In this document: positions 1-63,456 of the stretch, piece by piece | Position numbering within the stretch: position 1 is the first letter of the stretch | How the letters are laid out: the number at the start of each line of letters is the position of its first letter | Assembly: GCA_964595945.1 (NCBI GenBank) | Contig: CAZQSL010000005.1 | Span: 1-63,456, forward strand | Reading direction: 5' to 3' | Source of the DNA: an uncultured bacterium | GTDB lineage: Bacteria; UBP15; UBA6099; JAJRTR01 | Length of the DNA stretch: 63,456 nucleotides | Program-made: the position numbers and the translations under genes | Notes under the pieces: generated by a model | Told to the model about the DNA's origin: nothing | Database searches by the model: none | The model's input: only the letters and a program-made list of their open reading frames with translations

Positions 1-53
1 AGACCCCATTTTTTCAAAAAGGGGGTCTCCATGCTCTTGTCGTGAACGCTTAC
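1..53. repeat. Right arm of a palindromic MITE/REP-like element, truncated by the window edge
   Basis: 9-53 TTTTTTCAAAAAGGGGGTCTCCATGCTCTTGTCGTGAACGCTTAC matches 9764-9809 apart from one A; ends in the CGTGAACGCTTAC terminal motif. Confidence 0.85.
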
Positions 54-108
54 GCATTTTTCAAACATCTTCTGTCAAGTAGCAGATAGCGAGGGAGGCA
101 GTAGAGGA

Positions 109-1275
109 TCAGGCTTCGCGTTGGAAAAGTCCGGCTGCGCCCATGCCGCCGCCGATGCACATGGAGACGACGCCGTATTTTTTGCCGGAGTCCTTGAGTG
201 CGTAGATGATCTGGGTGGCGAGTTTTGCGCCGGTGCAGCCGAGCGGGTGGCCGAGTGCGATGGCGCCGCCGTTGACATTGACTTTGGATGTGTCGAGGCC
301 GAGTTCGCTGACGCAGTAGATGGACTGGCAGGCGAAGGCTTCGTTGATTTCGTAGAAGTCGATGTCGTCTTTGGTGAGGCCTGCTTTTTCGAGTAGTTTC
401 GGGATGGCGAATTTGGGGCCGACGCCCATTTCATCGGGGTTGACGCCGACGGTGGTATAGGCTTTGAATACGGCGAGGGGTTTGAGGCCGAGAGCTTCGG
501 CTTTTTCGCGGCTCATGATGAGGACGGCTGCGGCGCCATCGTTCATGGGAGAGGAGTTGCCGGCGGTGGCGGAGCCGCCCTGTTTGAAGGCGGGTTTGAG
601 TTTTGCGAGGCCTTCGAGAGTGGTGTCTGGGCGGGGGCATTCGTCGGTGTCGAAGGTGACTTCTTCCCAGCCTGCGCCTTTGGGCACGCGGGCGGTGACG
701 GGGACGATTTGTTCTTTGAAGGCGCCTTTTTCGATAGCCGCGACGGCTTTCATGTGGCTGTTGTAGGCGAATTCGTCTTGAGCTTCGCGGGTGATGCCGT
801 AGCGTTCGATGACGTTTTCGGCTGTGAGGCCCATGGGGATGTATGCTTCGGGGAATTCTTCGACGAGGCGAAGGTTGATTTCGGGGGTGAAGCCGCCCAT
901 GGGGACAGCGCTCATGGATTCGGCGCCGCCGGCGATGGCGATGTCGAGTGAGCCGGAGTTGATCTTGGCGGCTGCGATGGCGATTGCTTCGAGGCCTGAG
1001 GCGCAGAACCGGTTGACGGTCATGGCTGATGTTTCGACGGGGAGGCCGGCGCACAGGGAAGCAATGCGGGCGAGGTTCATGCCCATCTGGCCTTCGGGCA
1101 TGGCGCAACCGAGGATGACATCTTCGATTTCTGTTTTGTCTATTCCGGCTCTATTGATCACTTCATTTATGACTATGGCGGCGAGATCGTCTGCTCTTGT
1201 TTCGCGAAGGGTGCCTTTTTTGGCTCTTCCCACCGCGGTTCTTGCCGCTGCAACTATTACCGCATCTCTATTCAT
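109..1275 (-). CDS. fadA: Acetyl-CoA C-acyltransferase (thiolase)
   Basis: NRFCASG (active Cys), [13 protein letters not shown] and CIGGGMG motifs; ATG 1275 behind GGAGG; follows the FadN-type gene. Confidence 0.95.
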
Positions 1276-1323
1276 GAAATCCTCCATTGGACTCAATAAA
1301 GTGTAGTTTCCGCCTCCGTGTCA

Positions 1324-3813
1324 TCAGTTGCGGAGCGGCTTGTTGTTTTTGAGCATGTATTCGATCCTGTCCTGGGTCTTTTCCATGCCGCAGAGGCTGA
1401 CGAAGGCTTCTCGTTCGAGGTCGAGGATATACTGTTCGTCGACAACGGTGTTGAGCGGGATGTCGCCGCCTGTGAGGATTTTGCCGATTTTTTCGCAGAT
1501 GATCTGGTCATGTTCGGACATATAGCCGCCGAGCTTCATAGTCCAGATCACGTTTTTGACTGCGGCGTAGTAGGGACTGCCGAGGAGTTTGATGTCATTG
1601 CGCGGGCTCTTGCGGGTATATCCGGCGCGGTGCATGCCGAGGACCATCTGTTTTGCGTCGTTGAGGAGGTAGTCCTTGTTGAGGCAGATTTTGTCGGTGG
1701 GACGCAGGATGTTGAGTTCCATGGCTTCTTTTGCGTTCATTGCGACTTTGGCCATGGCGATGTTTTCGAATGCCTTGCGAAGGAAATTAAACGTGTTGGG
1801 GAGATAGGGGTTGTCGAGAGTCGCTTCGATGTTTCTGATGAGGTACTCCTTGCAGCCGCCGCCAGCGGGGATGACGCCTACGCCGACTTCGACAAGGCCG
1901 ATGTAGGTTTCGGCTGCCGCGCAGATCGCGTCGCCGTGCATGGTGACTTCGCAGCCGCCGCCGAGTACCATCGAGAAGGGGGCGGTGACGACCGGGAATG
2001 GGGAGTACTTCATTTTCATGTTGACCTGCTGGAGGTCGTTGATGGCGTCTTCGAGGGCTTTCCAGTTTTTGGCTTTTGCGGCCATGAGGATCATCATGAG
2101 GTTGGCGCCGACGGAGAAGTTCTGGCCTTCGTTGCCGATGACGAGTCCGTAAAAACCTTTGTCCTGCACGATGTCGACAGACTGTTTCATCATTGTCATG
2201 ACATCTTCGTCGATGGGATTCATGCCTTTGTAGCTGTGGAATTCGAGGAGTGCGACGCCGTCGCCCATGTCGAGGAGAGTGGCGCCGGAATTTCTCTTGA
2301 TGATCTTGCCGGCATCCCGCAGGTCGGTGATTTTGATCTTCCACGAGCCGGGATTGGTTGTGAAGTTGACAGCGTCGAGGGTGTGGGCGCTGACGGTGGC
2401 GGGATTGATCGTGAGATTGGTTGCCGGGACTTCCTTGTAGGAAAGCGAGGGCATGTCGTAGTAGGTATTTTTGAGGCCGGCTTTTTTGTAGAATCCGCCG
2501 GCTTTGGAGGCTTTGTCGAGTAGCGGCGGGACTTTGAGGCCGTCGGCCTTGATGCGTTTTACGAGGTCTTTGATGCCGATTGCGTCGGCTGTTTCAAACG
2601 GACCCATTTCCCATCCGAAGCCCCATTTCATGGCGTTGTCGACATTGACGACGTCGTCGGCGATCTCGGGGATGCGGTTGCAGGAGTAGATCGTCACGTC
2701 GCGGACTACGCGCCATGCGAACTGTGATACGTTGTCGTCGCCGCTGATGAGTTTCGCGATCTTTTCGCCGAGTGTGGGAAGTTTTTTCGCTGCCGCGAGG
2801 ATGTCGAATTTCGGTTTTTCGCTCGGGATGTATTCGAGGGTTTTGTAATCGAGGACGAAGAAAGTTTTTTTGCCGTCGATAAATTCCTTTTTATAGAAAC
2901 CCTGTTTGGACTTGTTGCCGAGCCAGCCGTTCTGGACCATAGTGTCGATCCATTCGGGGGCCTTGAAGGCATCGCGCTCCTCGTCATTGGGGCAGAGGTC
3001 ATAGACAGTTTTGGCGACATGCATGAAGGTGTCGAGTCCGACGAGGTCGGCTGTGCGGAAGGCAGCGGATTTCGGGCGGCCCATCGGCTGGCCGGCGATT
3101 GCGTCGATTTCGTCGATGCGCAGACCGAGGTCCTGCATGTGCTTGATGGTCGACATGATGCCGTAGATGCCGATGCGGTTGGCCACGAAGTTGGGCGTGT
3201 CCTTGCCGTATACGACGCCTTTGCCGAGCACGCGTTCGGAAAACGCGGCGACGGATTTCACTGTTTCCATGTCGGTTTCTTCGCCGACGATAAATTCAAG
3301 GAGTTTCATGTGGCGGACGGGATTGAAGAAGTGGGTGACGAAGAATCCTTTCTTCATCTCGGGCGACATGTCAGCGGACATTTCGCTGATCGGCAGGCCC
3401 GATGTGTTGGAAGTCAGGATCGCGCCTGGTTTCATGAATTCTGCAATGCGGGCGAAAAGCGCTTTTTTGACCGCAAGGTCTTCCTTGACGACTTCGATGA
3501 CCCAGTCGCACTCCGCGAGCTTGGGCAGATCGTCTTCGAAATTGCCTGGAGTAATGAACCGCGCATTTGATTTGACATAAAGTGGAGCCATCGGCTGCTT
3601 GGCAGCGAGGCATTTTTCGAGCGCACCCACAGCAAGTTTGTTTTTGTGGGCCGGATCTGTTTCGGATACGCCGTTGGCCTTGTCCTCATCACTGAGCGGA
3701 AGCACTATGTCCAGCATGTAACACGGTATCCCGCAGTTAGCGAGATGACACGCTATACCGCTCCCCATAACACCGGAACCAAGCACGGCTACCTTTCTGA
3801 TTTCCTTGCTCAT
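1324..3813 (-). CDS. fadN: 3-hydroxyacyl-CoA dehydrogenase / enoyl-CoA hydratase (FadN-type)
   Basis: GSGVMG Rossmann motif, SNTSGL, HFFNP, FVANRIG; C-terminal crotonase domain (GGGCE, GLVEVGVGVIPAGGG). Confidence 0.93.
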   Translation of the reverse strand: MSKEIRKVAVLGSGVMGSGIACHLANCGIPCYMLDIVLPLSDEDKANGVSETDPAHKNKLAVGALEKCLAAKQPMAPLYVKSNARFITPGNFEDDLPKLAECDWVIEVVKEDLAVKKALFARIAEFMKPGAILTSNTSGLPISEMSADMSPEMKKGFFVTHFFNPVRHMKLLEFIVGEETDMETVKSVAAFSERVLGKGVVYGKDTPNFVANRIGIYGIMSTIKHMQDLGLRIDEIDAIAGQPMGRPKSAAFRTADLVGLDTFMHVAKTVYDLCPNDEERDAFKAPEWIDTMVQNGWLGNKSKQGFYKKEFIDGKKTFFVLDYKTLEYIPSEKPKFDILAAAKKLPTLGEKIAKLISGDDNVSQFAWRVVRDVTIYSCNRIPEIADDVVNVDNAMKWGFGWEMGPFETADAIGIKDLVKRIKADGLKVPPLLDKASKAGGFYKKAGLKNTYYDMPSLSYKEVPATNLTINPATVSAHTLDAVNFTTNPGSWKIKITDLRDAGKIIKRNSGATLLDMGDGVALLEFHSYKGMNPIDEDVMTMMKQSVDIVQDKGFYGLVIGNEGQNFSVGANLMMILMAAKAKNWKALEDAINDLQQVNMKMKYSPFPVVTAPFSMVLGGGCEVTMHGDAICAAAETYIGLVEVGVGVIPAGGGCKEYLIRNIEATLDNPYLPNTFNFLRKAFENIAMAKVAMNAKEAMELNILRPTDKICLNKDYLLNDAKQMVLGMHRAGYTRKSPRNDIKLLGSPYYAAVKNVIWTMKLGGYMSEHDQIICEKIGKILTGGDIPLNTVVDEQYILDLEREAFVSLCGMEKTQDRIEYMLKNNKPLRN

Positions 3814-4207
3814 TATTACCCCCCTTTTCGCGGAGTTTTACCGCAAGATTTACTGAAAAGTACTTATTTTTTTGCCTTTCAGCTTCAAACACTCGGGTCA
3901 TAGGTTTCCTGCCATTTCGCATGGCGGTTACCTGTACAACTTAGGGAGTTATTATATCACCTCTACACTATCAGTAAGCAATAACATTTCCCAAAATAGT
4001 TGCCGCTTTTTCGCCGCACGCAGTTTGCTTCAGGAGTCTGAGTTAAATTCGGGATAGAAAATATGCTTGTCGTCTGTAACGACGGAATAAACCCGATAAA
4101 CGGGATATGGCGATGTTGTGGCAGGCGGCTTTGGAAATTGGTGATCCGGGTACGGGGATATTGCGGGAAAACGGAATAATACTGTCGTTATGTTTTTGGG
4201 AAAACGC

Positions 4208-6817
4208 TCAGTCAGTGGCGGCAGACAGACTGGCGATGGCGGTAGTGATGTCTGCGAAGGAGAAGGGTTTGACGAGGAAAGTGGCGCCGGAGATGTTGCG
4301 TTCTTCGAAAGTGGCCGCGTTGCGGGGGATGCCTGAGATGAAGATGACTTTCAGGGCTGGGTCGATTTGCATGAGCTGTCTGTAAGTATCGAAACCGTCC
4401 ATGCGTGGCATGAGGAGGTCGATGATGGCGATGGATATGTCGTGTCTGTATTTTTTGTACAGGTCGATGGCTATTTCGCCGGATTCGGCGGTGAAGGGTG
4501 AGAACCCGGCTTTTTCGAGCATCATCGTGGTGATGCGGAGTATTGAAATTTCGTCGTCTACGACGAGTACGGCAGGGGATTTTGCGGGCAGGTCTTCATC
4601 GGAATCTTCGCTGGCGGCAGAGATGTTGATGGCTGGCAGGAAGATTTTCATGGTGGTGCCGTTGCCGGGGCGGCTGACGATGTGGATGTGGCCGTTGTGG
4701 CTCTGTACGATGGCGAGCGAGGTGGCGAGGCCGAGGCCGGTGCCCTTGTCTTTTTCTTTTGTGGTGAAGAAGGGGTCGAAGACTTTTTTGATGATGTTGG
4801 GGGGGATGCCTGTGCCAGTGTCGGTGATTTCGATTGTGCAGTAGGCGCCGGGTTTGAGGTTGACGTATTGTGCGGAGGCTGATTCGGAGAGTGATGTGGT
4901 GGAGCAGGTGATGGAAATGGAGCCGCCGGCGGGCATGGCGTCGGCTGAGTTATTGGCGAGGTTGAGCAGTACCTGGAGCATCTGGTTTTCGTCGGTTTTG
5001 ATCACGGAGTCCTGGGGGCATTCGCTTGAGAGGGTGACGTTTTTGGGGATGGAGCGCTGGATCATGGGCATGAGCCGGTCGATGAGTTCCGAAGTGCGGA
5101 TGGCGCTGACCTTGACTTTGTCCTTACGGGAAAAGGAGAGGAGTTTTTGAGTAAGGTCGCGTGAGCGGCGGGCGGCGTCGGTGATGCGGTCGATGTGGGG
5201 GATGGCGGGTGAGTTGGGGGGCACATCCGATTTCGCGAGGCTGGCAAACCCGATGATGATGCCGAGCATGTTGTTGTAGTCGTGCGCGACGCCGCCAGCG
5301 AGGCGGCCGACGGCTTCCATTTTCTGAGCTTGCAGGAGCTGCTCTTCGAGATAATAGCGTTTGTTGTCTTCGATGATACGTTCGAGTTCGGATGCGGTGC
5401 GGGTGGCGATGATGACAAACGCTTCGCGCATTTTCACCGGCAGTGCGATCTCTCTGTCGGACACGCAGTAGATCAGGCCGATGGGATCGCCGTTTTTTCC
5501 GGTGAGGGTGATTGCCGTAAAGCCGTTGGGTTTGTAATCCGAAAAAAGCGGTTCGTCGGGAAATTCGCCGGCAATTTCATTGCCCGTGCAGATAAAACCT
5601 TTTCGGGAGATGGCCGAGGCTGTATCGTATGAGATGACGTATCTGTCGGGATTGACGGGTGTGGCGCTGTCGAATTTGATGGCGTGAGGTTTTATGGCGT
5701 TGTCGATGTGTGAGATTTCCACAATGACGGCGGCTTTGACGCCGAACCATGTACAGATGGTGGTGGCGGCGTTGTCGAAGCAGTCGGTGCCGATGAATCC
5801 GATGGTGGTTTCGATGATAGCTCTGAAGGCGTCTTCGGATTCCTTGTGTTCGGTGATGTCCTGCACAATGCCTTCGATGGATGAAATTTCGCCCGAGGGG
5901 TCGCGCTCTGCCTTTATGGTGGTGATTGCCCAGAATGTGGAGCCGTCTTTTTTGCGCAGCCTGACGAGGGTGTGGTCGACGCGGCCGGACTCCCTGAGGC
6001 GGCGCGCCAGCATCTGGCTGTCGCAGGAATTGTCGAAAAGCGAATTGACCGGGATGCCGAGGAGTTGTGACAGCGCACCATATCCGAGTATGTGAGCGAG
6101 CGCGGGATTGGCCATCGAAAAAAATGCCTTGTCCAGGCTGCCTCTGAAGATGCCGAAGGGGGCATCGTCGACGAGGGCGCTATATTGCTTTTCCCGGTCC
6201 GACAGTTCGCCACGCACCCTCTGGAAGTAGATCAGCAGCAGGCTCATGGCGACGAGGAGCTCGAACATCGCTCCGATCATATATCCCCACGGCGCGACGG
6301 ACGGGATATCGTACAGAAAAGGATAATCGGCCTTGTGCAGGCCCCATAGTATGAAAAGCGCTCCACAGAAAACCATCTCTCGCGATTTGCGGTACCGTAT
6401 CAGCGAAATGCCAGTGAGGATATACGCCACCGCGAGATACTCGAAAATCAGGACAATCTCGAACATATCCGGTATCGATGGCGCGATAGCCGTGACAGTG
6501 GTGACGATCAGTATGACGGCCGCCGAAACAAACCATCCCCTCGGGGTGCGCCGCCCGATAAATGCGTAAGTGCCCCATACGAGCATTATGCCGTTGATCA
6601 GACTTGTGATCAGAAATATGCTGAACAGCGGGTACTGCCTGAGACCGGTTGCGAGATATGCCATCATCAGCACATATCTCATGGAATACACTACCCAGCT
6701 CAGCCCCCATATCTTCATGAAGCGCTCTCTGTACATCACATACAGATACAGGTATATGAACGACAGAATCGAGGTGCACATAAAATTGGATATGATTGCC
6801 GGGACCATCCAGTCCAT
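4208..6817 (-). CDS. Membrane hybrid sensor histidine kinase (multi-TM, PAS, GAF-like, HisKA, HATPase, REC)
   Basis: About 7 hydrophobic N-terminal helices; GGVAHDYNN H-box; NLANNS, DTGTGI, FDPFFTTK, GTGLGL; C-terminal VVDDE...IDLLMP...KP receiver. Confidence 0.93.
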   Translation of the reverse strand: MDWMVPAIISNFMCTSILSFIYLYLYVMYRERFMKIWGLSWVVYSMRYVLMMAYLATGLRQYPLFSIFLITSLINGIMLVWGTYAFIGRRTPRGWFVSAAVILIVTTVTAIAPSIPDMFEIVLIFEYLAVAYILTGISLIRYRKSREMVFCGALFILWGLHKADYPFLYDIPSVAPWGYMIGAMFELLVAMSLLLIYFQRVRGELSDREKQYSALVDDAPFGIFRGSLDKAFFSMANPALAHILGYGALSQLLGIPVNSLFDNSCDSQMLARRLRESGRVDHTLVRLRKKDGSTFWAITTIKAERDPSGEISSIEGIVQDITEHKESEDAFRAIIETTIGFIGTDCFDNAATTICTWFGVKAAVIVEISHIDNAIKPHAIKFDSATPVNPDRYVISYDTASAISRKGFICTGNEIAGEFPDEPLFSDYKPNGFTAITLTGKNGDPIGLIYCVSDREIALPVKMREAFVIIATRTASELERIIEDNKRYYLEEQLLQAQKMEAVGRLAGGVAHDYNNMLGIIIGFASLAKSDVPPNSPAIPHIDRITDAARRSRDLTQKLLSFSRKDKVKVSAIRTSELIDRLMPMIQRSIPKNVTLSSECPQDSVIKTDENQMLQVLLNLANNSADAMPAGGSISITCSTTSLSESASAQYVNLKPGAYCTIEITDTGTGIPPNIIKKVFDPFFTTKEKDKGTGLGLATSLAIVQSHNGHIHIVSRPGNGTTMKIFLPAINISAASEDSDEDLPAKSPAVLVVDDEISILRITTMMLEKAGFSPFTAESGEIAIDLYKKYRHDISIAIIDLLMPRMDGFDTYRQLMQIDPALKVIFISGIPRNAATFEERNISGATFLVKPFSFADITTAIASLSAATD

Positions 6818-6904
6818 AAACTGCCGCCTGTCACAAATATGTTATATTAAGGAACAGCATTGCCGTTTCGCAGGTTGCATGTTTGCGGATCATATATGAG
6901 CTAT

Positions 6905-6933
6905 TTCAGAAAAATCCGGAAATTTGTTATAAT
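6905..6933 (+). promoter_or_regulatory. Sigma70-type promoter of the nitroreductase gene
   Basis: TTCAGA-N17-TATAAT with TG extension, followed by GGGAGG SD. Confidence 0.6.
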
Positions 6934-6958
6934 ACGGTGACAAAGATACGGGAGGCGG

Positions 6959-7831
6959 ATGGAAATGATCAAAGTGGACAATGAAAAATGCACGGCATGC
7001 GGAATGTGCGCCGCGGTATGCCCGGCAGTAGTGTTGGAACAAAGAGGAAACACCATGTCGATAGCGCATCCGAAATCATGCATCCAGTGCTGGCACTGCA
7101 TTGCCGTATGTCCCTCCGATGCCGTCACTTGTGACGAATTCGCACTCCATACGTTCGATACCATTGCCGGCGAACCTCAGCCCCCGGAATATCAGCAGGC
7201 TAAATCGCTGCTGCTCAACCGCCGTAGCGTCCGCGAATTCAAAGACCAGGAAATCCCCCGCGAAATCCTCGAAGAACTCGTCACTATCGCCTCGCATGCC
7301 CCCACCGGCCACAATGCACAGGGAGTCAATCTCTGCGTCATCACCGACCGTAATCTCATAAACGGCACCGACGAAAAAATACTTGCCAGATTAGCCGGAC
7401 TCTCATCGGTCATCGGATCGAAACCCGTCACGACATTCGTCCAGGCACTCGCGGGCCACGAAAAAGCCGACTCCCTCAGAGAGACACGCGAAGGCATGGA
7501 ACGTTTTGCCAAATCCGCCGGACACGCACACCATCACATATTCAGGGATGCTCCCGCGCTCGTGATCGCCCATACCGCCCCTGGGCAGTTCATCGGCAAA
7601 GACGACTGCGTAATAGCGCTTACCCACATGATGATCGCCGCCAACTCGATGGGGCTCGGCGCCACATGGATCGGATACCTTGTCGGAGCCGCCGCGTTTG
7701 ACCGCAGCATCAAAACCGCCCTCGGCGTGCCGATGTTCAACACTCTTCAGGCCGCTATCATACTCGGCTGGCCAAAATACAGATACAAAAGACGCATCCC
7801 GCGCAAACCCGTTCCCGTCAAATGGCTGTAA
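6959..7831 (+). CDS. Nitroreductase family protein with N-terminal 2x[4Fe-4S] domain
   Basis: CTACGMCAAVCP and CIQCWHCIAVCP; RRSVREF, APTGHNAQ, LGATWIG. Confidence 0.92.
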   Translation: MEMIKVDNEKCTACGMCAAVCPAVVLEQRGNTMSIAHPKSCIQCWHCIAVCPSDAVTCDEFALHTFDTIAGEPQPPEYQQAKSLLLNRRSVREFKDQEIPREILEELVTIASHAPTGHNAQGVNLCVITDRNLINGTDEKILARLAGLSSVIGSKPVTTFVQALAGHEKADSLRETREGMERFAKSAGHAHHHIFRDAPALVIAHTAPGQFIGKDDCVIALTHMMIAANSMGLGATWIGYLVGAAAFDRSIKTALGVPMFNTLQAAIILGWPKYRYKRRIPRKPVPVKWL

Positions 7832-8027
7832 CTTTCTCCGGCCGGCATTTTCGATACGCACTTGCCGATAATCGCAGGGTTACGGCAGTTGCTTCGGTGG
7901 CTGTAACTTTGGGCGAAGCGAATAATCCCGCTCTATCCATGCCATGAGTCAGGCGGATTTTGATCAGGGATGCGCCACACATGTACCCCCATAGCCGGAT
8001 GTGCCAAAAATTATCCACCAGAACGCT

Positions 8028-8054
8028 TAAGTCTCAGCCAAAACCTGCCGATAA
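8028..8054 (+). promoter_or_regulatory. Sigma28 (FliA/SigD)-type promoter
   Basis: TAAG-N15-GCCGATAA; perfect -10 element and canonical spacing. Confidence 0.7.
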
Positions 8055-8154
8055 CAATAATGACACGGAGGTCACTAATGTTTACCTTCACTCACGTACC
8101 ACGGAGGGCACGTAGTGAATCCTTTTTGTCAAAATCGAATGGGTGTGGGATAAA

Positions 8155-8334
8155 ATGGGACAGATTTCAATGGACCCCGGCGTCACGTCAATGGCTTCGA
8201 TCCTGAAAAGCGCCCAATATATGCAGGGTGCGACACTGATGAGACTGCTCGATGTAGTATCGAAAGTTGCAACAGCGCAGGTGCAGCCTCTCGTCAATAT
8301 CGCCGAAGCTGGCCATATTGATATTTACGCGTAA
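8155..8334 (+). CDS. Small YjfB-like (putative motility) protein; start uncertain (8143/8155/8170)
   Basis: About 55-60 aa, Met/Ala/Gln-rich helix, C-terminal GHIDIYA resembling the YjfB G-x-x-ID-x-x-A ending; lies downstream of the sigma28 promoter. Confidence 0.6.
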   Translation: MGQISMDPGVTSMASILKSAQYMQGATLMRLLDVVSKVATAQVQPLVNIAEAGHIDIYA

Positions 8335-8386
8335 CTCAGAGTGACATGGTTGCTGCTAGCCACAGCAACTCCTCCTATAAGGTAAG

Positions 8387-8414
8387 AGCCACCGGAAGAA
8401 TGGTGGCTTTTTTT
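8387..8414 (+). terminator. Intrinsic terminator
   Basis: AGCCACC/GGTGGCT stem, 8-nt loop, U-tract to 8414. Confidence 0.85.
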
Positions 8415-8566
8415 CATTTGGACGCACTGCGTGCATGATATTGTTTCAAAAGGACGTGTCGAAAGTTTTTTTTGCAACAATTCATAGAAAAATACTATTA
8501 TATTAGTGGATACTATATTTGAAAGCATAAATGACAATACATCAGTCAGGCACTGGGGAGATGGCC

Positions 8567-8836
8567 ATGCACAACGAGCACTCATATCACAGAGAAGAAA
8601 TTATTGCCTTCTCACCCCGCAGTTTCGAAGATATCAAAACTATCGCCGACGAGATTAAAAACGGCAATCCAACGATTATCAATGTCAACGAGCTGGCAGC
8701 CGATAACCGCGAATCATATATCCATTTCCTCAATGGCGTGGTATATGCGCTCAATGGAAATTCGACGTGTATCGGCAACAACGTGTATCTGTTCGCACCG
8801 CCCAATGTCGAAGTCTATAACGAAAGCACGGACTGA
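8567..8836 (+). CDS. sepF: Cell division protein SepF
   Basis: PRSFEDIKTIADEIKNGNPTIINV...FLNGVVYALNG...YLFAPPNV matches the SepF core; GGGGAG SD. Confidence 0.85.
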   Translation: MHNEHSYHREEIIAFSPRSFEDIKTIADEIKNGNPTIINVNELAADNRESYIHFLNGVVYALNGNSTCIGNNVYLFAPPNVEVYNESTD

Positions 8837-8895
8837 AACGGCTTTTTCCCAAGATTGTCATGGAGTGGATTGTAAACGGGCCTTGCCTGCGTCTT

Positions 8896-9330
8896 TCAGG
8901 CTTCGCATTGTGTAGCGCTTTCGTCTTCGGACAAACCATTAGGCCCCTTGCTCTGCCTGGCGATTGTTTTCAGACAGTTTTCGAGGTCGTCAAGGTCGCA
9001 AGGTTTGCTCATGAATCTGTTGGCGCCTGACAGATATGCGCTCAGCTTGTCATTGGTGCTGTCCCGGACGGTGAGCATGACGATGATCGCACGGCGCGCC
9101 TTTTCCGAAGACCTGATCAGACGGCTTGCTTCATACCCGTTTTTGACGGGCATCATTACGTCCATAAATACAACATCCGGCGTCTCTCTCTCAGCGACTT
9201 CCACGGCCTGATCCCCGTTTTTTGCCTCGTAAACGGTATGGCCTTTTTCCCTGAGAAAGTCTCCGAAAACGTCCCTTATGTCATCGTCATCGTCGACGAG
9301 CAGTATCCTGAGGTTATTGTCTTCTGTCAT
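8896..9330 (-). CDS. Single-domain response regulator
   Basis: ILLVDDD, FMDVMMP (phospho-Asp), MLT, FMSKP. Confidence 0.92.
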   Translation of the reverse strand: MTEDNNLRILLVDDDDDIRDVFGDFLREKGHTVYEAKNGDQAVEVAERETPDVVFMDVMMPVKNGYEASRLIRSSEKARRAIIVMLTVRDSTNDKLSAYLSGANRFMSKPCDLDDLENCLKTIARQSKGPNGLSEDESATQCEA

Positions 9331-9496
9331 AGGTTAGCTCTGGCTAAATTATAGCAGTTTTTTTTTCACTTTCAATGCACTTATATTACAATTAACCTTG
9401 ATTTGAGCCTTATGTTGCAGATATTTGTAGATTTTCAGCAATATGGTTTGTCAAAATGGACAAAATGGCACTGGGGATATGGCAGGGGAAATCATA

Positions 9497-9809
9497 GTAA
9501 CCGTTTACGGGAATACCCGCGGAGAACCTTTTCTTGTAACCGTTCACGGAAGTGGGAAACCCCTTTTTATAAAAAGGGGTTTCCCACACCCTTCCCTAAA
9601 AATTTTCATCGCATAACCGCTTCTCCCCGGCCAGTGGCGGAAAAAATGCCGCCACTGGCCGGGAAAATCAGGGAAAAAACCAAACATAGAGAGTTTTTGG
9701 GAGAGGTGCGGAGAACCTTTTTTTCAAAAAAGGTTCTCCGCGGGTATTCCGTGAACAGTTACCTTTTTTCAAAAAAGGGGGTCTCCATGCTCTTGTCGTG
9801 AACGCTTAC
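9497..9809. mobile_element. Nested non-autonomous MITE-like element: 227-bp inner copy (9536-9762) inside a related element
   Basis: Inner 16-bp TIRs GTAAC(C/T)GTTCACGGAA flanked by CTT on both sides; three internal hairpins; outer ends GTAACCGTTTACGG (9497) and CGTGAACGCTTAC (9809); no transposase in the window. Confidence 0.75.
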
Positions 9810-9812
9810 AAA

Positions 9813-10748
9813 TCATACAACCGGCATGGCGCCTTTCCGGACCCCTCTGGCGGCGAGGTCGGCAAGATGCAGGCATGCGGCGGTATTGTTGGCGGTCGTC
9901 GCGGCGACATCGCCCGGATTGGCCCACATGAAAATATTCCAAAGGCTCGCCGGCAGATGGCGCGCCATGCCCATGGGGCCGATTTCCAGCAGGATGCCGA
10001 GCACATCGCGCTCGTAGTACAGCCAGTCATTGATGTCACCATAAGTGAGATAAAGCTCGTTGTCGGGATGAGTCTTGTAGGGATGGGGCTGTAGAGCGGC
10101 CATGCCGCCAGTGATGGATTTGTACAGGCCGGCGTCGGGACATACTGACTTGTTGTGACACGGGGGCCAGCAGATTTTTTCACCAAAGCTGTGAAGTGCG
10201 AGCGAAATCGAAGGTCGTGCCATATCGACGAGCCGCACGAGCGCCAGAGACTCGGGTTCGGACAGAGGTGACGGCCCGTGATAGTTTATAGTTTTTTTGT
10301 GACTGCCCGCCATGACGCCGCCGACGTGAGGTTCGTAAAACCCGACAGGGAAGTTGCGATTGATGTCGACGCGATTGGCATTGGTTTTCACAAGTGGTAT
10401 GAGATGCTTTCCGAGCAGCCGGCAGACCTTGTCGTGACCATCAGGATTCATCACCGGGAAAAACCATATTTTGACCTTTTCGAGCAGATCGCGGCGCTCC
10501 GACGCGAGCGAACGCGCTATTGCGAGGCACTGCTCGGTGGCAATGAATTCTATGGCATGGCACTGCGCGATATAGATGATGGCCGGAGCGCCGGCTGAAG
10601 GTCCCGCACTCCATGCCCTGAGCGGCCGGCCCTGCACTGATGCTCCGAGCGTGACACTCGCGCCGCCGCAGCCCTTTACGATCAGTTCGTCGAACTCTGT
10701 GTAGATTTCTTCAGCCGTGTGATATGGGCCGTATTTTTTGATATTCAT
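9813..10748 (-). CDS. M14 family zinc carboxypeptidase
   Basis: HAIEF (HxxE), PVMNPDG, NRVDINRNFP, SEPES, LHSFG, LEIGP; ATG 10748 behind GGAG. Confidence 0.88.
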   Translation of the reverse strand: MNIKKYGPYHTAEEIYTEFDELIVKGCGGASVTLGASVQGRPLRAWSAGPSAGAPAIIYIAQCHAIEFIATEQCLAIARSLASERRDLLEKVKIWFFPVMNPDGHDKVCRLLGKHLIPLVKTNANRVDINRNFPVGFYEPHVGGVMAGSHKKTINYHGPSPLSEPESLALVRLVDMARPSISLALHSFGEKICWPPCHNKSVCPDAGLYKSITGGMAALQPHPYKTHPDNELYLTYGDINDWLYYERDVLGILLEIGPMGMARHLPASLWNIFMWANPGDVAATTANNTAACLHLADLAARGVRKGAMPVV

Positions 10749-10983
10749 ACAGTCACTCCGGTTGTGTCGTCCCTGCCGCATAGTCTGCCCGATGATAACA
10801 CGGCAGTGGCGGTCCTCACAATGTCCCGTAAAATCCTGTTGCATTGCTGCAATATCTGACTCGAAAGCTATAGTGTCTTTGATGATATGGCAACTATTGC
10901 GACAAGTATGAAGAGTCCCTTCATGTGTAATATAAAGAACTCCGGAAATCCTAAATATATACAATGGTTTGGATTATTTCTGA

Positions 10984-11691
10984 TTACCCGAAAAACTTGT
11001 ATTTGATGATGCAGTAGAGCGCCTGGAATGCGTCCTTGAGGCCGATTTTTTTACCTTCTTCGTAGGTGCGGCCGGAGTAGGTGATGCCGACTTCGTAGAC
11101 GCGGCAGTGCATTTTTGCGATCTTGGCGGTGACTTCGGGTTCGAAGCCGAATCGGTTTTGCTCGATGCGGATGCCACGGATAATGTCGCCGCGGAACATC
11201 TTATAGCAGGTTTCCATGTCAGTGAGGTTGAGGTCGGTGAACATGTTGGAGAGAAGAGTGAGCATCATGTTGCCGACGGAGTGCCAGAAGTAGAGTACGC
11301 GGTGTGCGCCTTCGCCCTTGAAGCGTGAGCCGTAGACGACGTCGGCGCGGCCGTCGAGCAGCGGGAGGAGGAGCTTGGGGTATTCGAGGGGGTCGTACTC
11401 GAGGTCGGCATCCTGCACGACGACGAAGTCGCCGGTGGTGTGGGCGAATCCGGTGCGGAGGGCGGCGCCTTTGCCCTGGTTTTTTTCGTGGTAGATGACT
11501 TTGTCGACGATGGGGGTGATGTCGTCGCGGAGGATGTCGCGAGTGCCGTCGGTGGAGTAGTCGTCGACGAGGATCAGCTCAAGGTCGACGGAGGGCGGCT
11601 GGGCAGCTTTGACCCGCTGGACGATCTCGCGGATGGTTTCGCGTTCGTTGTAGATGGGGATCACTACTGAGAGTTTCTTTTTGTCACTCAT
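10984..11691 (-). CDS. GT2 glycosyltransferase (polyprenol-phosphate mannose synthase-like)
   Basis: [50 protein letters not shown]. Confidence 0.93.
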
Positions 11692-11860
11692 GGTTGGCCT
11701 TCTGTCTCCGATTGGCTCCGCGCGTTTTTTCTGCCGTCTGTCGTATGGGTGGCGGTTGGCGTTGTTGCGGCTATTTCATTTTCATACATTGATCCCGTGC
11801 GGTCAAGTGAGGGAGCCAGTGTTTGGGGGATGCAACATTTGGCTGGCGGCGGGTGTTGAA

Positions 11861-11888
11861 TTGACAAAGAGTTCCATTATTGTAGTAT
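11861..11888 (+). promoter_or_regulatory. Sigma70-type promoter of the acyl-CoA dehydrogenase gene
   Basis: TTGACA-N16-TAGTAT. Confidence 0.6.
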
Positions 11889-11923
11889 CGGGCGCGGCCC
11901 GTCATCTTGTGGAGGTGGTAGCG

Positions 11924-13789
11924 ATGTCAGAGTACAAACCGGATTTCAGGGATATTCAATTCGTATTTAACGAGTACGTCGACATAGAGGAAATCTGCGG
12001 GCTGCCGGCATTTGCCGACATGGGATATGACGCGGCGACGCTGAATGATCTGCTCGGTCAGGCCAGAAAGATCGCGGAGGAGTCTCTCTACGGGGCGCGG
12101 CGTGAGATGGACCGGGTGGGATGCAGGCTTGTGGACGGGCAGGTAGTGGTGCCGGAGTGTGCCCGCAAGCCTTATAGGGATTACTCCGAAAACGGATGGA
12201 TAGGCATAACGGGCGATCCGGATTTCGGTGGCATGGGACTGCCGGAGACGATGAATACTCTGGCGAGCGAGATGCTCGCGGGAGCCAACTGCGCACTGAT
12301 GATACTGCCCGGCCTTTCCAAGTCGGCAGCGAAGGTCATCCAGACTTTCGGCACGCTCGAACAGAAAAAAACTTTCCTCGAAAAAATGCACTCGGGCGAA
12401 TGGTCGGGCACCATGTGTCTGACAGAGCCCCACGCGGGCTCCGATGTCGGCGCGGCCAAGACGACCGCTACCCCCATCGAAGACCGCCCCGGCTGGTATA
12501 AGATAAAAGGCAACAAGCTTTTCATTTCATTCGGCGATCAGGACCTTACGGCTAATATCATCCACCTTGTGCTCGCCCGCACGCCCGGCGCGCCCAAAGG
12601 CACTAAGGGCATCAGTCTGTTCATCGTGCCGAAATACAAGCTCAACCCCGACGGCACTCCCGGCGTGTCCAACGATGTTGCGACCATCGGCATCGAGTCG
12701 AAGATGGGCATACACGGCTCGGCGTCTTGCGCTCTCAATTTCGGCGAAAACGGCGACTGCGAAGGCGAGCTTGTCGGCGAGCTCAACAACGGCATGAAAT
12801 ATATGTTTCTCATGATGAACGAAGAACGCCTGATGGTCGGCATGCAGGGGCTGTCGCAGGCGTCCGCAGCCTACATGTTCGCCAAAGCATACGCGCACGA
12901 ACGCCTTCAGGGCCCTGACATACGCAATTTCAAGGACCCGGAAGCCCCGAAAGTGCCGATCGTCACCCATCCCGATGTCCGCCGCATGCTCATGACCTGC
13001 AAGGCGTACACGGAAGGCATGCGCGCACTTGTCGCCACTGCCGCTCGCTACATCGACCTCGGCCACCATCACACCGATCCGAAAGAACGCGAAAAATACA
13101 ATGCCTGGGCCGAACTCCTCACGCCCATCTGCAAGGCGTACTGCACCGACACGGGATTTCGTGTCACGGAACTCGCCATGCAGATATATGGCGGCGCTGG
13201 CTACATTTCCACCAATCCCGTGGAGCAGTACGCGCGCGATGTCAAGATCACGTCCATCTACGAAGGCACAAACGGCATACAGGCTCTCGATCTCCTCGGC
13301 CGCAAGCTTCCGATGGGCGGCGGCGCAGTCATGATGGGGTTTTTCGCCGAAGTCAACAACCGCCTCCGCGCGCTCGCCAGCGAGCCATCCGTCTCCGCGC
13401 TCGCCCCGAAAGTCGAAAAGGCAAAAAACAGCCTGGCAGCTATCGTCATGAAATTCATGCAACTCTGGAAAGACAAAACCGGCAAGGCCGCCGTCCCATT
13501 CATCGGCGCGTGCGACATGCTCGAAATGTTCGGCGACATCCTCTGCGCACTGTTTCTCTGCGAAGAAGCGGTCATTGCCGCCAGAAAGTTCGACACTATC
13601 GCTGCGGCGGCCGGCGCTGACAATCCCGAAGCCATCGCCGCACTCGTCGCAGACAACGACGAGGCAAAATTTTACTACTCGAAATCCCGCACCGCCGAGT
13701 TTTTCGTCAACTACCTCCTGCCGCGCATCCAATGGAAAGAGTCCGCTATCCTTTCCGAAGACTTCTCGTGCATGGCCGACGTTTTCTGA
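11924..13789 (+). CDS. Long (about 620 aa) acyl-CoA dehydrogenase
   Basis: MCLTEPHAGSDVG, IKGNKLFISFG, KMGIHGSASC, GGAGY, IYEGTNGIQALDL; ATG 11924 behind GGAGGT. Confidence 0.95.
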   Translation: MSEYKPDFRDIQFVFNEYVDIEEICGLPAFADMGYDAATLNDLLGQARKIAEESLYGARREMDRVGCRLVDGQVVVPECARKPYRDYSENGWIGITGDPDFGGMGLPETMNTLASEMLAGANCALMILPGLSKSAAKVIQTFGTLEQKKTFLEKMHSGEWSGTMCLTEPHAGSDVGAAKTTATPIEDRPGWYKIKGNKLFISFGDQDLTANIIHLVLARTPGAPKGTKGISLFIVPKYKLNPDGTPGVSNDVATIGIESKMGIHGSASCALNFGENGDCEGELVGELNNGMKYMFLMMNEERLMVGMQGLSQASAAYMFAKAYAHERLQGPDIRNFKDPEAPKVPIVTHPDVRRMLMTCKAYTEGMRALVATAARYIDLGHHHTDPKEREKYNAWAELLTPICKAYCTDTGFRVTELAMQIYGGAGYISTNPVEQYARDVKITSIYEGTNGIQALDLLGRKLPMGGGAVMMGFFAEVNNRLRALASEPSVSALAPKVEKAKNSLAAIVMKFMQLWKDKTGKAAVPFIGACDMLEMFGDILCALFLCEEAVIAARKFDTIAAAAGADNPEAIAALVADNDEAKFYYSKSRTAEFFVNYLLPRIQWKESAILSEDFSCMADVF

Positions 13790-13803
13790 TGTATAATTGA
13801 GAC

Positions 13804-14760
13804 ATGAAAGCGGCGGATAAACCCGAAAACACACGACGCAGGCGCACACCGGACAGTCATCGCGAATACCAGTCGGCGCAGGCATTTTTCGGTGACTACA
13901 TCATGCCCCTGCCACCTGTACGCATCGCGTTCAACGACTGGTGCTTCCGCAATTCCATCCGCCTCGGGGCGCTCAAACCCGAAGACATCATATTCCTCGC
14001 CGGCTGCTTCGGCGTCGACGGCCTCAGCATCGACTACTTCCTGATGACACGCGACATGAAGCGCAATCTGCGCCGCGTACGCGAATCCATCGACACCTGC
14101 GATCTCGACATCGTCATGGGCTACAGCCTGCCCTTCGCGCTCCCGCGACTCTGCCACCGCATCTTCGACCCGCGCAAGGAAGAAATGTTCAACATCGCTC
14201 ACGAACTCGGCACCGATACCATCCGCATCATCGGAGGCATAGTCATCCCCAGCCCATACACGGCCCCCATCCACTTCACTGTCGATCGTAATCAGGAAAT
14301 ATTCGACGTCTCCCGCCGCATCAGGGAATTCACCCGCTACGCACGCCTCGAAGGCATTACAGTCGCACTCGAAACGCGCGGCGAATACACCACCCGCGAA
14401 ATCCTCGAAATCATCGACCGTGTCGACGAGCCCAACTTCCGCGTCACATTTGACACGTCATATCCGCTCCTTCACCACGAAGACCCCATCGAAGCCATCA
14501 TGAAACTCTCGCTCTTCATATCATTTGTCCATGTCAAGGATATACGCCGCGATCAGTCACTGATCACTCAGGTGCCGCTCGGCACCGGCGAAGTCCCCCT
14601 CCGTGAAATCATCCACACACTTCGCGAACGCAACTACGACGGGCTCTACAGCATCGAGTTTTTCCTCGCCCCATGGAAAACCGCCGACGAAGAGGCTACC
14701 CTCCGCGAAAGCATCTTTTTCCTCGAATCCATCACGGACGACGCTCCGGCACTTCCCTGA
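13804..14760 (+). CDS. Sugar-phosphate isomerase/epimerase (AP endonuclease family 2 TIM barrel)
   Basis: Metal-ligand pattern ALETR / TFDTSY / VHVKD / SIEF; VPLGTGEVP. Confidence 0.8.
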   Translation: MKAADKPENTRRRRTPDSHREYQSAQAFFGDYIMPLPPVRIAFNDWCFRNSIRLGALKPEDIIFLAGCFGVDGLSIDYFLMTRDMKRNLRRVRESIDTCDLDIVMGYSLPFALPRLCHRIFDPRKEEMFNIAHELGTDTIRIIGGIVIPSPYTAPIHFTVDRNQEIFDVSRRIREFTRYARLEGITVALETRGEYTTREILEIIDRVDEPNFRVTFDTSYPLLHHEDPIEAIMKLSLFISFVHVKDIRRDQSLITQVPLGTGEVPLREIIHTLRERNYDGLYSIEFFLAPWKTADEEATLRESIFFLESITDDAPALP

Positions 14761-14805
14761 AGACAGGCTGGAAGTGTAATCCCGATTCTGCGTGTTAGCT
14801 GCCCG

Positions 14806-15942
14806 TCAACTGGCCGGGCGGGATTTTGCGTAGATGTCGTCGATGATCCGCATCAGCGCGAGGCCGTCTTCGCCGGTTGCGGCGAAATCGGGGCCAAGCC
14901 CGAAGTAGTCGGTGTCGTTGCCAAGTATTTTATCCGTGAAATACCGCATCTGCATATTGTGCATGTATATGGCGCGCGTAGCCGGGACCGGTACGGGGAG
15001 GCCGATGCCGGTGTACGGTGACAGCGGGCCAAATTTCTGCACAAGAGTCGGGATATTGTGATAAAAAGGCAGCCCGAACCACATGCCATTGATGTGGGAA
15101 AAACGGACCGAACTCCTGTCGCCATATATCCAGCCATTTTCACCGATGAGATTGTTGGCCATGGCGGTCATGTTCATTTCGGATGTCGCAATGATGCCGC
15201 TGGGAAATTTCATGGTGACCGCGCCCTGATCCTCAAATACCATGTCGGAGCGTTTCACGCTGATATGCCCACCCCATTCCGACGGCTTTTCGCCAGCGAA
15301 GTAGAGTACGAGGTCCATGAGGTGAGTGCCCATTTCGAGCAGTTGCCCGCCGCCGGTGCGTGTGTCGGACATCCGCCACAAGCCGAGTTTTTCCTTCATG
15401 TTGACACCGAGCGATTCGGCCCAGCGAAATATCGTTTCATAGAGCGGCCCGTCGAGGCTTGGCGCTATGCTGATCGAGGTGGTATTGATCTGCGACACGT
15501 TGCCGAGATCACCGCTGGCAGCCATTTTTTTGATCGTGTTGATGCCGCGGTCAAATCGTTTGACCATCCCCATCTGCAAGGTCACGCCGGCAGCCGCGCA
15601 TGCTTCGACCATTTCCTGCGCTTCGGCCGCGCTGACGGCCATCGGTTTTTCGCAAAACACGTTGATGCCCCGAGCTGCTGCGGCAAGCGTGAGCTCGCGG
15701 TGTACCCAGTTGGGCGTACAGATCAGCACTCCGTCTGGCTGCGCGCTTTCCATCATCTCGACAGCATCTGCAAATTCTGCCGGTATGTCGAATTTCCGGC
15801 AGACTTCCGCGCGGTTTTTTTCGCTGATGTCGACGACAGCTACGACTTCGGCATTTTTGTTTGTCTTCAGGTAAGGCAAGTGTCCTTCGCGCGCGATGCG
15901 GCCGCATCCGATTATGCCGATCTTCGCTTTTCTGTTCTTCAT
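14806..15942 (-). CDS. Gfo/Idh/MocA oxidoreductase
   Basis: IGIIGCGRIA, CTPNWVH, VFCEKPMA, GGQLLEMGTH. Confidence 0.92.
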   Translation of the reverse strand: MKNRKAKIGIIGCGRIAREGHLPYLKTNKNAEVVAVVDISEKNRAEVCRKFDIPAEFADAVEMMESAQPDGVLICTPNWVHRELTLAAAARGINVFCEKPMAVSAAEAQEMVEACAAAGVTLQMGMVKRFDRGINTIKKMAASGDLGNVSQINTTSISIAPSLDGPLYETIFRWAESLGVNMKEKLGLWRMSDTRTGGGQLLEMGTHLMDLVLYFAGEKPSEWGGHISVKRSDMVFEDQGAVTMKFPSGIIATSEMNMTAMANNLIGENGWIYGDRSSVRFSHINGMWFGLPFYHNIPTLVQKFGPLSPYTGIGLPVPVPATRAIYMHNMQMRYFTDKILGNDTDYFGLGPDFAATGEDGLALMRIIDDIYAKSRPAS

Positions 15943-15973
15943 TTCTGATACCTCCGGTGGAATATTCAGAGTG

Positions 15974-16954
15974 CTATCTGAGGGCAGCTATCGCGTCGAG
16001 CAGGCGCATGTTAGCTACTGCTTCGGGCGCGTTGGTGACTGGTTGGCGATGGGCGATGATGGCGTCGCGGAAGGCCTCAAGCTGCGCATGGTACGATACT
16101 TTTTGTGCCACACGGATGTTCTTTACTGACGGGCCGCGCCGGAGCAGACAGAGATAGCTGTCGATGTGGAATGGGCCGGCCATGATGGCGGGGGTGAACG
16201 GCATGAAGACGAAAAGCGAACCGCGCGAGCCCTGGACGTGTGCAAACATGGGCAGGTATTCGACAAGGCTTCCGGTGATTTTCGCGGCAGTGCCAGTCGA
16301 AAAACTGACTGAGGCCGCGACTGCGCCGTCGACGCCGGATATCATCTTGAAACGGGCTTTGTCGACCGTGTAATCGTCACATGCGGCGATCCATCGCGAA
16401 AAGCTGGCCGGATAGCATCCGATGTCGAGCAGCGCGCCCCCTGCGCAGTCAGGGCGGAACTGTATCTTGCCGCGGTCCAGCAGCGGCACTCCGAATTGGG
16501 ATGTGATCCGCACGATCTCGCCGAGATCGCCTCCCCTGACAATCTCTTCGATCTTCGCCGCCAGCGGGTGATAGCGATAGTGAAAAGCCTCGGCGAAGAT
16601 CATGCCGGTTTCGTCAGCGACCGCCCTGATTTCTTGGGCTTCGGCGGCATTTGCGGCCACCGGTTTTTCACAAAGTACATGCTTGCCTGCGCGCATTGCG
16701 CGGATTGACCATTCCCTGTGCATGGAAACAGGCAGGGGGATGTAGACACATGATATTGCCGGGTCGGCAAGCAACGACTCATAGTCGCCGAAGGCCGTCG
16801 GGATCGAGTGCTTCCGGACATATTCGGATGCTTTCCTGTAGTCGCGCGATGCGACTGCCGCAACTTTCATCCCTCGGATATTGCCCTTGTAGGGGAGAAT
16901 CGAATACGCATTGACGGATGCTGTGGAAAGGATGCCTATGTTGATCGTATCCAT
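15974..16954 (-). CDS. Gfo/Idh/MocA oxidoreductase
   Basis: IGILSTA, YIPLP, VLCEKP, EAFHYRYHP, GGALLDIGCY. Confidence 0.92.
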   Translation of the reverse strand: MDTINIGILSTASVNAYSILPYKGNIRGMKVAAVASRDYRKASEYVRKHSIPTAFGDYESLLADPAISCVYIPLPVSMHREWSIRAMRAGKHVLCEKPVAANAAEAQEIRAVADETGMIFAEAFHYRYHPLAAKIEEIVRGGDLGEIVRITSQFGVPLLDRGKIQFRPDCAGGALLDIGCYPASFSRWIAACDDYTVDKARFKMISGVDGAVAASVSFSTGTAAKITGSLVEYLPMFAHVQGSRGSLFVFMPFTPAIMAGPFHIDSYLCLLRRGPSVKNIRVAQKVSYHAQLEAFRDAIIAHRQPVTNAPEAVANMRLLDAIAALR

Positions 16955-17241
16955 GATAGACTCCGGCGTCGATTTTTGTGAATAAACAAGCGTAATTGTT
17001 GACCTAATGATACACACAAACGTGGAGAAATCAAGGAAGTTCGATCACAAGCGGCTTGCCGGCGTATATGCTGACCATATTGCCTGCCCGGCCATGGCAA
17101 TCAGGCAATGGCAAGGAAGGCAAGTCGTTATGGAGTATGGAGAGACGTGGAAAATCCATTCAGCATACAAACGTTTCATCCGCACAGACTTGTGGAAAGA
17201 TGTGGCAGAGTTGTCGTAAGGCATGAGAGCAGGATGGCTGC

Positions 17242-18813
17242 TTACTTGTCGATCTCGTCGCGGCCTGTGCTCCTGCGGAGCATCCTGACCGCCTCGGCCA
17301 TGCCGGTCGCGCGGCACAGCACCCCGTCGCAGAAGATCGTCTGCGACAGCGCCTTCATGGCGATGTACTTGTTTTCGCTGTACGGATGCCACCAGACATC
17401 TTCGCGAAATGGCGAAGCGCTCGTCGTGATATTTTTGATGGAAGTGAACTCGATCAGGCCATGAGCGGAATGAGTGCGGCCAATGCCGCTCTCCCTGACA
17501 CCGCCCCACGGACACTGGGCAAAGCCATAGGTGAGGATGCAGTCGTTGATGACGACAGTACCCGTGACTATCTTTTCGGCGACGGCGCGCGCCCTTGCCG
17601 CATCCTTTGACCACACACTCGCCGTGAGGCCGAATCTGCTGTCATTGGCAAGCCTCACGGCTTCATCGACCGACGAGAATCTCATTACCGGCATCGTCGG
17701 GCCGAATGTTTCCTCCATGACGCAATCCATCGAATGGTCGGCGCCGGTGATGACAGTCGGCTCGAAAAACCATCCGGCGAGGTCTTCGCGCCTCTTGCCA
17801 CCGGCAGCTATCCGAGCGCCCTTTGCGCACGCGTCGGCGATATGTGACTCGACGAGCCGGAGCTGTTTTTCATTGATCATGGGCCCCATGTCGACATCGT
17901 GCCCGAGTCCGTTGCCGACTCGAAGTTTTTTCGTTTTTTCGACAACTGCCTCGATAAATCTGTCAGCTATCTTTTCGGCTACATACACGCGTTCGACCGA
18001 GGCGCAGACCTGTCCGGCATTGAGAAACGCTCCCCAGACCGCCCCGCTGGAGGCGCGCTCGATGTCGGCGTCTTCGAGTATTATCATGGGGTCCTTGCCG
18101 CCGAGTTCGAGATTGATGGGAGTGAGCGTTTCGGCCGCTCGGCGCATGATGTGGCGGCCGACAGGCACGCTGCCGGTAAACGCGATCTTGTCGAGCCTCG
18201 CATCCATCATCGCTTCGCCGAGCACCGCTCCGCTGCCCTGTATGACGGTAAACACGCCGTCGGGGAGTCCGGCCTTTTTGAAAATATCACCGATCAGTTC
18301 GCCCACATAAGCAGTGAGTTCGGCTGGCTTGAAGATAACGGCATTGCCGGCGGTCAGCGCCATGAGGCTCTGTGTGAAGGGGATGGCGAAGGGGAAATTC
18401 CACGGCGAGATGATGCCGACGACCCCGAGCGGCTGGAATATGTTTTCGCTCTTTATGCGCGCGATCTGAAAGATCGGGTTGGAGATTTTTTCGGCGCCAA
18501 GTATTTCGGCCGCGTCCTTGATGAGAAACGAGAGCATGTCGAGAGACGAATAGATTTCGGCGTTGAGGGATTCGAGCAGAGTCTTGCCGTTGTCGAGGGT
18601 TATGACGCGGGCGACTTCGTCGATGTTGCGCACGAGCCAGGAGCGCACTTTTTTCATGTATTCGAGCCGGCCCTCGACGCCGATGGCCGCCCAGTCCTTC
18701 TGGGCTTCGCGCGCGGCAGTCACGAGGCCGGGGATTTCGTCCGGGCTGTTCGCGGTGATTTCCCTGTTGACTTCAAGTGTTGCGGGGTTGATGGATTTTA
18801 TCATTTCGGTCAT
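17242..18813 (-). CDS. NAD(P)-dependent aldehyde dehydrogenase
   Basis: ISPWNFP, FTGS, LELGGKDP, NAGQVC (catalytic Cys), EETFGP, GGVRESGIGR. Confidence 0.95.
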   Translation of the reverse strand: MTEMIKSINPATLEVNREITANSPDEIPGLVTAAREAQKDWAAIGVEGRLEYMKKVRSWLVRNIDEVARVITLDNGKTLLESLNAEIYSSLDMLSFLIKDAAEILGAEKISNPIFQIARIKSENIFQPLGVVGIISPWNFPFAIPFTQSLMALTAGNAVIFKPAELTAYVGELIGDIFKKAGLPDGVFTVIQGSGAVLGEAMMDARLDKIAFTGSVPVGRHIMRRAAETLTPINLELGGKDPMIILEDADIERASSGAVWGAFLNAGQVCASVERVYVAEKIADRFIEAVVEKTKKLRVGNGLGHDVDMGPMINEKQLRLVESHIADACAKGARIAAGGKRREDLAGWFFEPTVITGADHSMDCVMEETFGPTMPVMRFSSVDEAVRLANDSRFGLTASVWSKDAARARAVAEKIVTGTVVINDCILTYGFAQCPWGGVRESGIGRTHSAHGLIEFTSIKNITTSASPFREDVWWHPYSENKYIAMKALSQTIFCDGVLCRATGMAEAVRMLRRSTGRDEIDK

Positions 18814-18848
18814 GGTCCGTGTCCCTCTCTCGCCGAGCTTGAGTTATC

Positions 18849-18873
18849 CCCGAATTCTATTGCAGAATTCGGG
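18849..18873. promoter_or_regulatory. Perfect 10-bp inverted repeat upstream of the ALDH operon (possible operator)
   Basis: CCCGAATTCT-attgc-AGAATTCGGG. Confidence 0.4.
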
Positions 18874-18972
18874 ATTATGAAGCGTCTTTTCTCATAAGAA
18901 AAAAGACTGCTGCGGGGCTCGCCGGCCCCGCACATCAGTCCTTTGGAAATTGTCTGTGAAAAGCGGGGCGCG

Positions 18973-19602
18973 TTACAGGGTATCGACGGTAATGACCTTG
19001 TCGAAGGGTTTTCGCGCACCGCGTTCGAGCAGTGTTTTTGTCGAGTCGAATTTGCCGATCGCGATGAGCATGACAACCTCATAGCGTGGCGGGATACCGA
19101 ATCTGTCGACGATGGCGGCCGCGTCGAATCCGTCCATCGGGTGCGTGTCGACTCCGAGCGACTTTGCCGCATACATGAATGACATGGCGAACAGCCCGGC
19201 GTTGCGCGAGGCGAATTGCGACTCGCGTCCGCCGTACAGTCCCTTTGCCATGCCGAGCAGCATATCCCTGTTTTCCGGAGGGTAGAACCCCTTGTCGATG
19301 AAATCGTCGAGGATCGGGTCCATGTTGTCTTTTTCGAAAGCCTCGCGATCGCCGAGTACGATAGCCACCTGGGATGCCTCTGTCACCTTGGGCTGGCCGA
19401 AGGCGCAGTCGCGGAGAGTCTGCTTTTTTTCGGGCGAAGAGACAAGTATCACCCGCCACGGCTGAAGGTTGAACGAACTGGGCGTGAGACAGGCGAGTTC
19501 GTAGATTTTCTGGATAGTGGCCATGCTGATTTGCGCTGTCTGATCAAAAAAGCTGGCTGATCTTCTTTCGTTTGCGATTTGTGAAAAGTCCATTATCAAC
19601 AC
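18973..19602 (-). CDS. Nitroreductase family protein
   Basis: ERRSASFF, TPSSFNLQPW, THPMDGFD, LIAIG. Confidence 0.92.
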   Translation of the reverse strand: MLIMDFSQIANERRSASFFDQTAQISMATIQKIYELACLTPSSFNLQPWRVILVSSPEKKQTLRDCAFGQPKVTEASQVAIVLGDREAFEKDNMDPILDDFIDKGFYPPENRDMLLGMAKGLYGGRESQFASRNAGLFAMSFMYAAKSLGVDTHPMDGFDAAAIVDRFGIPPRYEVVMLIAIGKFDSTKTLLERGARKPFDKVITVDTL

Positions 19603-19628
19603 ATCCTTTCGTGCGCGCCTCGCCGCTG

Positions 19629-20435
19629 TCAGTATGCGGCGACGAGCGGTTTGCTGTTTTTGATGACCTCGTGTGATGCTTCGAAGCTTGGGCGGGTGCC
19701 TCTGTAGAGGACGCCGACCGGTATTTCATCGTCCCACTTGAGCGCTTCTCGCAATGCTGCATCGCGATCGGTGGGATCGTAATTTTCGGGGAGAAGTTTC
19801 GCACGGTCACGGTACCACTGGTATGTATTTTTCTTGTTGAAGGAAACACAGGGCGTGAGGATGTCGAGCAGGGCAAATCCGGGGGCCTTTATGGCTTCGA
19901 TCATCATTTCGACAAGGTGGTCCTGCATGGCAACTGTCGCACGCGCGACGAATGAAACATCTTCGGCTATGGCAAACGCCGGCCCCTTGATCTGCTTGAG
20001 GATGACGCCGTGAGTCTGGATTTTCGTGACCATGCCGGGATCGGTCGTGGGCGCGGCCTGTCCTTTCGTGAGTCCGTATATCTGGTTGACATGCGCGAAG
20101 ACCTTGATGCCGATGTTGCGACGAAGTGCGTGGACGAAGTGGTTGCCGCCTTCGCCGTAGAGATCGCCGTCGCCACTTGTGACGATGACATCGAGGGACT
20201 TGTTGGCCATCTTGATGCCTGTCGCTGCAGGCAGTGCGCGTCCGTGCAGCCCGTTGAATACATTGGCATCGGTGTAGTGCGGGAGTTTCGCCGCCTGGCC
20301 TATACCCGAGACGAGGACGAGTTTGTGGCGGTCGACCCCTGCGCCGTCAAGGGCGCGGTAGAGACATTTCAGGATGCCGATATTTCCGCAGCCGGGACAC
20401 CATGCGTTTTTTTCGAGTTTGTGCGTGCCGTTCAT
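19629..20435 (-). CDS. 2-oxoacid:ferredoxin oxidoreductase beta subunit
   Basis: WCPGCG, GIGQAAK, LHGRALP, GDGD, YGLTKGQ, PCVSFN; ATGA overlap with the alpha gene. Confidence 0.95.
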   Translation of the reverse strand: MNGTHKLEKNAWCPGCGNIGILKCLYRALDGAGVDRHKLVLVSGIGQAAKLPHYTDANVFNGLHGRALPAATGIKMANKSLDVIVTSGDGDLYGEGGNHFVHALRRNIGIKVFAHVNQIYGLTKGQAAPTTDPGMVTKIQTHGVILKQIKGPAFAIAEDVSFVARATVAMQDHLVEMMIEAIKAPGFALLDILTPCVSFNKKNTYQWYRDRAKLLPENYDPTDRDAALREALKWDDEIPVGVLYRGTRPSFEASHEVIKNSKPLVAAY

Positions 20436-22090
20436 TTTGAGTACCTCCCGGCTATTTCTTCGGCAGTAAAGGGCATTCCGTTGTATTTTAGGATAGAGTC
20501 GAAGGAGGTCAGGACACCGGCCATGCGGAGGATGCTGGCGAATTGAGCGGTCGCGTTGCCTTCGACTACCGTGATTTTTTTGCCTGCGATCACTGGCGCC
20601 ACTGATTCGGCATCGATGGGCCAGACATCCTCGAAGTGGATCATGCAGACATCCCTGCCCGCTTCGCGGAGGATGTCGACAGCTTCGCGGCAAGGCCCAT
20701 AGGTCGAGCCCCAGCAGAGGAGCGCCTCGCCGGCGGGTGCCGGATATACCGAGGGCGGGCGCATTTCCTGCACGATCAGCGCGTTTTTGCGCAGTCGTTT
20801 ATCCTGCTGCTCGACACGCGTTTCGAGGTCTTCGGTGATGTGTCCGTCAGCAGTATGCTCGTCGGAGTCCGACACGACGAAAACGGGTCCGCCGGGGATC
20901 GTACGGGGCGAAATCCCGTCTGCGGTCACTGCGTACCTGACATAATCCGCCGCTGGTTTTTTTACAAGACATCTGTCGATGGGTTTGTATGTTTCCGGCA
21001 AAGGCGATGCTGTCATGAGCGTATCCATCATGAATTGATCGACAAGCACAATCGCCGGTGACTGGTATTTGTGAGATATTTCGAGTGCGCGCCTCATTGC
21101 TGCATAAGCCTTGTGGACGCCACGCGGAGCGATGACAAACCGCGGGAACTCGCCGTGGCCAGCGGTAATGGCGAACATCAGGTCTTCCTGTCCCGTGCGT
21201 GTAGGCAATCCGGTCGCCGGGCCAGGCCTCATGGCGATGATGATGACAGCCGGCAATTCAAGCATGCCCGCGAGCGAAAGCCCTTCGGCCATAAGGGCGA
21301 ATCCGCCGCCGCTCGTCGTAGTGACGGCAGGCGCTCCGGCATAGGTCGCGCCGCAGACCATGTTGATGGCGGCGATCTCGTCTTCTGCCTGCTCGACAGC
21401 TATGCCATACTTGTCGGCGATCGAGGCCAAGTAAGTGAAAATGCCCGTCGACGGGGACATTGGATAACTGCACGCTACCTTAACACCTGACACGGCAGCC
21501 GAAAGACCGACTGCCTCAGGCCCGGAAACGATCGTGCGCGCGCCGCCTGAAACGTATGGCGCGCGGACGGCGCCCTTGCGTTTTTTTACACTCTCGGCGC
21601 CCTTGTCGGCACAAGCCGAATTCGCGGTGATCACTTCGTAGCCTTTTTTTCTGAAGGTTATGGCGAGTTCGTCCTTGAGCGCCTGGAGCCCGTAGCCGAG
21701 CAGCGTGACGACCGCTCCGGCCGCGACACTATTGGCCATCTGCTTCACGCCGCCGGCTTCGAGCGCGGACGTTTCGAGACTGAGTCCGATCAGCCCGTCC
21801 GACTGCGGGCCGTCAAAGAGGATCACGCCGCCTTCATTCAATGACGGCTGATGCTCAGCCAACGCATCGGGCGTGAGCGCCACGAGCAGGTCAGCCTTGT
21901 CTGCCGGCGCGAAAACCTCATCGCTGGAAATGCGGATGTCAAACGAATTGACCCCGCCGCGTATGCGCGAAAGATAGCTCTGGGTGGAAAAAACGTGGAG
22001 ACCCATGCGGGCAAATGTGCCGGCAAGAAGAGTGCCGATTGTCTGCACCCCTTGCCCCGCTTCTCCAGTTATCCTGATATTTGTCATCAT
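20432..22090 (-). CDS. 2-oxoacid:acceptor oxidoreductase alpha subunit
   Basis: GEAGQGV, YPMSPST, QAEDEIAA, TSGGGFALM, RPGPATGLPT, DEHTADG. Confidence 0.95.
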   Translation of the reverse strand: MMTNIRITGEAGQGVQTIGTLLAGTFARMGLHVFSTQSYLSRIRGGVNSFDIRISSDEVFAPADKADLLVALTPDALAEHQPSLNEGGVILFDGPQSDGLIGLSLETSALEAGGVKQMANSVAAGAVVTLLGYGLQALKDELAITFRKKGYEVITANSACADKGAESVKKRKGAVRAPYVSGGARTIVSGPEAVGLSAAVSGVKVACSYPMSPSTGIFTYLASIADKYGIAVEQAEDEIAAINMVCGATYAGAPAVTTTSGGGFALMAEGLSLAGMLELPAVIIIAMRPGPATGLPTRTGQEDLMFAITAGHGEFPRFVIAPRGVHKAYAAMRRALEISHKYQSPAIVLVDQFMMDTLMTASPLPETYKPIDRCLVKKPAADYVRYAVTADGISPRTIPGGPVFVVSDSDEHTADGHITEDLETRVEQQDKRLRKNALIVQEMRPPSVYPAPAGEALLCWGSTYGPCREAVDILREAGRDVCMIHFEDVWPIDAESVAPVIAGKKITVVEGNATAQFASILRMAGVLTSFDSILKYNGMPFTAEEIAGRYSK

Positions 22091-22343
22091 AATTGCAATC
22101 TCCTGATAGTATTCCAGCCCTGAGCTGTTTTTTGGGATTGGTACTTATCTATAACGCACGAATCACCCTTGGGGTTTCATCAGACGCGCTGTCTCATTAT
22201 CTTGGCTGTATATGTCCGCCACGGATAATTTGTCATAAAAGTAGAACTGATGTGCTGGCGGCGAGTCGTGTATATTCACGGAAAGCCAGAGAAGGACTGG
22301 AGACAGGGCAGAGAGACGAAAATATGATGATACCGAGGCATCA

Positions 22344-22378
22344 AAAAACTGGCGGGGACGGTAAGTGTGCGCCGTCCC
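22344..22378 (-). terminator. Probable intrinsic terminator after the rubrerythrin gene
   Basis: GGGGACGG/CCGTCCCC stem followed on the minus strand by a T-run. Confidence 0.5.
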
Positions 22379-22393
22379 CTGTCCGGCGAAAAA

Positions 22394-22885
22394 TCATTCG
22401 TAAATAGTGAAATACTCTTTGCTGGCGCCGCACACGGGGCAGCGTTCGGGCGGCTCGTCACCGGTATGGATATAGCCACATACGGTACATTTCCACTTGA
22501 GCTGCCTGCCTTCGAGTTTTTGCATCGCCACATAGAAGGCCTCGGCGTGAGAGCCTTCGATAGCGGCAAGAGCATCGAAATACCGGGCGGACTCTTCGTC
22601 GCCTTCTTCACGGGCTTCCTTTGCGAATGCAGGATACATCTCGGCGTTTTCATCGGTCTCGCCTGCGATGGAGGCTTCGAGATTTTCGAGCGTGGTGCCT
22701 ACGAGTCCGAGGCGGCGGATGTGGGCGAGCGCGTGGGCTGTCTCTTCTTCGGCGCGCTTGCGAAACAGCGCGGCGATTTCCGGGTAGCCCTCTTCTTCGG
22801 CCTTGATTGCGAATGCCGTATACTTCCTGTTGGCGAGTGACTCGCCAAGCAGTGCTTTTTTGAGATTTTCTTCAGTTTTTCCCAT
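22394..22885 (-). CDS. rbr: Rubrerythrin
   Basis: [27 protein letters not shown] di-iron ligands; WKCTVCGY...CPVCGA rubredoxin domain; AAGGAG SD. Confidence 0.95.
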
Positions 22886-22923
22886 TTCCAACTCCTTTCG
22901 GTGCGAAACGTGCCCGGCGCAGT

Positions 22924-23442
22924 CTATGCGGTAGCGGCCGGCGGTGTGAATACCCGGGTGCCGAGTTCGCGATCGAGCATGAACAGTCCGCCTCCCCGCG
23001 CGTCGTCTCCGAGGAGCGCGAGCTGCTGCAAGACTCCGTCGGCGCTGGCCTCTTCTTCGACCTGTTCGTTGACAAACCACTGCAGGAACGAAGAAGTGGC
23101 GTGGTCGTGTATTTCGGCCGCTATGTCTACGAGCCCGTCGATCAGTGCCGTGACGTGCTGCTCATGTTTGTATGTGTATTCGAACACGTCAAGCGGCGAT
23201 CTCCACTCGACGGGCGGCGCGGCTATAGTGTCGAGCACCACGGTGCCGCCGCGCTCGATGACATAGTTGAAGAATTTCATCGCGTGAAACATCTCTTCCT
23301 GCGTCTGCACTGTCATCCATGTGGCGAACCCGTTGAGATTTTTGCTCCTGAACCATGCCGACATGGACAGGTAGATGTAGTAGGAATAGAGTTCGGCATT
23401 GATCTGCCGGTTGATGGCTTCCTGCATTTTAGGATTGAGCAT
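22924..23442 (-). CDS. ftnA: Non-heme ferritin
   Basis: [43 protein letters not shown]. Confidence 0.95.
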
Positions 23443-23461
23443 GACGATCACCTCCAGTGGA

Positions 23462-23980
23462 TCAGACAAGTGCCCTGAGGGCATTGAGAACATCTTCGTA
23501 GTCGGGTTCGGTCGTGACTTCGGGGACAATCTGCACATATTGTACCACATTTTCCCCGTCGACAATAAGCACCGCGCGGGCAAGCAGCCTGAGCTCCTTG
23601 ATCAACAGTCCATAAGCAGTACCGAATGAAGCGTCTCTGTAGTCGGAAAGGGTTTTGACGGCAGAGACTCCCGCGGCGCCGCACCATCGGGCCTGGGCAA
23701 ATGGCAGGTCCATGCTGATGGTCAGCACAATGACGTTTTCGCCGAGCGCGGCGGCTTCCTGATTGAACCGCCGGGTCTGCATGTCACACACCGCCGTATC
23801 GAGTGACGGGACGACGGAAATGATTTTTACTTTACCCTCAAAGTCGCCGAGAGACACCGGTGACAGATCATTAGCGGTCACCGTAAAATTGGGAGCCTCC
23901 GCGCCTGATTTGATTTCCGGGCCCACGAGTGTAAAAGGATTTCCCTGCAAAGTGATAGCGCCTGTTCTTTCTTCGTTCAT
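23462..23980 (-). CDS. tpx: Thiol peroxidase
   Basis: VVPSLDTAVCDMQTRRFN, SMDLPFAQARWC, LARAV. Confidence 0.95.
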   Translation of the reverse strand: MNEERTGAITLQGNPFTLVGPEIKSGAEAPNFTVTANDLSPVSLGDFEGKVKIISVVPSLDTAVCDMQTRRFNQEAAALGENVIVLTISMDLPFAQARWCGAAGVSAVKTLSDYRDASFGTAYGLLIKELRLLARAVLIVDGENVVQYVQIVPEVTTEPDYEDVLNALRALV

Positions 23981-24246
23981 ATCATTACTCCCTCCCGGGC
24001 CGGCTGTGCCCGTGGTTGCTTTGTGTCATTGGTGGCGTGGGCGATTTTTCCGTACCCATTATTTACTTTTCAAAACAACCCCGAGTGTAAAAAGTTCCTG
24101 TCTTTCGCAATAACACGGCGAAATCCCGCCCTTTCGCCGCACCGGCCTGTTGATAATAATCGCATGATAGGTCATATTACTTATAAATATATAAACGGGA
24201 CAGACACGAGGCTGGCAGCTTTTGGCCGGCCGGGGTGGAAATCACG

Positions 24247-26088
24247 ATGAAAGTTTTTCTGATCGGCTACTTTGGCAGCGGCAATCTCGGCGATGAACTC
24301 ATCTATGAAAGCTTCACCGCATGGCTTCGCGCCACTTTCGATAAAGTCGAGATCCGCGCACTGCGCAGCAGCGACAAAACGCAACCTCCGGCGCCTGATA
24401 TCACGGCTGTCGACAAAAATGATTTCAGGGCGATCCGCGCGGCGATAAACTGGGCAGATATCATAGTCGCTCCGGGCGGCGGTCTCGTGCAGGACTCGAC
24501 AAGTGTAAAAAGCGCACTCTTTTACCTCTCTATCGCATATCTCGCATACCGCGCTGGCAAGCCGTTTCACATGCTGTCGCAGGGGCTTGGCCCGTTTTGC
24601 CACCAGCCTGTCTCATGGCTCGCGGGCCGTATCCTCGGCAGGGCATGCCACTGCCTGCACCTGCGCGACGAGGCTGCCCTGCGTACGGCGCATGAACTCG
24701 GCCTCGATGATTCACGATTCGCACTAACTGCCGACCTCGCATTCATGAGAACCAGCGATGCCCCAAAATCGAAAAAAGCCTCCGGGACAACATTCAAAAT
24801 CGCAGTTTCGTTGCGTCCTGCCACTGGCGTAAGCCCCCTTTCCGAGGCTCTGTTCGACTGCCTCACGGCATTTGCCACCGTCAATGAAATCGAGGCGCAT
24901 GTCCTCGTGCTCGATCCCGACGAAGACTCGGCGATATGCCGCGAATTCGCCAGCCGGCTCGCCTCGTCGGGCATCAAAACATTCCTGTACCCGTCGGAGC
25001 CTACCACGCTGATTTCCCCAACCGGCACGCTCGAACTGCTCTCCGGGATGAATATCACACTCGGCATGCGCCTGCACTCACTGATACTTTCGACCATCGC
25101 CGGCACACCCTTTGTCGCATTCAGCTACGACCCCAAAGTCGGGGCGTTCGCCACCGGGTGCGACATGCCCGGCTTTACTGACCTGCCAGCCATTACTTCC
25201 GAAAAAATCCGCGAAGCCATGCGAAACGCACTGACCGAAGAGCGCATGGACAACCAGCGAAAATACACGGACTATGCCACAGAGGCCGTCCGGACTTCAC
25301 TCGAAAAATTCGCCGCATCCGCGCGCGCCGCCGCTGACAGTCCCAACGGAAAAACCCGCGTGCTCGGCGTGCCCGTATCGACTCGCGCTTTCGATGAAAC
25401 CGCCGATTTGATAGTCGCCCACGCACGCGGCAAAAAACCACTTCAGGTAGTGACAGTCAACCCGGAAATGATCATGCGGGCGCGCAGGGAACCCGAATTC
25501 CGCGCACTACTCACCGGCGGCACACTCAACACTGCTGACGGAGTCGGCATTCGCATCGCCGCCCTCGCCAAATACCGGCGCAAGATCGAAGCCGTCACGG
25601 GCGTCGAACTCGCCGAGCGGATACTCCAGATATCGAGAGCGGAAAAACTCCGGGTATTTATCATCGGCAGCAAGCCCGAAGTCATGGATAAAGCCGCAGC
25701 CATCGCCCACGCCCATCCGGCGCGCCCGATCATCGCTGGCGCGCATCACGGTTACATAAAAAACACGCCGCCCGAAAAACTCATCGCCGGGATCGCCGCC
25801 ACGCGCCCCGACATTGTCCTTGCCGGCATGGGCGTGCCGATGCAGGAGTACTGGCTCCGCGACTTTGGCGCTGCCACGGGCGCTTCAGTGCTCATCGGAG
25901 TCGGCGGCACATTCGACGCTATGGCAGGCGTCACCACCCGCGCTCCAATGTTCATGCGAAAAACCGGCATGGAATGGCTCTGGCGTCTCGCTCACGAGCC
26001 TTCGCGTATCGGCCGCATGGCCGTGTTCCCTTACTACCTGATACTCGCCATGTGCGATGCACTACTCGACCGCGGAAAAACAAAATGA
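24247..26088 (+). CDS. Fusion of CsaB-type polysaccharide pyruvyl transferase and WecB/TagA/CpsF glycosyltransferase
   Basis: N-half GYFGSGNLGDE, GGGLVQDSTS, GMRLHSLI, YDPKV; C-half from about 25357 VVTVNPE, ADGVGI, RVTG-like AVTGVEL, GMGVPMQE, GVGGTFD, EWLWRL; single open frame. Confidence 0.9.
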   Translation: MKVFLIGYFGSGNLGDELIYESFTAWLRATFDKVEIRALRSSDKTQPPAPDITAVDKNDFRAIRAAINWADIIVAPGGGLVQDSTSVKSALFYLSIAYLAYRAGKPFHMLSQGLGPFCHQPVSWLAGRILGRACHCLHLRDEAALRTAHELGLDDSRFALTADLAFMRTSDAPKSKKASGTTFKIAVSLRPATGVSPLSEALFDCLTAFATVNEIEAHVLVLDPDEDSAICREFASRLASSGIKTFLYPSEPTTLISPTGTLELLSGMNITLGMRLHSLILSTIAGTPFVAFSYDPKVGAFATGCDMPGFTDLPAITSEKIREAMRNALTEERMDNQRKYTDYATEAVRTSLEKFAASARAAADSPNGKTRVLGVPVSTRAFDETADLIVAHARGKKPLQVVTVNPEMIMRARREPEFRALLTGGTLNTADGVGIRIAALAKYRRKIEAVTGVELAERILQISRAEKLRVFIIGSKPEVMDKAAAIAHAHPARPIIAGAHHGYIKNTPPEKLIAGIAATRPDIVLAGMGVPMQEYWLRDFGAATGASVLIGVGGTFDAMAGVTTRAPMFMRKTGMEWLWRLAHEPSRIGRMAVFPYYLILAMCDALLDRGKTK

Positions 26089-26175
26089 CGAAAAGCACAA
26101 CAGCGCCATTTTGTGGCATCTGCACCTGTAAATGTGATAAAATGCTATAATGCCAACCCTGCATACGGAGGCAAA

Positions 26176-27792
26176 ATGCTCTACATAATCAAAAAACGCT
26201 GGTTCCAGGCCATCGCCCTGGTTGCACTGCTCGCCGCATTTGTCTTCGCGTCGCAGATCATCGACAACCCGCGCAAGCAGAAAACCGAAAGCGTGGTCGC
26301 GGAAATTGACGGCGTCAAGATCACAAAACTGCAATTCGAATCCGCCATGAATCGCCGTATGACACGCCTCATGGCCCTTCAGGGACAAATTTCCTCATCG
26401 GAACGCGAGGGCGTGATGCTCGCCGTAATGAAGGAACTCATCAACAACCAGTTGCTCGATTCTTTCGCAAAAAAAGAAAATGTTGCCGTCACCCCGGCTG
26501 ATCTCGCAAGAAAAAAAACCGAAATAATGGATCAGATCGAAAAACAGTATGGCGCGGAAAGCGGATCGAGAAACCCCAATGTCCCCAATCCGGAAGCTCT
26601 TTTCACCCAGATGTGGAACTTCCTCGGGTTTCGCTCCGAAGAAGAATTCATGCGTGACATCCGGTATGAGCTGCTTGAAATGAAACTTGCCGACAAGCTC
26701 TATCCCCTCAAAAGTTTCACCCTCACTGACAAGGAACTCGACGACTACATCCCGAAGCTCGCACTCAGTCAGATTTTCTACAATACCGAAACCTCGATAT
26801 ACAATCAGAAACACGCGGAACAGGGCGGCACTGGCATCCCCGGCATAGCCGAAAAGAAAGTGGAACGCATCTGGGGCGTCTACGACAAGCTTCGCGCCGG
26901 CGCCGATTTCGCCGAAATGGCAAAGCGGTATTCCGAAGACGCAAGCTCCGCCAATGGCGGCTTTATCGGCCCTGTTGCAAAAAATGCCGTCGAAAAACCA
27001 TTTTGGGACGCTGTCGCCGATCTCCAGCCCGGACAGTACACCGAACCCTTCGAGACTTCGCAGGGTCTCCATATCGTCAAGTGCCTCTCGCGGCTCGATC
27101 CCCAGACCAACGAATACCGCGCTCTGGTCCAGGCATCGCGACAGACCATTTTATACAAAAAACAGAAATCTTCCTTCGTCCAGTGGTTCTGGCGAAAATT
27201 CACCAAGATGGAACAGGAAAACAAAATCGTCCTCTATCACCCCGTACTGCTCGCCAACAAACTGCGCAACCAGGGCAAATATGACGAAGCTGTCAAACAA
27301 TACCGGCTGGCTATTTCCCGCGACCGCGACGGCGCTGCTTATTACCATCTCGACATAGCCATGATACTCGCGAGACAGGCAAAGTACGACGAAGCCATCA
27401 AGGAAATGCGCGCCGCTACCGAAACATCACCGACCGACCCGCAGCTATTCCTCGCGCTCGGCCTCGGCTACATGGAAATCGGCCAGCACGAAAACGCCCT
27501 GAAAGAATTCGAAACCGCTTCCAACATCGCCAAGCTCAACTACCAGCTCCACTACAATCTCATGGGCATCTACTCTCAGCTCGGCATGTTCGAAGAAGCC
27601 GACGCCGAAAAACAGAAATATCTCCACGCTCTCGAACTCCTCAAGGCCGGCGGCGCCGACGCGATGGCTCCCGGTTCGATGTTCAAACGCCCCAAGGCCA
27701 ATCTGCCTCCGGGCGCTGGAGCGAAGGAACCCCAGAGCATCCACGAATCCCCCGGCATCGACATTCAGGAAGTGCCGGTGCCAATGCCATAG
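26176..27792 (+). CDS. Membrane-anchored SurA/PrsA-like peptidyl-prolyl isomerase with C-terminal TPRs
   Basis: N-terminal TM helix; VAEIDGVKIT SurA_N-like; DFAEMAKRYSED...GGFIG...EPFETSQGLHIVK rotamase; about 4 TPR-like repeats. Confidence 0.85.
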   Translation: MLYIIKKRWFQAIALVALLAAFVFASQIIDNPRKQKTESVVAEIDGVKITKLQFESAMNRRMTRLMALQGQISSSEREGVMLAVMKELINNQLLDSFAKKENVAVTPADLARKKTEIMDQIEKQYGAESGSRNPNVPNPEALFTQMWNFLGFRSEEEFMRDIRYELLEMKLADKLYPLKSFTLTDKELDDYIPKLALSQIFYNTETSIYNQKHAEQGGTGIPGIAEKKVERIWGVYDKLRAGADFAEMAKRYSEDASSANGGFIGPVAKNAVEKPFWDAVADLQPGQYTEPFETSQGLHIVKCLSRLDPQTNEYRALVQASRQTILYKKQKSSFVQWFWRKFTKMEQENKIVLYHPVLLANKLRNQGKYDEAVKQYRLAISRDRDGAAYYHLDIAMILARQAKYDEAIKEMRAATETSPTDPQLFLALGLGYMEIGQHENALKEFETASNIAKLNYQLHYNLMGIYSQLGMFEEADAEKQKYLHALELLKAGGADAMAPGSMFKRPKANLPPGAGAKEPQSIHESPGIDIQEVPVPMP

Positions 27793-27815
27793 CTCAGGAG
27801 CAGCCCCACAGCGAA

Positions 27816-28568
27816 ATGAAGATCATCGTCTTCGCCGACATACACGCAAATCTCGAAGCGCTTGAGACTTTCCTCAAAAAAGCCGACCGTTCCGGCTCCG
27901 AACGCCTCTACTGCCTCGGCGACATCATCGGCTACGGACCAGACCCCAACGCTTGCGTGGAGATCATACGTTCCCGCGGTATCCAGTGCGTCACCGGCAA
28001 TCACGAAGATGTCACTCTCGGACGATGCGACCTCGATAGATTCAACCCCGACGCGCGCCGCGCCATCGCGTGGACAATCGACTCGCTTTCAGAGCAAAAT
28101 GTCATCTTTCTCAAATCCATCAGCGACTATCTCTGGATCGACTCGGCTATGGGCAAAGTCCTGCTCGTGCACGGCAGTCCCGTCAGCAAGGACGAATACA
28201 TCATTTCGGCACGTCAGGCCGAAGCCTCATTTCTCTCGATGACACAGCGCGACATCTCCCTGTGCTTCGTCGCTCACACCCACCAGCCTTGCGCATGGAT
28301 ACAGAAACCGGACGGCGAAGCATCCTTCATCCCGGTCGCCGGCTCGCGCGAAATCCAGCTCAAACGCACAGTCAAGGCCATCATCAATGTCGGCAGCATC
28401 GGACAACCCCGCGACGGCAACCCCCAGGGCTGCTATGTCGTATGGGACGATGTGAAACACACGGTGAAATTTTCCAGATTCACCTACCCATTCAAAAAAA
28501 CACAGAAAAAGATCATCGCCGCGAGCCTACCTTCCATCATCGCCAACCGGCTCGCGTACGGATTCTGA
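27816..28568 (+). CDS. Calcineurin-like metallophosphoesterase
   Basis: DIHAN, LGDIIGYG, GNHE, VHGSP, AHTH, NVGSIGQPRDG. Confidence 0.92.
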   Translation: MKIIVFADIHANLEALETFLKKADRSGSERLYCLGDIIGYGPDPNACVEIIRSRGIQCVTGNHEDVTLGRCDLDRFNPDARRAIAWTIDSLSEQNVIFLKSISDYLWIDSAMGKVLLVHGSPVSKDEYIISARQAEASFLSMTQRDISLCFVAHTHQPCAWIQKPDGEASFIPVAGSREIQLKRTVKAIINVGSIGQPRDGNPQGCYVVWDDVKHTVKFSRFTYPFKKTQKKIIAASLPSIIANRLAYGF

Positions 28569-28594
28569 CCCCACACCACCACGGAGGATACAAG

Positions 28595-29359
28595 ATGAAG
28601 CACCTCACTAAAAAAGTCACGAGCGCCATTACAGCCGCCGCCGCAATGCTCATCATCGCAGGCTGCTCACAGGCTCCACCTCCGATTTCACCATACGCAC
28701 GCGACATACCCAACGGCCGCGCCATGTCGCCCGAACGTATCGCCGACAACCTATTCGCCGCCATCAAATACAAGGACGAAGAAGGCGTATGCCGCTTCTT
28801 TTCATCCCAGGTGCCCGACAAAGTCTGCGAAGAAGTCCAGGCCATTATCGAAAAAAAAACCATAGGATGGTATCACGCAACCCCCGTGGAAAAACGCACC
28901 GACTCCGCCACCGTCAAGGTCAGCTATGAATATTCCGCGCAAAAAGCCGGCGGCGGCAAAGGCGATTTCGTCATGGCAAAATCCTCCATGACTTTCTCCC
29001 TCATACCCGAAGACGGCGTGTGGAAAATCCGTACCACCGGCATTAGGGAAATAGACGAAGCAGCCAACCAGTACCTGTTTACAAAATGCCTCAACACAGT
29101 CCTCGACGCATCCATCGGACAGGAAAAATACCGCTACCACAACGAAAAATACTCCGAAACCGTAGGCCAGCTCGTCGACCAGTACCCACCGCTCAAGGAC
29201 TCAGAGAAAATGTGCAAATCACTCCGCGTCGAAAAAGCCGAAATCGAGCAGTATGAAATCATCGGCATCGCCAACACTGTACCCCCCTGCTTCATCACCG
29301 CCGATCAGGACGGCTTCACCCCGCAAAAATACTCCGCCTGCAACGCCAGCGTGAAATGA
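28595..29359 (+). CDS. Hypothetical lipoprotein (NTF2-like domain plus pilin-head-like C-terminal domain)
   Basis: GGAGG SD; lipobox LIIAG-C24; LIPEDGVWKI NTF2-like end; QEKY...NEKY...YEIIG...CFITADQDG...C. Confidence 0.65.
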   Translation: MKHLTKKVTSAITAAAAMLIIAGCSQAPPPISPYARDIPNGRAMSPERIADNLFAAIKYKDEEGVCRFFSSQVPDKVCEEVQAIIEKKTIGWYHATPVEKRTDSATVKVSYEYSAQKAGGGKGDFVMAKSSMTFSLIPEDGVWKIRTTGIREIDEAANQYLFTKCLNTVLDASIGQEKYRYHNEKYSETVGQLVDQYPPLKDSEKMCKSLRVEKAEIEQYEIIGIANTVPPCFITADQDGFTPQKYSACNASVK

Positions 29360-31560
29360 AACATACCGGCGGCAACACACAACTACCATCCACTGCCGGT
29401 GACGCGGATATCACTATCGAATCCACCGTCCACCGCATCGTCTTTTCCAATCCGGCCAACGGATATACCGTCGCCCGGCTCATCCCATACGGCGGCGGCG
29501 ACGAATTCGTCGCCGTCGGCACCTTCCTCAACCTCACCGAAAACTCGATCATCAATGTCACCGGTCACTGGGAAACCCACCAGAAATTCGGCCGCCAGTT
29601 CAAAGTCGCCTCTTACACCGCCGATCTCCCCCGCTCAGCCATGGGCATCCGCAAATTCCTCGAATCCCGCATCAAAGGCGTCGGACAAGTCATGGCAAAA
29701 CGCATTGTCGACCACTTCGGCGAAGACACCGTCGACATCATCGACAACTCACCACAACGCCTGCGCGAAGTCGAAGGCCTCGGCGCCCACAAGATCAAAT
29801 CCATCCTCGAATCATGGCAGGAACACCGCAAATCATCTGCCATCATGATGTTCCTCCACTCCTACGGCATCGGTCCCGGCACCGCTCAGAAAATCTTCAA
29901 CACTTACGGCGACTCCGCCATCGATGTCCTCAAATCCAATCCCTACATCCTGGCGTCCGACATCTACGGCATCGGATTCAAAATCGCAGACCGCATCGCC
30001 ATGAGCCTCGGCATCGAAAAAGACTCCCCGCAACGCCTCCAGGCAGGCATTGTCTATACCGTCGAAACTTCCGGCAACGACGGTCACGTATTCCTCCCGC
30101 GCGAACTCCTTGTCGACACGGCCGCCAGCATGCTCGAATGCGACAATTCCACCGTATCCGCCACCCTCGATTCCATGCTCGCTTCCTCACAAAATCTTGT
30201 CGCCATCGACGACCGCATCTACACCGCGCGCCTCGAATACGCCGAACGCAAAATCGCCGAGCGAATCGCAAAAATCCTCACCCACATCGACGAGGAGCAC
30301 CCCCCCGTCACCTACACGCCCCAGGATGTCGACAACATCGCCACCGGCCTCGGCTTCGAGCTTTCGCCACTCCAGCTCAGCACGGTCGATCTGCTCTCCG
30401 AAGGCAAGATCGTAATACTCACCGGCGGCCCCGGCACCGGCAAAACCGCATCCACACGCGCCGTCATTCAGCTCTTTAAAAACCACGCCTACCATGTCGA
30501 ACTCGCCGCCCCCACCGGCCGCGCCGCAAAACGTATGACCGAAGCCACCGGCTGGCCCTCCCGCACCATCCACCGTCTCCTCGAATACAATCCCATCCGC
30601 AACTCTTTCCTCCGCGACGAAGACAACCCCATCGATGCCGACCTCATCGTCCTCGACGAAATGAGCATGATCGACGTCATGCTCATGTATCACCTCCTCA
30701 AAGCCGTCAAATACAATACCCGCATCCTCCTCGTCGGCGACGTCGACCAGCTCCCCTCCGTCGGCCCAGGCAACGTACTCCGCGACCTCATCGCCTCTGA
30801 AGTCATCCCCTGCGTACGCCTCGACACTGTCTACCGCCAGGGCTCGGAAAACACCATCGTCGCCAACGCACATCTCATCAACTCCGGCAAAATCCCCATC
30901 CCGGCACGCGACCGCTCCGGCGATTTTTTCTTCTTCGAAAATGACGACCCCGACTCATCTCTCGACCTCATCGTCAATCTCTGCCGCGACCGCATCCCCA
31001 ACGCATTCGGCATCGACAGCCTCACAGGCATACAGGTCATCTCTCCCATGTACCGCACCACCCTCGGCGTCGACAACCTCAACAAAGTCCTGCGCGAAAC
31101 CCTCAACCCCAAAAACCGCGACGTCCAGTGCGGCTCCTCACGCCTCTACCGCATCGACGACCGCGTCATGCAGATCAAAAACAATTACGAAAAGGAAATC
31201 TTCAACGGCGACGTCGGATTCATCCGCGATTTCAACCTCGGCGAAGGTTCCCTCACGGTCGAATTCCCAGAGCACTTCGTCAACTACTCATTCAGCGAAC
31301 TCGACCAGCTCGTCCTCGCCTACGCCATCACCGTCCACAAATCCCAGGGCAGCGAATACCCCGCCGTCGTCATCCCCATGTCGACACAGCACTTCACCAT
31401 GCTCCAGCGCAACCTGCTTTACACGGCCATCACCCGCGCATCGAAAATCGCCGTCATCGTCGGCACCCGCCGCGCTGTCGCCATCGCAGTCGGCAACAAC
31501 AAAATCGAACAGCGCTTCACATCGCTCGCCGAACGTCTTCAGGATATGACCAGGAGGTAG
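29356..31560 (+). CDS. recD2: ATP-dependent RecD2-like DNA helicase
   Basis: N-terminal OB and HhH regions, TGGPGTGKT, APTGRAAKR, DEMSM, GDVDQLPSVGPG, LAYAITVHKSQGSEY, LLYTAITRA. Confidence 0.96.
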   Translation: MKHTGGNTQLPSTAGDADITIESTVHRIVFSNPANGYTVARLIPYGGGDEFVAVGTFLNLTENSIINVTGHWETHQKFGRQFKVASYTADLPRSAMGIRKFLESRIKGVGQVMAKRIVDHFGEDTVDIIDNSPQRLREVEGLGAHKIKSILESWQEHRKSSAIMMFLHSYGIGPGTAQKIFNTYGDSAIDVLKSNPYILASDIYGIGFKIADRIAMSLGIEKDSPQRLQAGIVYTVETSGNDGHVFLPRELLVDTAASMLECDNSTVSATLDSMLASSQNLVAIDDRIYTARLEYAERKIAERIAKILTHIDEEHPPVTYTPQDVDNIATGLGFELSPLQLSTVDLLSEGKIVILTGGPGTGKTASTRAVIQLFKNHAYHVELAAPTGRAAKRMTEATGWPSRTIHRLLEYNPIRNSFLRDEDNPIDADLIVLDEMSMIDVMLMYHLLKAVKYNTRILLVGDVDQLPSVGPGNVLRDLIASEVIPCVRLDTVYRQGSENTIVANAHLINSGKIPIPARDRSGDFFFFENDDPDSSLDLIVNLCRDRIPNAFGIDSLTGIQVISPMYRTTLGVDNLNKVLRETLNPKNRDVQCGSSRLYRIDDRVMQIKNNYEKEIFNGDVGFIRDFNLGEGSLTVEFPEHFVNYSFSELDQLVLAYAITVHKSQGSEYPAVVIPMSTQHFTMLQRNLLYTAITRASKIAVIVGTRRAVAIAVGNNKIEQRFTSLAERLQDMTRR

Positions 31561-31562
31561 TA

Positions 31563-31730
31563 ATGAATACCGATCAGACAAAACTTCTCGAAATTCTCGT
31601 CTGTCCCGTCTGCCACTCGAAACTCACACTCGCCGCGGGCACCCTTCACTGCGACAAATGCCAGGCGGACTATCCCGTAATCGACGGCATCCCGGTAATG
31701 ATACCGCCATCGCGCACCCAGTCTCAATGA
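31563..31730 (+). CDS. Trm112 family protein
   Basis: LLEILVCPVCH...CDKC...YPVIDGIPVM. Confidence 0.9.
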   Translation: MNTDQTKLLEILVCPVCHSKLTLAAGTLHCDKCQADYPVIDGIPVMIPPSRTQSQ

Positions 31731-31755
31731 TCCGCCCAGGTTACTTTGAAAGGAC

Positions 31756-31784
31756 TTGACGCCCCACACCGCCCTTCCTATAAT
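31756..31784 (+). promoter_or_regulatory. Sigma70 promoter of the tRNA gene
   Basis: TTGACG-N17-TATAAT. Confidence 0.85.
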
Positions 31785-31817
31785 ATTGCAGTTAACGCGC
31801 AGCCACACCGCGCCCAC

Positions 31818-31891
31818 GGCAAGGTAGCTCAGTTGGTCAGAGCACGCGGCTCATACCCGCGGCGTCGTCGGTTCAAATCCGACCCTTGCTA
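31818..31891 (+). tRNA. tRNA-Met (CAT), probably elongator; CCA not encoded
   Basis: GGCAAGG/CCTTGCT acceptor stem, AGCTCAGTTGGTCAGAGC D-arm, CGCGG-ctCATac-CCGCG anticodon arm, GTTCAAATCC T-loop. Confidence 0.93.
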
Positions 31892-32078
31892 CTTTCACAC
31901 CATACAATGGATCATTTCTGCTTATTCATGCCTGAGTGCGAGATTAACACATACTGCGGCTTTGTATCTCAACCCATCTTGCGGCTGCCATCCCGAATAT
32001 ACTGAATATCAATAGAAATTTCCTATCGCGGCGTGCAGCGCGGTGAAGCAGTAACTTTGAGAAACCCCAAGCGTGTAA

Positions 32079-32130
32079 AGTTTTTTGGAAGAGGTGCGGA
32101 GAAACCTTTTTTTCAAAAAAGGTTTCTCCG
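32079..32130. repeat. Partial copy of the palindromic element family
   Basis: Aligns to about 9692-9740; hairpin CGGAGAAACCTTTTTT-TC-AAAAAAGGTTTCTCCG. Confidence 0.8.
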
Positions 32131-32177
32131 GTAGGGAAATTCAAATAATTTATAGTATGACATGGCAGAATTCGGGT

Positions 32178-33203
32178 TCAATCCTCCGGCGGGCCGGGCT
32201 GGTCTTTCAGGAAAAGCGCCGTATCCTCGGGGCGCGCCGTGCAGATATAAATGCCGCTCGTCAGCTCGAATCCCACTGAAGGCACGACCCTCGGCAATAT
32301 CTGTACGAACCAGTGATACTGCTCCACATAGCGCGTCCTGCCGGGACTTGCCTGGATAAGATAGTTGTAATCCGGATCACCCACACCGTGATAGAGCCTG
32401 TAGAGCACATCGCGCATAACGCTGGCGAGGTCATTTATTTCCTCATCCGTAGCGTTGCCGAATGAGTGATTGTGTCGCCTGGGCATGACCCATGTCTCGA
32501 ATGGCGTCTGGGAGCCGAACGGAGCGACAGCGAGGAAATGCTCTGTCTCGATGATCACGCGTTTTCCGTTTTCGATGGTGTTTTCGATGACATCGCACAT
32601 CACGCAACTGCCATGGATGTCATAGTGTTCGCGAGCGACATTGAATCGGTGCTGGATACGTGTGGGCAGGACGGGAGTGGCGATGAGCTGCGAATGGGGG
32701 TGCTCCAGAGAGGCGCCGGCGCGTACGCCGTAATTTCTGAAGATATTGATGAGCAGGATGCGCTCGTCGCGTTCGAGAGTGCGGTAGCGGTCGCGATAGA
32801 TGTGGAAAATGCGCTCGACGTCGGAGCGTGACATGGTGGCGATCGTCAGGTCATGGCGTGGATGATCAATGATGACTTCGTGCATGCCGAATCCCTGTAC
32901 GCCGTGAAAAAAGCGGCTTTCCTCGAACCAGTCGGCCTCAGCGTCAGGGTCGAGCGCGGGGAATTTGTTGGGGATGCAGCGCACCTGCCAGCCATCCCCA
33001 TCGGGGGCTGAGCCATGGGGGCGGTCCGCGATGATTTCCGGCGGTGTGAGGTGTTCGTTGCCGGTGCAGAAGGGACATTTGGGGTTGTGCCGCGGCAGGG
33101 GCTGCTTGGGCGCGTGGCGGTTGAAATCCTCGGGCCTGTTCGCGCGTTCGGCTGCGATGATCACCCATTCCCCGGTCACGAGGTTCTGCCTGAACTCCGA
33201 CAC
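32178..33203 (-). CDS. galT: Galactose-1-phosphate uridylyltransferase
   Basis: RQNLVTGEWVIIAAERANRP, CPFC, NKFPAL, GASLEHPHSQ (HxH); probable GTG start. Confidence 0.93.
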   Translation of the reverse strand: MSEFRQNLVTGEWVIIAAERANRPEDFNRHAPKQPLPRHNPKCPFCTGNEHLTPPEIIADRPHGSAPDGDGWQVRCIPNKFPALDPDAEADWFEESRFFHGVQGFGMHEVIIDHPRHDLTIATMSRSDVERIFHIYRDRYRTLERDERILLINIFRNYGVRAGASLEHPHSQLIATPVLPTRIQHRFNVAREHYDIHGSCVMCDVIENTIENGKRVIIETEHFLAVAPFGSQTPFETWVMPRRHNHSFGNATDEEINDLASVMRDVLYRLYHGVGDPDYNYLIQASPGRTRYVEQYHWFVQILPRVVPSVGFELTSGIYICTARPEDTALFLKDQPGPPED

Positions 33204-33416
33204 TGACGTGCGCTCCCTGCCCCCTGATATGCCGTCTGCGAGACTGCGTGCATTCATTCTATCACAAGTCGCTTTTTGAGTTCACGCCTGCCGAAAAATC
33301 CATCTTTCCATCGCGTGAGGTTTAATGTCTCACTCCTTTAATATAAAATATGCGAAGGGGCGCGTCCGCTCTCCATCGCTGACGCAGTGCCCGGCGCGCA
33401 CTTTTCTGGAGGATCG

Positions 33417-33695
33417 ATGGACTGGAGAGTTTTTTTCATCGTATTTGGATCGATATTCGTCGCCGAGCTTGGTGACAAAACGCAACTTGCCACACTGCTG
33501 TTTTCGTCGCAGACGAAAAATCCGTGGATAATTTTCGCCGCTTCCGCGAGTGCGCTCACTCTCACGTCTTTCATCGGTGTCGTCGCGGGACAGGTGCTTT
33601 CGAAATATGTGCCTCCCGCGGTGCTCAAGGGCATAGCAGGCACGGCTTTCATAATAATCGGCGCATTCATTTTGCTCTCATTGCTGAAAAAGTGA
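33417..33695 (+). CDS. Half-size TMEM165/GDT1 family cation transporter
   Basis: FVAELGDKTQLAT motif, three hydrophobic helices, GGAGG SD. Confidence 0.9.
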   Translation: MDWRVFFIVFGSIFVAELGDKTQLATLLFSSQTKNPWIIFAASASALTLTSFIGVVAGQVLSKYVPPAVLKGIAGTAFIIIGAFILLSLLKK

Positions 33696-33699
33696 TATT

Positions 33700-34080
33700 A
33701 TGGACAGACAGCAGCATATCGCGGACATTGCCGAACGGATACAGGTGCTTGCGGACAACATAGCCGACGCATTCGACACTATCAATTTCCACTCGCGCCG
33801 CGAAGCCACCGGCGACCTGCACCGCAGGGTGTTTCCCAATGTTGACCGCATGATGAGGCTCATCCGTGATCTTATGCACAATATGCCCGGCGACACGCCG
33901 GCTGCCGGGGAACTCCGCGAAATGTACGAATTGCTCGATATCACGCGCAAGTGCTCGGTCGAGTATGAAAGTTTTTCGCAATTCATGGATGCCATGATAC
34001 CGCTGCTCGACAGGCTCTCGGCGTGGGCTGTCGACGGCCCGCCCACAGGCGATGTTTTCACGATGGAGGATCAGCTATGA
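33700..34080 (+). CDS. Hypothetical helical protein
   Basis: 126-aa ORF tightly packed between the GDT1 and Sip1 genes (ATGA overlap); no motif recognised. Confidence 0.65.
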   Translation: MDRQQHIADIAERIQVLADNIADAFDTINFHSRREATGDLHRRVFPNVDRMMRLIRDLMHNMPGDTPAAGELREMYELLDITRKCSVEYESFSQFMDAMIPLLDRLSAWAVDGPPTGDVFTMEDQL

Positions 34081-36368
34081 ATAAACGACTGTCATACATC
34101 ATGGTCAGATGGTGTGTCATCGCGGTGATAGCACTCATCACGGCCAGCCACGCCGCTTACGGAGGCGCCATGTCAGACTCGGTAATCATCAGGGCCTCTG
34201 CCGACAGGGGCATTTCCATCATCTACGACGGCAATCTCATCCTTGGCGGGATTTGGCCGGCGGCATCCGGCATTTCCCACAATCTGTCAGGTGCTCCCGG
34301 GGGCAACATTGTCCCGTCCAAACCTGTCTATTCCGGCACGGGCTCCGATGCGGCTGGCGAATTTGACCAGTGGTTTATCCCGTGGAAAGCTGCCGATGGC
34401 GCGGCTGCATTCACAATCGAGGTACGGCACTACCTCTCGCTCCGGACCATAGCCGTCGCCTATACGCTCGACGCCGGCATGCCGGTGCTGCCACAGCAGG
34501 GCAGTCATATTGCCATCGCATCAGTGCCCGGCTGGCTCTCGGCCAATGCTTCATACCGCTCAAGCAAGTACTGGACATCTCCTGCATTTCCGCAGACCCC
34601 GGCAGCCACGCCGGAAAACACGCAATTCCTCCTCTGGCAGGATACAAACACCGGCTACGGCACTCTCCTGCCACTCGTCGGAGGCGGCATGAAAACGGCA
34701 TTCCGGGTCTGTGAAGGCACGACTCTCTGCGCCGCACAGTCGAGTGGCTACTCGGGTTTCCGGCCGGGGCGCGTGCCGGTCTTCGCCTATTCGTGGGGCG
34801 GTGATCCCTATGCCGCGGTCAACCGCGTATTCCGCGCCGCCATGGCCTTCATGGATTCACCCGGCAAACTCCGCACCGAAAAGCCATACCCGGAAATCTT
34901 CGACTACATAGGCTGGTGCTCGTGGAACGCTTTCTACAAATCCGTCGACGAACGTCAGGTCATCGATGCTGCGTCCACGTTCAAAAACAATGGATTCCCC
35001 GTCGGTTTTTTCATAGTCGACGACGGCTGGCAGGATGTGCAGGATGACCGGCTCGCGGGTTTCGGCATCAATAAAAGCAAATTTCCATCCGGACTCAATG
35101 GGCTCACCGGCAAACTCAAAAAGGAACACGGCATCCGCTGGGTTGGCTTCTGGCATGCCTATCAGGGCTATTGGTCAGGGATCAAAAAAGACTCCCCGGC
35201 TGCGCGCCAGTCCGGGTCCGACGCCCTGATCGAGGCATTCGATGGCCGGCTCTCGCCCAACCCGGTCGATCTCAAGGGACAGAAATTCTTTGATCTCTAT
35301 CACACGGCGCTCAAATCCGGCGGCGCGGATTTCGTCAAGGTCGACAACCAGTGTTCGCTGCCCGACTTCGTAGCCAACCGCGTGCCGGTCGGCGACGCCT
35401 CGCGCGACCTCCAGCTCGCGCTGCAGAATTCTCTCACTAAAAATTTCTCCGGCGTCGGACTCAACTGCATGGACATGTCCATCGAAAACGTTTTTTTCTG
35501 GCGTGACACCAACATTTCTCGCAGCAGCGACGACTTTTATCCTGACCGCGCTGGCAATGCCGAACTTCACGCGGCGCAGAATATCTACAATTCCCTCTGG
35601 TTTTCCAATCTTGCATACCCCGACTTCGACATGTTCCAGTCGCATCACCCGCAGGCCGGCATGCACGCCATATTGCGAGCGATCAGCGGCGGGCCGGTCT
35701 ATGTCACCGACACGCCCGGCAGGCAGGACTGGGGCATACTGCGCAGTCTCGTCTACAGCGACGGCCGCATACTGCGGGCCGACCAGCCCGCGCTGCCCAC
35801 TCGCGACGTCCTCACTCGCGATCCCTCCACCGGCGGTTTTCCACTCAAGGCATTCACCCGCGCGCGGGGCGCCGGCATCGTTGCCGCCTTCAACGCAGAC
35901 GCGTCTGGCCGCGACGTCACCGGCAAGGTCTCGCCATCGGACGTCAACGGTCTCAAGGGCAAAAAATTCATCGCTTACGAATACCACACCCGCCGTATCT
36001 GGCTCGTGGATTTCGATGAGCCCATCAGGCTGATGCTCCGCCCGCACGAGTCCGCGCTTTTCACATTCATCCCCGTCGAAAACTGCTCTGCGGCCATCGG
36101 TCTCGCCGACAAATTCCTCTCGCACGCAGCCGTCATCAAATCCGGCTCCGCCACGGGATTTCTCTCCGCGACTCTTCGCGAAGGCGGCGAATTCGCGGCC
36201 TATATCAAAGGTGCTCCGAAATCCGTTTTCATCGACGATGCGCCCGCCGACCCCTCGCAATGGACATACAGCGGATCACTCTTCACTCTCAATGTCCCGC
36301 GCGGCGCGAGCCCCGTCAATATCACCGTCACATTCGTATCCGAAGACACATGCGACTGCACGGAGTAA
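34077..36368 (+). CDS. Sip1/raffinose-synthase-type GH36 alpha-galactosidase with signal peptide
   Basis: IGWCSWNAFY, IVDDGWQ, DFVKVDNQ, SSDDFYP, PDFDMFQS, AISGGPVYVTD; hydrophobic N-terminus ending ASHA. Confidence 0.88.
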   Translation: MNKRLSYIMVRWCVIAVIALITASHAAYGGAMSDSVIIRASADRGISIIYDGNLILGGIWPAASGISHNLSGAPGGNIVPSKPVYSGTGSDAAGEFDQWFIPWKAADGAAAFTIEVRHYLSLRTIAVAYTLDAGMPVLPQQGSHIAIASVPGWLSANASYRSSKYWTSPAFPQTPAATPENTQFLLWQDTNTGYGTLLPLVGGGMKTAFRVCEGTTLCAAQSSGYSGFRPGRVPVFAYSWGGDPYAAVNRVFRAAMAFMDSPGKLRTEKPYPEIFDYIGWCSWNAFYKSVDERQVIDAASTFKNNGFPVGFFIVDDGWQDVQDDRLAGFGINKSKFPSGLNGLTGKLKKEHGIRWVGFWHAYQGYWSGIKKDSPAARQSGSDALIEAFDGRLSPNPVDLKGQKFFDLYHTALKSGGADFVKVDNQCSLPDFVANRVPVGDASRDLQLALQNSLTKNFSGVGLNCMDMSIENVFFWRDTNISRSSDDFYPDRAGNAELHAAQNIYNSLWFSNLAYPDFDMFQSHHPQAGMHAILRAISGGPVYVTDTPGRQDWGILRSLVYSDGRILRADQPALPTRDVLTRDPSTGGFPLKAFTRARGAGIVAAFNADASGRDVTGKVSPSDVNGLKGKKFIAYEYHTRRIWLVDFDEPIRLMLRPHESALFTFIPVENCSAAIGLADKFLSHAAVIKSGSATGFLSATLREGGEFAAYIKGAPKSVFIDDAPADPSQWTYSGSLFTLNVPRGASPVNITVTFVSEDTCDCTE

Positions 36369-36457
36369 AAACAGTGCGCCATTTGAGAAAACAGGATGTT
36401 TTGTATATCTTATATAGTGGCCGTCCAACGGCCGATACGAACTGACAGGCAGGCAAA

Positions 36458-37288
36458 ATGCACACATACGAAATCGACGGCATCCCCGTCGGCGGAAAAA
36501 ATCCCTTTGTACTCATCGCGGGTCCATGCGCCATCGAAGATGAAAAAATGTGCCACGATATCGCTGGCTCCCTCAAGGAAATCTGCGCTTCGCTGAGCAT
36601 TCCCTACATATTCAAGGCATCCTACGACAAGGCCAACCGTTCGTCGATCACCTCGCCGCGCGGCCCCGGCATCGGGGAAGGCCTCCGCATCCTCTCCGCC
36701 GTCAGGAAAAAGCAGCGCGTACCGGTCCTCACGGATGTCCATGACGAAGCCCAGGCAGCGCAGGCGGCGGCAGTCGTCGACATGATACAGATACCCGCCT
36801 TCCTCTGCCGGCAGACTGACCTCATCGTCGCGGCGGCGCGCACGGGCAAGCCTGTCAACGTCAAAAAAGGGCAGTTCCTCGCGCCGTGGGACGTGCGCAA
36901 CATCATAGCGAAGATGACAGCGGCGGGAAACAGAAAAATCATGATGACCGAACGCGGCGCGTCATTTGGCTACAACAATCTTGTCGTGGATTTCAAGGCG
37001 CTTCCCATCATGCGGGGCTTTGGATATCCCGTCTGCTTCGACGCAACGCACAGCGTACAACTCCCCGGCGGCGCGGGCACCAGCAGCGGCGGACAGCGCG
37101 AATATGTCGAGTATCTGCTGCGCGCGAGCCTTGCTGTCGGCGTCGACGCAATTTTCATCGAAACTCACCCGCGTCCCGACGAAGGGCTTTCCGACTCCAC
37201 CAATATGCTCCCGCTTCACGATCTCGAACGCATCCTCACTTATGCCAAACAGCTTGACTCTCTCGTAAAATCAACCATAGATTTCTGA
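36458..37288 (+). CDS. kdsA: 3-deoxy-D-manno-octulosonate 8-phosphate synthase
   Basis: IAGPCAIE, KASYDKANRSS, QIPAFLCRQTDL, VKKGQFLAP, ERGASFGYNNLVVD, DATHSVQLPG. Confidence 0.97.
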   Translation: MHTYEIDGIPVGGKNPFVLIAGPCAIEDEKMCHDIAGSLKEICASLSIPYIFKASYDKANRSSITSPRGPGIGEGLRILSAVRKKQRVPVLTDVHDEAQAAQAAAVVDMIQIPAFLCRQTDLIVAAARTGKPVNVKKGQFLAPWDVRNIIAKMTAAGNRKIMMTERGASFGYNNLVVDFKALPIMRGFGYPVCFDATHSVQLPGGAGTSSGGQREYVEYLLRASLAVGVDAIFIETHPRPDEGLSDSTNMLPLHDLERILTYAKQLDSLVKSTIDF

Positions 37289-37327
37289 CAATCCGCAAAC
37301 GGGCGCTTCAGGCCGCGCGCAACGGGA

Positions 37328-38005
37328 TCAGTGGACTATTCTGCCGTCGCGGATGTTCAGGTGCGATGTGCAGATGGCGGCGACATCGGGATCATGCGTG
37401 ACGATGACGAGCGTCTGTCCTGCTGCGTTCAGTGATGTGAAAAGATCGAGGATGGCTTTTGCGTTGGCCGAGTCGAGGTTGCCCGTGGGCTCGTCGGCAA
37501 GGATTACTGCAGGAGAGTTTGCGAGTGCGCGCGCTATGCCGATGCGTTGCTGCTCGCCGCCGCTGAGTTGAGTGGGGCGGTGCGAAGCGCGCGAGGCGAG
37601 GCCGACGGTTTCGAGGAGTTCGAGCGAACGTTTGCGGCGCTGTGCGGCAGGCATGCCGGCGAGTTCCATGGGCAATTCGATGTTTTCGCGGGCGGACAGC
37701 ATCGGCAGCAGGTTGATGCGCTGGAAGACAAATCCGATGTGGCGCAGACGCAGGTCGTCGATCTCGCGCGGTTTCATGCCCGATGTGTCGCGGCCTGAGA
37801 CGCGTACAGTGCCCGAGGTCGGCCTGTCGATGCACCCGAGGATGTTGAGCAGGGTAGTCTTGCCCGAGCCCGACGGCCCCATGATGGAAATAAAATCGCC
37901 GCGTCCGATGGCGAATGTTATGTCGTCGATGGCTTTTACGGTAGCCGCTCCGAGCGAATAGAGACGCTGTATGGAACTGACTTCGAGCTGCGAATCGTTA
38001 CTCAT
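37328..38005 (-). CDS. ABC transporter ATP-binding protein (LolD/MacB-type)
   Basis: GPSGSGKTT, LSGGEQQR, LADEPTGNLD, VTHD. Confidence 0.95.
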   Translation of the reverse strand: MSNDSQLEVSSIQRLYSLGAATVKAIDDITFAIGRGDFISIMGPSGSGKTTLLNILGCIDRPTSGTVRVSGRDTSGMKPREIDDLRLRHIGFVFQRINLLPMLSARENIELPMELAGMPAAQRRKRSLELLETVGLASRASHRPTQLSGGEQQRIGIARALANSPAVILADEPTGNLDSANAKAILDLFTSLNAAGQTLVIVTHDPDVAAICTSHLNIRDGRIVH

Positions 38006-39164
38006 ATCTGAGGCACTCCGACAGATTTTTGCGCAGGATCATCCACGCTGGGATGATGCCGGCGATGACGCCGATGAGGACGGAAATGGCCATGCCGGTG
38101 GCGATGATGCGCGGTGATGTAAGCGTGGTGAATATCGAGTCGCCGAACGATCTGGCCGTGACGAAGTCGATGATGCGCGACAGGCCGAATCCGAACAGGC
38201 ATCCCGCGACGCCGCCGATTGCGCTGAGCATGACAGACTCGGTGACGATGAGCTTGATGATGAATCGTCCCGATGAGCCGATGACGCGCAGCGTGGCGAA
38301 TTCGCGTACGCGCTCAGAGACGCTCATCACCATCGTACACGCGACGAACAGCACTCCGATGATCAGCGCGAAGCACGATATTGACAGATGTACGACGCGC
38401 GCGACGGACATCATTTTTTTCATCGAGCTGACGAGTTCGTCGGTCGACTGCACATCGACGGTTTTGAATTGTTTTCTGATGCGGGCCGCCACGGTGTCGA
38501 TCTTTTCGCCGTCCATGACTTTGACGCTGAAAAAAGTGGCGCGGCCCTCGCCGTCGAATATGCGCTGCATGGTGGCGTACGGCGCGTAGGCCATGTAGTC
38601 GTACGTGCGGTTTTTGCGTTCGAGGATGCCGACGATGACAAGTTTTGGCCCGGTGATGAGAGAGATAGTGTCGCCGATTTTTTTGTTGGTGTTTTTCGCT
38701 ACCATAGCGCCGAGCACGACGACATGGCCGTCGCGATCGTTGAAGAACCGGCCTTCGATGACATTTGCATCGGGATGCACATCGGAAAACGAGGCGGCCG
38801 GAATGCCCGCGACGATAGTCATCGGGTGAGCGAAATCCGCGCCGCCGCCGTCGGGTGAAATCCCGAAGTATGCGGGCTCGACCGACTTGACGCCGGGGAC
38901 TTTGCGCAACGGGACGGCAAGCGTTTCATCGAGTGTGGCAGGCCCCTGAAATCCGAACGGCAGCCGTGTGGTGTAGCGCGGCGAAACCATGAGGTCGAGT
39001 CCGGGGCCTTCGAAAAGCTCGTCGATCGAACGCATGAAACCCTCGCTGATGGAGAGCAGCCCGACAGTGAATCCGATCGCGAGCATGATGCCGGCGATGG
39101 TCAGCATCGAACGGCTCTTGCGGCGCGTGAGATTGCGGTAACCGAGTACGATGTGTGTTTTCAA
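37998..39164 (-). CDS. ABC transporter permease (FtsX/MacB-type)
   Basis: RRKSRSMLT TM1, large periplasmic domain, SVSERVREFATLRVIG, three C-terminal TMs. Confidence 0.92.
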   Translation of the reverse strand: MKTHIVLGYRNLTRRKSRSMLTIAGIMLAIGFTVGLLSISEGFMRSIDELFEGPGLDLMVSPRYTTRLPFGFQGPATLDETLAVPLRKVPGVKSVEPAYFGISPDGGGADFAHPMTIVAGIPAASFSDVHPDANVIEGRFFNDRDGHVVVLGAMVAKNTNKKIGDTISLITGPKLVIVGILERKNRTYDYMAYAPYATMQRIFDGEGRATFFSVKVMDGEKIDTVAARIRKQFKTVDVQSTDELVSSMKKMMSVARVVHLSISCFALIIGVLFVACTMVMSVSERVREFATLRVIGSSGRFIIKLIVTESVMLSAIGGVAGCLFGFGLSRIIDFVTARSFGDSIFTTLTSPRIIATGMAISVLIGVIAGIIPAWMILRKNLSECLRYE

Positions 39165-39188
39165 TTCTTTGTGTATCCGATCGGCGTG

Positions 39189-40661
39189 TCATCTTGTGAT
39201 GGTGTCAGCATAGTTGATTATACCCTGAGAAATGGAGCGCGCGACCGATTTTCTGTATTTGTCGTCGAAGCAGAGGCTGGCGCCTTCGGAGGGATTTGAG
39301 AGGTAGCCGGTTTCGACGAGGACGGCGGGCATGGCGGTCTGCCGGAGGACAGCATAGGAACCGTATGGAGCGAGGACGGAAGGGCGTGAGCGGGTGGCGA
39401 ATGCGGCGGCGATGGTTTCGGCGGCGCGCTGGCTCTGGGGGTCGTACCAGTAGATTTCCGGGCCGGTGAGTGATTTGTCGGAGTCGCCGTTGGCGTGGAT
39501 GGAGACGAAGAGGTCGGCGCCGAATTTATTGGCTAGAGCGACGCGACGGTAGAGGTCCATCATTTCTGCGGAGGTGCCGTTGCGTGTCAGACGGACGGAA
39601 TATCCGCGCTCTCTGAGGTTGGCGGCGACGAGTTTCGAGATGGCGAGGACGACGGTGTGTTCGGTGCAGCCTGACGGGCCCGGAGCGCCGGAGGCGAAGC
39701 CCGGCGGCACGGGAGCGGGTGCGCCGTGGCCAGGGTCGAGGATGATGCGGGTCAGGGGTGAGCGGCTCGTGTTTTTGACTGTGACGGCGAAGCTGCCTGA
39801 CTTGTAGCCGGCCATGTAGCCCGCGAGTTTGACTGGCGCGGGGAGCAAGCCTTCGAGTGTGGCAGTGTCGTCGTCGCAGCGGCATGAGCCGCCGGATTTT
39901 TTGCATTGGATGCTCCACCACCAGGACTTGATGGTGCAGTGTACGCCGTGGAGTTTGAAGCTGACGGCGTCGGGTTCGATGGATGATCCGGTGATGTATG
40001 GCACGGGAAATGAAGTACGGATTGTGATGCTTGAGCCGAAGTCGTTTCGGACGGAATTTACGGACTTGATTTCAGCGAGAGCGATGCCGGATTTTTTATA
40101 CTGACTCGAAGGCAGCAGCGCCGGTGAAAGTGATTCGTCATAGACCCAGGCGAATTCCGCCGGGGTGATCTGGGCCTTGAGCCAGTGGCCCGAGCGGCCC
40201 ACGAGCTTGAGGATGCCTGAGCCGTAAGGGATGAAGCCCTGGCGGGTGAGATCGACTTTCGCGTTGAGGCCGCCGTAGGGGATGGAGCGGTAGGGGATAT
40301 TGTCGGCGACGGTGCGAGCGTAAAAAGGGCGAGCCATGGTGGGGATTTCCGAGCGCCGGAAAGCCGGAGGCATGGAGAACTTCATATCGCGCGGGCGGGC
40401 GAGCCATGCGGGGATGTAGCCCTTTTCGCCGTTTCGCAAGGCGACAGGCCACCAGCCGTCGTGTTTGGGGCCGGCGATGTGTACGAAGCAGCCGCGAAAG
40501 ACACGGTTGTCAGTCTGACCCGAGCCGGGCGAACGGTAAAGCGAGGCTTCGTCGGATGTGATTTCGAGCACCTGCCGCGCGTGGGATGAGTCGGAGGGGA
40601 TGAATACCAGCAGCAGTGTGAGCAGTGCGGGGAAAAGTGTTTTGAAATGGGTTTTTCTCAT
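39189..40661 (-). CDS. N-acetylmuramoyl-L-alanine amidase (Amidase_3) with SH3b-like domains
   Basis: Signal peptide; GWWPVAL...GYIP and WLKAQ...AWV SH3-like; ILDPGHG, E, SIHAN, VLVETGYLSN. Confidence 0.9.
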   Translation of the reverse strand: MRKTHFKTLFPALLTLLLVFIPSDSSHARQVLEITSDEASLYRSPGSGQTDNRVFRGCFVHIAGPKHDGWWPVALRNGEKGYIPAWLARPRDMKFSMPPAFRRSEIPTMARPFYARTVADNIPYRSIPYGGLNAKVDLTRQGFIPYGSGILKLVGRSGHWLKAQITPAEFAWVYDESLSPALLPSSQYKKSGIALAEIKSVNSVRNDFGSSITIRTSFPVPYITGSSIEPDAVSFKLHGVHCTIKSWWWSIQCKKSGGSCRCDDDTATLEGLLPAPVKLAGYMAGYKSGSFAVTVKNTSRSPLTRIILDPGHGAPAPVPPGFASGAPGPSGCTEHTVVLAISKLVAANLRERGYSVRLTRNGTSAEMMDLYRRVALANKFGADLFVSIHANGDSDKSLTGPEIYWYDPQSQRAAETIAAAFATRSRPSVLAPYGSYAVLRQTAMPAVLVETGYLSNPSEGASLCFDDKYRKSVARSISQGIINYADTITR

Positions 40662-40682
40662 GTAAATACCGCTGTAGGAAGA

Positions 40683-41408
40683 TCAGTCGATAATGTTCGA
40701 TTTCTTGAGGAAATCGGTGAGGCTTTCGGGGGTGGAAACAGAGCGGAGCCGGGCACGGGGGATGCCGTTGCGGTCGATGACGACATTGGTGGGAGGGTTG
40801 GAGATGTTGTAGATGCGCATGGTTTCCATTTCCTTGTCGACATTGAGACGATAGACGTCGATGAGTCCCGAGGACTGTTTCTGGACGGATTCGAGCACTG
40901 GCATCTGCTCAAGGCAGGGGTTGCACCAGTCGGCGTAAAATTCGAGGATAGTGACCGCTCCGCGTCGCGAATTGCCTGAGATGCGCTTCGTGACGGCCGT
41001 CTGCCTGAAAGGTTTGCGGTCGGCTGTGAATTTTTTGACATTGGATGGGCCGGCGGCGACTTCGACGATGCCAAGTCCCTTGTGGATGTGGATGACAGAT
41101 GGCACGAAGGCGATTTCATAGAGCATGGCGGCGCCCTTGCCGCCGTGCGACTCGACGTCGGCACTGACAAATCCCGCTGACTCCTTGCCCGCGAGTGCCC
41201 TGATGCGTGATTCTGCCTTTTTGGATTCGGGGTAGTCCTTTGAATAGAAGTAGAGATAAACATCGTCATTGGACTTCATCGCGTCGATGACCGAGGCATT
41301 GAATTTCTTAAGTGAAGAATCGTCGATCTCGGACACGGCAACGGCACGCAACGCGACCGCCGCAAGTGCCACAAGAAGAGTTATGGCCGCGAAAGTTCGT
41401 CTGTTCAT
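40683..41408 (-). CDS. Exported tandem thioredoxin-fold protein
   Basis: Signal peptide; first fold lacks CxxC (YFYSKDYPES); second fold FYADWCNPC. Confidence 0.8.
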   Translation of the reverse strand: MNRRTFAAITLLVALAAVALRAVAVSEIDDSSLKKFNASVIDAMKSNDDVYLYFYSKDYPESKKAESRIRALAGKESAGFVSADVESHGGKGAAMLYEIAFVPSVIHIHKGLGIVEVAAGPSNVKKFTADRKPFRQTAVTKRISGNSRRGAVTILEFYADWCNPCLEQMPVLESVQKQSSGLIDVYRLNVDKEMETMRIYNISNPPTNVVIDRNGIPRARLRSVSTPESLTDFLKKSNIID

Positions 41409-41661
41409 TACTATAGTGCTCCGTTCGGATGGCTCCCTATCCGCCATGTGGTAAATACTGGCGAAAGCCACCGGCATTTGTAGTGTAACCATATATGTAT
41501 ATTTTGACAAAGGAAAATACACCAGGTGCGAAAAAAATGACAAATCCTTTGCCGGAGGGCGGGATAATATAGTGTCCGGTCACAAAACCGGATGCCCTGG
41601 CCGGCCATGTGCGCGGCTGCGGCACAAATATATGCAAAATTTGACCGCGGAGGAAACGAAA

Positions 41662-42420
41662 GTGAAAAGTCTTATCAAAATGGGGATCGTTGCGTCATGT
41701 GCAATCATGATTTCGGCAAGCGCCATGTCGGCGCCTTTAAAAGCGGCAAAATCCGCCGACGCGCCACAGTCAAGCGAATTCAGGGGCGTTGTGAGCGCAT
41801 CCTACTGGATGGGCGACTATTCATCGGACGGTGACTCTGGCGACGCGAAATTCGTACCCGTGATCACTGGCAACTATCAGGTGAGCGGCGAATACTACGC
41901 TATCGCAAGATATGGAAAATCGAAAGACTTCACCGTCAGCGATGAGGAAATGAACACTAAATTCCTTGATTTCGGCGTGATGAAAACCTTCGCCGATCAG
42001 CCCTACTATGCTTTTCTGATCAAAAAGACCACAAAAACGTCAGAGTCATGGACAGGTGCGGTGGGCAATAGCAAGTTCGACGGCTATGCGGTCGGCGCCG
42101 GATATATCAACAAATTCGAAGGCCAGCCCTACACTGCTGAAATCAATGTCACCTACGGCCCCAAACTCGACGCATCCGGTAGTTCGACCATCGGCGGCAT
42201 CTACAGCACGATGGATGGCGACGCAAAATATACCGCAATCGACCTCAAGGTCACTTATGACCTCGGCTCCGACAAAAACTATACCCCATTCCTCGGCTAC
42301 AGACAGGAGAAGTATTCCTGCAACGACATCACCGTGACAACCGGCACCACACAGACGGTCGTGACCGGCCTCGAAGACACCTACAAGGGTTTTTACGGCG
42401 GCATCGATTACAAATTCTAA
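41662..42420 (+). CDS. Probable outer-membrane beta-barrel protein
   Basis: Signal peptide; Gly/Tyr/Thr-rich alternating strands; C-terminal YGGIDYKF beta-signal; own terminator. Confidence 0.75.
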   Translation: MKSLIKMGIVASCAIMISASAMSAPLKAAKSADAPQSSEFRGVVSASYWMGDYSSDGDSGDAKFVPVITGNYQVSGEYYAIARYGKSKDFTVSDEEMNTKFLDFGVMKTFADQPYYAFLIKKTTKTSESWTGAVGNSKFDGYAVGAGYINKFEGQPYTAEINVTYGPKLDASGSSTIGGIYSTMDGDAKYTAIDLKVTYDLGSDKNYTPFLGYRQEKYSCNDITVTTGTTQTVVTGLEDTYKGFYGGIDYKF

Positions 42421-42446
42421 TGACACGACAAATCACGCGGCACCAC

Positions 42447-42475
42447 AAAACGCCTCTGCAAAGGGGCGTTTTTTT
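42447..42475 (+). terminator. Intrinsic terminator
   Basis: AAAACGCCTCT-GCAA-AGGGGCGTTTT plus U-tract. Confidence 0.88.
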
Positions 42476-42693
42476 ATTGTCCTGATCAGAAGCGGCACCT
42501 GCCAGGCGGATTGCCCGCTACCGGAGTTTGTTGACAAAAATCACATGATTCCTTGATTTTTTCGATTTTGTATACCACTATATTTTATAGTGGATAATCT
42601 GTGCCTTGAATCAAGTTGTCAATATACCGGAACAGTCCGGTCATCGTGGCAAACGACAGCGCAGAAAAATTCGTAAAGAAGGTGTTTTTACTA

Positions 42694-43074
42694 ATGGCTA
42701 CAAAAAAGACAGAAAAAACAACAAAAGCAGCAGAACCCAAACCCGCGAAGAGGGCATACGTCAGAAAAGCATGCGCAGCTCCTGCCGCCGAAGCTCCGGC
42801 GTCTGTGGAATGTACCGCTGAAAAGAAGAAAGTCGCATTCGCGATAGACGTACCCCTCGCAGGCAGCGTGTTTGTCGCCGGCAGCTTCAACAATTGGGAC
42901 CCGCAGAAAACTGCCATGAAAAAGGACAAAAAAGGCGTCTGGACAAAATCGCTCTCGCTCGAACCCGGCACTTATGAATATAAATTCATCGTCGACGGCG
43001 AATGGGTGAATGACCCGGCCAACGCCAACAAGGTCACTAACGAATTCGGCACAAACGACATTATCACTGTCTGA
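42694..43074 (+). CDS. Glycogen-binding (CBM48/AMPK-beta-like) domain protein
   Basis: VFVAGSFNNW, GVWTKSLSL.PG.YEYKFIVDGEWVNDP; Lys/Ala-rich N-terminal tail. Confidence 0.9.
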   Translation: MATKKTEKTTKAAEPKPAKRAYVRKACAAPAAEAPASVECTAEKKKVAFAIDVPLAGSVFVAGSFNNWDPQKTAMKKDKKGVWTKSLSLEPGTYEYKFIVDGEWVNDPANANKVTNEFGTNDIITV

Positions 43075-43224
43075 GAAGTACAGGGATCAGGCGCCAGCGG
43101 CAATCCACCACAGAGCCAACCCCTGCGGCGGAACATTGGATATGCACCTTTCCGGCCGGATGAACTCATTGTCCGGATGGGTATTACGTCCGTTAAAATC
43201 CACCAATAGACAGGATCACAAGTC

Positions 43225-45189
43225 ATGAATAAACAGACTCCGGTTGCGATCAAGACGATACTTCTCATCGTCGCTATCGCCGGTTTTGTGTCTTCAGGTT
43301 ATGTGCTGTACAGGCGCGCCGGCTATGAAATGGCATCAAAAACGGTGCGGATTGTAATGGATTCGCGCTCCATAGCCGCCGCGCAGCCGCCGGGCATGTC
43401 TAACGAAGACGCGCTTGCCGAATTCAGAAAACTCGGCATCGACACGGTCGGCGTCTATGAGTATTCGGCTAAAAAGCTCGTACGCGGGCGCACTCTCGGC
43501 ATGTACGAAAGCCCCGCGATATATGGCGGAAAATCACGGCCGGGCATGTTGCTCAAAGGCGATGCCATCTATGAAATCCCCGCGATGAATGATATGCTCA
43601 GCGCATATTTCGGGACAAAGCCTTGTTACATGAATGAAAAAGCCGGCTGGCGCGAATGCAATATCCCCGCCATCGGTTCCGACCAGCTCGAAAAGCTGTC
43701 ATTCGGACTCGAACCCGTGCCGTCTGCCATGAAAGCAGCTCCCCGACTCTACAATACCCCATTCGAGACGAAAGAATCCATCGCTCTCAAGATCGCGCAG
43801 GCCGCGGACGCAAACGCTGCCGGCATTATCATTTTTGACGGCGACGCGGTACTCGGCTATCCCAATCTGACCGGCGTGACGGCAGAAGAAGTGCTGAAAC
43901 ACGACAATCTACTCGTCGGCTATCTCGAACTATCGGGCCAGGATGGCGAAAAGCCTCTGGCATCGAAGTTGCGTGACCGGATCGTCGAGGTGCATGGCAT
44001 ACCCGAAGAGGAAATGGCTGTCACGCCTCCAGCGAAAGCTGTCGCGCGATTTCGCCGCGCGGTGCGTGAGCGTGGCATCAGAGTGCTTTATGTGAGACTT
44101 TACCCGGCTCTCGGCGGATTGCAGCCGCAGGAGTCATTCGCCAAAAATGTCGAATATGTGAAATCAATCAAGGAAGCGATTGAAAATGACGGTTACACAC
44201 TTGGACAGGTGAAGCCGCTGCCGCCATTCGAGACCGATGTTAAGATCAGAGTCGCGCGCGCCATGACGGTGGCCGGAGCGGTGGCGCTCGTGGCGCTGCT
44301 GCTGGCGCTGACAGGTGTCAGCCTGCCGGTGTGGCTGATCGCGGCGGGGCTGGCCGGAGGGCTTGGCGCTCCGATGGCGCTGGCCACGGGAGGCAGTCTG
44401 TCGGTAATGGTCTTCAAGCTTGCGGGGCTTGCGGTGGCGTGTTTGGTGCCCGCACTCGCAGTAGTCGTTTTTTTCCTGCCCGAAGACCGGAAATATGACG
44501 GGTCAGGCCTGATTTTCAAAAACAACGCCGTCGCTTTCGTCGCTGCTACAGCCATAACGATGGCTGGCGGCATGATGTTGGCCGCGATGATTTCCGAACG
44601 TGTATTTTTCCTCAGGATAGCTGTCTTCTCGGGCGTCAAGCTGGCATTTGTCATGCCACTCGCGATCATCGCACTGTACTATCTCAGCCGCACGAAAGAG
44701 GGTGCGCTCGAATTTCTCTCGTCGAATGTCAGATATGTCGAAATAGTGGCCGGAGTGCTTGCGGTCGCCGCCCTTGCCATCTATATCATGAGGTCGGGCA
44801 ACAACAGTCCGGCTGAGGCGAGCGCGGTGGAGTCTGCACTGAGGCTGAAACTCGAAGACATATTCATCGCGCGGCCGCGGACCAAGGAATTTCTGATCGG
44901 ACATCCGGCGCTGTTGCTCGCGGGCCTGTTCCCCTTTGCCAAAAAGCGTTATACGGTGCTGCTCGTGCTGCTTGCGGGCGTGATCGGACAGATCAGCGTG
45001 ATGAACACCTTTTGCCACGCGCATACGCCGATCATGCTGACGTGGTTCCGTGTTTCGCTCGGAGTACTGCTCGGTCTGGCGGTGGGGACTGGGCTGCGGC
45101 TTGTGCTCGCTCCGGTACTGTTCCTGATTTCGGCGGACGGCTGGTCATGGTATCCTCAGAAGGACAGCCGTGACCGAAGAGAATCATAG
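43225..45189 (+). CDS. DUF5693-like membrane protein (usually csaB-associated)
   Basis: RERGIRVLYVR, FSGVKL, RPRTKEFLIGHP, NTFCHAHTP motifs recalled from this family; multi-TM C-half. Confidence 0.75.
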   Translation: MNKQTPVAIKTILLIVAIAGFVSSGYVLYRRAGYEMASKTVRIVMDSRSIAAAQPPGMSNEDALAEFRKLGIDTVGVYEYSAKKLVRGRTLGMYESPAIYGGKSRPGMLLKGDAIYEIPAMNDMLSAYFGTKPCYMNEKAGWRECNIPAIGSDQLEKLSFGLEPVPSAMKAAPRLYNTPFETKESIALKIAQAADANAAGIIIFDGDAVLGYPNLTGVTAEEVLKHDNLLVGYLELSGQDGEKPLASKLRDRIVEVHGIPEEEMAVTPPAKAVARFRRAVRERGIRVLYVRLYPALGGLQPQESFAKNVEYVKSIKEAIENDGYTLGQVKPLPPFETDVKIRVARAMTVAGAVALVALLLALTGVSLPVWLIAAGLAGGLGAPMALATGGSLSVMVFKLAGLAVACLVPALAVVVFFLPEDRKYDGSGLIFKNNAVAFVAATAITMAGGMMLAAMISERVFFLRIAVFSGVKLAFVMPLAIIALYYLSRTKEGALEFLSSNVRYVEIVAGVLAVAALAIYIMRSGNNSPAEASAVESALRLKLEDIFIARPRTKEFLIGHPALLLAGLFPFAKKRYTVLLVLLAGVIGQISVMNTFCHAHTPIMLTWFRVSLGVLLGLAVGTGLRLVLAPVLFLISADGWSWYPQKDSRDRRES

Positions 45190-45296
45190 TGCTTGTGTGC
45201 GATGCCCTTTAGAGTATAGAATAGTACATCATAATATCCGGCGGGACTCCGGGCCGGAAGCTGCGGCGAAAAACCTGGGACGGTGGCAAGGCGATA

Positions 45297-45881
45297 ATGA
45301 AACCGCGCAACCCATATCTGCTGATCATGCGGGACATCATTGTCTCGCCGTTCACGTTTTTTCGCAGGATGCCCCTGACGGAGGGCGTCAAGACGGCCAC
45401 ATATTACGCCCTCATCATCTATGTGATCAAATCAGCGGTGTTTTTTTTCATGAGCTGGCGGCAGGGATTTTTCTTTTCCGAAGAATTCAGGGCGATCCCG
45501 CCGGTGACGATAGGTTCGGGGATATTTCTCGCGATGGTGCCGTTTCTGCTGCTGCTGATATTGTATGCACAGTCGGTTTTCCTGTTCCGGATAGCCAATT
45601 TTTTCGGCGGCATCGCCAATCTTGAGGCAGCGTACAAGATACTCGCGTATTGCCTGATATTTTCGCTCCTGCAATTTGTGCCGATCGTCAATATCGCCGC
45701 CAAGGTCTACGGCATCTGCATAATTATCATTGGCATCAGGGAAGTGTTCAATATCGACTATCTTTCGGCAGCGCTGTCGCTGCTGTTTTCGTTTTTGTTC
45801 ACGACCGTGCTGTATATTATATTGTTAATAATACCGATGTATTTCTTCCATTTTTTCATGATGACGGCAAGTCCGTTCTGA
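45297..45881 (+). CDS. YIP1 family membrane protein
   Basis: DIIVSPFTFFRRM start, AAYKILAY, five hydrophobic helices. Confidence 0.75.
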   Translation: MKPRNPYLLIMRDIIVSPFTFFRRMPLTEGVKTATYYALIIYVIKSAVFFFMSWRQGFFFSEEFRAIPPVTIGSGIFLAMVPFLLLLILYAQSVFLFRIANFFGGIANLEAAYKILAYCLIFSLLQFVPIVNIAAKVYGICIIIIGIREVFNIDYLSAALSLLFSFLFTTVLYIILLIIPMYFFHFFMMTASPF

Positions 45882-45911
45882 CTTGCGGGCGGGCGCGAAA
45901 CCGAAAGCTGT

Positions 45912-45941
45912 TTGACACTATTCCACAATCAAAGTTAGAAT
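45912..45941 (+). promoter_or_regulatory. Sigma70-type promoter
   Basis: TTGACA-N18-TAGAAT. Confidence 0.6.
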
Positions 45942-45981
45942 TACGGAATTCTGCCATATATGGCACAAAGGCGTACAGCGT

Positions 45982-47625
45982 ATGGATACACTTGCGATAT
46001 TGACAGCGGCAGCGGCAGCAGTGTCGGCAATGCTGGCTGTAGTGGCATTGGGACACGGGATGAGGCGCCGGGGCGCCGGGACACCCCTTATAGTGGCCGG
46101 AGCGATAATACTTGCCGGAGCAGGCTGGATATGTCTCGGAGGGCTGCCCGGCGGCGCTGGAGTAGCGTCACTCTTCGCGGTGGCATGCTGGACGCTCGGC
46201 TATGTCATCACCTCGCGCGGCACGTGGGTGTTTCCATCGGTCGGAATAGGTGCGCTGTTTGTTTTTGTGACGACAGCGGCAGTACTTGTGCTCGATCCCG
46301 TCCTGCCTCGCGACTCCGCATCGGGATGGATTGTCAATACGCTCGGCATCTGCGTCTCTGCGGCGGCCATCGCAGCAGCCGTGGCGCGCAAAGGCCCTGG
46401 ACGTCACTATTTTATGCAGGCGGCTGTTTTCATGCTCCTGCATTACCTTGCCCCAGTCGCCGAATACACATTGGCGATACAGGCCCTACCCGTGTGGGCA
46501 TCGCCTCTCGCGATGGTCATCGCCATCGCTTCGATGTTTTACTATCAGGACGCCATCAGCCTGCATGACCCGAGAGAAGACTCGGTGACGGTTGTCGACA
46601 AGGCATTCTGTTACGATGTCGCGTCGGCAGCCCTCAAAAAGCTCGAACAGGTCGGCGGGGCGACCGGCGCGGATTTCGAAAACTATGCCCGGGCATTTGC
46701 GGAAACGCTCATCGACGGAGGCTGGTACACGAGGATTTTCCTCGGCCGCGAAGACAAGCCGCGCGGACGCTGCCTTTTTACGGATGAATTTCTCGCGCCA
46801 CCAGAAGACGACACAAGTTCGTACGGCGTGATCACAACGTTCAGCCTGCCGAGCGCGGTATGCCTCGAAGCATTTGAAAACGGCAGGTCGCTGCTGGTGG
46901 AGTCCTCGGCCTCGGCGACGGTGAAGGCTGCCTTTTCGCGCATCGGCATCGAAGCGGCCATCATCGTGCCGCTCCCGGATATAGAGGCCGGAGCCGCCAT
47001 GCTGCTCATTGGCATGAGGGGCGACGATCTTGTGCCGGATGTCAACGATGCGCTCAGGCTCGACGGCGTCGCGTCGCATCTCGCGGCCTATCGCCCGAAG
47101 CAGACGCTCGCCACGGAGTCCGACGCCCCTGCTTCCCCGGGTTCGGTCGATACCGTGACCGGCGTCCGCAGCTTCACCGCTTTTCAGCAGATACTTGGTG
47201 AAGAAATGATGGAAGCCGACAAAAACGGCACAGCCTTCGGGCTCCTGTTTGTCGATTTTGATCACTATTCGGACGTCAACCGGCGCGTCGGCTATGACCA
47301 GGCCGATAAAATACTGCGTGATGTAGCCGTCAAACTCAGTTCTTATGCCATGAAAGGCTGCGTAGGCCGCATAGGTTCGGACGAACTCGCCGCCCTGCTC
47401 AAAACCGGCGCGGATGACGCCCGCCAACTCGTAGAAACCATCGTCAGCGAAATGAACGAATCTCTGAAAAACGAATATCCCGAAGCGGTGGCTACAATGT
47501 CCGCCGCCTATACGATATATCCGATCGACTTCTGCGAACAGACGGCGGTATTCGGTAAACTGCGCGAAATGCTCAGTTCGGGCGATCCCATGCCGGGACA
47601 CATTGTCAGGGTCAAGGTCGGATAG
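45982..47625 (+). CDS. Membrane protein with GAF-like and degenerate GGDEF domains
   Basis: About 6 TMs; DTVTGV, LLFVDFD, RIGSDEL in place of RxGGDEF. Confidence 0.75.
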   Translation: MDTLAILTAAAAAVSAMLAVVALGHGMRRRGAGTPLIVAGAIILAGAGWICLGGLPGGAGVASLFAVACWTLGYVITSRGTWVFPSVGIGALFVFVTTAAVLVLDPVLPRDSASGWIVNTLGICVSAAAIAAAVARKGPGRHYFMQAAVFMLLHYLAPVAEYTLAIQALPVWASPLAMVIAIASMFYYQDAISLHDPREDSVTVVDKAFCYDVASAALKKLEQVGGATGADFENYARAFAETLIDGGWYTRIFLGREDKPRGRCLFTDEFLAPPEDDTSSYGVITTFSLPSAVCLEAFENGRSLLVESSASATVKAAFSRIGIEAAIIVPLPDIEAGAAMLLIGMRGDDLVPDVNDALRLDGVASHLAAYRPKQTLATESDAPASPGSVDTVTGVRSFTAFQQILGEEMMEADKNGTAFGLLFVDFDHYSDVNRRVGYDQADKILRDVAVKLSSYAMKGCVGRIGSDELAALLKTGADDARQLVETIVSEMNESLKNEYPEAVATMSAAYTIYPIDFCEQTAVFGKLREMLSSGDPMPGHIVRVKVG

Positions 47626-47656
47626 ATGCCGGTATATTCTCCGGCAGGTAACAATA

Positions 47657-48925
47657 ATGACTAATATTTTATACATCGACTGCTTCTCAGGCATCAGTGG
47701 CGATATGTTCCTCGCTGCCATGTTCGACCTCGGGCTTCCTTTCGATCAGTGGAAATCTGAAATCGGCAGGCTCAGGCTGCCTGACGGGGTCGATTTCCAT
47801 GTAGATTCCGTCGTCCGAAAAGGCATTTCCGCCAAGACTTTCACCGTCACCGAACCTGTCCATCATCCCCACGGCCACCATGCCCATACTCACGGGCATG
47901 AGCATCGACACAATCATGATCACGAACACGCCCCCCGGCATGGGCGCCGCCTCGCCGACATGCTCGCAATGCTCGACGGCATTTCACCTTCCGCTAAATC
48001 AAAAACCGCAAAAGCCCTCACCCGCATCGCCACAGTCGAGGCGGCCATACACGGCAAACCCGTCGATGAGGTGCATTTCCATGAACTCAGCGGCATAGAC
48101 ACGATCGTCGATGTAGCCGGCGCGTTCATCGCGCTCGATATCATGGGATTTGACAAGGTCATCTGCGCGCCCGTGAATGTCGGCACCGGCACAGTCGAAT
48201 GCGCGCACGGGATCATGCCCGTGCCTGCTCCTGCTACGGCCGCGTTGCTCGCCGGCTGTCCCGTCTATGCGCAGTTCGACGGCGAGATGACGACTCCTAC
48301 AGGCGCTCTGATAGTGACCGAGACAGCTTGTTCCTTCGGCCCCATGCCCGGGATGAATATCGTCACGATCGGATATGGCGCGGGCGGACGGGAGTGCGCC
48401 CATGCCAATGTACTGAGGCTCTTTTCCGGCACCGACGGAGCAAAAGCCTCCAACGATCTCCCGGACAGCGTGTACATCGCATCCGCAAACATCGACGACA
48501 TGGACCCGCGCGTGTGCGGCTATCTGATGGAACGCCTCTTCAGGGGCGGCGCGCTCGATGTATTCATCCAGCCGGTACAGATGAAGAAAAACAGGCCGGG
48601 GATCACTTTCAGCGTGATGTGCGACGCGGCGTTTCTCCCGGTTGCAGTAGATATGCTGATGAAGGAAACACCGACGCTCGGTGTGCGCGTCAACGAATGC
48701 GCGAGGTATTGCGCGGAACGAAAGATCGAAGTGATCGAAACGACACTTGGCCCGCTGCGTGTTAAAATCGCCGAATGGGAAGGCAAGGTACTCCGCGTAT
48801 CGCCGGAATTCGACGACTGCGCGCGCCTCGCGAGGCGCGCGGGTATCCCCGTAGCGGATATCGTGAAAATACTCACCGCTGAGGCGGAGTCCGCTTGCAT
48901 GTCTCGCGGCGACGGGACAAAATGA
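47657..48925 (+). CDS. larC: Nickel pincer cofactor biosynthesis protein LarC
   Basis: DCFSGISGDM, His-rich linker, VHFHELSGIDTIVD, PVPAPAT, TTPTG, ANIDDM, MKKNRPG, TLGVR, PEFDDC. Confidence 0.95.
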   Translation: MTNILYIDCFSGISGDMFLAAMFDLGLPFDQWKSEIGRLRLPDGVDFHVDSVVRKGISAKTFTVTEPVHHPHGHHAHTHGHEHRHNHDHEHAPRHGRRLADMLAMLDGISPSAKSKTAKALTRIATVEAAIHGKPVDEVHFHELSGIDTIVDVAGAFIALDIMGFDKVICAPVNVGTGTVECAHGIMPVPAPATAALLAGCPVYAQFDGEMTTPTGALIVTETACSFGPMPGMNIVTIGYGAGGRECAHANVLRLFSGTDGAKASNDLPDSVYIASANIDDMDPRVCGYLMERLFRGGALDVFIQPVQMKKNRPGITFSVMCDAAFLPVAVDMLMKETPTLGVRVNECARYCAERKIEVIETTLGPLRVKIAEWEGKVLRVSPEFDDCARLARRAGIPVADIVKILTAEAESACMSRGDGTK

Positions 48926-48965
48926 TACACGGCGGGCGCGTCATGCCCGCAGATGGGATATTGGC

Positions 48966-49457
48966 ATGGATGGATTCGACTCATTCGTAGTGATGCTCAT
49001 AGTGCTGCTCGGGCTGCGGAGCGCAATGCGCGGGCTTTTCAGGGAAATCGGTTCGCTCGCCGGCATTGTGGGCGGCATAATACTTGGCCGTCTGTTTGGC
49101 GAAACAGTGGGCTCGATGTTCAAATCGTTCGTAAAAATAGACATGGTCGCCAACGCGATAGGCTTTACGATAGTGTGCATGGGCGTAGGCATTGGAGCGT
49201 CTATTGTGTCACGAACCATGTCGATGATAGTCAATAAAGCCGGCCTCGGCGCAGTGAACCGTATCGGCGGTTTTCTCGTCGGCGCGCTGCAGGGGCTGCT
49301 CGTCGCCGGATGCGTGCTCTACATCGCGACAGCCGGCGCGGGCGCACTAAATAAAACATTTGCTGCCAATTCCATCTTTGCACCGTATATAATGGAATTT
49401 GTCAGACTGGTGACCGGGATGGCGCTCGGCGCGGGCTCCGCCACCAAAAACGTATGA
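48966..49457 (+). CDS. cvpA: CvpA family protein
   Basis: GLRSAMRGLFREIGSL, LGAVNRIGGFLVG; four TMs. Confidence 0.88.
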   Translation: MDGFDSFVVMLIVLLGLRSAMRGLFREIGSLAGIVGGIILGRLFGETVGSMFKSFVKIDMVANAIGFTIVCMGVGIGASIVSRTMSMIVNKAGLGAVNRIGGFLVGALQGLLVAGCVLYIATAGAGALNKTFAANSIFAPYIMEFVRLVTGMALGAGSATKNV

Positions 49458-49489
49458 TTATCGACAACATCAGACCCGGAGGTCCGGAC

Positions 49490-50656
49490 ATGCACCACAA
49501 AATGACAAAAGCAGGATCGCGGATGACAGCCCTGGCGGCAGTCATGGTCATGGCGGCGCTGCTCGCAGGCGGATGCGGCGGATCGAGCGACGACACTTGC
49601 CTGAGAAATCCGCTCGCGTGCGGCTCGGTCGGCGCGACTGTCACGGGCAATGCCTATGTGATGACATCGGCTCTCCCAAGATCAGCCGGCGCGACCGTCG
49701 ACACGAGCTATATCCACAGCGCCCCACTCGCCGGTGCCGCCATCCATCTGGCGACGATGGATCGCAACGGCGCCATTACATCTCTCGGCCTCAATACGGC
49801 CACTGCCGACTCCTCCGGCGCATTTTCACTGCCTAATGTCCCGGAAGGCCAAAACCTCATAATCGTCGCCGCCAGCGGCTCAATCAGACTGTGGAATACC
49901 GTCACTATCACAAAAGCCCAGACCGCCACGACCGTCAGCAGCGGTGACATGGACATCGCTTCTACCCTTGCCGTCGAAGCCATGTCCGCTTTCCTCGAAT
50001 CCGACACCATCCTGACCGGCGCATCACAAATACCAGCCGACAATGTTGTCACCCTCAAGGATAAAGTGCTCGACAACACCCTGTCAGCCGTCCTCGCCGC
50101 ACCCGCCACGACCATAAGCTCATTTTCCAGCGACTCTTCGCTCGCCATGCTTTTCCAGGCCATGCGCGAAGCATATCCGGTCATCGACATCGTCACCAAC
50201 GCACTTGCCGATACCAGGCCCACTGCCACATCCGCGCCGCGTTACGTCCGCTTTCTCCCCGAAAACGACGCGACAGACGTTAATTACAACGCTCCATCCT
50301 TTTGCATCGTTTTTTCCAAATCCATGTCCCCGGACAATCCTCCATCACCCATCAATATCGTCATTACCAAACCTTCTACCGGCGCATCCCTGACCATCAA
50401 CAGCTCCAACTATGACGACTACGGCGCTTTCCTCTGGAAAACCACCGTCTATGCCAACGACACTCTCTGCTATAACCTGAAAAGCAACGCGGAACTCACT
50501 AACGAACACCTCTTCACCCTTGAGCGAGCCACCACATACACGCTGCAAGACTACACGGTACCCACCAATCTCGTATCAGCCGACGCCACTCCTCTCGCTT
50601 TCACTCCAAACATCAACGAAATCCCGACTCCCATCTCGTTCACTACGAAGAACTGA
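49490..50656 (+). CDS. Hypothetical lipoprotein with C-terminal Ig-like (Big_5-like) region
   Basis: GGAGGT SD; LLAGG-C lipobox; PENDATDV...IVFSKSM...LERATTYTL pattern. Confidence 0.65.
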   Translation: MHHKMTKAGSRMTALAAVMVMAALLAGGCGGSSDDTCLRNPLACGSVGATVTGNAYVMTSALPRSAGATVDTSYIHSAPLAGAAIHLATMDRNGAITSLGLNTATADSSGAFSLPNVPEGQNLIIVAASGSIRLWNTVTITKAQTATTVSSGDMDIASTLAVEAMSAFLESDTILTGASQIPADNVVTLKDKVLDNTLSAVLAAPATTISSFSSDSSLAMLFQAMREAYPVIDIVTNALADTRPTATSAPRYVRFLPENDATDVNYNAPSFCIVFSKSMSPDNPPSPINIVITKPSTGASLTINSSNYDDYGAFLWKTTVYANDTLCYNLKSNAELTNEHLFTLERATTYTLQDYTVPTNLVSADATPLAFTPNINEIPTPISFTTKN

Positions 50657-50727
50657 CACAACGAAAACTCGACGCGCCGGCGGGACACCACATCATTTTC
50701 CGCCGGCGTTTCCATGTACGGACACAC

Positions 50728-51753
50728 ATGACTGACATCTTCGGCACACGCGTCATCATGGCGCCCATGGCCGGCGTCAACTCAAAATCATTCTGCGAAA
50801 TCCTCATCGCCTGCGGCTGCCGCTGCATCTATACCGGACTGCTCGCAAGCCACGGCATAGTCGCCCGCAACCGCCGCTCGCTCGAACTCGCCACCGACTA
50901 TCCCGCCGGAGCGGCCCTCATCGGTCAGCTATTCGGCTCTGTCCCCGAAGTCATGGCCCAAGCCGCCCGCATGCTCGAAGCCTCGGGCAAATTTACTGCC
51001 ATCGACATCAACATGGGCTGCCCGGTCCCCAAAGTCATAAAAAACGAATCAGGCGCCGGCATGATGCGTAACCCCGAACGCGCAGTCGCTATCGTCAAGG
51101 CCATAAAATCCGCAATCGACCTGCCAGTTACGGTCAAAATGCGCTCGGGATGGGACTCGTCCAACATCTCGTGCGTAGACCTCGCCAGACGCGTCGAAGA
51201 CGCCGGAGCCGCTGCGATAGCAATTCACCCGAGGACGCGCGTGCAAGGCTACTCCGGCCTCGCCGACATGAGCCACGCCGCTGCCGTCAAAGACGCCGTA
51301 TCCATTCCCGTCATTGCCTCCGGCGATATCACCGACAGTGCATCAGCCTCGCGCTGCCTTGCCCAAACCGGATGCGACGCACTCATGATCGGCCGCGCCG
51401 CAGCCGCCGCGCCCTGGCTCATCGAGATCATCGAAAAACATATCGAGCACAACATAACCATCCCCGGTCCCTCCATCCACGCACGCATGGCCATCGCACG
51501 CGACCACTTCGACCGCCACATCGACGCCATCGGCGAAAACCGCGGCGTACGCGAAATGCGCGGCGTTATCGCAAGATATGTCAAAGGCCTGCCCGGCGCA
51601 TCAGCTCTCAGAGGCAGACTCAACACACTCACCGACCCGGATGCCATCCGCGACCTCCTCCTCGAAGCCCAGAATACAGGTATCCTGCTCATCCCTCCGC
51701 CGCCAGACGCTCAGTCCTGCACCGGCAATGATATGCCTGATGTGTTATCGTGA
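50728..51753 (+). CDS. dusB: tRNA-dihydrouridine synthase
   Basis: APMAGV, QLFGS, DINMGCP, VTVKMRSGWD, IHPRTR, ASGDI, MIGRA. Confidence 0.93.
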   Translation: MTDIFGTRVIMAPMAGVNSKSFCEILIACGCRCIYTGLLASHGIVARNRRSLELATDYPAGAALIGQLFGSVPEVMAQAARMLEASGKFTAIDINMGCPVPKVIKNESGAGMMRNPERAVAIVKAIKSAIDLPVTVKMRSGWDSSNISCVDLARRVEDAGAAAIAIHPRTRVQGYSGLADMSHAAAVKDAVSIPVIASGDITDSASASRCLAQTGCDALMIGRAAAAAPWLIEIIEKHIEHNITIPGPSIHARMAIARDHFDRHIDAIGENRGVREMRGVIARYVKGLPGASALRGRLNTLTDPDAIRDLLLEAQNTGILLIPPPPDAQSCTGNDMPDVLS

Positions 51754-51842
51754 CGCGTTCGATCAATTAAGAAATGCCTTTGATACTCCTGTAGCCCATT
51801 TTGCTGGCAGATCAGTCTGAAACTATCAAACGAGGTGCTCCA

Positions 51843-52499
51843 ATGGTTCCCGTAATCTGCATAGTCGGAAAACCCGCAAGCGGAAAAACGACGCTGATCG
51901 AAAAAATCGTTCGCCAACTGAAAACCCGTGGCCTCAAAGTGACGGTAATCAAACATACATCGCATGACGTGCCGCTCGACACACCCGGAAAGGATACTGC
52001 GAGGGCAGCGGCGGCGGGCGCCGATGCAGCCGTACTTGTGACAGACAGGGGCTATGCCGTATTCAGACCATCATCTGGCGCCGCGACTGTCGCCCATCTC
52101 GCCGAACAGTGGTTATGCGATGCCGACATCGTTATCGCCGAGGGATTCAAAAGCGAACCCATGCCGAAAATCGAAGTGCTGAGTCCCGGTGGCGAGCGTT
52201 GCGGCTGCAATCCAGAAGGACTCATGGCAATCGCGATTCCGGCTGGCACTCAAATTGACACCGGTGATGATGGCCTGAAAGTGTTTGACCGTGATGACGC
52301 CGAGACAATAGCGGATTTCATCGACGAAAAAATCATCAGGGCAGCATCTCGCAGCGATGCGAATGTATGGGTCGATGGTCATGCAGTCGAGCTTAACCCC
52401 TTCGTCAAGGCATTTGTCACACAGACCGTCAGGGGAATGCTGTCGGCGCTCAAGGGCGGCAAAAAACCGGAAAAAATCAGATTGAAAATCGGAAGATAG
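51843..52499 (+). CDS. mobB: Molybdopterin-guanine dinucleotide biosynthesis protein B with C-terminal extension
   Basis: GKPASGKTT, IKHTSH, GKDT, AEGFK; ELNPFVKAFV C-terminal module. Confidence 0.92.
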   Translation: MVPVICIVGKPASGKTTLIEKIVRQLKTRGLKVTVIKHTSHDVPLDTPGKDTARAAAAGADAAVLVTDRGYAVFRPSSGAATVAHLAEQWLCDADIVIAEGFKSEPMPKIEVLSPGGERCGCNPEGLMAIAIPAGTQIDTGDDGLKVFDRDDAETIADFIDEKIIRAASRSDANVWVDGHAVELNPFVKAFVTQTVRGMLSALKGGKKPEKIRLKIGR

Positions 52500-52587
52500 G
52501 CAAGATGCCGCTGCGCCAGTGCCGTATCGTTTGACAAGGTGGTTCGGGTGCGATATTTCACCCTTTTATTGTAACGGACGGATACAG

Positions 52588-53148
52588 TCAGGGGCTGATA
52601 TCGCCGAATCGCACGCGGAAAATTTCAGAGTACCGCGGGCCGGAGGGCCGCAGATTGCTTGAAAACAGCACGATGCTGTCAGTGGTGAAGGAAGCGTCTT
52701 CGTAGCTGCTTGTGAGGCAGGTGCGGCGGGGCTCGCGGAAGCGGGCGATGGTGACGTGAGGGCTGAATGCTTTCTTTTCGGGCGCGAAACCGGCGGAGAC
52801 AAGCGATCTTTCGATCATTGCGGCCATGCCGGCGAGCCGGTCGCTGCCATCGGTGATGCCTGCCCACAGGATGCTTGCTTTTTCGGGCGAGGGGAATGCG
52901 CCGAGGCCGCTGATGGTAGTCGTGAAAGGGGTAGCGGATCGTGCGGCGGCGCGCATGGCGGCAGTGGCTGCTTCGATGCCGCGGGGGCGGATTTCACCGA
53001 GAAACCTGAGAGTGATGTGGCAGTTGTGTGGAGTGGTCCATCGCGCGGAGGGCAGTTGGGGAGCGTGCTGCCGCTGAAGTGCTTCGATGTGTTCGTGGAT
53101 GTCGTGCGGCAATTCCACTGCTATGAAACATCTGGTCATTTCGTCCAT
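52588..53148 (-). CDS. thpR: RNA 2',3'-cyclic phosphodiesterase (2H family)
   Basis: RCFIAVEL, CHITLRFLG, PHVTIAR, SNLRPSGPRY. Confidence 0.93.
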   Translation of the reverse strand: MDEMTRCFIAVELPHDIHEHIEALQRQHAPQLPSARWTTPHNCHITLRFLGEIRPRGIEAATAAMRAAARSATPFTTTISGLGAFPSPEKASILWAGITDGSDRLAGMAAMIERSLVSAGFAPEKKAFSPHVTIARFREPRRTCLTSSYEDASFTTDSIVLFSSNLRPSGPRYSEIFRVRFGDISP

Positions 53149-53364
53149 TGAGTTGTTTCCTCCGCCAGCGGGACGGGACTGTCAGGTTATTTTATCGAAA
53201 AATTTACAGCAGGCAATGGCGCAGGTCATCGGAGCGGCATTTTTTTCTCTTTCTGTTCTGCGCGGCGGCGATTTCTGGTATTATTGTCAAAAGCTTGATC
53301 ACGGTGGTACTGATCATGCGTATTTTTACCGTGACAGTGACTTGGCAAAAGGAGATATTTGTAT

Positions 53365-54258
53365 ATGGAAAGTGGCGGTGCACAGACCCCGATAATGATC
53401 GTGCTCGCGTTTGCGGCGTTTGCGTCTCTGACGCTGAATATCGGAAAAGCAGTGATGAAGATGAAGGTCGAAGTGCTGAAGAAGGGCAAGCTGGTGCTGA
53501 GTCCAGAGAACAGGCACGATTTTCTCGTCTGGTGTGGCGGCATGATGATGACATTCGTCGCCGGCATCCTGATCATGAAGGCACAGGATATGACGGACAA
53601 GGCATCGCTCGTGTCGTCGGCCAACGGAGTTGGGCTGGTCGGGCTCGCGTTTTTCTCGATGATAGTGCTCAAGGAGCGTGTCGGCGTCCGAGAATGGGGC
53701 GCGGTGCTCATGATCATCATCGGCACTGTTATTGTGTCGACATTCAACAAGGCCGCAGAAGGCGAGGAAATCCTCAACATGACCGCCCTGTACTGGTGCT
53801 GCGGCATAACTGGCGTTGCCTGCACGGTAATCGGTCTGATTTCGACCAAAGCGAAATTTGCCCAGGCGTTTATCTACGCGGCCATCGGTGGTGTTTCCAT
53901 CGGCCTGATGAATATTTTCTATCATGTCGGCCCGCTCGTCGCCGGCAGTTTTGGCGCTTCGTTTAAAACGGCTTATCCCTACATCGGCTATATGCTCGGC
54001 AATGTGACTTTTGTAATGACCAATATTGCGTTCTTCTATGGCTCGGGCATCATGGTTGTGCCGACGCTCAACGCGATAATGATCATTTCACCGATGATTT
54101 TCGAATATTTTGTTTTCAGGACCCAACTCCAGCCCATGCAGTATCTGGGCGCGCTGGTCATCACGGTCGGCGTCATCCTGCTCACGGCTGCTACCGCAGC
54201 CAATGAGCCGCCGAAGGTCAAGGAACCCAAGGAGCCCGCGAAGGCAGCGGCGAGCTGA
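53365..54258 (+). CDS. DMT-superfamily (EamA/NIPA-like) membrane transporter
   Basis: About 9 TMs in two repeats; KERVGVREWGAVLMIIIG and QYLGALVITVGVILL DMT-type ends. Confidence 0.6.
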   Translation: MESGGAQTPIMIVLAFAAFASLTLNIGKAVMKMKVEVLKKGKLVLSPENRHDFLVWCGGMMMTFVAGILIMKAQDMTDKASLVSSANGVGLVGLAFFSMIVLKERVGVREWGAVLMIIIGTVIVSTFNKAAEGEEILNMTALYWCCGITGVACTVIGLISTKAKFAQAFIYAAIGGVSIGLMNIFYHVGPLVAGSFGASFKTAYPYIGYMLGNVTFVMTNIAFFYGSGIMVVPTLNAIMIISPMIFEYFVFRTQLQPMQYLGALVITVGVILLTAATAANEPPKVKEPKEPAKAAAS

Positions 54259-54292
54259 TATTTCGAGTGTCACTCTTTTCAGAAACAAACAC

Positions 54293-54319
54293 AGGCGGGG
54301 GCCCAGCCCCCGCCTTTTT
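54293..54319 (+). terminator. Intrinsic terminator
   Basis: AGGCGGGGG/CCCCCGCCT stem plus T-run. Confidence 0.82.
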
Positions 54320-54511
54320 CGCGTCTGTGAGATGCGACGCATGTCAAACAGAGCGATGACGGGCAGATGGCTCATCACTTGACGAGATGCGCCCAATAAT
54401 ACTGTCATTCCAATTATTTGTTGATTGAAACCACACTTTCGGGGTAAAATCAATTAGGAACCACAGTAAAAAGCGAATCGGCACAAATATCATAGCATCT
54501 ATGGGGGCGGC

Positions 54512-55960
54512 ATGAAATTTCGCAAAAGATTACGACTATTGTTTATCGGTCTTGCGGTACTGACGAATGGGCTGCTGATGCTGATAATGTATTTGTTCAT
54601 GAAAAATTCGATGTTCGCTATGATACAGAGTCAGGTAATGTCGATCGCGGCGGCTGCGGCAGTGAATCTGGATGCCGGCCTGCACGTCGAGGCAGTGAAA
54701 AACGGGCAGGAATCGGAAGAGTACGAAAAAATCTATGCGCAATTGGGAAAGATACGAAACGCTAACAGGCGCGACGATGTCTATGTGAGGTTTATCTACA
54801 CACTTGTGCCGGGCAGTGATGTGGGCAAGAAGGAAAAATTCGTGTTTGCCGTCGATGCCGAAGAGGAAAACACCGGCGATCAATCGAAACTTGGCGACGT
54901 GTTCTCCAATAGCAACCCGAAGGTAAAAATAGACAAGCCATACGTGTCGGACAAGTACGATGTGGACAAGTGGGGCGTGTGGCTGACTGCGTACTATCCC
55001 CTGAGGGACGCGCAAGGAAGGCCAGTCGCGCTGCTTGGGGTTGACGTGAGGGCGTCCGATGTGCAGAAGAAACTCGATGCGGTCCTGTACACCGGTCTCG
55101 GGTGCCTTGCGCTGAGCGTGCTGATCGCGCTCATCGTGGCTATCCGCATGGCCAACCGCGTGTCCGATCCGCTCGAAAAGATCAAGGATGCGGTCGTGAG
55201 GATAGGCAGGGGGGAATTCGGGGTCAACGTGGATATCCACACAAAGGACGAATTCGGGCAGGTCGCCGATGCGATCAATGAAATGACTCGCGGGCTCAAG
55301 GAACGCGAACTGCTCAAGACATCGCTTGCCAACTATGTCTCCGCGGAAGTGGCCAACAGCATCCTTTCGTCCGGTGCGCTCCCCACCATCACGGGCAGCC
55401 GCTGCAAGATAACTGTCCTGTTTTCTGACATAAGGAATTTTACGACACTTTCCGAGTCGCGCGAACCCGAAGAGGTCGTGGCGCTGCTCAATGAGTATTT
55501 CGAGCGCATGATCGACATAATATTCCGCCACCAGGGCATGCTCGATAAATTTATCGGCGATGGCATACTCTGCATCTTCGGCGCTCCGATCGACGATCCG
55601 CAGCAGGAACTCCATGCCGTACAGGCAGCGTTTGAGATGCAGGAGGCCGTCATCAAGCTGCGAGACAAGTGGGGGATCGAAAAATCCATCGACTTTCGCG
55701 TCGGCATCGGCATCCATACCGGGCCTGCAATCGTGGGCAACATCGGCTCGTCCGAACGCATGGAATACACGGCGATCGGTGACACGGTCAATCTCGCGTC
55801 GAGACTCGAGTCGGCTTCGAAAGACCTCAAGGCAAGCATCGTCATCAGTGACACCACGTATGAGGCGGTCAGTGACAAGTACTGTTTCGAAGAGGGTGGC
55901 TCGATCACTGTCAAGGGCAGAAATGCTCCGGTCAAGGTATACGCGGTCAATAGAAAATGA
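54512..55960 (+). CDS. Class III adenylate cyclase (TM, sensor domain, TM, HAMP, catalytic domain)
   Basis: VLFSDIRNFT, LDKFIGDG, YTAIGDTVNLASRLE; Lys and Asp specificity residues indicate ATP. Confidence 0.93.
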   Translation: MKFRKRLRLLFIGLAVLTNGLLMLIMYLFMKNSMFAMIQSQVMSIAAAAAVNLDAGLHVEAVKNGQESEEYEKIYAQLGKIRNANRRDDVYVRFIYTLVPGSDVGKKEKFVFAVDAEEENTGDQSKLGDVFSNSNPKVKIDKPYVSDKYDVDKWGVWLTAYYPLRDAQGRPVALLGVDVRASDVQKKLDAVLYTGLGCLALSVLIALIVAIRMANRVSDPLEKIKDAVVRIGRGEFGVNVDIHTKDEFGQVADAINEMTRGLKERELLKTSLANYVSAEVANSILSSGALPTITGSRCKITVLFSDIRNFTTLSESREPEEVVALLNEYFERMIDIIFRHQGMLDKFIGDGILCIFGAPIDDPQQELHAVQAAFEMQEAVIKLRDKWGIEKSIDFRVGIGIHTGPAIVGNIGSSERMEYTAIGDTVNLASRLESASKDLKASIVISDTTYEAVSDKYCFEEGGSITVKGRNAPVKVYAVNRK

Positions 55961-56404
55961 GACCTCGCCGGGTTTGCATGCTCTGTATCAGCAGGCGCAT
56001 AGCTGCCAGTAGACAGACATAGCTGACATGGGTTGTCCATGTCGCCTTGAACATTCCCGCCAGTGCGCAGCAGCACCGGGCGGGGTAGGGCGGGGGCGGT
56101 ATGGGGTCCCGTGCGGGTTTGTTTTTCACCTGAAAATGGCTTGCCGGTAATTAAGCGCTCCGTTTTTCGTGATGCTGGCCATTAGCCGGCTGAGGTGCCT
56201 GCCGCGGAGAATTGTATAAGTGTGCGACAGGGTAAAACCCGCTGTGGCGATACGGAATTATGTGAAAAACATTTATCTTGTCATATCATTGGTAACGTGA
56301 GATAATCTAAACAGAAGACTTGTAAGTAAATGCCGGGCCATTAACCCCATCGCGTCTGCGATGAGTGGGAAGAATACGGAAACCGATTTCCGGAGGAGGC
56401 AGAA

Positions 56405-57226
56405 ATACTTCCACAATTTGATACTTATCCGCCTCTTTATTTCGGGTTTATCGGGCTGTTTGTAGGGAGTTTCCTCAATGTATGCGTGTGGAGGCTGCCC
56501 CGGGGAGAATCGATAGCTTGGCCCGGGTCGCACTGTCCGGCCTGCGGCAGCAGGCTCAGCGCAATGGAGCTTATCCCACTGGCGAGCTGGCTGTATCAGA
56601 AGCGAAGATGCAGGGCATGCGCCGCGAAGATATCGGGAAGATACCCGGCGGTGGAGATCGTGACCGGAATCGCATTTTACTATGCGTCAGTCAGCGCTGA
56701 CGGAACATTTTTGGTTTTTCTGCAAAAAGCGCTTCTGTTTTCAGGACTGATCATAGTTTTTCTGGTCGATATGGATCACATGATAATACCGGATGTGGTG
56801 ATCCTGCCGCTTGCGGTGACGGGGATGGTGATATCGGCGGCGGGTACGGTGATGCCGGGGCTGGAAGGCGTGCCGGACTGGAAAGACGCGCTGGTCACGG
56901 CAGGGATAGGGTTCGGAGTGTTTCTCGCCATAAAAGTGGGAGGCACACTGGTGGCGGGCAGAGAGGCGATGGGATTCGGAGATGTCAAATTTGCCGCGAT
57001 GCTCGGGGTTTTTCTGGGGAGGGACCTTTTTCTGGCGGGGATGTTCCTCGCTTTTCTGATCGGAGCTCTTGTTGCGATACCGCTGCTGCTCCTGAGGGGA
57101 AGGGGGATGAGAGAAAATGTGCCGTTCGGTCCCATGATGGTGGCTGGCGCGGTGGTGGCTCTCGTCGGGGGGCAGCAGTTGATCGACTGGTATGGAAGAT
57201 GGATGGGCAGATTATGGTTATATTGA
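56405..57226 (+). CDS. pilD: Prepilin peptidase / N-methyltransferase; start probably upstream of the GTG at 56486
   Basis: GSFLNVC, SHCPACG, CRAC, RYPAVE, DHMIIPD, MGFGDVK, VPFGP; the conserved GSFLNV is encoded upstream of the first GTG; in-frame ATA at 56405 behind GGAGGAGG. Confidence 0.9.
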   Translation: MLPQFDTYPPLYFGFIGLFVGSFLNVCVWRLPRGESIAWPGSHCPACGSRLSAMELIPLASWLYQKRRCRACAAKISGRYPAVEIVTGIAFYYASVSADGTFLVFLQKALLFSGLIIVFLVDMDHMIIPDVVILPLAVTGMVISAAGTVMPGLEGVPDWKDALVTAGIGFGVFLAIKVGGTLVAGREAMGFGDVKFAAMLGVFLGRDLFLAGMFLAFLIGALVAIPLLLLRGRGMRENVPFGPMMVAGAVVALVGGQQLIDWYGRWMGRLWLY

Positions 57227-57299
57227 CATATTATGGTTGGAGTCTGACGTAAAGCGGTAAATAGTCAGTAGGCAGATTGAAATTGGAAGGTGTTCAGAA

Positions 57300-57983
57300 A
57301 TGAACATTTTTAAATTGAGTGAAAAACCGAAGAACCTGATTTCGATCCGTCGGGGAGATGGCGAAAAGGGGTTCACTTTTGTCGAAGTGATGATAGCCAT
57401 GACTATCCTTGTGTCCGTGATGATAGGGATAGCGATGTCGCTGAACACGGCCATGGCGCAACTGAAGGAACTGCGGGTCAAGCGAACCGCGAACGATTGC
57501 GGCAGGGCGATCATGGAATATCTGTCTACACTGCCGCCGGATGTGGTGTATGCGGCATCGCCGGGGACTCCCATCGTGGGCGACTTCAGCACCGGCGGCA
57601 TCCTGCAACTCAAGCAGTTCGTATACGGCTCGGAGCTGGACAATATCCCGACGGCATGTATGGAAATGTCAAATCCGGCCAGCGTAGTCGGCAAACGGGT
57701 GAATATGAAATATAGTATATGCCCCGGATGCAATGCCTATACCGAAGAAGACACTACCGGCGGCGCCAACGATTATCATACGTGCAAATATACAATAAAA
57801 GTGCGGATCGAATACAACGGTTTGCACCTTGCTCGGAGTGTGGACAAACCGCACAAAATTGACTTTATGAAACAATTGTACGAAGGAAAGGCATATCCGT
57901 GTGTCGACACGGCCGGGATAGGCGTGTCGGTATGTGGGATAGGTTCGGACAACCCGGACACACCCAAAATGTGCTATTTCTAA
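57300..57983 (+). CDS. PilV-like minor pilin
   Basis: KG|FTFVEVMIAMTIL class III signal with Glu5; 8 Cys. Confidence 0.85.
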   Translation: MNIFKLSEKPKNLISIRRGDGEKGFTFVEVMIAMTILVSVMIGIAMSLNTAMAQLKELRVKRTANDCGRAIMEYLSTLPPDVVYAASPGTPIVGDFSTGGILQLKQFVYGSELDNIPTACMEMSNPASVVGKRVNMKYSICPGCNAYTEEDTTGGANDYHTCKYTIKVRIEYNGLHLARSVDKPHKIDFMKQLYEGKAYPCVDTAGIGVSVCGIGSDNPDTPKMCYF

Positions 57984-58006
57984 TCGCTCCGTATCGGGAG
58001 ACCGCG

Positions 58007-58864
58007 ATGGATGGTATAAACAATAAAAGATATGTCCGCTCACAGGCCGGATATTCGCTCGTAGAGCTCATGGTTGTGTTGTGGCTCATAGTGATAATCA
58101 CGATAGCGATTTCGCACTTGCTCACCAACACGGCCAAAATAGTCACCGATGTCTCAAGAGAAAATTTCGCCCAGAGCAGAGTCGAACAGATAGTCTCCCA
58201 GATAGCCGACGACTTCAGGTCGGCGGGGTCGGATGATTTCCGCCATATCAGCGATGGCTCGACCTCTATTTATTTCCACTTTGTGCGATACATGCAGAAC
58301 ATGGATGCCTACGCTCCAGGCAATGCGGACACGGCATACGATCTCGCCTGTTACAGATTTGTGCCTCCTTCGGACGCAAATAACCCTTTTGCCGCCAATT
58401 ATGTCCCCGGCTACATCGAAACCGGGACAACCCCCGGGGCCGGGACATCATGCGACAGCCTGACACAGGGCATGTACAAACTCACCGACAACTATACGGA
58501 TATCCGCAAATTTGAAGTGCAGTTCTGCCAGCCGGGGGCATCGGCCGGCACCTTCGACTGCTTCAACTCCATCGACAATGCGACGATCGACGATACTCCG
58601 CCAATCTACTCTCACACGGCCATGTGTGTCTGGATCGTGAAAATCAATGTGGAATACGCGAGAATCACGCCAAAAACCGGAAACTCGATGGCGCCCGACC
58701 GCTACGAAAAACTGACATCGAGGTATTCGACGGCAGTCAAGCTCCGCAATCCCTATTCCATGTCACTCTTTATCGACGAAGACAAAGACGGAATAGTCGA
58801 CTGCTGCGACGCGACATACGGAATGGCAGGCGGCACATGGTGTCCCGCGCCAGTCAGTCAATAA
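58007..58864 (+). CDS. PilW-like minor pilin
   Basis: AG|YSLVELMVVLWL with Glu5; QIADDFRSAG helix; VKLRN near the C-terminus; 8 Cys. Confidence 0.85.
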   Translation: MDGINNKRYVRSQAGYSLVELMVVLWLIVIITIAISHLLTNTAKIVTDVSRENFAQSRVEQIVSQIADDFRSAGSDDFRHISDGSTSIYFHFVRYMQNMDAYAPGNADTAYDLACYRFVPPSDANNPFAANYVPGYIETGTTPGAGTSCDSLTQGMYKLTDNYTDIRKFEVQFCQPGASAGTFDCFNSIDNATIDDTPPIYSHTAMCVWIVKINVEYARITPKTGNSMAPDRYEKLTSRYSTAVKLRNPYSMSLFIDEDKDGIVDCCDATYGMAGGTWCPAPVSQ

Positions 58865-58898
58865 GCCAACAAGAAACGAAATCATTCGGGGTGCTGGC

Positions 58899-61800
58899 AT
58901 GTTCAACAAACTGAAACAAATGATGAATGACCGCAGGGAAGGCGGCTCGATCATTGTCCTTTCGATAATGACACTCGCCATTATGTCGATGATAGGAGCC
59001 TCGTTCAGCATGATGGTGTCGAGCGAAGCCCGGTCGGTCACATCGGACTGGCTCGCGCAGCAGGCCCTTTATGCGGCCGAATCGGGGATTCAGGACGTCC
59101 TGTACCAGCGCTCCAAAAAACCCGCCCAGACATGTTTCCCCTTCTTTTACAAAGACCCTGAAATCGACGAAAAAGATACCGATACATATTCTACAGTCGG
59201 TAGTGTCAACACCGCCCTCAAGACATCGAGCGACGAAAAAGTCGTACTGCTCACCGGCGCCAGCGCAGGCATGAACGCCGATGGTGCCCCGGCCGGCAAT
59301 CCGTCCACCGACATGGACGAAGCCGGCGCCCCCGGCACGGACAAAATGGCCTGCGGCATCTATCAGCTATCAACCGACGCGCAGAGCCGCGCGGAATATC
59401 TGCCCTGCTGGCCATACAACGAAAGGCTGTACGAAAACTCGATCCAGTGGGGGCCCGACTTTCACTGCCATGACGGCTCCACCAATCCGGATTGCTCGAC
59501 ATCAGAGGAAGGCGGCGGCTGCACGGACGCCAACGACGTTTCCAACAGAGACTGCTACTCCCCGCTTTTCTGGTGGCCGGCATCTCCCGATGGCGCCCAC
59601 ATCGGATGGAAAGACGTCTATGACCGCACCGAAGACGGCACCGATATCGAACTGCCGCTCACCAGCGCCTCGGCCGGCACTGGCGCACGCTACACGACGG
59701 GTTTCTTCACCCTGTGCAACGATGACTTTTCAGGCATAGAAGCATCTATGGTCGGCTATGACAACGCCTGCACCGACGCACAGAGCGGACAGCCATGTGA
59801 CAGATACGTGACACGGCTCACGGTCGTGTCGGTAGGCGAAGTGCAAAACGGCAGCCAGGTGGTGCGCCGCGCCGTCAAGATCGACATGCAGCCGCCCGCC
59901 CTCTTCACCGGCGTTATCGACCAGTATGTCAACACCGATTTCTGGGGCGTCTCCAACATCAACGGCCCGCTCCACATTAATGGACTCAGAAACGACGGCA
60001 AATGGTATTCATTCCTCAATCTCCTCGGCGGCACGGTCGGCGCGCTTTTCGACGCGCCTGACCTCGTCAGCGTCAGCTATCCCGAAGACCCGGCCAATCC
60101 CGACTGGCAGCCAACTGTCGCGGGATTTTCGATAACTCACAAAATAACTTACGTCCATATCCCGTTCCGACTCGATCTTCCCGCCGTCAACTGGGACAAA
60201 TGGGAAGACCAGATGGCGGACCTTTACACCCAGGCTCTCGCCGAGTACAACACGACAAACGTCTATCCTCTCAAACGATGCGAATTCACCCATCCCGTGA
60301 CCTCCACTGCCAAAGACTGCGGCAGCAGCGACGGCGTCGACCACTACACTCTCAATCTCGGCACCACCGACCAGGACCGCGACGCAGCGTTTCCGGCGTT
60401 CATGTCGATGACCAAACGCTACAACACCGGCGTTGATAAAATTCACAACTTCCAGCGCTACAATTCGGACGCGCAGCAGTGGGGCGCATCAACAGCCCAT
60501 GTATTCGATCTCTTCGACCACTGGGAAGAGTATCCCTACACATGGGTCGAAGGCACGGAACCCCCGGTCATCAATGGCGGCACTGGCCCGAGGGACAGAT
60601 CGCTCCGGCCCAAAGTATCGTTCATGCTTAATCCCAACCTCGGCCTCGGCTGCCTCACGTGCGTCATCGGCGATCTCTCCATCGCCGGATTTATGTCCTG
60701 CTGCGTCGGCAAGGAGGAAAACAGACCCGAATTCGTATTCATGGGAAAACACGAATTCCGCGACTTCGTCTTCATCGACGGCATCATCGGCATCGGACAG
60801 CGAGCCCCGTGGCACACCTGCGGCGACGGCGACGGCGGACTGGGGGTGTACTGCATTGTCATTCCCAACCTCTGCCTGCTGTCATTCGGTGGATCATGCG
60901 TAATCGAAATACCGGGATTTTCATTCGGACTGCCGCACTGGCATACGGGCGCAGCTATAGTCACGGGCGAAATGCTCGTCAACGGACGCCTGCACATGGC
61001 GGACTACATACACATAGACGGCGGTACAATCTATGCCGATGGACACATAATAAAGGATGAGTCCAGCGCCTACGACATCACCATCAACCTCCAGGACCTC
61101 CTCTGCTGGCTCCTCGGTCCCATCACCACCATGACGATATCCATCCCCATATTCGGCGATCTGAGCATCAATCTCTGCGACATCATATTCGCCATCGCCG
61201 GCCCCATCATAAGCGCCATGGTCCCCTGGTGGCCAGAGATCAACCTGACCAACAGCGAACTTCTCGATTTCGAGACATACCTCGACATCGACGGCATAGG
61301 CCCATCGTACTCAAGCGGCATCATCAACCCAGGCACTCTGTACACACACGGCGACTTCCGCCTCATGACCCCCGGGTGGGACGCGACATCATTCATCGCC
61401 AACACCATCATAGGGTTACTGATACCATGGCTGAAGCTCGAATCCTCGGTCGACCCGATACGAATATACAACGGAGGCGCCATAGTCGCAGGCGGCACCA
61501 CCAGCGGCAATACGTTCCTGCACGGCAATATATATCTCGACAAACACAAGAGAGCCGACCTCCTTACATACAACCCCGAAACCGATGAAAACGACACCGG
61601 ATACGTCATAGCCCGCGGAGCCGTCAGCATCTGGAGCGACATCATCTCCCACTACGGCATGCTCGGACTGACAAACGGATGCTCGACCACTGTATTCTCA
61701 GGCGGAGGTCTCGACGAAGACTGCGCCGCAAACGGAATCTTCTACTCCGGCGGCTACGCAGCAGGAGCGACCAACAAATTTACCGCCTTCGGGCGCAGCA

Positions 61801-62132
61801 CATTATCAGTAGACCAGCCCGAAGGAAGCCTCGACAAAACCCTCGCCTCTGCGTGCGAACCCCTCCTCACGGGCAATATCATGACTGCCCCATGCTGGCT
61901 CACTGCCGTCACCGACCTGCTCACACCAGGCAACACCAACGAATACAATATCCGCGGCCACCTCTTCGCCGGAGCGGTCGGCGCAATGGCAGGCACTCAC
62001 ATCAGACTCGACCAGGACACATCAGTCAGAAACGAAGCCGTAAAACGCCAGTACTACAAGCAGCTCAGCGGCACTCCCATCAACTGGCAGGAAATCGAAC
62101 CCCCTGCCAACCTGCCACACCTCGAAGACTGA
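58899..62132 (+). CDS. Giant PilX-like minor pilin / adhesin (1077 aa)
   Basis: EGG|SIIVL without Glu5; QALYAAESGI PilX motif; LTVVSVGEV...RRAVKI strands; repeated solenoid-like motifs; terminal INWQEI; 26 Cys. Confidence 0.85.
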   Translation: MFNKLKQMMNDRREGGSIIVLSIMTLAIMSMIGASFSMMVSSEARSVTSDWLAQQALYAAESGIQDVLYQRSKKPAQTCFPFFYKDPEIDEKDTDTYSTVGSVNTALKTSSDEKVVLLTGASAGMNADGAPAGNPSTDMDEAGAPGTDKMACGIYQLSTDAQSRAEYLPCWPYNERLYENSIQWGPDFHCHDGSTNPDCSTSEEGGGCTDANDVSNRDCYSPLFWWPASPDGAHIGWKDVYDRTEDGTDIELPLTSASAGTGARYTTGFFTLCNDDFSGIEASMVGYDNACTDAQSGQPCDRYVTRLTVVSVGEVQNGSQVVRRAVKIDMQPPALFTGVIDQYVNTDFWGVSNINGPLHINGLRNDGKWYSFLNLLGGTVGALFDAPDLVSVSYPEDPANPDWQPTVAGFSITHKITYVHIPFRLDLPAVNWDKWEDQMADLYTQALAEYNTTNVYPLKRCEFTHPVTSTAKDCGSSDGVDHYTLNLGTTDQDRDAAFPAFMSMTKRYNTGVDKIHNFQRYNSDAQQWGASTAHVFDLFDHWEEYPYTWVEGTEPPVINGGTGPRDRSLRPKVSFMLNPNLGLGCLTCVIGDLSIAGFMSCCVGKEENRPEFVFMGKHEFRDFVFIDGIIGIGQRAPWHTCGDGDGGLGVYCIVIPNLCLLSFGGSCVIEIPGFSFGLPHWHTGAAIVTGEMLVNGRLHMADYIHIDGGTIYADGHIIKDESSAYDITINLQDLLCWLLGPITTMTISIPIFGDLSINLCDIIFAIAGPIISAMVPWWPEINLTNSELLDFETYLDIDGIGPSYSSGIINPGTLYTHGDFRLMTPGWDATSFIANTIIGLLIPWLKLESSVDPIRIYNGGAIVAGGTTSGNTFLHGNIYLDKHKRADLLTYNPETDENDTGYVIARGAVSIWSDIISHYGMLGLTNGCSTTVFSGGGLDEDCAANGIFYSGGYAAGATNKFTAFGRSTLSVDQPEGSLDKTLASACEPLLTGNIMTAPCWLTAVTDLLTPGNTNEYNIRGHLFAGAVGAMAGTHIRLDQDTSVRNEAVKRQYYKQLSGTPINWQEIEPPANLPHLED

Positions 62133-62154
62133 CCATAGCGCTAACCCTTCCTCA

Positions 62155-62179
62155 AGAGCCCCCTCCACAAGGGGGCTCT
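62155..62179 (+). terminator. Hairpin after pilX without a U-tract
   Basis: AGAGCCCCC-tccacaa-GGGGGCTCT. Confidence 0.5.
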
Positions 62180-62463
62180 GTGATTAACGGAAAGATTGCA
62201 AGGCCCATCCCCCCCCCCATTATTTCTGTTACCGCATCCAAAAAAGAAAGGAAACCATTCATCAACCGCACAACACAGAGGCACAAACCACAGAACACAC
62301 CCACCCAAAAACAACAATAGAAAACCATTCCTGACTATCCCTGAAAAACAGACGAGTAATGAATGGCGAGATTACAAAAACACGATCATACCCGGGACAA
62401 TAACAGCGAAGAATCCCGCAACTCTGAGTTTCAGGGGTAATCAGGAAAACTTTTACCAGCCTA

Positions 62464-62718
62464 TTGCAATAATCCCTCACACCCACTACAATACTCTTCG
62501 CCTGACAGAAACAAAGGGCACTGAGAAACTTGAAACCATAGACACCGAGCGGCTGACAAAACAAGCCGTCACGGAATCCCCGAAAAAAAAAGCTTTCCGA
62601 AAAGCTTGCAAATAAACTCAGGCACGCTATAATATAAAACGCTCTGAGAAACGAAGCTGAACGGAAAAAGAAAACTTTCGCGGAGTGGTTGACAAAAGAT
62701 AACACGACATAGTAAAAT
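62464..62718 (+). promoter_or_regulatory. Tandem sigma70 promoters of the rRNA operon
   Basis: TTGCAA-N17-TACAAT (62464-62492), TTGCAA-N16-TATAAT (62606-62633), TTGACA-N18-TAAAAT (62689-62718); A-tracts precede the last two. Confidence 0.75.
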
Positions 62719-62893
62719 ATGCGCTTGTGGCTCGGAAGCACAAAGGTGAATCCGAAAGCCGGAGAAACTTGAAAATTGAATAGTGAGGGCTCAACTTTTA
62801 ACAAAAAGTTTTAGAGTATTGAGCGGAGGAACGAAAGTTCCGATTGAACGCTCATACCCTGTCAAAGTGATTCTTATCTAATAAAGATATTTT

Positions 62894-63456
<563 letters not shown>

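Follow-up and report, generated by a model that had tools for sequence, protein, structure and literature searches.

Insertion sequences of the IS66 family have inverted repeats (IRs) of 20-30 bp that start with GTAAGCG, and they have 8-bp direct repeats (PMC11946415). ISPsk01 has the IR GTAAGCGTCCGG... and both ISPa75 and ISPsy43 have the IR GTAACCGTCCGGGCA; passenger-carrying IS66 elements have also been documented (PMC12888890). ISDge4, a member of the ISBst12 group, has the IR GTAACTGCTCAGCA and an 8-bp direct repeat (PMC12898284). On the Geobacillus plasmid pHTA426, positions 14107-15741 contain a single-ORF element that encodes a PF03050 transposase (218 bits) between the IRs GTATCTATTCAGCCC and GTAACTATTCAGCCC, with the duplication GACGAGTT. 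Transposase elements on viral contigs (L103, L109, L110, L111/L112, and L116) are bounded by GTAACT[AG][TC]TCAG, with duplications that are 8 bp and perfect, and in an element from a metagenome (L119) the ends are GTAACTATTCAG and the duplication is ATAAAAAG. This last element, 1583 bp long and of the ISBst12 group, is found on four metagenome contigs (L119-L122) with flanks that are permuted among ATAAAAAG, AGAAGTTC, and CACCTTTT, indicating that three insertion sites were cross-joined during assembly.

We found that a block of repeats from an uncultured bacterium resembles these elements at its ends. The block is in the window, by which we mean the whole stretch of 63,456 nucleotides that was analysed, and lies within a 480-bp gap between two genes on the minus strand, one for a response regulator (8896-9330) and one for an M14 zinc carboxypeptidase (9813-10964). 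The initial annotation had described non-coding, nested elements with TIRs, one of them in the hairpin loop of another family member, and had been unable to assign them to a known IS family. The nested arrangement is borne out by the element boundaries and by paralogues (below). A family can now be proposed as well. Based on the ends, GTAA[C/G]nGTT[C/T]ACG, and the 8-bp duplications, which match the IS66 family and its ISBst12 group, we conclude that the region probably consists of two MITEs of the IS66-family, ISBst12-group type, one nested in the other (with a probability of roughly 0.8). The elements are small, non-coding, and multicopy, with TIRs that start with GTAA(C/G) and a duplication of 8 bp.

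We compared the two elements to the described systems that are closest to them. In the ISBst12 group (ISBst12, ISDge4, and the ISGka4-like element of pHTA426), the IRs start with GTAAC(T/C)(A/G)(T/C)TCA and the duplication is 8 bp, similar to the window. In contrast to that group, the two elements of the window, at 78 and 227 bp, encode nothing, and their ends have ...GTTCACG in place of the ...TTCAG of the sampled ISs. The best of the sampled ends was the IRR of L109 (GTAACTGTTCAGTCGG), which has 11 of its first 12 bases in common with the inner IRR of the window (GTAACTGTTCACGG). None of the sampled IS66-family transposase elements had ends that were exactly GTAA[CG]CGTTCAC[GA]G; all read ...TCAG. 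The three-ORF IS66 elements (IS66, IS679, ISPsk01, and ISPa75) have IR heads, GTAAGCGT and the GTACCGT-type GTAACCGT, that correspond to the window-end variants GTAAGCGTTCACG and GTAACCGTTCACG, and their direct repeat is 8 bp as in the window. They differ in that the window elements have no similarity to them past the first 8-9 bases and lack tnpA, tnpB, and tnpC. Correia elements (CREE) from Neisseria are also small, gene-less, TIR-bounded, multicopy, and intergenic at the ends of genes, and their transcripts can likewise form long hairpins. Correia elements duplicate TA and have TIRs of 26 bp, whereas the window duplication is 8 bp and the window TIRs start with GTAA and are unrelated in sequence to those of Correia.

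The initial annotation found no transposase in the window, and our searches agree: the ~24 large ORFs compared to Pfam, and tblastn with IS66 transposase and RAYT sequences, were all negative. There was no IS66 transposase in the 100 loci that we fetched, and none next to the IR matches, where the 10 neighbouring ORFs were all housekeeping genes. A literature search for the exact end sequences returned only unrelated primer matches.

The outer element is a 78-bp foldback (39 + 47 - 8 bp) with a type A arm on the left and a type B arm on the right. In its left arm (9497-9535, plus strand), the terminal IR GTAACCGTTTACGG precedes the stem GCGGAGAACC. Its right arm (9763-9809, plus strand) starts with CTTTTTTC and the stem GGGGGTCTCC and reaches the terminal IR CGTGAACGCTTAC after a spacer. 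The outer ends, at 9497 and 9809, are GTAACCGTTTACG and the reverse complement of GTAAGCGTTCACG, and immediately outside them are two identical copies of AAATCATA (9489-9496 and 9810-9817).

The inner element (9536-9762, plus strand) is a long-form MITE of 227 bp. From left to right, it has a 16-nt IRL (9536-9551), hairpin C (9552-9587; a perfect 18+18 palindrome), a left box ACCCTTCCCTAAAAA (9588-9611), a central GC hairpin (9626-9663; 15-bp stem 9626-9640 / 9649-9663), a right box GTTTTTGGGAGAGGT that is the inverted counterpart of the left box (9686-9707), hairpin A (9708-9741; 16-bp stem 9708-9723 / 9726-9741), and a 16-nt IRR with one mismatch to the IRL (9747-9762). The C and A arms align over ~75 nt. 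Each is a complete hairpin plus box, with the central GC hairpin between them, and the linkers form 40-nt arms (9562-9601 / 9694-9733) that are 75% complementary. When folded as ssDNA, 9489-9817 forms a nested structure of -87.7 kcal/mol, compared to -41.5 +/- 3.4 kcal/mol for 100 shuffled sequences (z = -13.6). In both source metagenomes, other copies omit 9636-9670 and have CAG instead, joining 9635 to 9671, and thus the central 15-bp GC hairpin of the window copy looks like a local palindromic expansion.

The repeats listed in the initial annotation (TIRs, CTT at 9533-9535 and 9763-9765, palindrome, stems, linkers, and outer ends) are all present. The 8-bp repeat of AAATCATA, a perfect 23-nt inverted repeat (9510-9532 / 9728-9750), and the 8-bp context of the CTT were not part of it. 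The 23-nt inverted repeat shows that the left arm of the outer element and the right arm of the inner element belong to one subtype. The structure had been called fully symmetric, and this is true loosely but not strictly: the arm subtypes differ, A and B in the outer element and C and A in the inner one. We aligned the five arms in the window, those starting at 9497 and 9536 and the reverse complements from 9762, 9809, and 53. All five begin with GTAA[CG]nGTT[CT]AC and have an invariant tip, GTAA..GTT.AC.G, followed by a stem of 10-12 bp and a T-run/A-run centre. The stems (GCGGAGAACC, CGGAGAAACC, GGAGACCCC, and GTGGGAAACCCC) differ by subtype and are always perfectly paired.

We found that the target-site duplication is 8 bp. 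The initial annotation had proposed a 3-bp duplication from the CTT that flanks the inner element on the left and on the right. Both CTTs are there, as part of an imperfect 8-bp repeat, CTTTTCTT (9528-9535, inside the outer left arm) and CTTTTTTC (9763-9770, inside the outer right arm), that matches at 6 of 8 positions in a T-rich context in which chance similarity is high. Duplications could be scored for two insertion events of the window family. That of the outer element, AAATCATA, is perfect (8/8), with a chance of ~1.5e-5 at fixed positions. For the other event, removal of the inner element with one 8-bp copy leaves GAGAAC-CTTTTTTC-AAAAAAGG, which is the normal loop of the family; the loop predicted for the outer element without the inner insertion is CCTTTTTTCAAAAAAGG. 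In contrast, the 3-bp model would leave a T-rich run of 11-12 nt that is present in no uninterrupted copy. That is, only an 8-bp duplication of CTTTTTTC restores the loop.

Elements from other MAGs that are bounded by the same kind of ends (GTAA[CG]nGTTCAC) also had 8-bp duplications. These elements came from a scan of contigs with the pattern AAAAAGG-N8-30-CGTGAACNSTTAC, in which most of the matches listed were due to chance. Among the matches listed, L071, L014, L003, L016, L043, and L002 had perfect 8-bp duplications. The six duplicated sequences, among the matches listed, were unrelated to each other (CATGGAGC, GCAATTTG, CGAGTAAG, CTTGCAAC, AATGCGTC, and AAATTTTC), and the duplications of two further listed matches, L008 and L092, matched at 7 of 8 positions. 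Scans of metagenome contigs with the type-B 20-mer and with a module-plus-IR pattern gave 0 matches each.

The components of the block are multicopy. We aligned Logan contigs from the two source metagenomes to the region and summed their depth. The type-B arm had a summed depth of 492-634 (9784-9798), compared to 4.8-6.8 in the unique flanks, and the depth collapsed at 9809-9813. In the two source metagenomes, the type-B right arm was thus ~75-130x single-copy depth, a value that, as a sum over contigs, is not an exact copy number and reads only as tens to ~100 copy-equivalents. The positions at which other copies diverge into different flanks are exactly 9497, 9536, 9762, and 9809. One metagenome contig matches from exactly 9536 onward and has a different left flank. 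A second metagenome copy of the outer left arm, also with a different flank, starts exactly at 9497 and continues uninterrupted (...AACCTTTT|TTGCAAAAA). Other short-form paralogues are uninterrupted as well (...TCACGGAATACCCGCAGAGAACCTTTTATA|CAAAAAAGGGGG and ...GCGGAGAACCT|TTTTTTCAAAAAAGGGGG), and the inner insertion can be compared to these copies as paralogous empty sites. The initial annotation had suggested looking for empty sites with a single CTT. Uninterrupted copies do exist, but their loop fits an 8-bp duplication and not the single-CTT form.

In contrast to the components, the junctions of the nesting (9535/9536 and 9762/9763) had the depth of single-copy sequence in both source metagenomes, indicating that the nesting is unique to this locus and probably arose in place. 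It is unlikely that the 313-bp structure moved as one composite, either nested elsewhere beforehand or as a single MITE with internal duplications. Movement as a unit would fit with only the outer duplication being perfect and the inner one being 6/8, and with arm types being shuffled among copies. A composite does not fit with two single-copy junctions between multicopy components, with the existence of uninterrupted short forms, or with the independent copy of the inner left arm that begins exactly at 9536.

We propose that two insertions gave rise to the nested IS66-type MITEs; which of them came first, and a transposase that works in trans, are what we infer. In a first step, a foldback MITE of 78 bp, with arms A and B and the ends GTAACCGTTTACG...CGTGAACGCTTAC, would have inserted at AAATCATA, overlapping the stop codon of the M14 gene and duplicating the 8-mer. 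In a second step, a 227-bp long-form member of the family (arms C and A) would have inserted into CTTTTTTC in the loop of the first element and duplicated that 8-mer, and the left copy of the inner duplication would have acquired two substitutions afterwards. A putative IS66-family DDE transposase, encoded elsewhere, might act in trans and bind the terminal 13-16 bp. The element would be joined to target cuts that are staggered by 8 bp, and repair would give the duplication.

The initial annotation also suggested that the element targets its own copies. Insertion into a family member holds, but a preference for family members does not follow from it. Chance alone would be expected to place an occasional copy inside another when ~100 of them are restricted to intergenic DNA. 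The window has one nested event, and at one MAG locus (L003) a copy has inserted at the tip of a second one.

It is possible to imagine that the repeats are palindromes of the REP/BIME or REPIN type, spread by a RAYT (an HUH Y1 enzyme) and not by a DDE transposase. As in those systems, hairpin repeats in the window are stacked as inverted pairs downstream of genes, and the hairpin units pile up at the 3' ends of genes as REPs do. In addition, a 1095-bp element in a Planctomycetota MAG (L002), with GTAACCGTTCACGG ends, encloses a RAYT gene whose product scores 74.7 bits on NF047646 and has TnpArep (4er8) as its best PDB match. This element (L002:5105-6199) has the perfect duplication AAATTTTC, and its RAYT gene is seemingly interrupted by a short internal repeat. 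We rejected a RAYT as the mobiliser and consider it very unlikely. None of the four RAYT homologues examined (L096-L099) had GTAA ends (0/4), and three of them, from further Planctomycetota contigs (L097-L099), were flanked by hairpins with a GTGGTGC head. Y1 transposition yields no target duplication, whereas perfect 8-bp duplications are the rule for the same-ended elements. REPs have a GT[AG]G head and no duplication, whereas the window has 8-bp duplications and IS66-type tips; no GT[AG]G head is found beside the hairpins, and the 12-20 nt between GTAA and the stem contain no REP head. The window itself had no RAYT by tblastn. L002 has GTGGTGC hairpins inside its GTAA ends, and because of this and the lack of a target duplication in Y1 transposition, its RAYT looks like a passenger. 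That is, the L002 element looks like an IS66-type vehicle that carries a REP/RAYT unit, and the passenger-carrying forms of the three-ORF IS66 elements fit with this.

PATEs, which derive from IS200/IS605 elements, lack TIRs and target duplications, have subterminal hairpins, and insert beside a fixed tetra- or pentanucleotide. The TIRs and the variable 8-bp duplications do not fit with an element of this kind.

Two nested MITEs also fit the assembly data better than an artefact does. The window is from a short-read MAG, and a repeat graph resolved along a tandem or chimeric path might have created the structure. Unitigs do break inside the region, and ~9700-9726 is covered only by high-copy k-mers, with no unique span. 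Nonetheless, one unitig contains the unique left flank through 9581 with no differences, the unitigs 9571-9645, 9616-9700, and 9726-9799 tile the remainder, and 9784-10400 joins the unique right flank. The path was identical in two runs, and the perfect 8-bp duplication on both unique flanks ties the two ends to one insertion. A tandem misassembly, a concern raised in the initial annotation, is therefore highly improbable.

It is scarcely credible that the repeats are immobile structural or regulatory hairpins selected by the host (as a terminator, an insulator, or a triplex-forming box): stems that vary by subtype and stay perfectly paired, and a copy without GTAA ends at 32079-32130, would fit with this notion, but no intrinsic terminator was found in the scan described below, the duplications and sharp boundaries show that the IR-bounded units came by transposition, and a MITE could have a hairpin function and still be a MITE.

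We examined the neighbouring genes and found that the outer MITE left the M14 protein unchanged. The TGA stop codon of this gene (9813-9815, minus strand) is inside the right copy of AAATCATA, and this copy still supplies the stop. The gene runs straight into the element, indicating that the M14 3' UTR is probably highly structured through the MITE hairpins. The M14 ORF is 383 aa from a TTG start and the database product is 343 aa, which makes a start further downstream probable. The response-regulator gene is preceded, outside the repeat block, by a near-consensus promoter-like site with an extended -10 (TTGAAA-16-TGnTATAAT, 11/12; 9375-9348, minus strand), ~120 nt from the left end of the outer MITE. 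In the one metatranscriptome examined, a single contig of 241 nt was inside the response-regulator gene and no contig was on the MITE block.

A scan for intrinsic (rho-independent) terminators found none on either strand from 9250 to 9900; the T and A runs are inside stems and not 3' of a GC-rich stem. Comparisons of the repeat region to Rfam gave only sub-threshold chance matches, to plastid 3'UTR and miRNA hairpin families, and in the whole window only one tRNA and the 16S rRNA were above threshold. Two nested MITEs explain a structured block of 313 bp that might otherwise invite a reading as an sRNA, a terminator, or a riboswitch. For annotation, the family of repeats is now classified and the length of its duplication corrected.

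We also looked for the orthologous locus in other genomes. No relative was close enough to provide an orthologous empty site; the nearest M14 homologue was only 59% identical, and a search with the response-regulator protein found it only on one Logan contig of 1.2 kb. Based on the M14 comparison, the lineage is poorly sampled. The element is ordinary in kind, in a poorly sampled bacterium. At a depth of ~75-130 single-copy equivalents, the family probably contributes to the fragmentation of short-read assemblies of this uncultured lineage.

Related modules are present elsewhere in the window. A type-B arm that is cut by the start of the window (1-53, plus strand) is 55 nt downstream of the stop codon of a thiolase-like gene (109-1296, minus strand), and 16-53 matches 9772-9809 at all 38 nt (100% identity). 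A box-plus-hairpin module that has no GTAA ends and is not bounded by IRs (32079-32130, plus strand; box AAAGTTTTTTGGAAGAGGT, stem CGGAGAAACC and its complement) is between a tRNA (31818-31891) and a galT-like gene. Its stem has one A:T pair more than 9708-9741. Further copies of this module in the metagenomes have the same right tail, GGTAGATAATTTCAAATAAT, indicating that the module is a repeat family of its own, related to the arms of the MITEs.

Ends that read GTAA[CG]CGTTCAC[GA]G, with unrelated interiors and 8-bp duplications, were found in the lineage of the window and in MAGs labelled Planctomycetota/Pirellulales, Deltaproteobacteria, and Thermodesulfobacteriaceae. Tentatively, an undescribed IS66 subgroup may serve these elements. 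Separately, and equally doubtful, the box-plus-hairpin module may be an independent unit that IS66-type ends captured repeatedly. Such a module could bind a protein or act as a hairpin in RNA or DNA, and its capture could be analogous to the apparent capture of a RAYT and REPs in L002. The recurrence of a 15-bp end across several labelled lineages and the variant that carries a RAYT are modest leads for the biology of IS66 elements.

In a Deltaproteobacteria MAG (JALTHV01), we found a family of ~169-bp MITEs (L003:287-620, L008, L016, L001, and L026). The duplications of these MITEs are perfect and 8 bp long, and their TIRs are ~50 nt and start with GTAACTGTTCACG. One copy in L003 is inserted at the very tip of its neighbour, and 5 nt from the start of the neighbour's IR are part of the duplication, CGAGTAAG. 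A subterminal sequence in the JALTHV01 family, CCCCGGCCAGCGGTAGCC, resembles the arms of the central hairpin (9626-9663) in the window.

Follow-up and report, generated by a model that had tools for sequence, protein, structure and literature searches.

The locus described here raises the question of whether the globular head of a type IV pilin can persist on a protein that is not a pilin, and, if so, where that head came from and what it might do. A recent review has type IV pilins 'invariably' bearing a class III signal (PMC10191384). The window, meaning the whole stretch of DNA that was analysed, covers positions 1-63,456 of contig CAZQSL010000005.1 (assembly GCA_964595945.1) from an uncultured bacterium (GTDB lineage Bacteria; UBP15; UBA6099; JAJRTR01). 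An earlier note on this DNA, made from the letters, had pointed to one open reading frame as a lipoprotein in which a lipobox and an NTF2/DUF4878-like domain are followed by a pilin-like head lacking the pilin membrane helix. It had likened the head to those of PilE and ComP, had suggested roles as a pilus cap, decoy or assembly cofactor, and knew of no described equivalent.

Gene, signal and conserved residues

The features of the gene and its immediate neighbours are collected in Table 1. The coordinates of the reading frame, the lipobox ending in C24 and the residue strings given in the earlier note are all present on direct reading.

Table 1. Features of the lipoprotein gene and of the genes flanking it; positions are those of the window.
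Feature	Position	Strand	Basis or remark
Calcineurin-like metallophosphoesterase, upstream neighbour	27816..28568	+	Syntenic in 9/9 relatives checked
Shine-Dalgarno-like GGAGG, 7 nt 5' of ATG	28583..28587	+	Direct sequence reading
Lipoprotein ORF, 254 aa + TGA stop, with NTF2-like domain and predicted pilin head	28595..29359	+	Full-length homologues 237-285 aa
Lipoprotein-type signal peptide, residues 1-24	28595..28666	+	Lys-rich n-region, hydrophobic core, lipobox I-A-G-C with Cys24
Tether, residues 25-45 (21 residues), Pro-rich	28667..28729	+	Lower pLDDT, 68-79
NTF2-like domain, residues 46-147, three helices and four-stranded curved sheet	28730..29035	+	Secondary structure of model, Foldseek
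Predicted type IV pilin head, residues 148-254	29036..29356	+	Model, VIA-align, Foldseek, hhalign
Cys165, invariant, within helix alpha1-C	29087..29089	+	Aligns with invariant Cys of prepilin heads
Cys207, invariant, at start of first strand	29213..29215	+	Putative partner of Cys165
Cys232, invariant, ahead of third strand	29288..29290	+	Putative D-region-like disulfide with Cys249
Cys249, invariant, inside C-terminal helix	29339..29341	+	Family alignment
ATGA overlap, lipoprotein TGA stop and RecD2-like ATG start	29356..29359	+	Direct reading; RecD2 domains
RecD2/YrrC-type helicase, downstream neighbour	29356..31560	+	Syntenic in 7/9 relatives; one contig ends, one differs

The N-terminus of the protein is MKHLTKKVTSAITAAAAMLIIAGC, with Cys24 closing the lipobox, and the signal divides into MKHLTKK, VTSAITAAAAMLI and IAGC, a layout that fits the lipobox rule, with [LVI][ASTVI][GAS]C preceded by a positively charged n-region and then a hydrophobic core. 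In an alignment of 21 family members, Cys24 is invariant, as are Pro46, Phe69, Trp143, Asp154, Phe162, Cys165, Cys207, Cys232, Pro243 and Cys249, and Gly23 is nearly so. At position +2 the members have Ser, Ala, Lys or Gly, and never Asp. Both Lgt (PF01790, E 7e-61) and LspA (PF01252, E 4e-29) are encoded in the same genome, and lipidation and cleavage at Cys24 are predicted from these sequences. A match to LolA (PF03548) was not found in the assembly, which is 94.8 % complete.

The tether measures 12-21 residues across the family, and a few members carry C-terminal tails rich in Lys, Pro and Ala. The two folded parts differ in charge: the pI exceeds 9 in 16/21 members for the basic NTF2 part, whereas for the acidic head it is 4.1-5.4 in 19/21, with a net charge down to -13. 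Residues 153-254 include LNTVLDASIGQEKYRYHNEKY, QYEIIGIA, CFITADQDG and a terminal Cys. Preservation of this motif in homologues at 22-34 % identity argues that it is not a product of chance.

Search of known families

Searches of Pfam, NCBIfam and PDB sequences with the query alone returned only noise, and PDB profile searches with the full-length and C-domain alignments returned no pilin. The query itself was the sole match in a word-indexed protein search, and a related-locus search of genome contigs with the query protein found nothing. None of the pilin or DUF4878 models in Pfam scored on the query. N_methyl (IPR012902) gave no match to it at E up to 10, and a class III signal with Gly-1 is absent, as is the hydrophobic alpha1-N stalk with its Glu5; the prepilin paralogues described below score 26-40 bits on the same model. 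Below threshold, two of the 21 members matched ComP_DUS (PF16732; best E 0.005) and one matched DUF4878 (E 0.0013). The leads from the ESM Atlas were Acidobacteriota hypothetical clusters at about 0.9, followed by DUF2950, Pilin_GH, ComP_DUS and T2SSG at about 0.81-0.82. PF11453, which corresponds to the DUF2950 lead, had no match in 151 sampled genomes, nor in the controls.

Predicted fold

AlphaFold2 was run on the full-length alignment of 21 members, and the C-domain was also folded alone from its own alignment. The model of the whole protein has a pLDDT of 90.0 and a pTM of 0.78, and that of the C-domain alone has a pLDDT of 91.7. After the NTF2 domain, the modelled chain enters directly upon a 32-residue helix (151-182), followed by two short helices, a sheet and a terminal helix. 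The sheet is antiparallel, with three strands and a short fourth bridge; the long helix takes the place of alpha1-C and the two short helices that of the alpha-beta loop. The start of the long helix is charged (IREIDEAANQ), and the residues before it belong to the NTF2 domain. Invariant W143, D154 and F162, together with the pTM of 0.78, suggest that the junction between the NTF2 domain and the helix is rigid.

When the whole model was compared with the PDB by Foldseek, only the NTF2 domain was matched, to 3hx8, 7sjy, ketosteroid-isomerase-like proteins, CaMKII hubs and the NTF2 domains of PBP2a and RsgI9 (E 1e-4 to 2e-3, probability 1.00); the pilin likeness came from the C-domain folded alone. 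For that domain the three best PDB matches are type IV pilins, namely 6xxd, PilV (5v23) and PilE (4noa), with a TM score of 0.68, an rmsd of 2.3 Å and an E value of 9.8e-3 for Thermus PilA4 (6xxd). VIA-align, which is independent of Foldseek and was run against all PDB representatives, gave Z scores of 11.2 for 6xxd_A, 8.3 for 4noa and 8.0 for 5v23. Type IV pilins and pseudopilins fill its ranks 1-15, and a structure of another kind first appears at rank 16 (2q74, Z 5.8). The pseudopilins EpsG (Z 6.5) and PulG (Z 5.2) fall under the type IV pilins, and no T2SSG (PF08334) profile match was found on the query. The ComP structures also rank low (5hz7, Z 6.3; 2nba, Z 4.4).

The VIA-align superposition on Thermus thermophilus PilA4 pairs residues 1-106 of the C-domain model with pilin residues 20-119 (99 residues, rmsd 3.2 Å). 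Since the alignment begins at pilin residue 20, alpha1-C and the head are present and alpha1-N is absent. The invariant C232 and C249 are placed as a C-terminal D-region pair, and topology and invariance together point to disulfides C165-C207 and C232-C249. As modelled, the architecture is a lipobox, an NTF2-like domain and then a pilin head without its membrane helix. The earlier proposal thus stands in its main point, in that Foldseek and VIA-align both put type IV pilins at the top and the C-domain alignment finds its match among the heads of the phylum's own prepilins (see below). The NTF2 fold that it named is also borne out by Foldseek (about 1e-4), whereas its DUF4878 label is not, there being no such match on the query and one below threshold among the 21 members.

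Homology to the prepilins of the phylum

The family profile also matches other proteins of the phylum, and does so across positions 151-245 only. Matches on N_methyl-bearing prepilins reach an E value of about 5e-9 per genome, and the canonical prepilins in the matched loci, such as ...KGFTLIELMIVVAIIGILASIAIPNFLKARDKAMYTKC..., score on Pfam N_methyl. When the lipoprotein heads were aligned with the paralogue heads using hhalign, a probability of 99.2 % and an E value of 1.5e-19 were obtained over 92 columns, with four Cys in register. Pairwise BLAST of the query against the pilin of its own genome is weak (E 0.001 over 32 residues). Judged by the profile comparison, the C-domain is homologous to the local pilin heads, beyond a mere likeness of fold.

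The canonical pilin gene lies directly 3' of PilT-like and PilC genes, with a second pilin gene next in line and, in one genome (G009), PilD as well. The genome under study encodes an orthologous 171-aa prepilin in the same gene position, on a contig separate from the window; given its PilT-PilC-pilin locus, this is probably the major pilin of the organism.

The same head also occurs on other anchors. These include a zinc ribbon combined with a transmembrane (TM) helix, several TM helices, a plain uncleaved TM helix and, in a further form, a lipobox-like signal (IAAC) followed by an unrelated domain of about 270 residues. A combined head profile detects 43 copies in 13 genomes, with one to six in each, and all 13 carry the pilin-head family; the three copies in the genome under study are the prepilin, a TM-anchored form and the lipoprotein. 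The number of Cys per head is always even (4, 6, 8 or 10), as expected for disulfides. The pilin head is, in short, a reusable module in this phylum. Within it, re-anchoring to a lipobox may have happened twice, once with the NTF2-like domain and once with another domain, besides the zinc-ribbon and TM forms.

In a tree of these heads, those of the lipoproteins group in a single clade (99/99), the stem of which is long (2.29). Its nearest neighbours are two TM-anchored forms with four Cys, with weak support for this placement. Relative to the pilin heads, the lipoprotein heads have kept four of eight Cys and have lost the alpha-beta-loop insert. At the level of sequence, the clade and its distribution show a single old origin for the lipoprotein heads.

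Distribution and gene neighbourhood

When 1.84 billion representatives were scanned exhaustively with phmmer, 16 other clusters were detected (17 with the query), all of them full length at 237-285 aa. In a whole-genome search, full-length homologues (25-34 % identity) were found in the order to which the window belongs and in no other. The phylum sample comprises that one order, with 13 species genomes from four families, and the lipoprotein gene is present in 10 of the 13, all four families being represented. The host phylum is uncultured and sparsely sampled.

The gene stands in a co-directional row with gaps of at most 27 nt. This row comprises a fusion of a CsaB-type pyruvyltransferase with a WecG glycosyltransferase, a membrane-anchored chaperone of SurA_N-parvulin-TPR architecture (PpiD/SurA-like, 26113-27792), the phosphoesterase, the lipoprotein, RecD2/YrrC, a Trm112-like protein and tRNA-Met. 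The full order of chaperone, phosphoesterase, lipoprotein and RecD2 is retained in seven of the nine relatives' loci. A scan for promoter and terminator consensus sequences between 23.5 and 32.5 kb gave counts that were not above those in shuffled sequence.

In three genomes (G003, G007 and G009) the phosphoesterase, the lipoprotein and the orthologous RecD2 are all absent; since the whole block is missing, the co-loss is uninformative on the lipoprotein specifically. All three retain the canonical pilin with its homologous head.

Co-occurrence with type IV pilus genes, which the earlier note had put forward as a check, is not seen at the locus. No pilus genes lie beside the lipoprotein gene in the window or in the nine relatives' loci, and the closest within the window are at 56.5-62.1 kb, 27 kb off. 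Two minor pilins and a PilX_N protein of 1077 aa are encoded there, at 57300-62132. The genome as a whole encodes a full pilus toolkit, with 13 N_methyl ORFs, nine T2SSE ATPases, three A24 peptidases and three secretins, and absence from the pilus clusters is still compatible with a role alongside the pilus machine.

Proposed origin and role

The sequences indicate that the part of a pilin gene encoding the head was duplicated in an ancestor within the phylum, and that the class III leader and alpha1-N stalk gave way to a signal of lipoprotein type with a short tether, and to an NTF2-like domain that would continue straight into the leftover alpha1-C helix. The product would be exported by Sec and then lipidated and cleaved at Cys24 by Lgt and LspA. 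With its head stapled by C165-C207 and, in a D-region-like position, by C232-C249, it would form a rigid two-domain body at the periplasmic side of a membrane; the NTF2 pedestal, which is mostly basic, would lie close to the membrane and the acidic head would face outward. Having no Gly-1, no Phe1/Glu5 and no stalk, it cannot, by what defines a pilin (PMC10191384), be cut by the prepilin peptidase (PilD) or find a place in the filament core. The head would be a candidate for a fixed binding surface outside the filament, and the lipoprotein would be one of several re-anchored pilin heads, acting apart from pilus polymerisation.

We thus favour a membrane-tethered, non-polymerising paralogue of the pilin head that acts as a pilus-independent binding surface, and would put the probability of this reading at roughly 0.55. 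Its structural and evolutionary part, taken alone, is held with high confidence; the lower figure for the whole is due to the inclusion of a pilus-independent role. A static, non-polymerising binding module would most likely be the function.

Among the alternatives, the main one, which does involve the pilus, is possible though doubtful. The protein might be a pilus or secretion accessory, or a pilin mimic, with its head docking on the secretin vestibule, PilNOP, the complex of minor pilins and PilX_N or the fibre itself, and so tuning extension, retraction or stability. The homology of the head to that of the organism's likely major pilin and the presence in its genome of the full toolkit are in keeping with this, and a precedent for the concept exists in Bdellovibrio Bd0109 (PMC3818213). 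However, the gene adjoins no pilus genes in 10 genomes, the head has diverged strongly from those of pilins (the stem of 2.29, the loss of half of the eight Cys and of the alpha-beta-loop insert), and three genomes of the phylum have a canonical pilin with the homologous head and manage without the lipoprotein. A complex prediction for residues 46-254 of the lipoprotein with the PilA head of the same genome scored 0.01, which is evidence in neither direction. As for the uses suggested earlier, a cap or any other role within the filament is unlikely, since the protein is missing the part by which pilins are kept in the fibre core, and with no stalk it was rejected as a filament cap or subunit; an assembly cofactor or decoy, to which the accessory reading just given corresponds, finds no support in a gene that never lies within a pilus cluster. 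It is in any case very unlikely that the head is displayed at the surface as a decoy or receptor mimic, where it would soak up pilus-specific phages or bind the pili of neighbours. The lack of Asp at +2 makes sorting to the outer membrane or surface possible, and the head does descend from a fibre subunit, but LolA was not found in the assembly, there is no sign of surface export, and inheritance is slow, vertical and single-copy, which is not the diversification of an arms race. The head is also so far from present pilin heads that it would make a poor decoy.

Two further readings are most improbable. ComP has two disulfides and binds DNA via an electropositive face, and a ComP-like DNA receptor in the periplasm or at the surface, partnering the translationally coupled RecD2 in DNA uptake, might be supposed from the four conserved Cys, from the ATGA overlap with recD2 and from the two members with ComP_DUS below threshold. 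The resemblance to a PilE/ComP head that had been noted holds for the pilin-head part, and is weakened for the ComP-like part because the head is consistently acidic (19/21 members), the reverse of the electropositive ComP face; a DNA receptor was rejected on this ground. RecD2 is moreover cytoplasmic, the row includes unrelated housekeeping genes, and the ComP structures (Z 6.3 and 4.4) fall well short of PilA4 (11.2). The other reading, that the pilin likeness reflects a common alpha/beta arrangement in a C-domain unrelated to pilins, or that the ORF is an evolving remnant, is largely refuted. It could appeal to the failure of the query alone on Pfam, NCBIfam and PDB sequence profiles, to a BLAST match to the pilin of the same genome of just E 0.001 over 32 residues and to a best Foldseek E value of just 9.8e-3. 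Against these stand the profile-profile E value of 1.5e-19 to heads with N_methyl leaders, a Z score of 11.2 that is well over that of the first non-pilin (5.8), and an invariant Cys pattern common to the prepilin heads. The gene is likewise found in 10 genomes, with its order retained in the nine relatives' loci that were read, and a remnant or pseudogene was rejected on account of this conservation in 10 genomes as one clade.

Comparison with known systems

The closest comparison for the favoured reading, a tethered pilin-head paralogue, is with the type IVa major pilins, represented by PilA4 (6xxd) and by the PilA-like prepilins of the phylum. The predicted head shares with them alpha1-C packed on an antiparallel sheet and a C-terminal Cys pair, and with the prepilins of the phylum a demonstrable sequence homology. 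Type IVa pilins have a class III leader, Gly-1, an N-methylated Phe1, Glu5 and a hydrophobic alpha1-N, all of which the lipoprotein lacks; it has instead a lipobox and an NTF2-like domain, and no pilus locus. The prepilin heads of the phylum contain eight Cys and an alpha-beta-loop insert, whereas those of the lipoproteins contain four Cys and no insert.

The archaellum stators FlaF and FlaG (ArlF and ArlG) have archaellin-like domains on an uncleaved membrane anchor, and resemble the proposed arrangement in that the fold of a filament subunit is reused in a fixed, membrane-anchored, non-polymerising protein of the envelope. They differ in being archaeal, in their beta-sandwich archaellin fold and TM anchor, in their location in the archaellum operon and in having a known contact with the S-layer. 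Modular type IV pilins likewise combine a pilin module with a second domain, but retain the class III signal and the stalk and place the extra module C-terminally. The subunits and anchors of type V pili (Mfa2/FimB) are also lipid-anchored pilus-type proteins, but their fold is unrelated and they assemble into polymers through strand exchange. NTF2-like lipoproteins of the DUF4878 type share the succession of a lipobox and a small NTF2-like cone; the query falls under every Pfam threshold, whereas one family member reaches E 0.0013. No description of a DUF4878 protein that bears a pilin head is known to us.

Bdellovibrio Bd0109 is another protein that is not itself a pilin but is predicted to fold like one; it is periplasmic or secreted, and has been proposed as a regulator of type IVa pilus extrusion (PMC3818213). 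In Bd0109 the pilin-like part is N-terminal and accompanied by YD repeats, its fold is likewise a prediction, it is not a lipoprotein, and no homology to the lipoprotein family was found. A lipoprotein with a type IV pilin head was not described in the literature searched, in agreement with what the earlier note had supposed.

Significance

The evidence for the anatomy and ancestry of the lipoprotein is good, and both are unusual in pilus biology; the statements on its function are what we infer from them. A class III signal and a polymerisation stalk define type IV pilins; here the head alone persists under selection on a lipid anchor, and its persistence without the stalk suggests a job apart from fibre formation. 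On a wider scale, it is a tentative and rather unlikely idea that pilin heads which lack a stalk and sit on lipid anchors, or on others foreign to pilins, make up a recurrent, as yet unnamed class of envelope protein, with independent origins in several lineages, whose members would be fixed pilin mimics that bind the partners of pilin heads and sense or regulate the dynamics of type IV filaments from outside the fibre. The combination of a lipobox and a pilin head gives a concrete search pattern with which other phyla can be surveyed, and the lipoprotein is in effect a natural soluble-head construct for work on structure and binding. An action on the pilus machine would make it a pilus accessory protein of a new type; failing such an action, it would clearly exemplify the recruitment of a filament subunit as a general domain of the envelope.

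Genomic neighbourhood of the lipoprotein

The lipoprotein lies in a row of co-directional genes with intergenic gaps of at most 27 nt, comprising, in order, a CsaB-WecG fusion, a chaperone, a metallophosphoesterase, the lipoprotein, RecD2, a Trm112-like protein and tRNA-Met. The chaperone has a TM-SurA_N-parvulin-TPR architecture and resembles a PpiD-YfgM fusion. The stretch running from the chaperone through RecD2 keeps its gene order across the phylum, a very sparsely sampled lineage represented here by 13 species genomes, all from one order. The orthologous RecD2 copy and its neighbours are absent from three relatives (G003, G007 and G009), and G007 encodes at least six RecD2-like ORFs, on several contigs, with ~34 % identity to the RecD2 of the window.

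Pilus and lipoprotein processing genes

The pilus gene group of the window, whose gene order recurs in G009, includes a prepilin peptidase (A24_N_bact and Peptidase_A24 domains), two minor-pilin-like ORFs of 227 and 321 aa that match N_methyl, and a 1077-aa protein that begins with PilX_N. A HAMP-adenylate/guanylate cyclase is encoded directly upstream (54512-55960). The probable major-pilin locus of the same genome, L038, encodes a response regulator, a PilT-like ATPase, PilC and then two prepilins: one of 171 aa, which has an 8-Cys head, and a second of 143 aa.

Lgt and LspA are also encoded in this genome, and the presence of three secretins points to an outer membrane. A search of the assembly, which is 94.8 % complete, detected no LolA (PF03548).

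Pilin heads on other anchors

A search with the combined head profile (A4) detected 43 copies in the 13 genomes, with one to six in each. Non-pilin anchors carry the same head family at L017, L018, L020, L024 (G001, G006, G008), L021, L013, L014 and L019, and include an N-terminal zinc ribbon with a TM helix, multi-TM regions, and a plain TM helix that is uncleaved and lacks the G/FTLIE motif. The L022 protein is a second, independent lipobox-like carrier of this head: an IAAC lipobox-like signal precedes an N-domain of ~270 residues, with no Pfam match, and then an 8-Cys head of the same family.

Locations of the gene groups and head-bearing proteins
Feature	Location	Strand
Gene row holding the lipoprotein	window 24235-31892	+
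Pilus gene group	window 56486-62132	+
L038, probable major-pilin locus, own genome	G000:C82:3000-9500	
L021, non-pilin-anchored head, own genome	G000:C33:10468-10980	
Lipobox-like (IAAC) protein with pilin head	L022:43-1200 (G006:C177)	+

Follow-up and report, generated by a model that had tools for sequence, protein, structure and literature searches.

A putative type IVa minor-pilin cassette ending in a 1077-residue PilX-type protein in an uncultured lineage related to UBP15

The four-gene cassette and its surroundings

Four co-directional genes occupy positions 56405-62132 on the plus strand of the 63-kb stretch of DNA analysed here (the window), the first encoding a prepilin peptidase, the second and third small pilin-like proteins and the last a giant pilin-like protein of 1077 aa (Table 1). 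The layout described in an earlier note on this DNA was reproduced exactly on recounting: four plus-strand ORFs, with 8, 8 and 26 Cys residues in the 227-, 285- and 1077-aa proteins. Judged by their sequences, these are true genes rather than chance ORFs, because full-length homologues (25-55% identity) keep the same order in 12 loci. The start of 16S rRNA lies downstream, at 62894. Among the 37 other scanned ORFs of the window, no PilY1, FimU or any further pilus gene was found; the same holds for pilus motor, platform, alignment, secretin and major-pilin genes across the 63 kb, and a fourth, H-type (FimU/GspH) subunit was identified neither in the cassette nor in the window.

The cassette sequence is confirmed by contigs of two DNA runs. 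Public contigs end at 62448 and read depth rises about fivefold at 62237-62467; because contigs break and depth rises there, the link between the cassette and the rRNA operon crosses repeated DNA.

A sigma-70-like promoter candidate is found about 100 nt upstream of the peptidase gene, and the spacer 'cagaa' occurs identically after the Shine-Dalgarno-like motif and before the ATG of the 227-aa gene. The transcription unit may end at the hairpin beyond the giant gene, which has a fold energy of -25.2 kcal/mol (z = -3.2 relative to shuffles) and is missing from the terminator-scan output because it has no T-run. Transcription of the cassette is probable, as contigs from a metatranscriptome-labelled run match parts of the 227-aa gene, the junction of the 285-aa and giant genes, and the giant gene at an identity of at least 99%.

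Table 1. Features of the cassette and its flanks (window coordinates)
Feature	Position	Strand	Basis and remarks
Sigma-70-like promoter candidate	56278..56306	+	TTGTCA-17-GATAAT with upstream TG; consensus scan, 10/12 matches, pattern match only
Shine-Dalgarno-like GGAGGAGG	56392..56399	+	Read directly from the sequence; 5 nt before ATA 56405
Prepilin peptidase / N-methyltransferase, PilD-like, 273 aa from ATA	56405..57226	+	Pfam A24_N_bact, Peptidase_A24
Minor pilin 1, 227 aa, I-type position	57300..57983	+	N_methyl; 24-aa leader, G24|FTFVE; CPGC motif among its 8 conserved Cys
Minor pilin 2, 285 aa, J-type position	58007..58864	+	G15|YSLVE; sub-cutoff N_methyl; CC and WCP at C-terminus
Giant K/PilX-type pilin-like protein, 1077 aa	58899..62132	+	Pfam PilX_N; leader ends at G16, without Glu5
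Perfect 9-bp GC-rich hairpin GAGCCCCCT-ccaca-AGGGGGCTC	62156..62178	+	24 nt past the giant-gene stop codon; no U-tract

The prepilin peptidase

The first gene product matches the Pfam models A24_N_bact (84.7 bits, 4.7e-24) and Peptidase_A24 (61.6 bits, 1.1e-16). It combines a Cys-rich N-terminal domain, in which C44, C47, C69 and C72 form the CxxC...CxxC arrangement, with the two Asp motifs of the peptidase domain (VDMDHMIIPD and GFGDVKF), the combination by which a prepilin peptidase (MEROPS A24A, PilD) is predicted. The earlier note starts it at 56405, where the codon is ATA and GGAGGAGG ends 5 nt upstream. No ATG, GTG or TTG occurs in this reading frame between the stop at 56342 and 56486, where the first canonical start is a GTG, and starting there would remove the first membrane helix. 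The protein is 44-49% identical to PilD of related clusters over its whole length, including the residues encoded upstream of 56486. The suggestion that the pilins have their "own" prepilin peptidase is not borne out by the relatives, in which PilD sits between the major-pilin genes and the minor pilins; because PilD is thereby placed within one large pilus cluster, it is probably the general peptidase of the whole system.

The two small pilin-like proteins

The proteins that follow the peptidase carry the class III signal features of type IV pilin-like proteins (G|FTFVE, G|YSLVE and G|SIIVL, in gene order). The Pfam model N_methyl recognises the 227-aa protein at 26.4 bits (4.6e-06; cutoff 21.2) and the 285-aa protein slightly under that cutoff, at 19.4 bits (7.6e-04). 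G24, E29 and 7 Cys are invariant in an alignment of 10 homologues of the 227-aa protein, as are G15, E20, C115, C267, C279, D257 and D265 in the 285-aa family, such that Gly-1 and Glu+5 are invariant across both. In addition, the 285-aa protein contains a Ca-loop-like motif, D-x-[DN]-x-[DN]-x-x-x-D, at 257-265, which is followed by CC and kept in 8/9 homologues.

Earlier descriptions of the pilins as Cys-rich and unusually large are each correct in part. The Cys counts are exact but the enrichment is modest, 2.6% in the cassette proteins vs 1.5% in 27 other window proteins, and the notable feature is the conservation of Cys positions. The description as large suits the 1077-aa protein, whereas 227 and 285 aa are close to what is normal in minor pilins of the PilV and PilW types. 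These two names had also been applied to the small proteins but are not supported, as curated models for PilV, GspI/J/H and ComG match the N-terminal helix only and far below cutoff (gspI 14.5 vs 44.35; type_IV_pilV 12.6-14.6 vs 52.2; gspH 13.8-15.9 vs 80). The Verru_Chthon cassette (TIGR02596-02600) was rejected as well, its protein C model reaching 11 bits vs a cutoff of 256.5 at the N-terminus only. Pfam at E <= 1 gave no pilin-family match beyond N_methyl for the small proteins and PilX_N for the giant one, and matches in profile searches of solved structures (PDB) were confined to the N-terminal helix.

The giant 1077-aa protein

PilX_N (PF14341) matches residues 16-64 of the giant protein at 27.4 bits (cutoff 25.5). 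In its family, Gly-1 of the cleavage motif (here G16|SIIVL) is nearly invariant and Glu5 is absent. The protein has 21 full-length homologues (42-55% alignment identity) with 16 invariant Cys common to them, and the family alignment also contains seven invariant His (H359, H420, H516, H618, H639, H680 and H682) and many invariant Asp/Glu. One homologue, P0007, carries the source name 'pilus assembly PilX N-terminal domain-containing protein'.

A long predicted N-terminal helix (2-73) is followed by variable Cys-rich loops (about 75-222), a beta-sheet (263-330), a long beta-rich stretch (about 340-1045) and a C-terminal strand, PINWQEI (1060-1066), and the last 40 residues are among the best conserved. 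This ~700-aa beta-rich region supports the previous impression that a large extra mass lies inside the pilin itself. The AF2 model of the protein, the second of two models, has a mean pLDDT of 66.5 and a pTM of 0.64; low confidence falls on the pilin-domain part (75-222, 272-306) and on 1050-1062 before the last strand, and the same model places many short strands, with pLDDT 80-95, at 570-1040 and a last one at 1063-1066. In PDB fold searches, ComZ (6qvi) came first with each of the two independent models, below significance both times (E 0.35 then 6.5e-3, probability 0.08-0.11, TM at most 0.10), and the match of the second model, still not significant (TM 0.06-0.10), spans 559 co-linear columns.

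An NCBIfam scan of the giant protein returned zero matches, and Pfam found no PilY1/PilC C-terminal propeller domain in it or in the other scanned ORFs of the window. The globular parts of all three pilin-like proteins have no sequence match to a solved structure or curated family, and only about 8 full-length representatives occur among 1.84 billion proteins. The protein family is new, and its globular parts match no known one. Metagenomic PilX_N proteins of 600-980 aa carry unrelated passengers (e.g. FG-GAP repeats), and these other large PilX_N proteins have no similarity to the giant protein beyond the first ~70 residues.

Related loci and the pilus machine

The order PilD, ~205 aa, ~280 aa, ~1000 aa, with one or two copies of the last gene, recurs in 12/12 related loci, all from uncultured "bacterium" MAGs, one of them labelled UBP15. 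The counterpart of the 227-aa gene lies directly 3' of PilD in every related locus covering that part of the cluster. Six related loci have two giant genes, vs one in the window, and the tandem copies are ~80% identical. In six loci (L003, L004, L008, L009, L010 and L013), the cassette is located inside a type IVa cluster, with a T2SSE ATPase (353-379 aa, PilT-sized), T2SSF (PilC) and two PilA-like pilins before it and PilM_2-PilN-PilO-284 aa-secretin after it. PilM-N-O and the secretin lie directly 3' of the giant gene in L005 and L011, and L001, L006 and L014 show split arrangements. No PilB-sized extension ATPase was seen in the related clusters, and no PilY1-like gene is on record in any of the 12 loci, which extends the absence of PilY1 previously pointed out for the window.

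The cassette had further been called minimal and devoid of FimU, which is true of the window, but the relatives carry two more PilA/GspG-like pilin genes immediately ahead of PilD, and the products score best against PilA of Myxococcus. These two pilins may represent the major pilin or fill an H-type role. The type IVa set (ATPase, PilC, PilM-N-O, secretin and PilA-like pilins) that adjoins the cassette in relatives is absent from the 63-kb window, and for this reason the machine is assumed from the relatives to exist in this genome; in the relatives themselves, a type IV pilus machine accompanies the cassette.

A proposed tip complex with a built-in adhesin

We consider it likely that the cassette supplies the core minor pilins, for initiation and for the tip, of a type IVa pilus; its host lineage is uncultured and related to candidate phylum UBP15. 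The three pilin-like genes are neighbours that follow the I-J-K order, and Glu5 is present in the products of the first and second but not of the third, as in GspI-J-K/PilI-J-K. This order, the Glu5/Glu5/no-Glu5 pattern and the linkage to a prepilin peptidase gene had been recognised before, and they are upheld by the motifs and family alignments.

In the proposed mechanism, PilD, predicted from the adjoining gene, would cleave the leaders after Gly-1 and then methylate the new N-termini. The Glu5-bearing 227- and 285-aa proteins would occupy the PilI/PilV/GspI and PilJ/PilW/GspJ positions, and the 1077-aa protein the apical PilK/PilX/GspK position, where a missing Glu5 is expected because the first subunit has no partner above it. 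The giant protein would probably complete its pilin-like sheet in cis, using the conserved strand at its own C-terminus, and the ~700-residue beta-rich region would then be an insertion located at the tip of the pilus. This insertion, possibly stabilised by disulfides or metal, could take over the capping and adhesion done elsewhere by PilY1/PilC, and the trimer would prime the polymerisation of a major pilin whose gene lies in another part of the genome. We infer the I-J-K heterotrimer, the cis strand addition and the tip location of the giant protein, with the conserved C-terminal strand as the one feature that suggests completion of the K sheet. The adhesin is most likely built into the last pilin rather than provided as a separate PilY1.

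Such an arrangement fits the licensing complex described for PilI/J/K (PilV/W/X, GspI/J/K), in which a C-terminal beta-strand is added in cis or in trans, and large insertions between the sheet and the donor C-terminal strand of PilK homologues are found in systems without tip adhesins (PMC13533445). This framework has been tested in Neisseria, Acinetobacter and Caulobacter (PMC13533445). The gene order, the Glu5 pattern, the proposed apical K subunit and the conserved C-terminal strand motif are all shared with it, but by sequence the cassette proteins do not fall into the PilV, PilW or GspI/J/K families.

Comparison with known systems and alternative readings

In cyanobacteria, a phylum without PilY1, PilX_Com and PilX_EPS/HpsA sit in FimT-PilW-PilV-PilX priming sets, and the PilX solenoid has been proposed as a substitute for the PilY1 'plug' (bioRxiv 10.64898/2026.02.12.705559). 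The PilX_EPS subfamily is also very large, but the cyanobacterial sets comprise four minor pilins including a FimT/H-type one, vs three here; moreover, the present cassette comes from another lineage and has PilD linked to it. The tie of the similarly huge PilX_EPS/HpsA to polysaccharide secretion raises an alternative, namely that the cassette primes a short secretion pseudopilus (type II secretion or Hps-like polysaccharide), with the giant protein acting like GspK/HpsA to gate or push cargo. In its favour, gene order and Glu5 pattern equal those of GspI-J-K, N-termini weakly match GspH/I/J and HpsB models, and the related clusters show no PilB-sized extension ATPase. However, the Gsp and Hps matches are confined to the N-terminal helix and far below cutoff (as for HpsB, with no NCBIfam match at all for the giant protein), the relatives carry the type IVa set of PilM_2, PilN, PilO, secretin and PilT-sized ATPase instead of GspC/L/M, and the pilins adjoining PilD score best against Myxococcus PilA. 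Thus, we regard a secretion pseudopilus as unlikely.

The likely type IVa tip complex can be compared with ComZ and PilA2 of Thermus thermophilus, in which ComZ, a pilin fold plus beta-solenoid, is the tip pilin of the competence pilus (PDB 6qvi; PMC6561018). ComZ is encoded in a minor-pilin locus, escapes standard pilin motifs and was argued to fit the tip only, in a system without PilY1, and its ligand is DNA (PMC6561018). Like the arrangement proposed here, ComZ has a GspK-like pilin fold in which a large beta-solenoid interrupts the chain ahead of the final strand, but it is about half the size of the giant protein (solved chains of about 500 residues, solenoid of about 380) and has no detectable sequence similarity to it; the 16 invariant Cys and seven invariant His of the giant protein are a further difference. 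One may argue that the same tip complex is specialised for DNA uptake, the giant protein being not an adhesin but, in the manner of ComZ, the DNA receptor on a competence pilus, as ComZ is the best, though not significant, structural match of both models and occupies an equivalent locus, and one of the two cyanobacterial PilX sets serves competence. This seems improbable to us, since the giant protein has twice the size of ComZ and no sequence similarity to it, ComEA, ComEC and DprA types were not seen in the window or related clusters, and tandem, diverging giant copies suit varied ligands better than DNA.

The built-in adhesin that we favour can also be compared with PilY1/PilC and MshQ, which have about 1000-1200 residues, are encoded directly after the minor pilins and are proposed tip adhesins and assembly factors. 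These are non-pilins docking by a strand in trans, whereas the giant protein brings a pilin-type N-terminus of its own. PilY1 is reported to be calcium-dependent (PMC8833165), and a Ca-loop-like motif occurs here too, though in the 285-aa protein. In CpaL/TadG of Tad pili, likewise, a large passenger lies between a pilin-like N-terminal domain and a C-terminal strand, but they belong to the type IVc class and have other passenger domains; Caulobacter CpaL, among others, is a published case of a large K-type pilin insertion replacing PilY1 (PMC13533445). Given ComZ, cyanobacterial PilX and CpaL, all K-type pilins with big insertions, the earlier proposal of a possibly new tip-complex type was overstated: the principle of a K pilin whose big insertion takes the place of PilY1 has already been published (Thermus, cyanobacteria, Caulobacter), and what is new is the protein family. 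That note had set already characterised cassettes of this architecture against its own proposal, and the precedents found are analogous rather than homologous, because no homologous cassette has been characterised.

A further reading takes the giant protein as a modular pilin or pilin-anchored surface enzyme, whose class III signal would serve export, anchoring or fibre insertion rather than initiation. Bulky-module pilins exist, e.g. S. sanguinis PilB, the invariant His and Asp/Glu could form a catalytic or metal site, and weak fold matches include beta-helix proteases and adhesins (3h09, 3syj). Nevertheless, we hold this to be very unlikely: the PilX_N helix and missing Glu5 indicate an apical subunit, the giant gene keeps strictly behind the two Glu5 minor pilins wherever a related locus includes these, and a globular mass of ~1000 aa is hard to place within the fibre body, the same argument having been made for the half-sized ComZ. 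Finally, the single giant gene, the peptidase start without a canonical codon and the lack of upstream pilins and downstream PilMNOQ, unlike most relatives, might suggest a decaying remnant that has been displaced and separated from its machine genes. This is extremely improbable, since none of the four reading frames is broken or shortened in comparison with homologues, every conserved Cys and motif is retained, split arrangements recur in three related loci, two DNA runs agree on the sequence and the metatranscriptome-labelled run covers three of the genes.

A four-gene pilin cassette

Four tightly packed genes occupy positions 56405-62132 of the + strand, with intergenic gaps of 73, 23 and 34 nt. 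A PilD-like prepilin peptidase, with paired CxxC...CxxC motifs and the two Asp motifs, is followed by three pilin-like proteins of 227, 285 and 1077 aa containing 8, 8 and 26 Cys, respectively, as an earlier note on this DNA had described and as is confirmed here. All three N-termini are class III signal peptides (G24/FTFVE, G15/YSLVE and G16/SIIVL, in gene order). The Pfam N_methyl model matches the 227-aa protein above its cutoff and the 285-aa protein just under it, and PilX_N matches the 1077-aa giant protein (27.4 bits vs. a cutoff of 25.5). By sequence, membership extends only to the class III signal (N_methyl), PilX_N and peptidase A24; Pfam and curated models gave none for PilV, PilW, FimU, GspH-K or PilY1. 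Thus, the cassette appears to work like a PilV-W-X/GspI-J-K set, and the names V and W are positional only. The Verru_Chthon cassette and the Hps pseudopilins, considered as candidates, were both ruled out by score.

The peptidase gene likely starts at an ATA codon. In its frame no ATG, GTG or TTG occurs from the stop at 56342 to 56486, and the first canonical start, GTG 56486, would cut off the first membrane helix (…LYFGFIGLFVGSFLNV). The ATA at 56405 lies 5 nt downstream of GGAGGAGG, tblastn alignments to the PilD of relatives begin at this point, and the relatives' genes have GTG or TTG as their start codon in the corresponding place. The region, ATA included, is reproduced exactly in contigs from two independent DNA runs, so the ATA is no one-off assembly error.

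Positions of the cassette features, their surroundings, related loci and the giant-protein model
Feature	Sequence	Position	Strand	Remark
Prepilin peptidase	window	from 56405 (ATA) or 56486 (GTG)	+	Pfam A24_N_bact 4.7e-24, Peptidase_A24 1.1e-16
CPGC motif	window	57720-57731	+	227-aa protein, residues 141-144
Acidic loop	window	58775-58801	+	285-aa protein, residues 257-265
Giant gene	window	58899-62132	+	1077 aa
Metatranscriptome-labelled contig matches	window	57305-57484, 58842-59000, 59946-60446		
Hairpin	window	62156-62178		3' of last stop codon; stable, no U-tract, z = -3.2
Promoter-like sites	window	62606-62718		between hairpin and 16S rRNA
16S rRNA	window	starts 62894		downstream of promoter-like sites
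HAMP-domain adenylate/guanylate cyclase	window	54512-55960		immediate upstream neighbour of cassette
GGDEF protein	window	45982-47625		also near cassette
654-aa protein	window	43225-45189		full-length DUF5693 match (3.5e-118)
Tandem giant genes	L003	6541-13255		
Tandem giant genes	L001	10001-16078		
Tandem giant genes	L014	5513-11949		
Tandem I-position pilin genes	L010	7802-9088		208 and 214 aa
PD-(D/E)XK nuclease-family gene	L013	7598-7975		PDDEXK_3, 8.4e-41
Cyclic-nucleotide-binding protein	L013	144-1481		upstream of pilus cluster
Long N-terminal helix	giant model	residues 2-73		
Variable, Cys-rich region	giant model	residues ~75-222		low confidence
Sheet strands	giant model	residues 263-330		
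Many short strands	giant model	residues ~570-1040		mostly pLDDT 80-95
Short terminal strand	giant model	residues 1063-1066		

Conservation and synteny

Among 5.8 billion clustered proteins, 21 more homologues of the giant protein were found (37-51% BLASTP identity, nearly all full length), every one of them from an uncultured "bacterium" MAG. Across 1.84 billion representatives, an exhaustive profile search recovered only ~8 full-length members, two of them divergent (898 and 1004 aa), along with fragments. Because the remaining matches cover only profile positions ~1-70, and a few to ~125, the region of the PilX-type helix, the globular ~1000 residues form an orphan family. Looking up the exact giant protein in a contig index gave no match.

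In species-representative genomes the giant gene is found at 12 loci, one labelled UBP15_UBA6099, and tblastn synteny and gene calls reveal one conserved order: PilD, a protein of ~205-230 aa, one of ~270-290 aa, and one or two of ~1000 aa. At six loci (L003, L004, L008, L009, L010 and L013) this block sits within a larger cluster, with a PilT-sized T2SSE ATPase, a T2SSF platform protein and one or two PilA/GspG-like pilins on the upstream side, and PilM_2, PilN, PilO, a 284-aa protein and a secretin on the downstream side; at L005 and L011, PilM-N-O and the secretin directly follow the giant gene. L001, L006 and L014 are split like the window. The cassette had been called minimal and its peptidase its own, and both descriptions reflect where the cluster of this genome happens to be split. 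The absence of PilY1 stands, since no PilY1-like gene was found in the scanned ORFs of the window or at any related locus. At L013, a nuclease-family gene lies between PilD and the first minor pilin gene.

Gly-1, Glu+5 and most Cys are invariant in alignments of both small families, the homologues of the 227- and 285-aa proteins. The giant family has 16 invariant Cys and a nearly invariant Gly-1, lacks Glu5, and is strongly conserved at its C-terminus (RLDQDxSVRxxAVTRxYFKQLGGxPIDWMEIxPPxNLPxL). The I-J-K logic of the earlier note, with its Glu5/Glu5/none pattern, holds. "Unusually large" holds for the third protein but not for the 227- and 285-aa proteins. Cys content is only mildly raised (2.6% vs. 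1.5%), and the alignments point to the conserved Cys positions, rather than Cys content itself, as the real signal.

The giant gene is often duplicated in tandem. Within each of three genomes the copies are ~80-82% identical, whereas identity between genomes is ~40%, implying that the duplications arose independently or that gene conversion has acted. Divergence is highest over the first 50 residues, comprising the leader and the start of the helix, in two of the three pairs. At L010 it is the small I-position pilin gene that is duplicated in tandem, and there is a single giant gene.

The small proteins and their motifs

In sequence, the resemblance of both small proteins to anything known is confined to their N-terminal helices. 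Profiles of the two families matched solved structures only in this helix, apart from chance matches to picornavirus VP2. For the 285-aa family, a word-indexed search for homologues yielded just three proteins, with no named relatives among them. Profile-profile comparison of the three families likewise found likeness in the N-terminal helix only; thus, they are not recent paralogues.

In the 285-aa family, a CC pair and a WCP motif are closely preceded by a conserved loop, D-x-[DN]-x-[DN]-x-x-x-D (DEDKDGIVD in the window), which eight of nine homologues possess. Its spacing matches that of EF-hand-like or thrombospondin-type-3 Ca2+ sites, making it a putative site of this kind; no EF-hand-like loop occurs at any conserved position of the giant protein. 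CxxC pairs are found in the 227-aa protein (CPGC) and the giant protein (CLTC), and inspection by eye found no CxxCH heme motif in the three proteins. CPGC, nearly invariant in its family (CPAC in one homologue), may form a disulfide, act as a redox pair or bind a metal.

Predicted structure of the giant protein

An AlphaFold2 model from 21 sequences was too poor for use (pLDDT 54.9). A second alignment, of 25 sequences, to which three divergent relatives had been added, gave a pLDDT of 66.5 and a pTM of 0.64, with 532 residues at a pLDDT of at least 70. In Foldseek searches of the PDB, Thermus ComZ (6qvi) ranked first for both models, neither match being significant (E 0.35 for the first and 6.5e-3 for the second, over 559 co-linear columns; probability 0.08-0.11, TM at most 0.10); weaker matches were to beta-helix autotransporters. 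The viral structure library gave no match to the model, and the family profile gave none to solved structures even at E up to 10. The model is consistent with, and no proof of, a pilin-like domain with a solenoid-like insertion.

A probable initiation and tip complex

Type IV pili require a priming and tip complex. How a fibre is capped and binds its target without PilY1 has been explained only recently, via K-type pilins that bring a large insertion and a terminal strand of their own. In the K-type sheet, this last strand comes either from PilC/PilY1 (in trans) or from the K subunit itself (in cis), and in systems without tip adhesins the K homologue has large insertions ahead of this strand (PMC13533445). 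ComZ joins a beta-solenoid of ~380 residues to a GspK-like pilin fold and is only possible at the tip (PMC6561018), and cyanobacterial PilX homologues all bear such a solenoid, proposed to be a PilY1-like plug (bioRxiv 10.64898/2026.02.12.705559). In agreement with these three studies, the cassette probably encodes, for a type IVa pilus, an initiation and tip complex of the PilI/J/K type. PilD would process all three pilin-like proteins, the two Glu5 proteins would take the I and J positions, and the Glu5-less PilX_N protein would be the apical K subunit, displaying its huge insertion at the pilus tip in place of PilY1. Motifs, gene order and synteny, together with the fold class of the model, are observed; we infer the trimer of the three, the cis addition of the terminal strand, the location at the tip and the ligand. 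Four rival readings are less likely: the cassette serves a pseudopilus for secretion, the giant protein is a DNA receptor specific to competence, it is a modular pilin or an anchored enzyme, or the cassette is a decaying remnant.

The passenger domain of the giant protein is roughly double the size of ComZ. Large PilX_N proteins of other lineages carry other passenger domains, such as FG-GAP repeats, so the modular theme is broad. Published analogues weaken the proposal of a new tip-complex type. The earlier interpretation is supported in part, and its idea of an adhesin built into the pilins also stands.

The cassette is no new kind of machine. What is new is a ~1000-residue orphan passenger, rich in conserved Cys and His and limited to one uncultured lineage, the fusion of the three-gene set, in order, to PilD, and the frequent tandem duplication of the giant gene. 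The cassette carries the K-type-insertion solution into an uncultured candidate phylum from anaerobic digesters, hydrocarbon-degrading enrichment cultures and the subsurface; a search of the literature on UBP15 and UBA6099 found nothing about its pili. With just three proteins, it is a compact system in which to test the model of cis strand addition, and it opens a way to learn the attachment targets of these bacteria.

In the Cys- and His-rich, beta-rich module of ~700 residues in the giant protein, seven His, 16 Cys and many acidic positions are invariant, and the module is without relatives outside the lineage. It is conceivable, if rather unlikely, that this module represents an undescribed class of pilus-tip effector in one uncultured phylum, a metal-binding or catalytic domain on a retractile fibre that goes beyond a passive adhesin. 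Such an effector might serve, for example, in polymer degradation or in contact with syntrophic partners in anaerobic consortia, and the diverging tandem copies would then be alternative tips.

Transcription and genomic surroundings

No pilus gene was found among the 37 other scanned ORFs of the window. A run labelled metatranscriptomic, from a different study, contains contigs at least 99% identical over parts of three cassette genes. One of them runs from the 3' end of the 285-aa gene into the giant gene. This hints that the genes are co-transcribed in situ, with the reservation that libraries of this type may also contain DNA.

Downstream of the cassette, assembly depth rises about fivefold (from ~6 to ~30) at 62237-62467 in two DNA runs, and public contigs stop at 62448, then run on with different sequence. 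Thus, the DNA between the cassette and the rRNA promoters (62189-62467) is repeated, and the join of cassette and 16S rRNA, which crosses it, is seen in the window assembly only.

Control of type IV pili by cAMP is known from other bacteria. The cassette has a cyclase as its immediate upstream neighbour and a GGDEF protein nearby, and a cyclic-nucleotide-binding protein is encoded at L013. The window also encodes a 654-aa DUF5693 protein.

Follow-up and report, generated by a model that had tools for sequence, protein, structure and literature searches.

Type IV pilus tips determine what a cell adheres to, senses and takes up, and to our knowledge only few tip modules are known: the PilY1 propeller, the solenoids of ComZ and cyanobacterial PilX, and vWA or lectin modules. 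A stretch of 63,456 nucleotides from an uncultured bacterium (GCA_964595945.1, CAZQSL010000005.1:1-63456; hereafter the window) encodes a very large PilX-type protein, giant PilX, with strongly hydrophobic inserts in its body. Which role does such a protein have at a pilus? A preliminary description of the locus had proposed a tip that inserts into lipid. We consider it fairly probable that giant PilX instead belongs to the priming (tip) complex of a type IVa pilus and caps the filament at its distal end, in a diderm, uncultured bacterium of a candidate phylum, and its body is probably an adhesive tip. The family would add to the known modules a very large tip body without detectable relatives, in which six histidines are invariant, about 13 disulfides are predicted and unusually greasy inserts vary in length, in a host lineage that is a candidate phylum without a cultured member or described surface biology.

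Giant PilX closes a conserved minor-pilin cassette

The coordinates given initially, 59950-62132, lie within the gene and cover only residues 351-1077 of a product of 1077 amino acids, the gene start being at 58899. All 14 peptides cited in the preliminary description are present in the product of 58899-62132 (plus strand), with exact residue numbers. The cassette and the regions of giant PilX are arranged as follows.

56486-57226, plus strand: prepilin (type IV leader) peptidase, cassette gene 1 (Pfam A24_N_bact 4.7e-24, Peptidase_A24 1.1e-16)
57300-57983, plus strand: minor pilin 1, 227 aa, prepilin motif G/FTFVE, Glu5 present (Pfam N_methyl 4.6e-06; TIGR02532)
58007-58864, plus strand: minor pilin 2, 285 aa from the ATG at 58007, motif G/YSLVE, Glu5 present (N_methyl match)
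58899-62132, plus strand: giant PilX-class minor pilin, whole gene (open reading frame; 21 full-length homologues at 37-51% identity)
58899-59117, plus strand: residues 1-73, leader, G16 and hydrophobic alpha1 helix (PilX_N match, dGapp, alignment, predicted helix at residues 2-73)
59118-59567, plus strand: residues 74-223, acidic region of variable length (alignment; low model confidence)
59568-59948, plus strand: residues 224-350, three long conserved beta strands (alignment; AlphaFold2 pLDDT 67-84)
59949-62129, plus strand: residues 351-1077, orphan body with six hydrophobic inserts (AlphaFold2; rung and insert mapping; negative searches for relatives)

The start of minor pilin 2 was assigned from the sequence. 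The true start of the peptidase probably lies upstream of 56486, because positions 56441-56485 encode the conserved first transmembrane segment, ahead of any canonical start codon, as judged from the upstream in-frame translation and the N-termini of homologues.

We found the gene order peptidase, Glu5 pilin, Glu5 pilin, giant PilX in every locus with enough flanking sequence, with giant PilX as the last gene of the cassette. In all loci the peptidase orthologue directly precedes the pilins, orthologues of minor pilin 1 have the matching position in all related loci, and those of minor pilin 2 immediately precede giant PilX throughout. In relatives, full type IV pilus clusters surround the cassette, with PilT/PilC/major pilins on one side and PilM-N-O-(284 aa)-secretin on the other; a PilT-sized T2SSE, T2SSF, PilM/N/O and the secretin adjoin it in L001, L002 and L018. 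FlgH/FlgI beside the cassette in L017 implies a diderm envelope. No PilC/PilY1-type gene (Pfam family) was found in any related locus table. Six of the 12 genome loci (L003, L006, L007, L008, L010/L011 and L013) contain tandem giant PilX paralogues with an identity of about 81%; in L001/L002 the UBA6099-type arrangement recurs. Such tandem paralogues are usual for tip adhesins, and we count them in favour of a tip adhesin. Against this explanation counts that the cassette in the window does not adjoin PilMNOPQ and is followed by a 16S rRNA gene. The loci give no support to a functional tie with the adenylate cyclase encoded upstream, since that gene is not conserved beside the cassette elsewhere.

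The N-terminal part of giant PilX matches the Pfam family PilX_N (PF14341) over residues 16-64, scoring 27.4 bits (cut-off 25.5). A class-III signal is present: the glycine expected at -1 relative to the prepilin-peptidase site is G16, which at least 90% of the sequences share. Glu5 is absent, position +5 being Val/Leu in 21/21 aligned sequences. Within the N-terminal predicted helix, residues 18-36 (alpha1) have an apparent insertion free energy (dGapp; scale values after Hessa et al. 2005) of -1.03 kcal/mol, the sole negative window in giant PilX. An exhaustive profile search found more than 190 other proteins that match the family profile over this N-terminal part only. By its sequence, giant PilX is a Glu5-less PilX/GspK-class minor pilin; the initial assignment as a giant PilX-type pilin thereby holds, with a PilX_N score above the Pfam cut-off, no Glu5 and a minor-pilin cassette as its context.

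The acidic region that follows ranges from 73 to 141 aa among homologues and carries four invariant cysteines (79, 170, 190 and 199). In residues 224-350, the long strands (263-273, 304-317 and 320-330) include the motif RLSIVSVGEVQ...VRRAVKVD; this region presumably forms the pilin-fold sheet. The whole product is acidic, as described initially, with 129 Asp+Glu versus 64 Lys+Arg, a net charge of about -65 and a pI of 4.5.

The body represents an orphan family with a conserved beta-rich core

About 25 giant PilX sequences exist, all from uncultured metagenome-assembled genomes, one of which is labelled UBP15. A word-indexed search with the family profile returned 22 proteins, to which an exhaustive profile search added only the distant P0024 and P0025. 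The homologue alignment comprises 21 full-length sequences with 37-51% identity. The body (approximately 950-1000 aa) had no Pfam or NCBIfam match among families scored to E ≤1, and the exhaustive profile search revealed no relatives of it beyond these approximately 25 proteins. Neither phmmer nor a profile hmmsearch against all PDB chains gave a relative or a match to ComZ; BioA-type PDB-chain matches at E = 0.06 or worse were dismissed as noise. Using Foldseek, nothing was found at E ≤0.001 with the full-length model (pLDDT 54.9) against PDB, nor with the model of residues 224-1077 (pLDDT 70.9) against PDB and BFVD. The body of giant PilX is an orphan family. To this extent the locus deserves the initial label of an undescribed system, whereas the layout of a pilin plus a large solenoid tip is known from ComZ and cyanobacterial PilX/HpsA. 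A literature search on the lineage (UBP15, UBA6099) gave a single incidental mention besides papers on yeast and plant Ubp15. The sample names of the relatives point to hydrocarbon-degrading and other anoxic communities.

The AlphaFold2 model of residues 224-1077 reached a pTM of 0.73. All segments that had been described as solenoid rungs are predicted as beta strands in it (pLDDT 78-94), and they are highly conserved and gap-free in the homologue alignment. The predicted secondary structure consists of runs of 3-6-residue strands, for example six strands within residues 845-880. When seven rung segments were aligned to one another by hhalign, the probability remained below 10% for every pair. 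No internal sequence repeats were thus detected in the body, and the solenoid, if real, is irregular. The idea of a beta-solenoid is retained in a modified form: the rungs are conserved, modelled as strands and compatible with an irregular beta-solenoid, but they are not recognisable as mutual sequence repeats. In the model, the order of elements, with strands at 263-330, the body and conserved C-terminal strands at 1014-1066, is compatible with a pilin fold interrupted by a solenoid.

Giant PilX contains 26 cysteines. The count is even in 19/21 homologues, and the variable cysteines co-occur pairwise (461/474, 485/493, 506/518, 588/601 and 659/670). This pattern of even counts and paired variable cysteines implies approximately 13 putative disulfides. 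The cysteine content of the family is 2.6%, compared to 0.9% in a set of 20 further PilX_N proteins with a length of 450 aa or more, which served for comparison of both cysteine and hydrophobicity.

Hydrophobic inserts and the question of lipid contact

The body is interrupted by six inserts.

60003-60050, plus strand: insert 1, residues 369-384, without Cys bracket, 13-24 aa in homologues (pLDDT 39-52)
60639-60704, plus strand: insert 2, residues 581-602, bracket C585/C602 and inner co-occurring pair C588/C601 (predicted helical hairpin)
60807-60944, plus strand: invariant PYHTCG, insert 3 (residues 647-679) and invariant PHWH, the insert being 19-40 aa in homologues
61089-61235, plus strand: insert 4, residues 731-779, with hydrophobic helices 731-743 and 759-774 (pLDDT 67-82)
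61392-61433, plus strand: insert 5, residues 832-845, conserved helix without Cys
61851-61910, plus strand: insert 6, residues 985-1004, invariant C986/C999 bracket

Their hydrophobicity exceeds the background of the protein class. The Kyte-Doolittle mean over 19 residues is above 1.4 at four internal stretches (580-604, 645-676, 733-778 and 829-847), and strongly hydrophobic internal 19-mers occur at 1.78 per 1000 aa in the family versus 0.24 in the comparison proteins, an approximately 7-fold enrichment that confirms this part of the preliminary description. Insert 6 is weakly hydrophobic family-wide (mean Kyte-Doolittle value 0.15). The bracketing by cysteines, which had been claimed for the inserts in general, applies to four of the six, inserts 1 and 5 being unbracketed. 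C585/C602, C736/C760 and C986/C999 are invariant or nearly so, and the invariant C641/C652 flanks the start of insert 3, in which C659 co-occurs with a Cys at alignment column 670. In insert 4, the two helices hold one invariant cysteine each (C736 and C760) and are separated by a variable hairpin, and the insert terminates in an invariant WWP. The homologue alignment that had been suggested as a check showed that the inserts vary in length and sequence, yet are hydrophobic in all homologues; the length ranges are 13-24, 13-27, 19-40 and 15-31 aa, with insert 2 reduced to 13 aa in a distant subgroup.

In the lipid reading, which follows the preliminary description, these disulfide-stapled hydrophobic loops would cluster distally or on one face and enter a lipid phase. 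The membrane of a target cell, outer membrane vesicles and droplets of lipid or hydrocarbon are conceivable targets, and the tip would anchor in membrane or lipid or even form pores. The constant hydrophobicity despite variation speaks for this, since such a pattern would be strange in a buried core but is typically seen in functional loops that are exposed, as do the enrichment over other large PilX_N proteins, the low pLDDT of the variable insert parts (39-55), the origin of relatives from hydrocarbon-degrading and other anoxic communities according to sample names, and the thiolase and other fatty-acid genes in the window. On the other hand, none of the inserts is of transmembrane grade: their best internal 19-mers have dGapp values of +2.7 to +5.2 kcal/mol versus -1.0 kcal/mol for alpha1, and they hold Pro, Gly and Asp and are cross-linked. 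True transmembrane helices were rejected on the basis of dGapp and the Pro/Gly/Asp content. The inserts are modelled as helices (pLDDT 65-82) or hairpins (pLDDT 39-55), and the conserved ones, as predicted helices, look like elements that pack on the solenoid face; the hydrophobic loops of ComZ are likewise buried (PMC6561018). Similarity to pore-forming or fusion proteins was detected neither in Pfam nor with Foldseek in PDB and BFVD, and a literature search gave no precedent for a membrane-inserting pilus tip.

The genomic argument for lipid contact is not supported. The window does hold genes for a thiolase, a 3-hydroxyacyl-CoA dehydrogenase/enoyl-CoA hydratase fusion and an acyl-CoA dehydrogenase. 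However, these beta-oxidation genes are 45-58 kb from the cassette and are not its conserved neighbours in other loci, so that the link amounts to co-location in the 63-kb window; a fatty-acid gene near the cassette (acyl-CoA dehydrogenase) was found in L018 only. Taken together, we regard lipid insertion as described initially as improbable, and membrane insertion by giant PilX as unlikely.

Uniformly hydrophobic yet length-variable inserts are nevertheless unusual for buried elements. Based on pLDDT and conservation, the inserts may be divided into structural helices and exposed hairpins. In a variant of the lipid reading to which we give little probability, the variable, disulfide-stapled hairpins 369-384, 647-679 and 744-758 together with the hydrophobic helices would form an exposed distal apolar patch that partitions into lipid, hydrocarbon or the membrane of another cell. 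If true, a type IV pilus with such a patch could, by retraction, harpoon droplets of oil or lipid, vesicles, and prey or partner cells; we know of no pilus tip that acts as a lipid or hydrocarbon harpoon.

ComZ and the possibility of a DNA receptor

Comparison with Thermus thermophilus ComZ (PDB 6QVI), in which a solenoid is inserted in a GspK-like pilin and placement at the tip alone was argued on structural grounds (PMC6561018), had been proposed initially and was well chosen: ComZ is the top-ranked PDB fold match for both models, albeit non-significant (E = 0.24-0.35, TM ≤0.20). Both proteins combine a Glu5-less GspK-like N-terminus with a large beta-rich body, which is an irregular beta-solenoid in ComZ and compatible with one in giant PilX, and are encoded beside a partner minor pilin, and the long loops and helices of ComZ bury hydrophobic side chains (PMC6561018). 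In contrast to ComZ, the body of giant PilX comprises approximately 1000 aa versus a solenoid of approximately 380 aa, about twice as large; sequence homology is not detectable, the fold match is non-significant, and giant PilX has 26 cysteines with approximately 13 inferred disulfides, strongly hydrophobic inserts and strong acidity.

Giant PilX might accordingly be thought of as a competence-pilus tip subunit that binds extracellular DNA, which PilT-driven retraction would pull in. The shared layout, the top rank of ComZ for both models and the PilT-sized ATPase adjoining the cassette in relatives fit this idea. It is at odds with the non-significant fold matches, with the absence of sequence or profile similarity to ComZ or any other PDB chain, with the strongly acidic character of the protein (net charge about -65, pI 4.5), and with the fact that comEA, comEC and dprA were seen in no locus table. 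We therefore judge a DNA receptor to be improbable, slightly more so than lipid insertion.

Invariant histidines

Six histidines (H359, H420, H618, H639, H680 and H682) are invariant in 25 sequences down to 28% identity, among them those of the motifs PYHTCG (637-642) and PHWH (679-682), and D537, D627, E691, D702 and D887 are invariant as well. A pure adhesin role does not account for the six histidines. These residues could form a metal or catalytic site on the solenoid, comparable to lyase or hydrolase beta-helices, in which case the pilus would deliver an activity and not adhesion alone; hydrolytic enzymes are indeed frequent among beta-solenoids (PMC6561018). Such a tip-borne enzyme or metal centre appears about as doubtful as a DNA receptor, given that giant PilX matches no Pfam or NCBIfam enzyme family and no pectate-lyase-like or tailspike fold in PDB or BFVD, that the motifs CxxCH and HExxH are absent from the sequence, and that the invariant histidines could equally be structural, for instance as ligands of a stabilising metal, comparable to Ca in GspK or PilY1. 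A cupin-type HxH motif at PHWH was rejected by eye, as the spacing to Glu and Gly does not fit.

Proposed role of giant PilX at the pilus tip

For the preferred reading of giant PilX as a tip cap, the following sequence of events can be envisaged. The adjacent peptidase would cleave the N-terminus of giant PilX, and the cleaved protein together with the two minor pilins may seed pilus assembly in analogy to the GspI-J-K complex. Giant PilX would then exit via the secretin, carried on the pilus tip, where its irregular solenoid-like body, stapled by approximately 13 putative disulfides, may take over the job of PilY1 as tip plug and adhesin. The conserved hydrophobic helices 583-603, 731-743, 759-774 and 829-841 would mainly pack on the solenoid or on partner subunits, and the length-variable hydrophobic hairpins 369-384, 647-679 and 744-758 could provide an exposed greasy contact surface. 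As ligand, one would most simply suppose a surface that is hydrophobic or apolar.

We read giant PilX as a novel body on a known pilin-plus-solenoid architecture that serves as tip plug or adhesin. With exposed greasy inserts, it would be the first example of a pilus tip that is specialised for contact with apolar targets; with buried inserts, the family would still be a useful test case for a pilin plus solenoid replacing PilY1 beyond Thermus and cyanobacteria.

Comparison with other tip proteins

Cyanobacterial PilX carries a bulky solenoid that breaks up its pilin fold, and the protein was proposed to replace PilY1 as plug and adhesin in organisms without PilY1; in the PilX-EPS/HpsA subfamily, the solenoid is "particularly extensive" and accompanied by further undefined domains (bioRxiv 10.64898/2026.02.12.705559). 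The giant PilX loci likewise lack a PilY1 gene. In contrast to the cyanobacterial proteins, giant PilX belongs to another phylum, its locus has no link to polysaccharide secretion, and it matches no NCBIfam model at E ≤1, Hps-family models such as HpsB being part of that collection.

PilY1/PilC of Pseudomonas, Neisseria and Myxococcus resembles giant PilX in its size of approximately 1000 aa, its presumed function as tip plug and adhesin, and its often duplicated paralogues. PilY1, however, is a non-pilin with a C-terminal beta-propeller, while giant PilX has a pilin N-terminus fused to an adhesin-sized body and does not match Pfam Neisseria_PilC at E ≤1.

The GspK and PilX proteins of type II secretion systems and proteobacterial type IVa pili (GspI-J-K or FimU-PilVWX tip) share with giant PilX the position as Glu5-less last subunit, encoded last in the minor-pilin operon, the Pfam PilX_N match and an extra domain, which in giant PilX, too, would be inserted in the pilin fold. 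Proteobacterial PilX and GspK proteins have approximately 170-330 aa, compared to 1077 aa for giant PilX, which is accompanied by only two Glu5 minor pilins instead of three. The concept of a pilin that bears a bulky functional module is also known from Streptococcus sanguinis PilB, which is reported to have a grafted vWA module, borne on the filament for adhesion (bioRxiv 10.1101/2021.01.27.428410); unlike the body of giant PilX, the vWA module has a known fold and known binding chemistry, and the host is a monoderm.

A capping-type pilin in a conserved pilin cassette

Giant PilX is a pilin of the PilX type encoded by a single ORF (1077 aa), directly following a prepilin peptidase gene and two genes for minor pilins with Glu5. 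The relevant features in the window are as follows.

54512-55960, +: membrane sensor adenylate/guanylate cyclase (Cache-like region, HAMP, Guanylate_cyc 7e-32), directly 5' of the cassette
56278-56306: sigma-70-like site, 5' of the peptidase gene
56486-57226, +: prepilin peptidase, upstream of both pilins and giant PilX
57300-57983, +: prepilin with G|FTFVE, between the peptidase and the second prepilin
58007-58864, +: prepilin with G|YSLVE, between the first prepilin and giant PilX
58899-62132, +: giant PilX
62606-62718: promoter-like sites, between giant PilX and the 16S rRNA gene
62894-63456 (window end), +: 16S rRNA gene (5' 578 model positions, 555 bits)

The preliminary description lay inside the same ORF but began at 59950, which corresponds to residue 351 and omits the first third of the gene. 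All 14 peptides quoted in it were found in giant PilX at the exact residue numbers given, and the protein is indeed acidic (pI 4.5, 129 acidic versus 64 basic residues); it contains 26 Cys, 24 Trp, and 25 His. Its designation as a PilX-type pilin is likewise confirmed. The sole Pfam match is PilX_N (residues 16-64, 27.4 bits versus a cut-off of 25.5), and an NCBIfam search gave no match. In an alignment of 21 full-length homologues, a conserved Gly occupies the expected -1 position and is followed by a hydrophobic helix, while the fifth residue of the mature protein is always Val or Leu, not Glu; together, these features mark a capping pilin of the PilX/GspK class. An apparent insertion free energy (dGapp) below zero is reached by one 19-mer alone, residues 18-36 (-1.03 kcal/mol).

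Residues 74-223 (59118-59567) are acidic and poorly conserved, with lineage-specific insertions in the window protein such as TYSTVGSVNTALKTSSDEKVV and MDEAGAPGTDKMACGIYQLSTD. The region comprises 141 aa here and 73-141 aa among homologues, and has low confidence in both predicted models of giant PilX.

The sigma-70-like site hints at transcription of the cassette as a four-gene operon. In frame 5' of the GTG at 56486, the first canonical start, lie the codons (56345-56485, +) for YFGFIGLFVGSFLNVC, the peptidase's conserved first TM segment, and this frame holds no ATG, GTG, or TTG between the preceding stop codon, which ends at 56344, and 56486. Judged from the sequence, either translation would begin at a non-canonical codon, such as ATA at 56405, or the gene would be N-terminally truncated. 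At L017, the locus of one relative, the called peptidase gene begins at the same truncated position. On the 3' side, the 16S rRNA gene running off the window end is probably the reason why the contig ends here, and its location probably explains why PilMNOPQ genes are absent 3' of giant PilX in the window. A scan of approximately 40 larger ORFs elsewhere in the window revealed no gene for pilus machinery. Type IV pili are tied to cAMP signalling in other bacteria; the cyclase gene adjacent to the cassette is not conserved at other loci.

Relatives of giant PilX and their loci

A word-indexed search of 5.8 billion proteins identified 21 homologues (37-51% identity), all of approximately 950-1090 aa and all from metagenomes or MAGs labelled as uncultured 'bacterium'. 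When 1.84 billion cluster representatives were searched exhaustively with a profile, 214 matches were obtained, 13 of them at E <= 1e-30; these 13 consist of fragments and eight near-full-length representatives, including two distant members (P0024 and P0025, E about 1e-115). More than 190 of the 214 matches cover the N-terminal PilX part only (profile positions 1-125), which indicates that the body (residues 351-1077) represents a narrow orphan family. Carriers among genome records include bacterium UBP15_UBA6099 and ADurb.Bin236, and NCBI classes the carrier genomes as unclassified or candidate-phylum Bacteria.

The order peptidase, ~200-aa pilin, ~280-aa pilin, giant PilX is kept at every locus with enough flanking sequence. 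At L001/L002 and L018, genes for a PilT-sized T2SSE ATPase, T2SSF, and major-pilin-like proteins lie on one side of the cassette, and genes for PilM, PilN, PilO, an unannotated product, and a ~1000-aa secretin on the other. At L017 (9642-18879), the cassette is directly followed by genes for the flagellar rod, FlgA, L-ring FlgH, P-ring FlgI, FlgK, and flagellin; the rod and L/P-ring genes imply a diderm envelope, and the set as a whole a diderm, flagellated lineage. A PilY1/PilC family gene was found in none of the locus tables. Half of the 12 genome loci (L003, L006, L007, L008, L010/L011, L013) carry two tandem giant PilX copies, which are ~81% identical, compared to the single copy in the window. 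Further copies of the UBA6099-type tandem pair are represented by L001/L002.

L001/L002, 6541-13255: tandem giant PilX pair
L003, 10001-16078: tandem giant PilX pair

A disulfide-rich body with solenoid-like rungs and hydrophobic inserts

The rungs, short solenoid-like segments of the body, are gap-free and highly conserved (majority-residue fraction 0.74-0.93). A full-length model was poor (pLDDT 54.9, pTM 0.58). Confidence was higher (pLDDT 70.9, pTM 0.73, 510 residues at >=70) for a model of residues 224-1077 built from 25 sequences, among them the two distant members. Every named rung is a predicted beta strand (pLDDT 78-94). Residues 845-880 are modelled as six strands of 3-5 residues each, a pattern that would be more characteristic of solenoids than of meanders. 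No internal repeats were detected by hhalign between rung segments.

The invariant or nearly invariant Cys pairs in the homologue alignment are C585/C602, C641/C652, C736/C760, C928/C942, and C986/C999, whereas variable Cys are gained or lost as co-occurring pairs (461/474, 485/493, 506/518, 588/601, 659/670). The total is even in 19 of the 21 homologues. This even, pair-wise pattern is that of an extracytoplasmic protein whose Cys are all paired in disulfides, with approximately 13 predicted in the window protein. Compared to 20 other PilX_N proteins, each no shorter than 450 aa, the family is enriched in Cys (2.6% vs 0.9%) and in strongly hydrophobic internal 19-mers (1.78 vs 0.24 per 1000 aa).

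Six hydrophobic inserts (369-384, 581-602, 647-679, 731-779, 832-845, and 985-1004) interrupt the rungs. Four internal stretches have a Kyte-Doolittle (KD) 19-residue mean above 1.4 (580-604, 645-676, 733-778, 829-847). Strong hydrophobicity is a family-wide property of the inserts (mean KD 1.0-1.6 in every homologue) but does not extend to 985-1004, with a family mean of 0.15. Insert lengths vary among homologues (13-24, 13-27, 19-40, and 15-31 residues), as does their sequence. Between tandem paralogues, inserts 3, 4, and 6 are 0.54-0.88 identical versus 0.88-1.00 in neighbouring rungs; the inserts diverge somewhat more than the rungs but are not the hypervariable loops considered earlier. 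Five insert segments (581-602, 731-743, 759-774, 829-841, 997-1008) are predicted helices (pLDDT 65-82) and are moderately amphipathic (Eisenberg mean hydrophobicity 0.48-0.72, hydrophobic moment 0.25-0.39), while insert 369-384, insert 647-679, and residues 744-758 in the centre of insert 4 are modelled with low confidence as hairpins or coil (pLDDT 39-55). The helices may be structural and the hairpins exposed. True TM helices were ruled out: the best internal 19-mers have a dGapp of +2.7 to +5.2 kcal/mol, and the inserts contain Pro, Gly, and Asp.

Function of giant PilX

Giant PilX probably acts as a Glu5-less capping subunit that primes the pilus and bears its own plug or adhesin body at the tip, which is the best-supported of the readings weighed. 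Together with the two adjacent minor pilins, it would prime pilus assembly, and its plug or adhesin body, similar in size to PilY1, would be brought to the tip of the pilus. A precedent is found in cyanobacteria, where a solenoid was reported in all PilX homologues, with very extensive solenoids and undefined domains in the PilX-EPS/HpsA subfamily, and was proposed to substitute for the PilY1 plug where PilY1 is absent (2026 preprint, 10.64898/2026.02.12.705559). Thermus thermophilus ComZ is a GspK-like pilin with a ~380-residue beta-solenoid inserted before the last strand, for which a tip position was argued (PMC6561018). Also common in metagenomes are large PilX_N proteins in which the body is unannotated or an FG-GAP propeller. 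Taken together, these examples make the architecture one of a known kind. The suggestion of an undescribed system therefore does not apply to the pilin-plus-solenoid layout but stands for the body itself, in which the size, the disulfide load, the six invariant His, and the hydrophobic inserts are new.

Insertion of the inserts into membranes or lipids, as initially proposed, is unlikely, even though elements that change in length yet stay hydrophobic are unusual inside a protein core. In ComZ, the solenoid is covered by long loops and a helix, which bury hydrophobic side chains against it (PMC6561018). A role as DNA receptor, as ComZ binds DNA (PMC6561018), appears quite improbable: Foldseek searches of the models against PDB and BFVD gave no significant relative, and ComZ (6QVI), although top-ranked for both models, is a non-significant match (E = 0.24-0.35, TM <=0.20) that does not count as evidence. 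Similarly improbable is an enzyme or carrier of a metal site. Six His (H359, H420, H618, H639, H680, H682), partly in the motifs PYHTCG (637-642) and PHWH (679-682), do not vary among 25 family members with identities as low as 28%; several Asp and Glu are also invariant, as is, in the giant PilX family, a KDESSGxD motif (719-726). These residues suggest a candidate metal-binding or catalytic site, beyond what the adhesin reading explains.

Other genes in the window

109-3813, -, and 11654-13789, +: beta-oxidation genes (thiolase, fused 3-hydroxyacyl-CoA dehydrogenase/enoyl-CoA hydratase, acyl-CoA dehydrogenase)
40683-41543, -: 286-aa protein, C-terminal thioredoxin domain after a long N-terminal extension
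43225-45189, +: DUF5693 protein, full length (3.5e-118, function-unknown family)
45982-47625: degenerate GGDEF protein, between the DUF5693 and LarC-type genes
47603-48925, +: LarC-type nickel-insertion protein (6e-128)

The noted richness in beta-oxidation genes is reflected in the window, where the fused dehydrogenase/hydratase measures 829 aa and the acyl-CoA dehydrogenase is long (711 aa), but a distance of 45-58 kb separates the beta-oxidation genes from those of the pilus. The 286-aa protein could be a putative extracytoplasmic thiol-disulfide oxidoreductase and, if so, would be relevant to an exported protein with 26 Cys.
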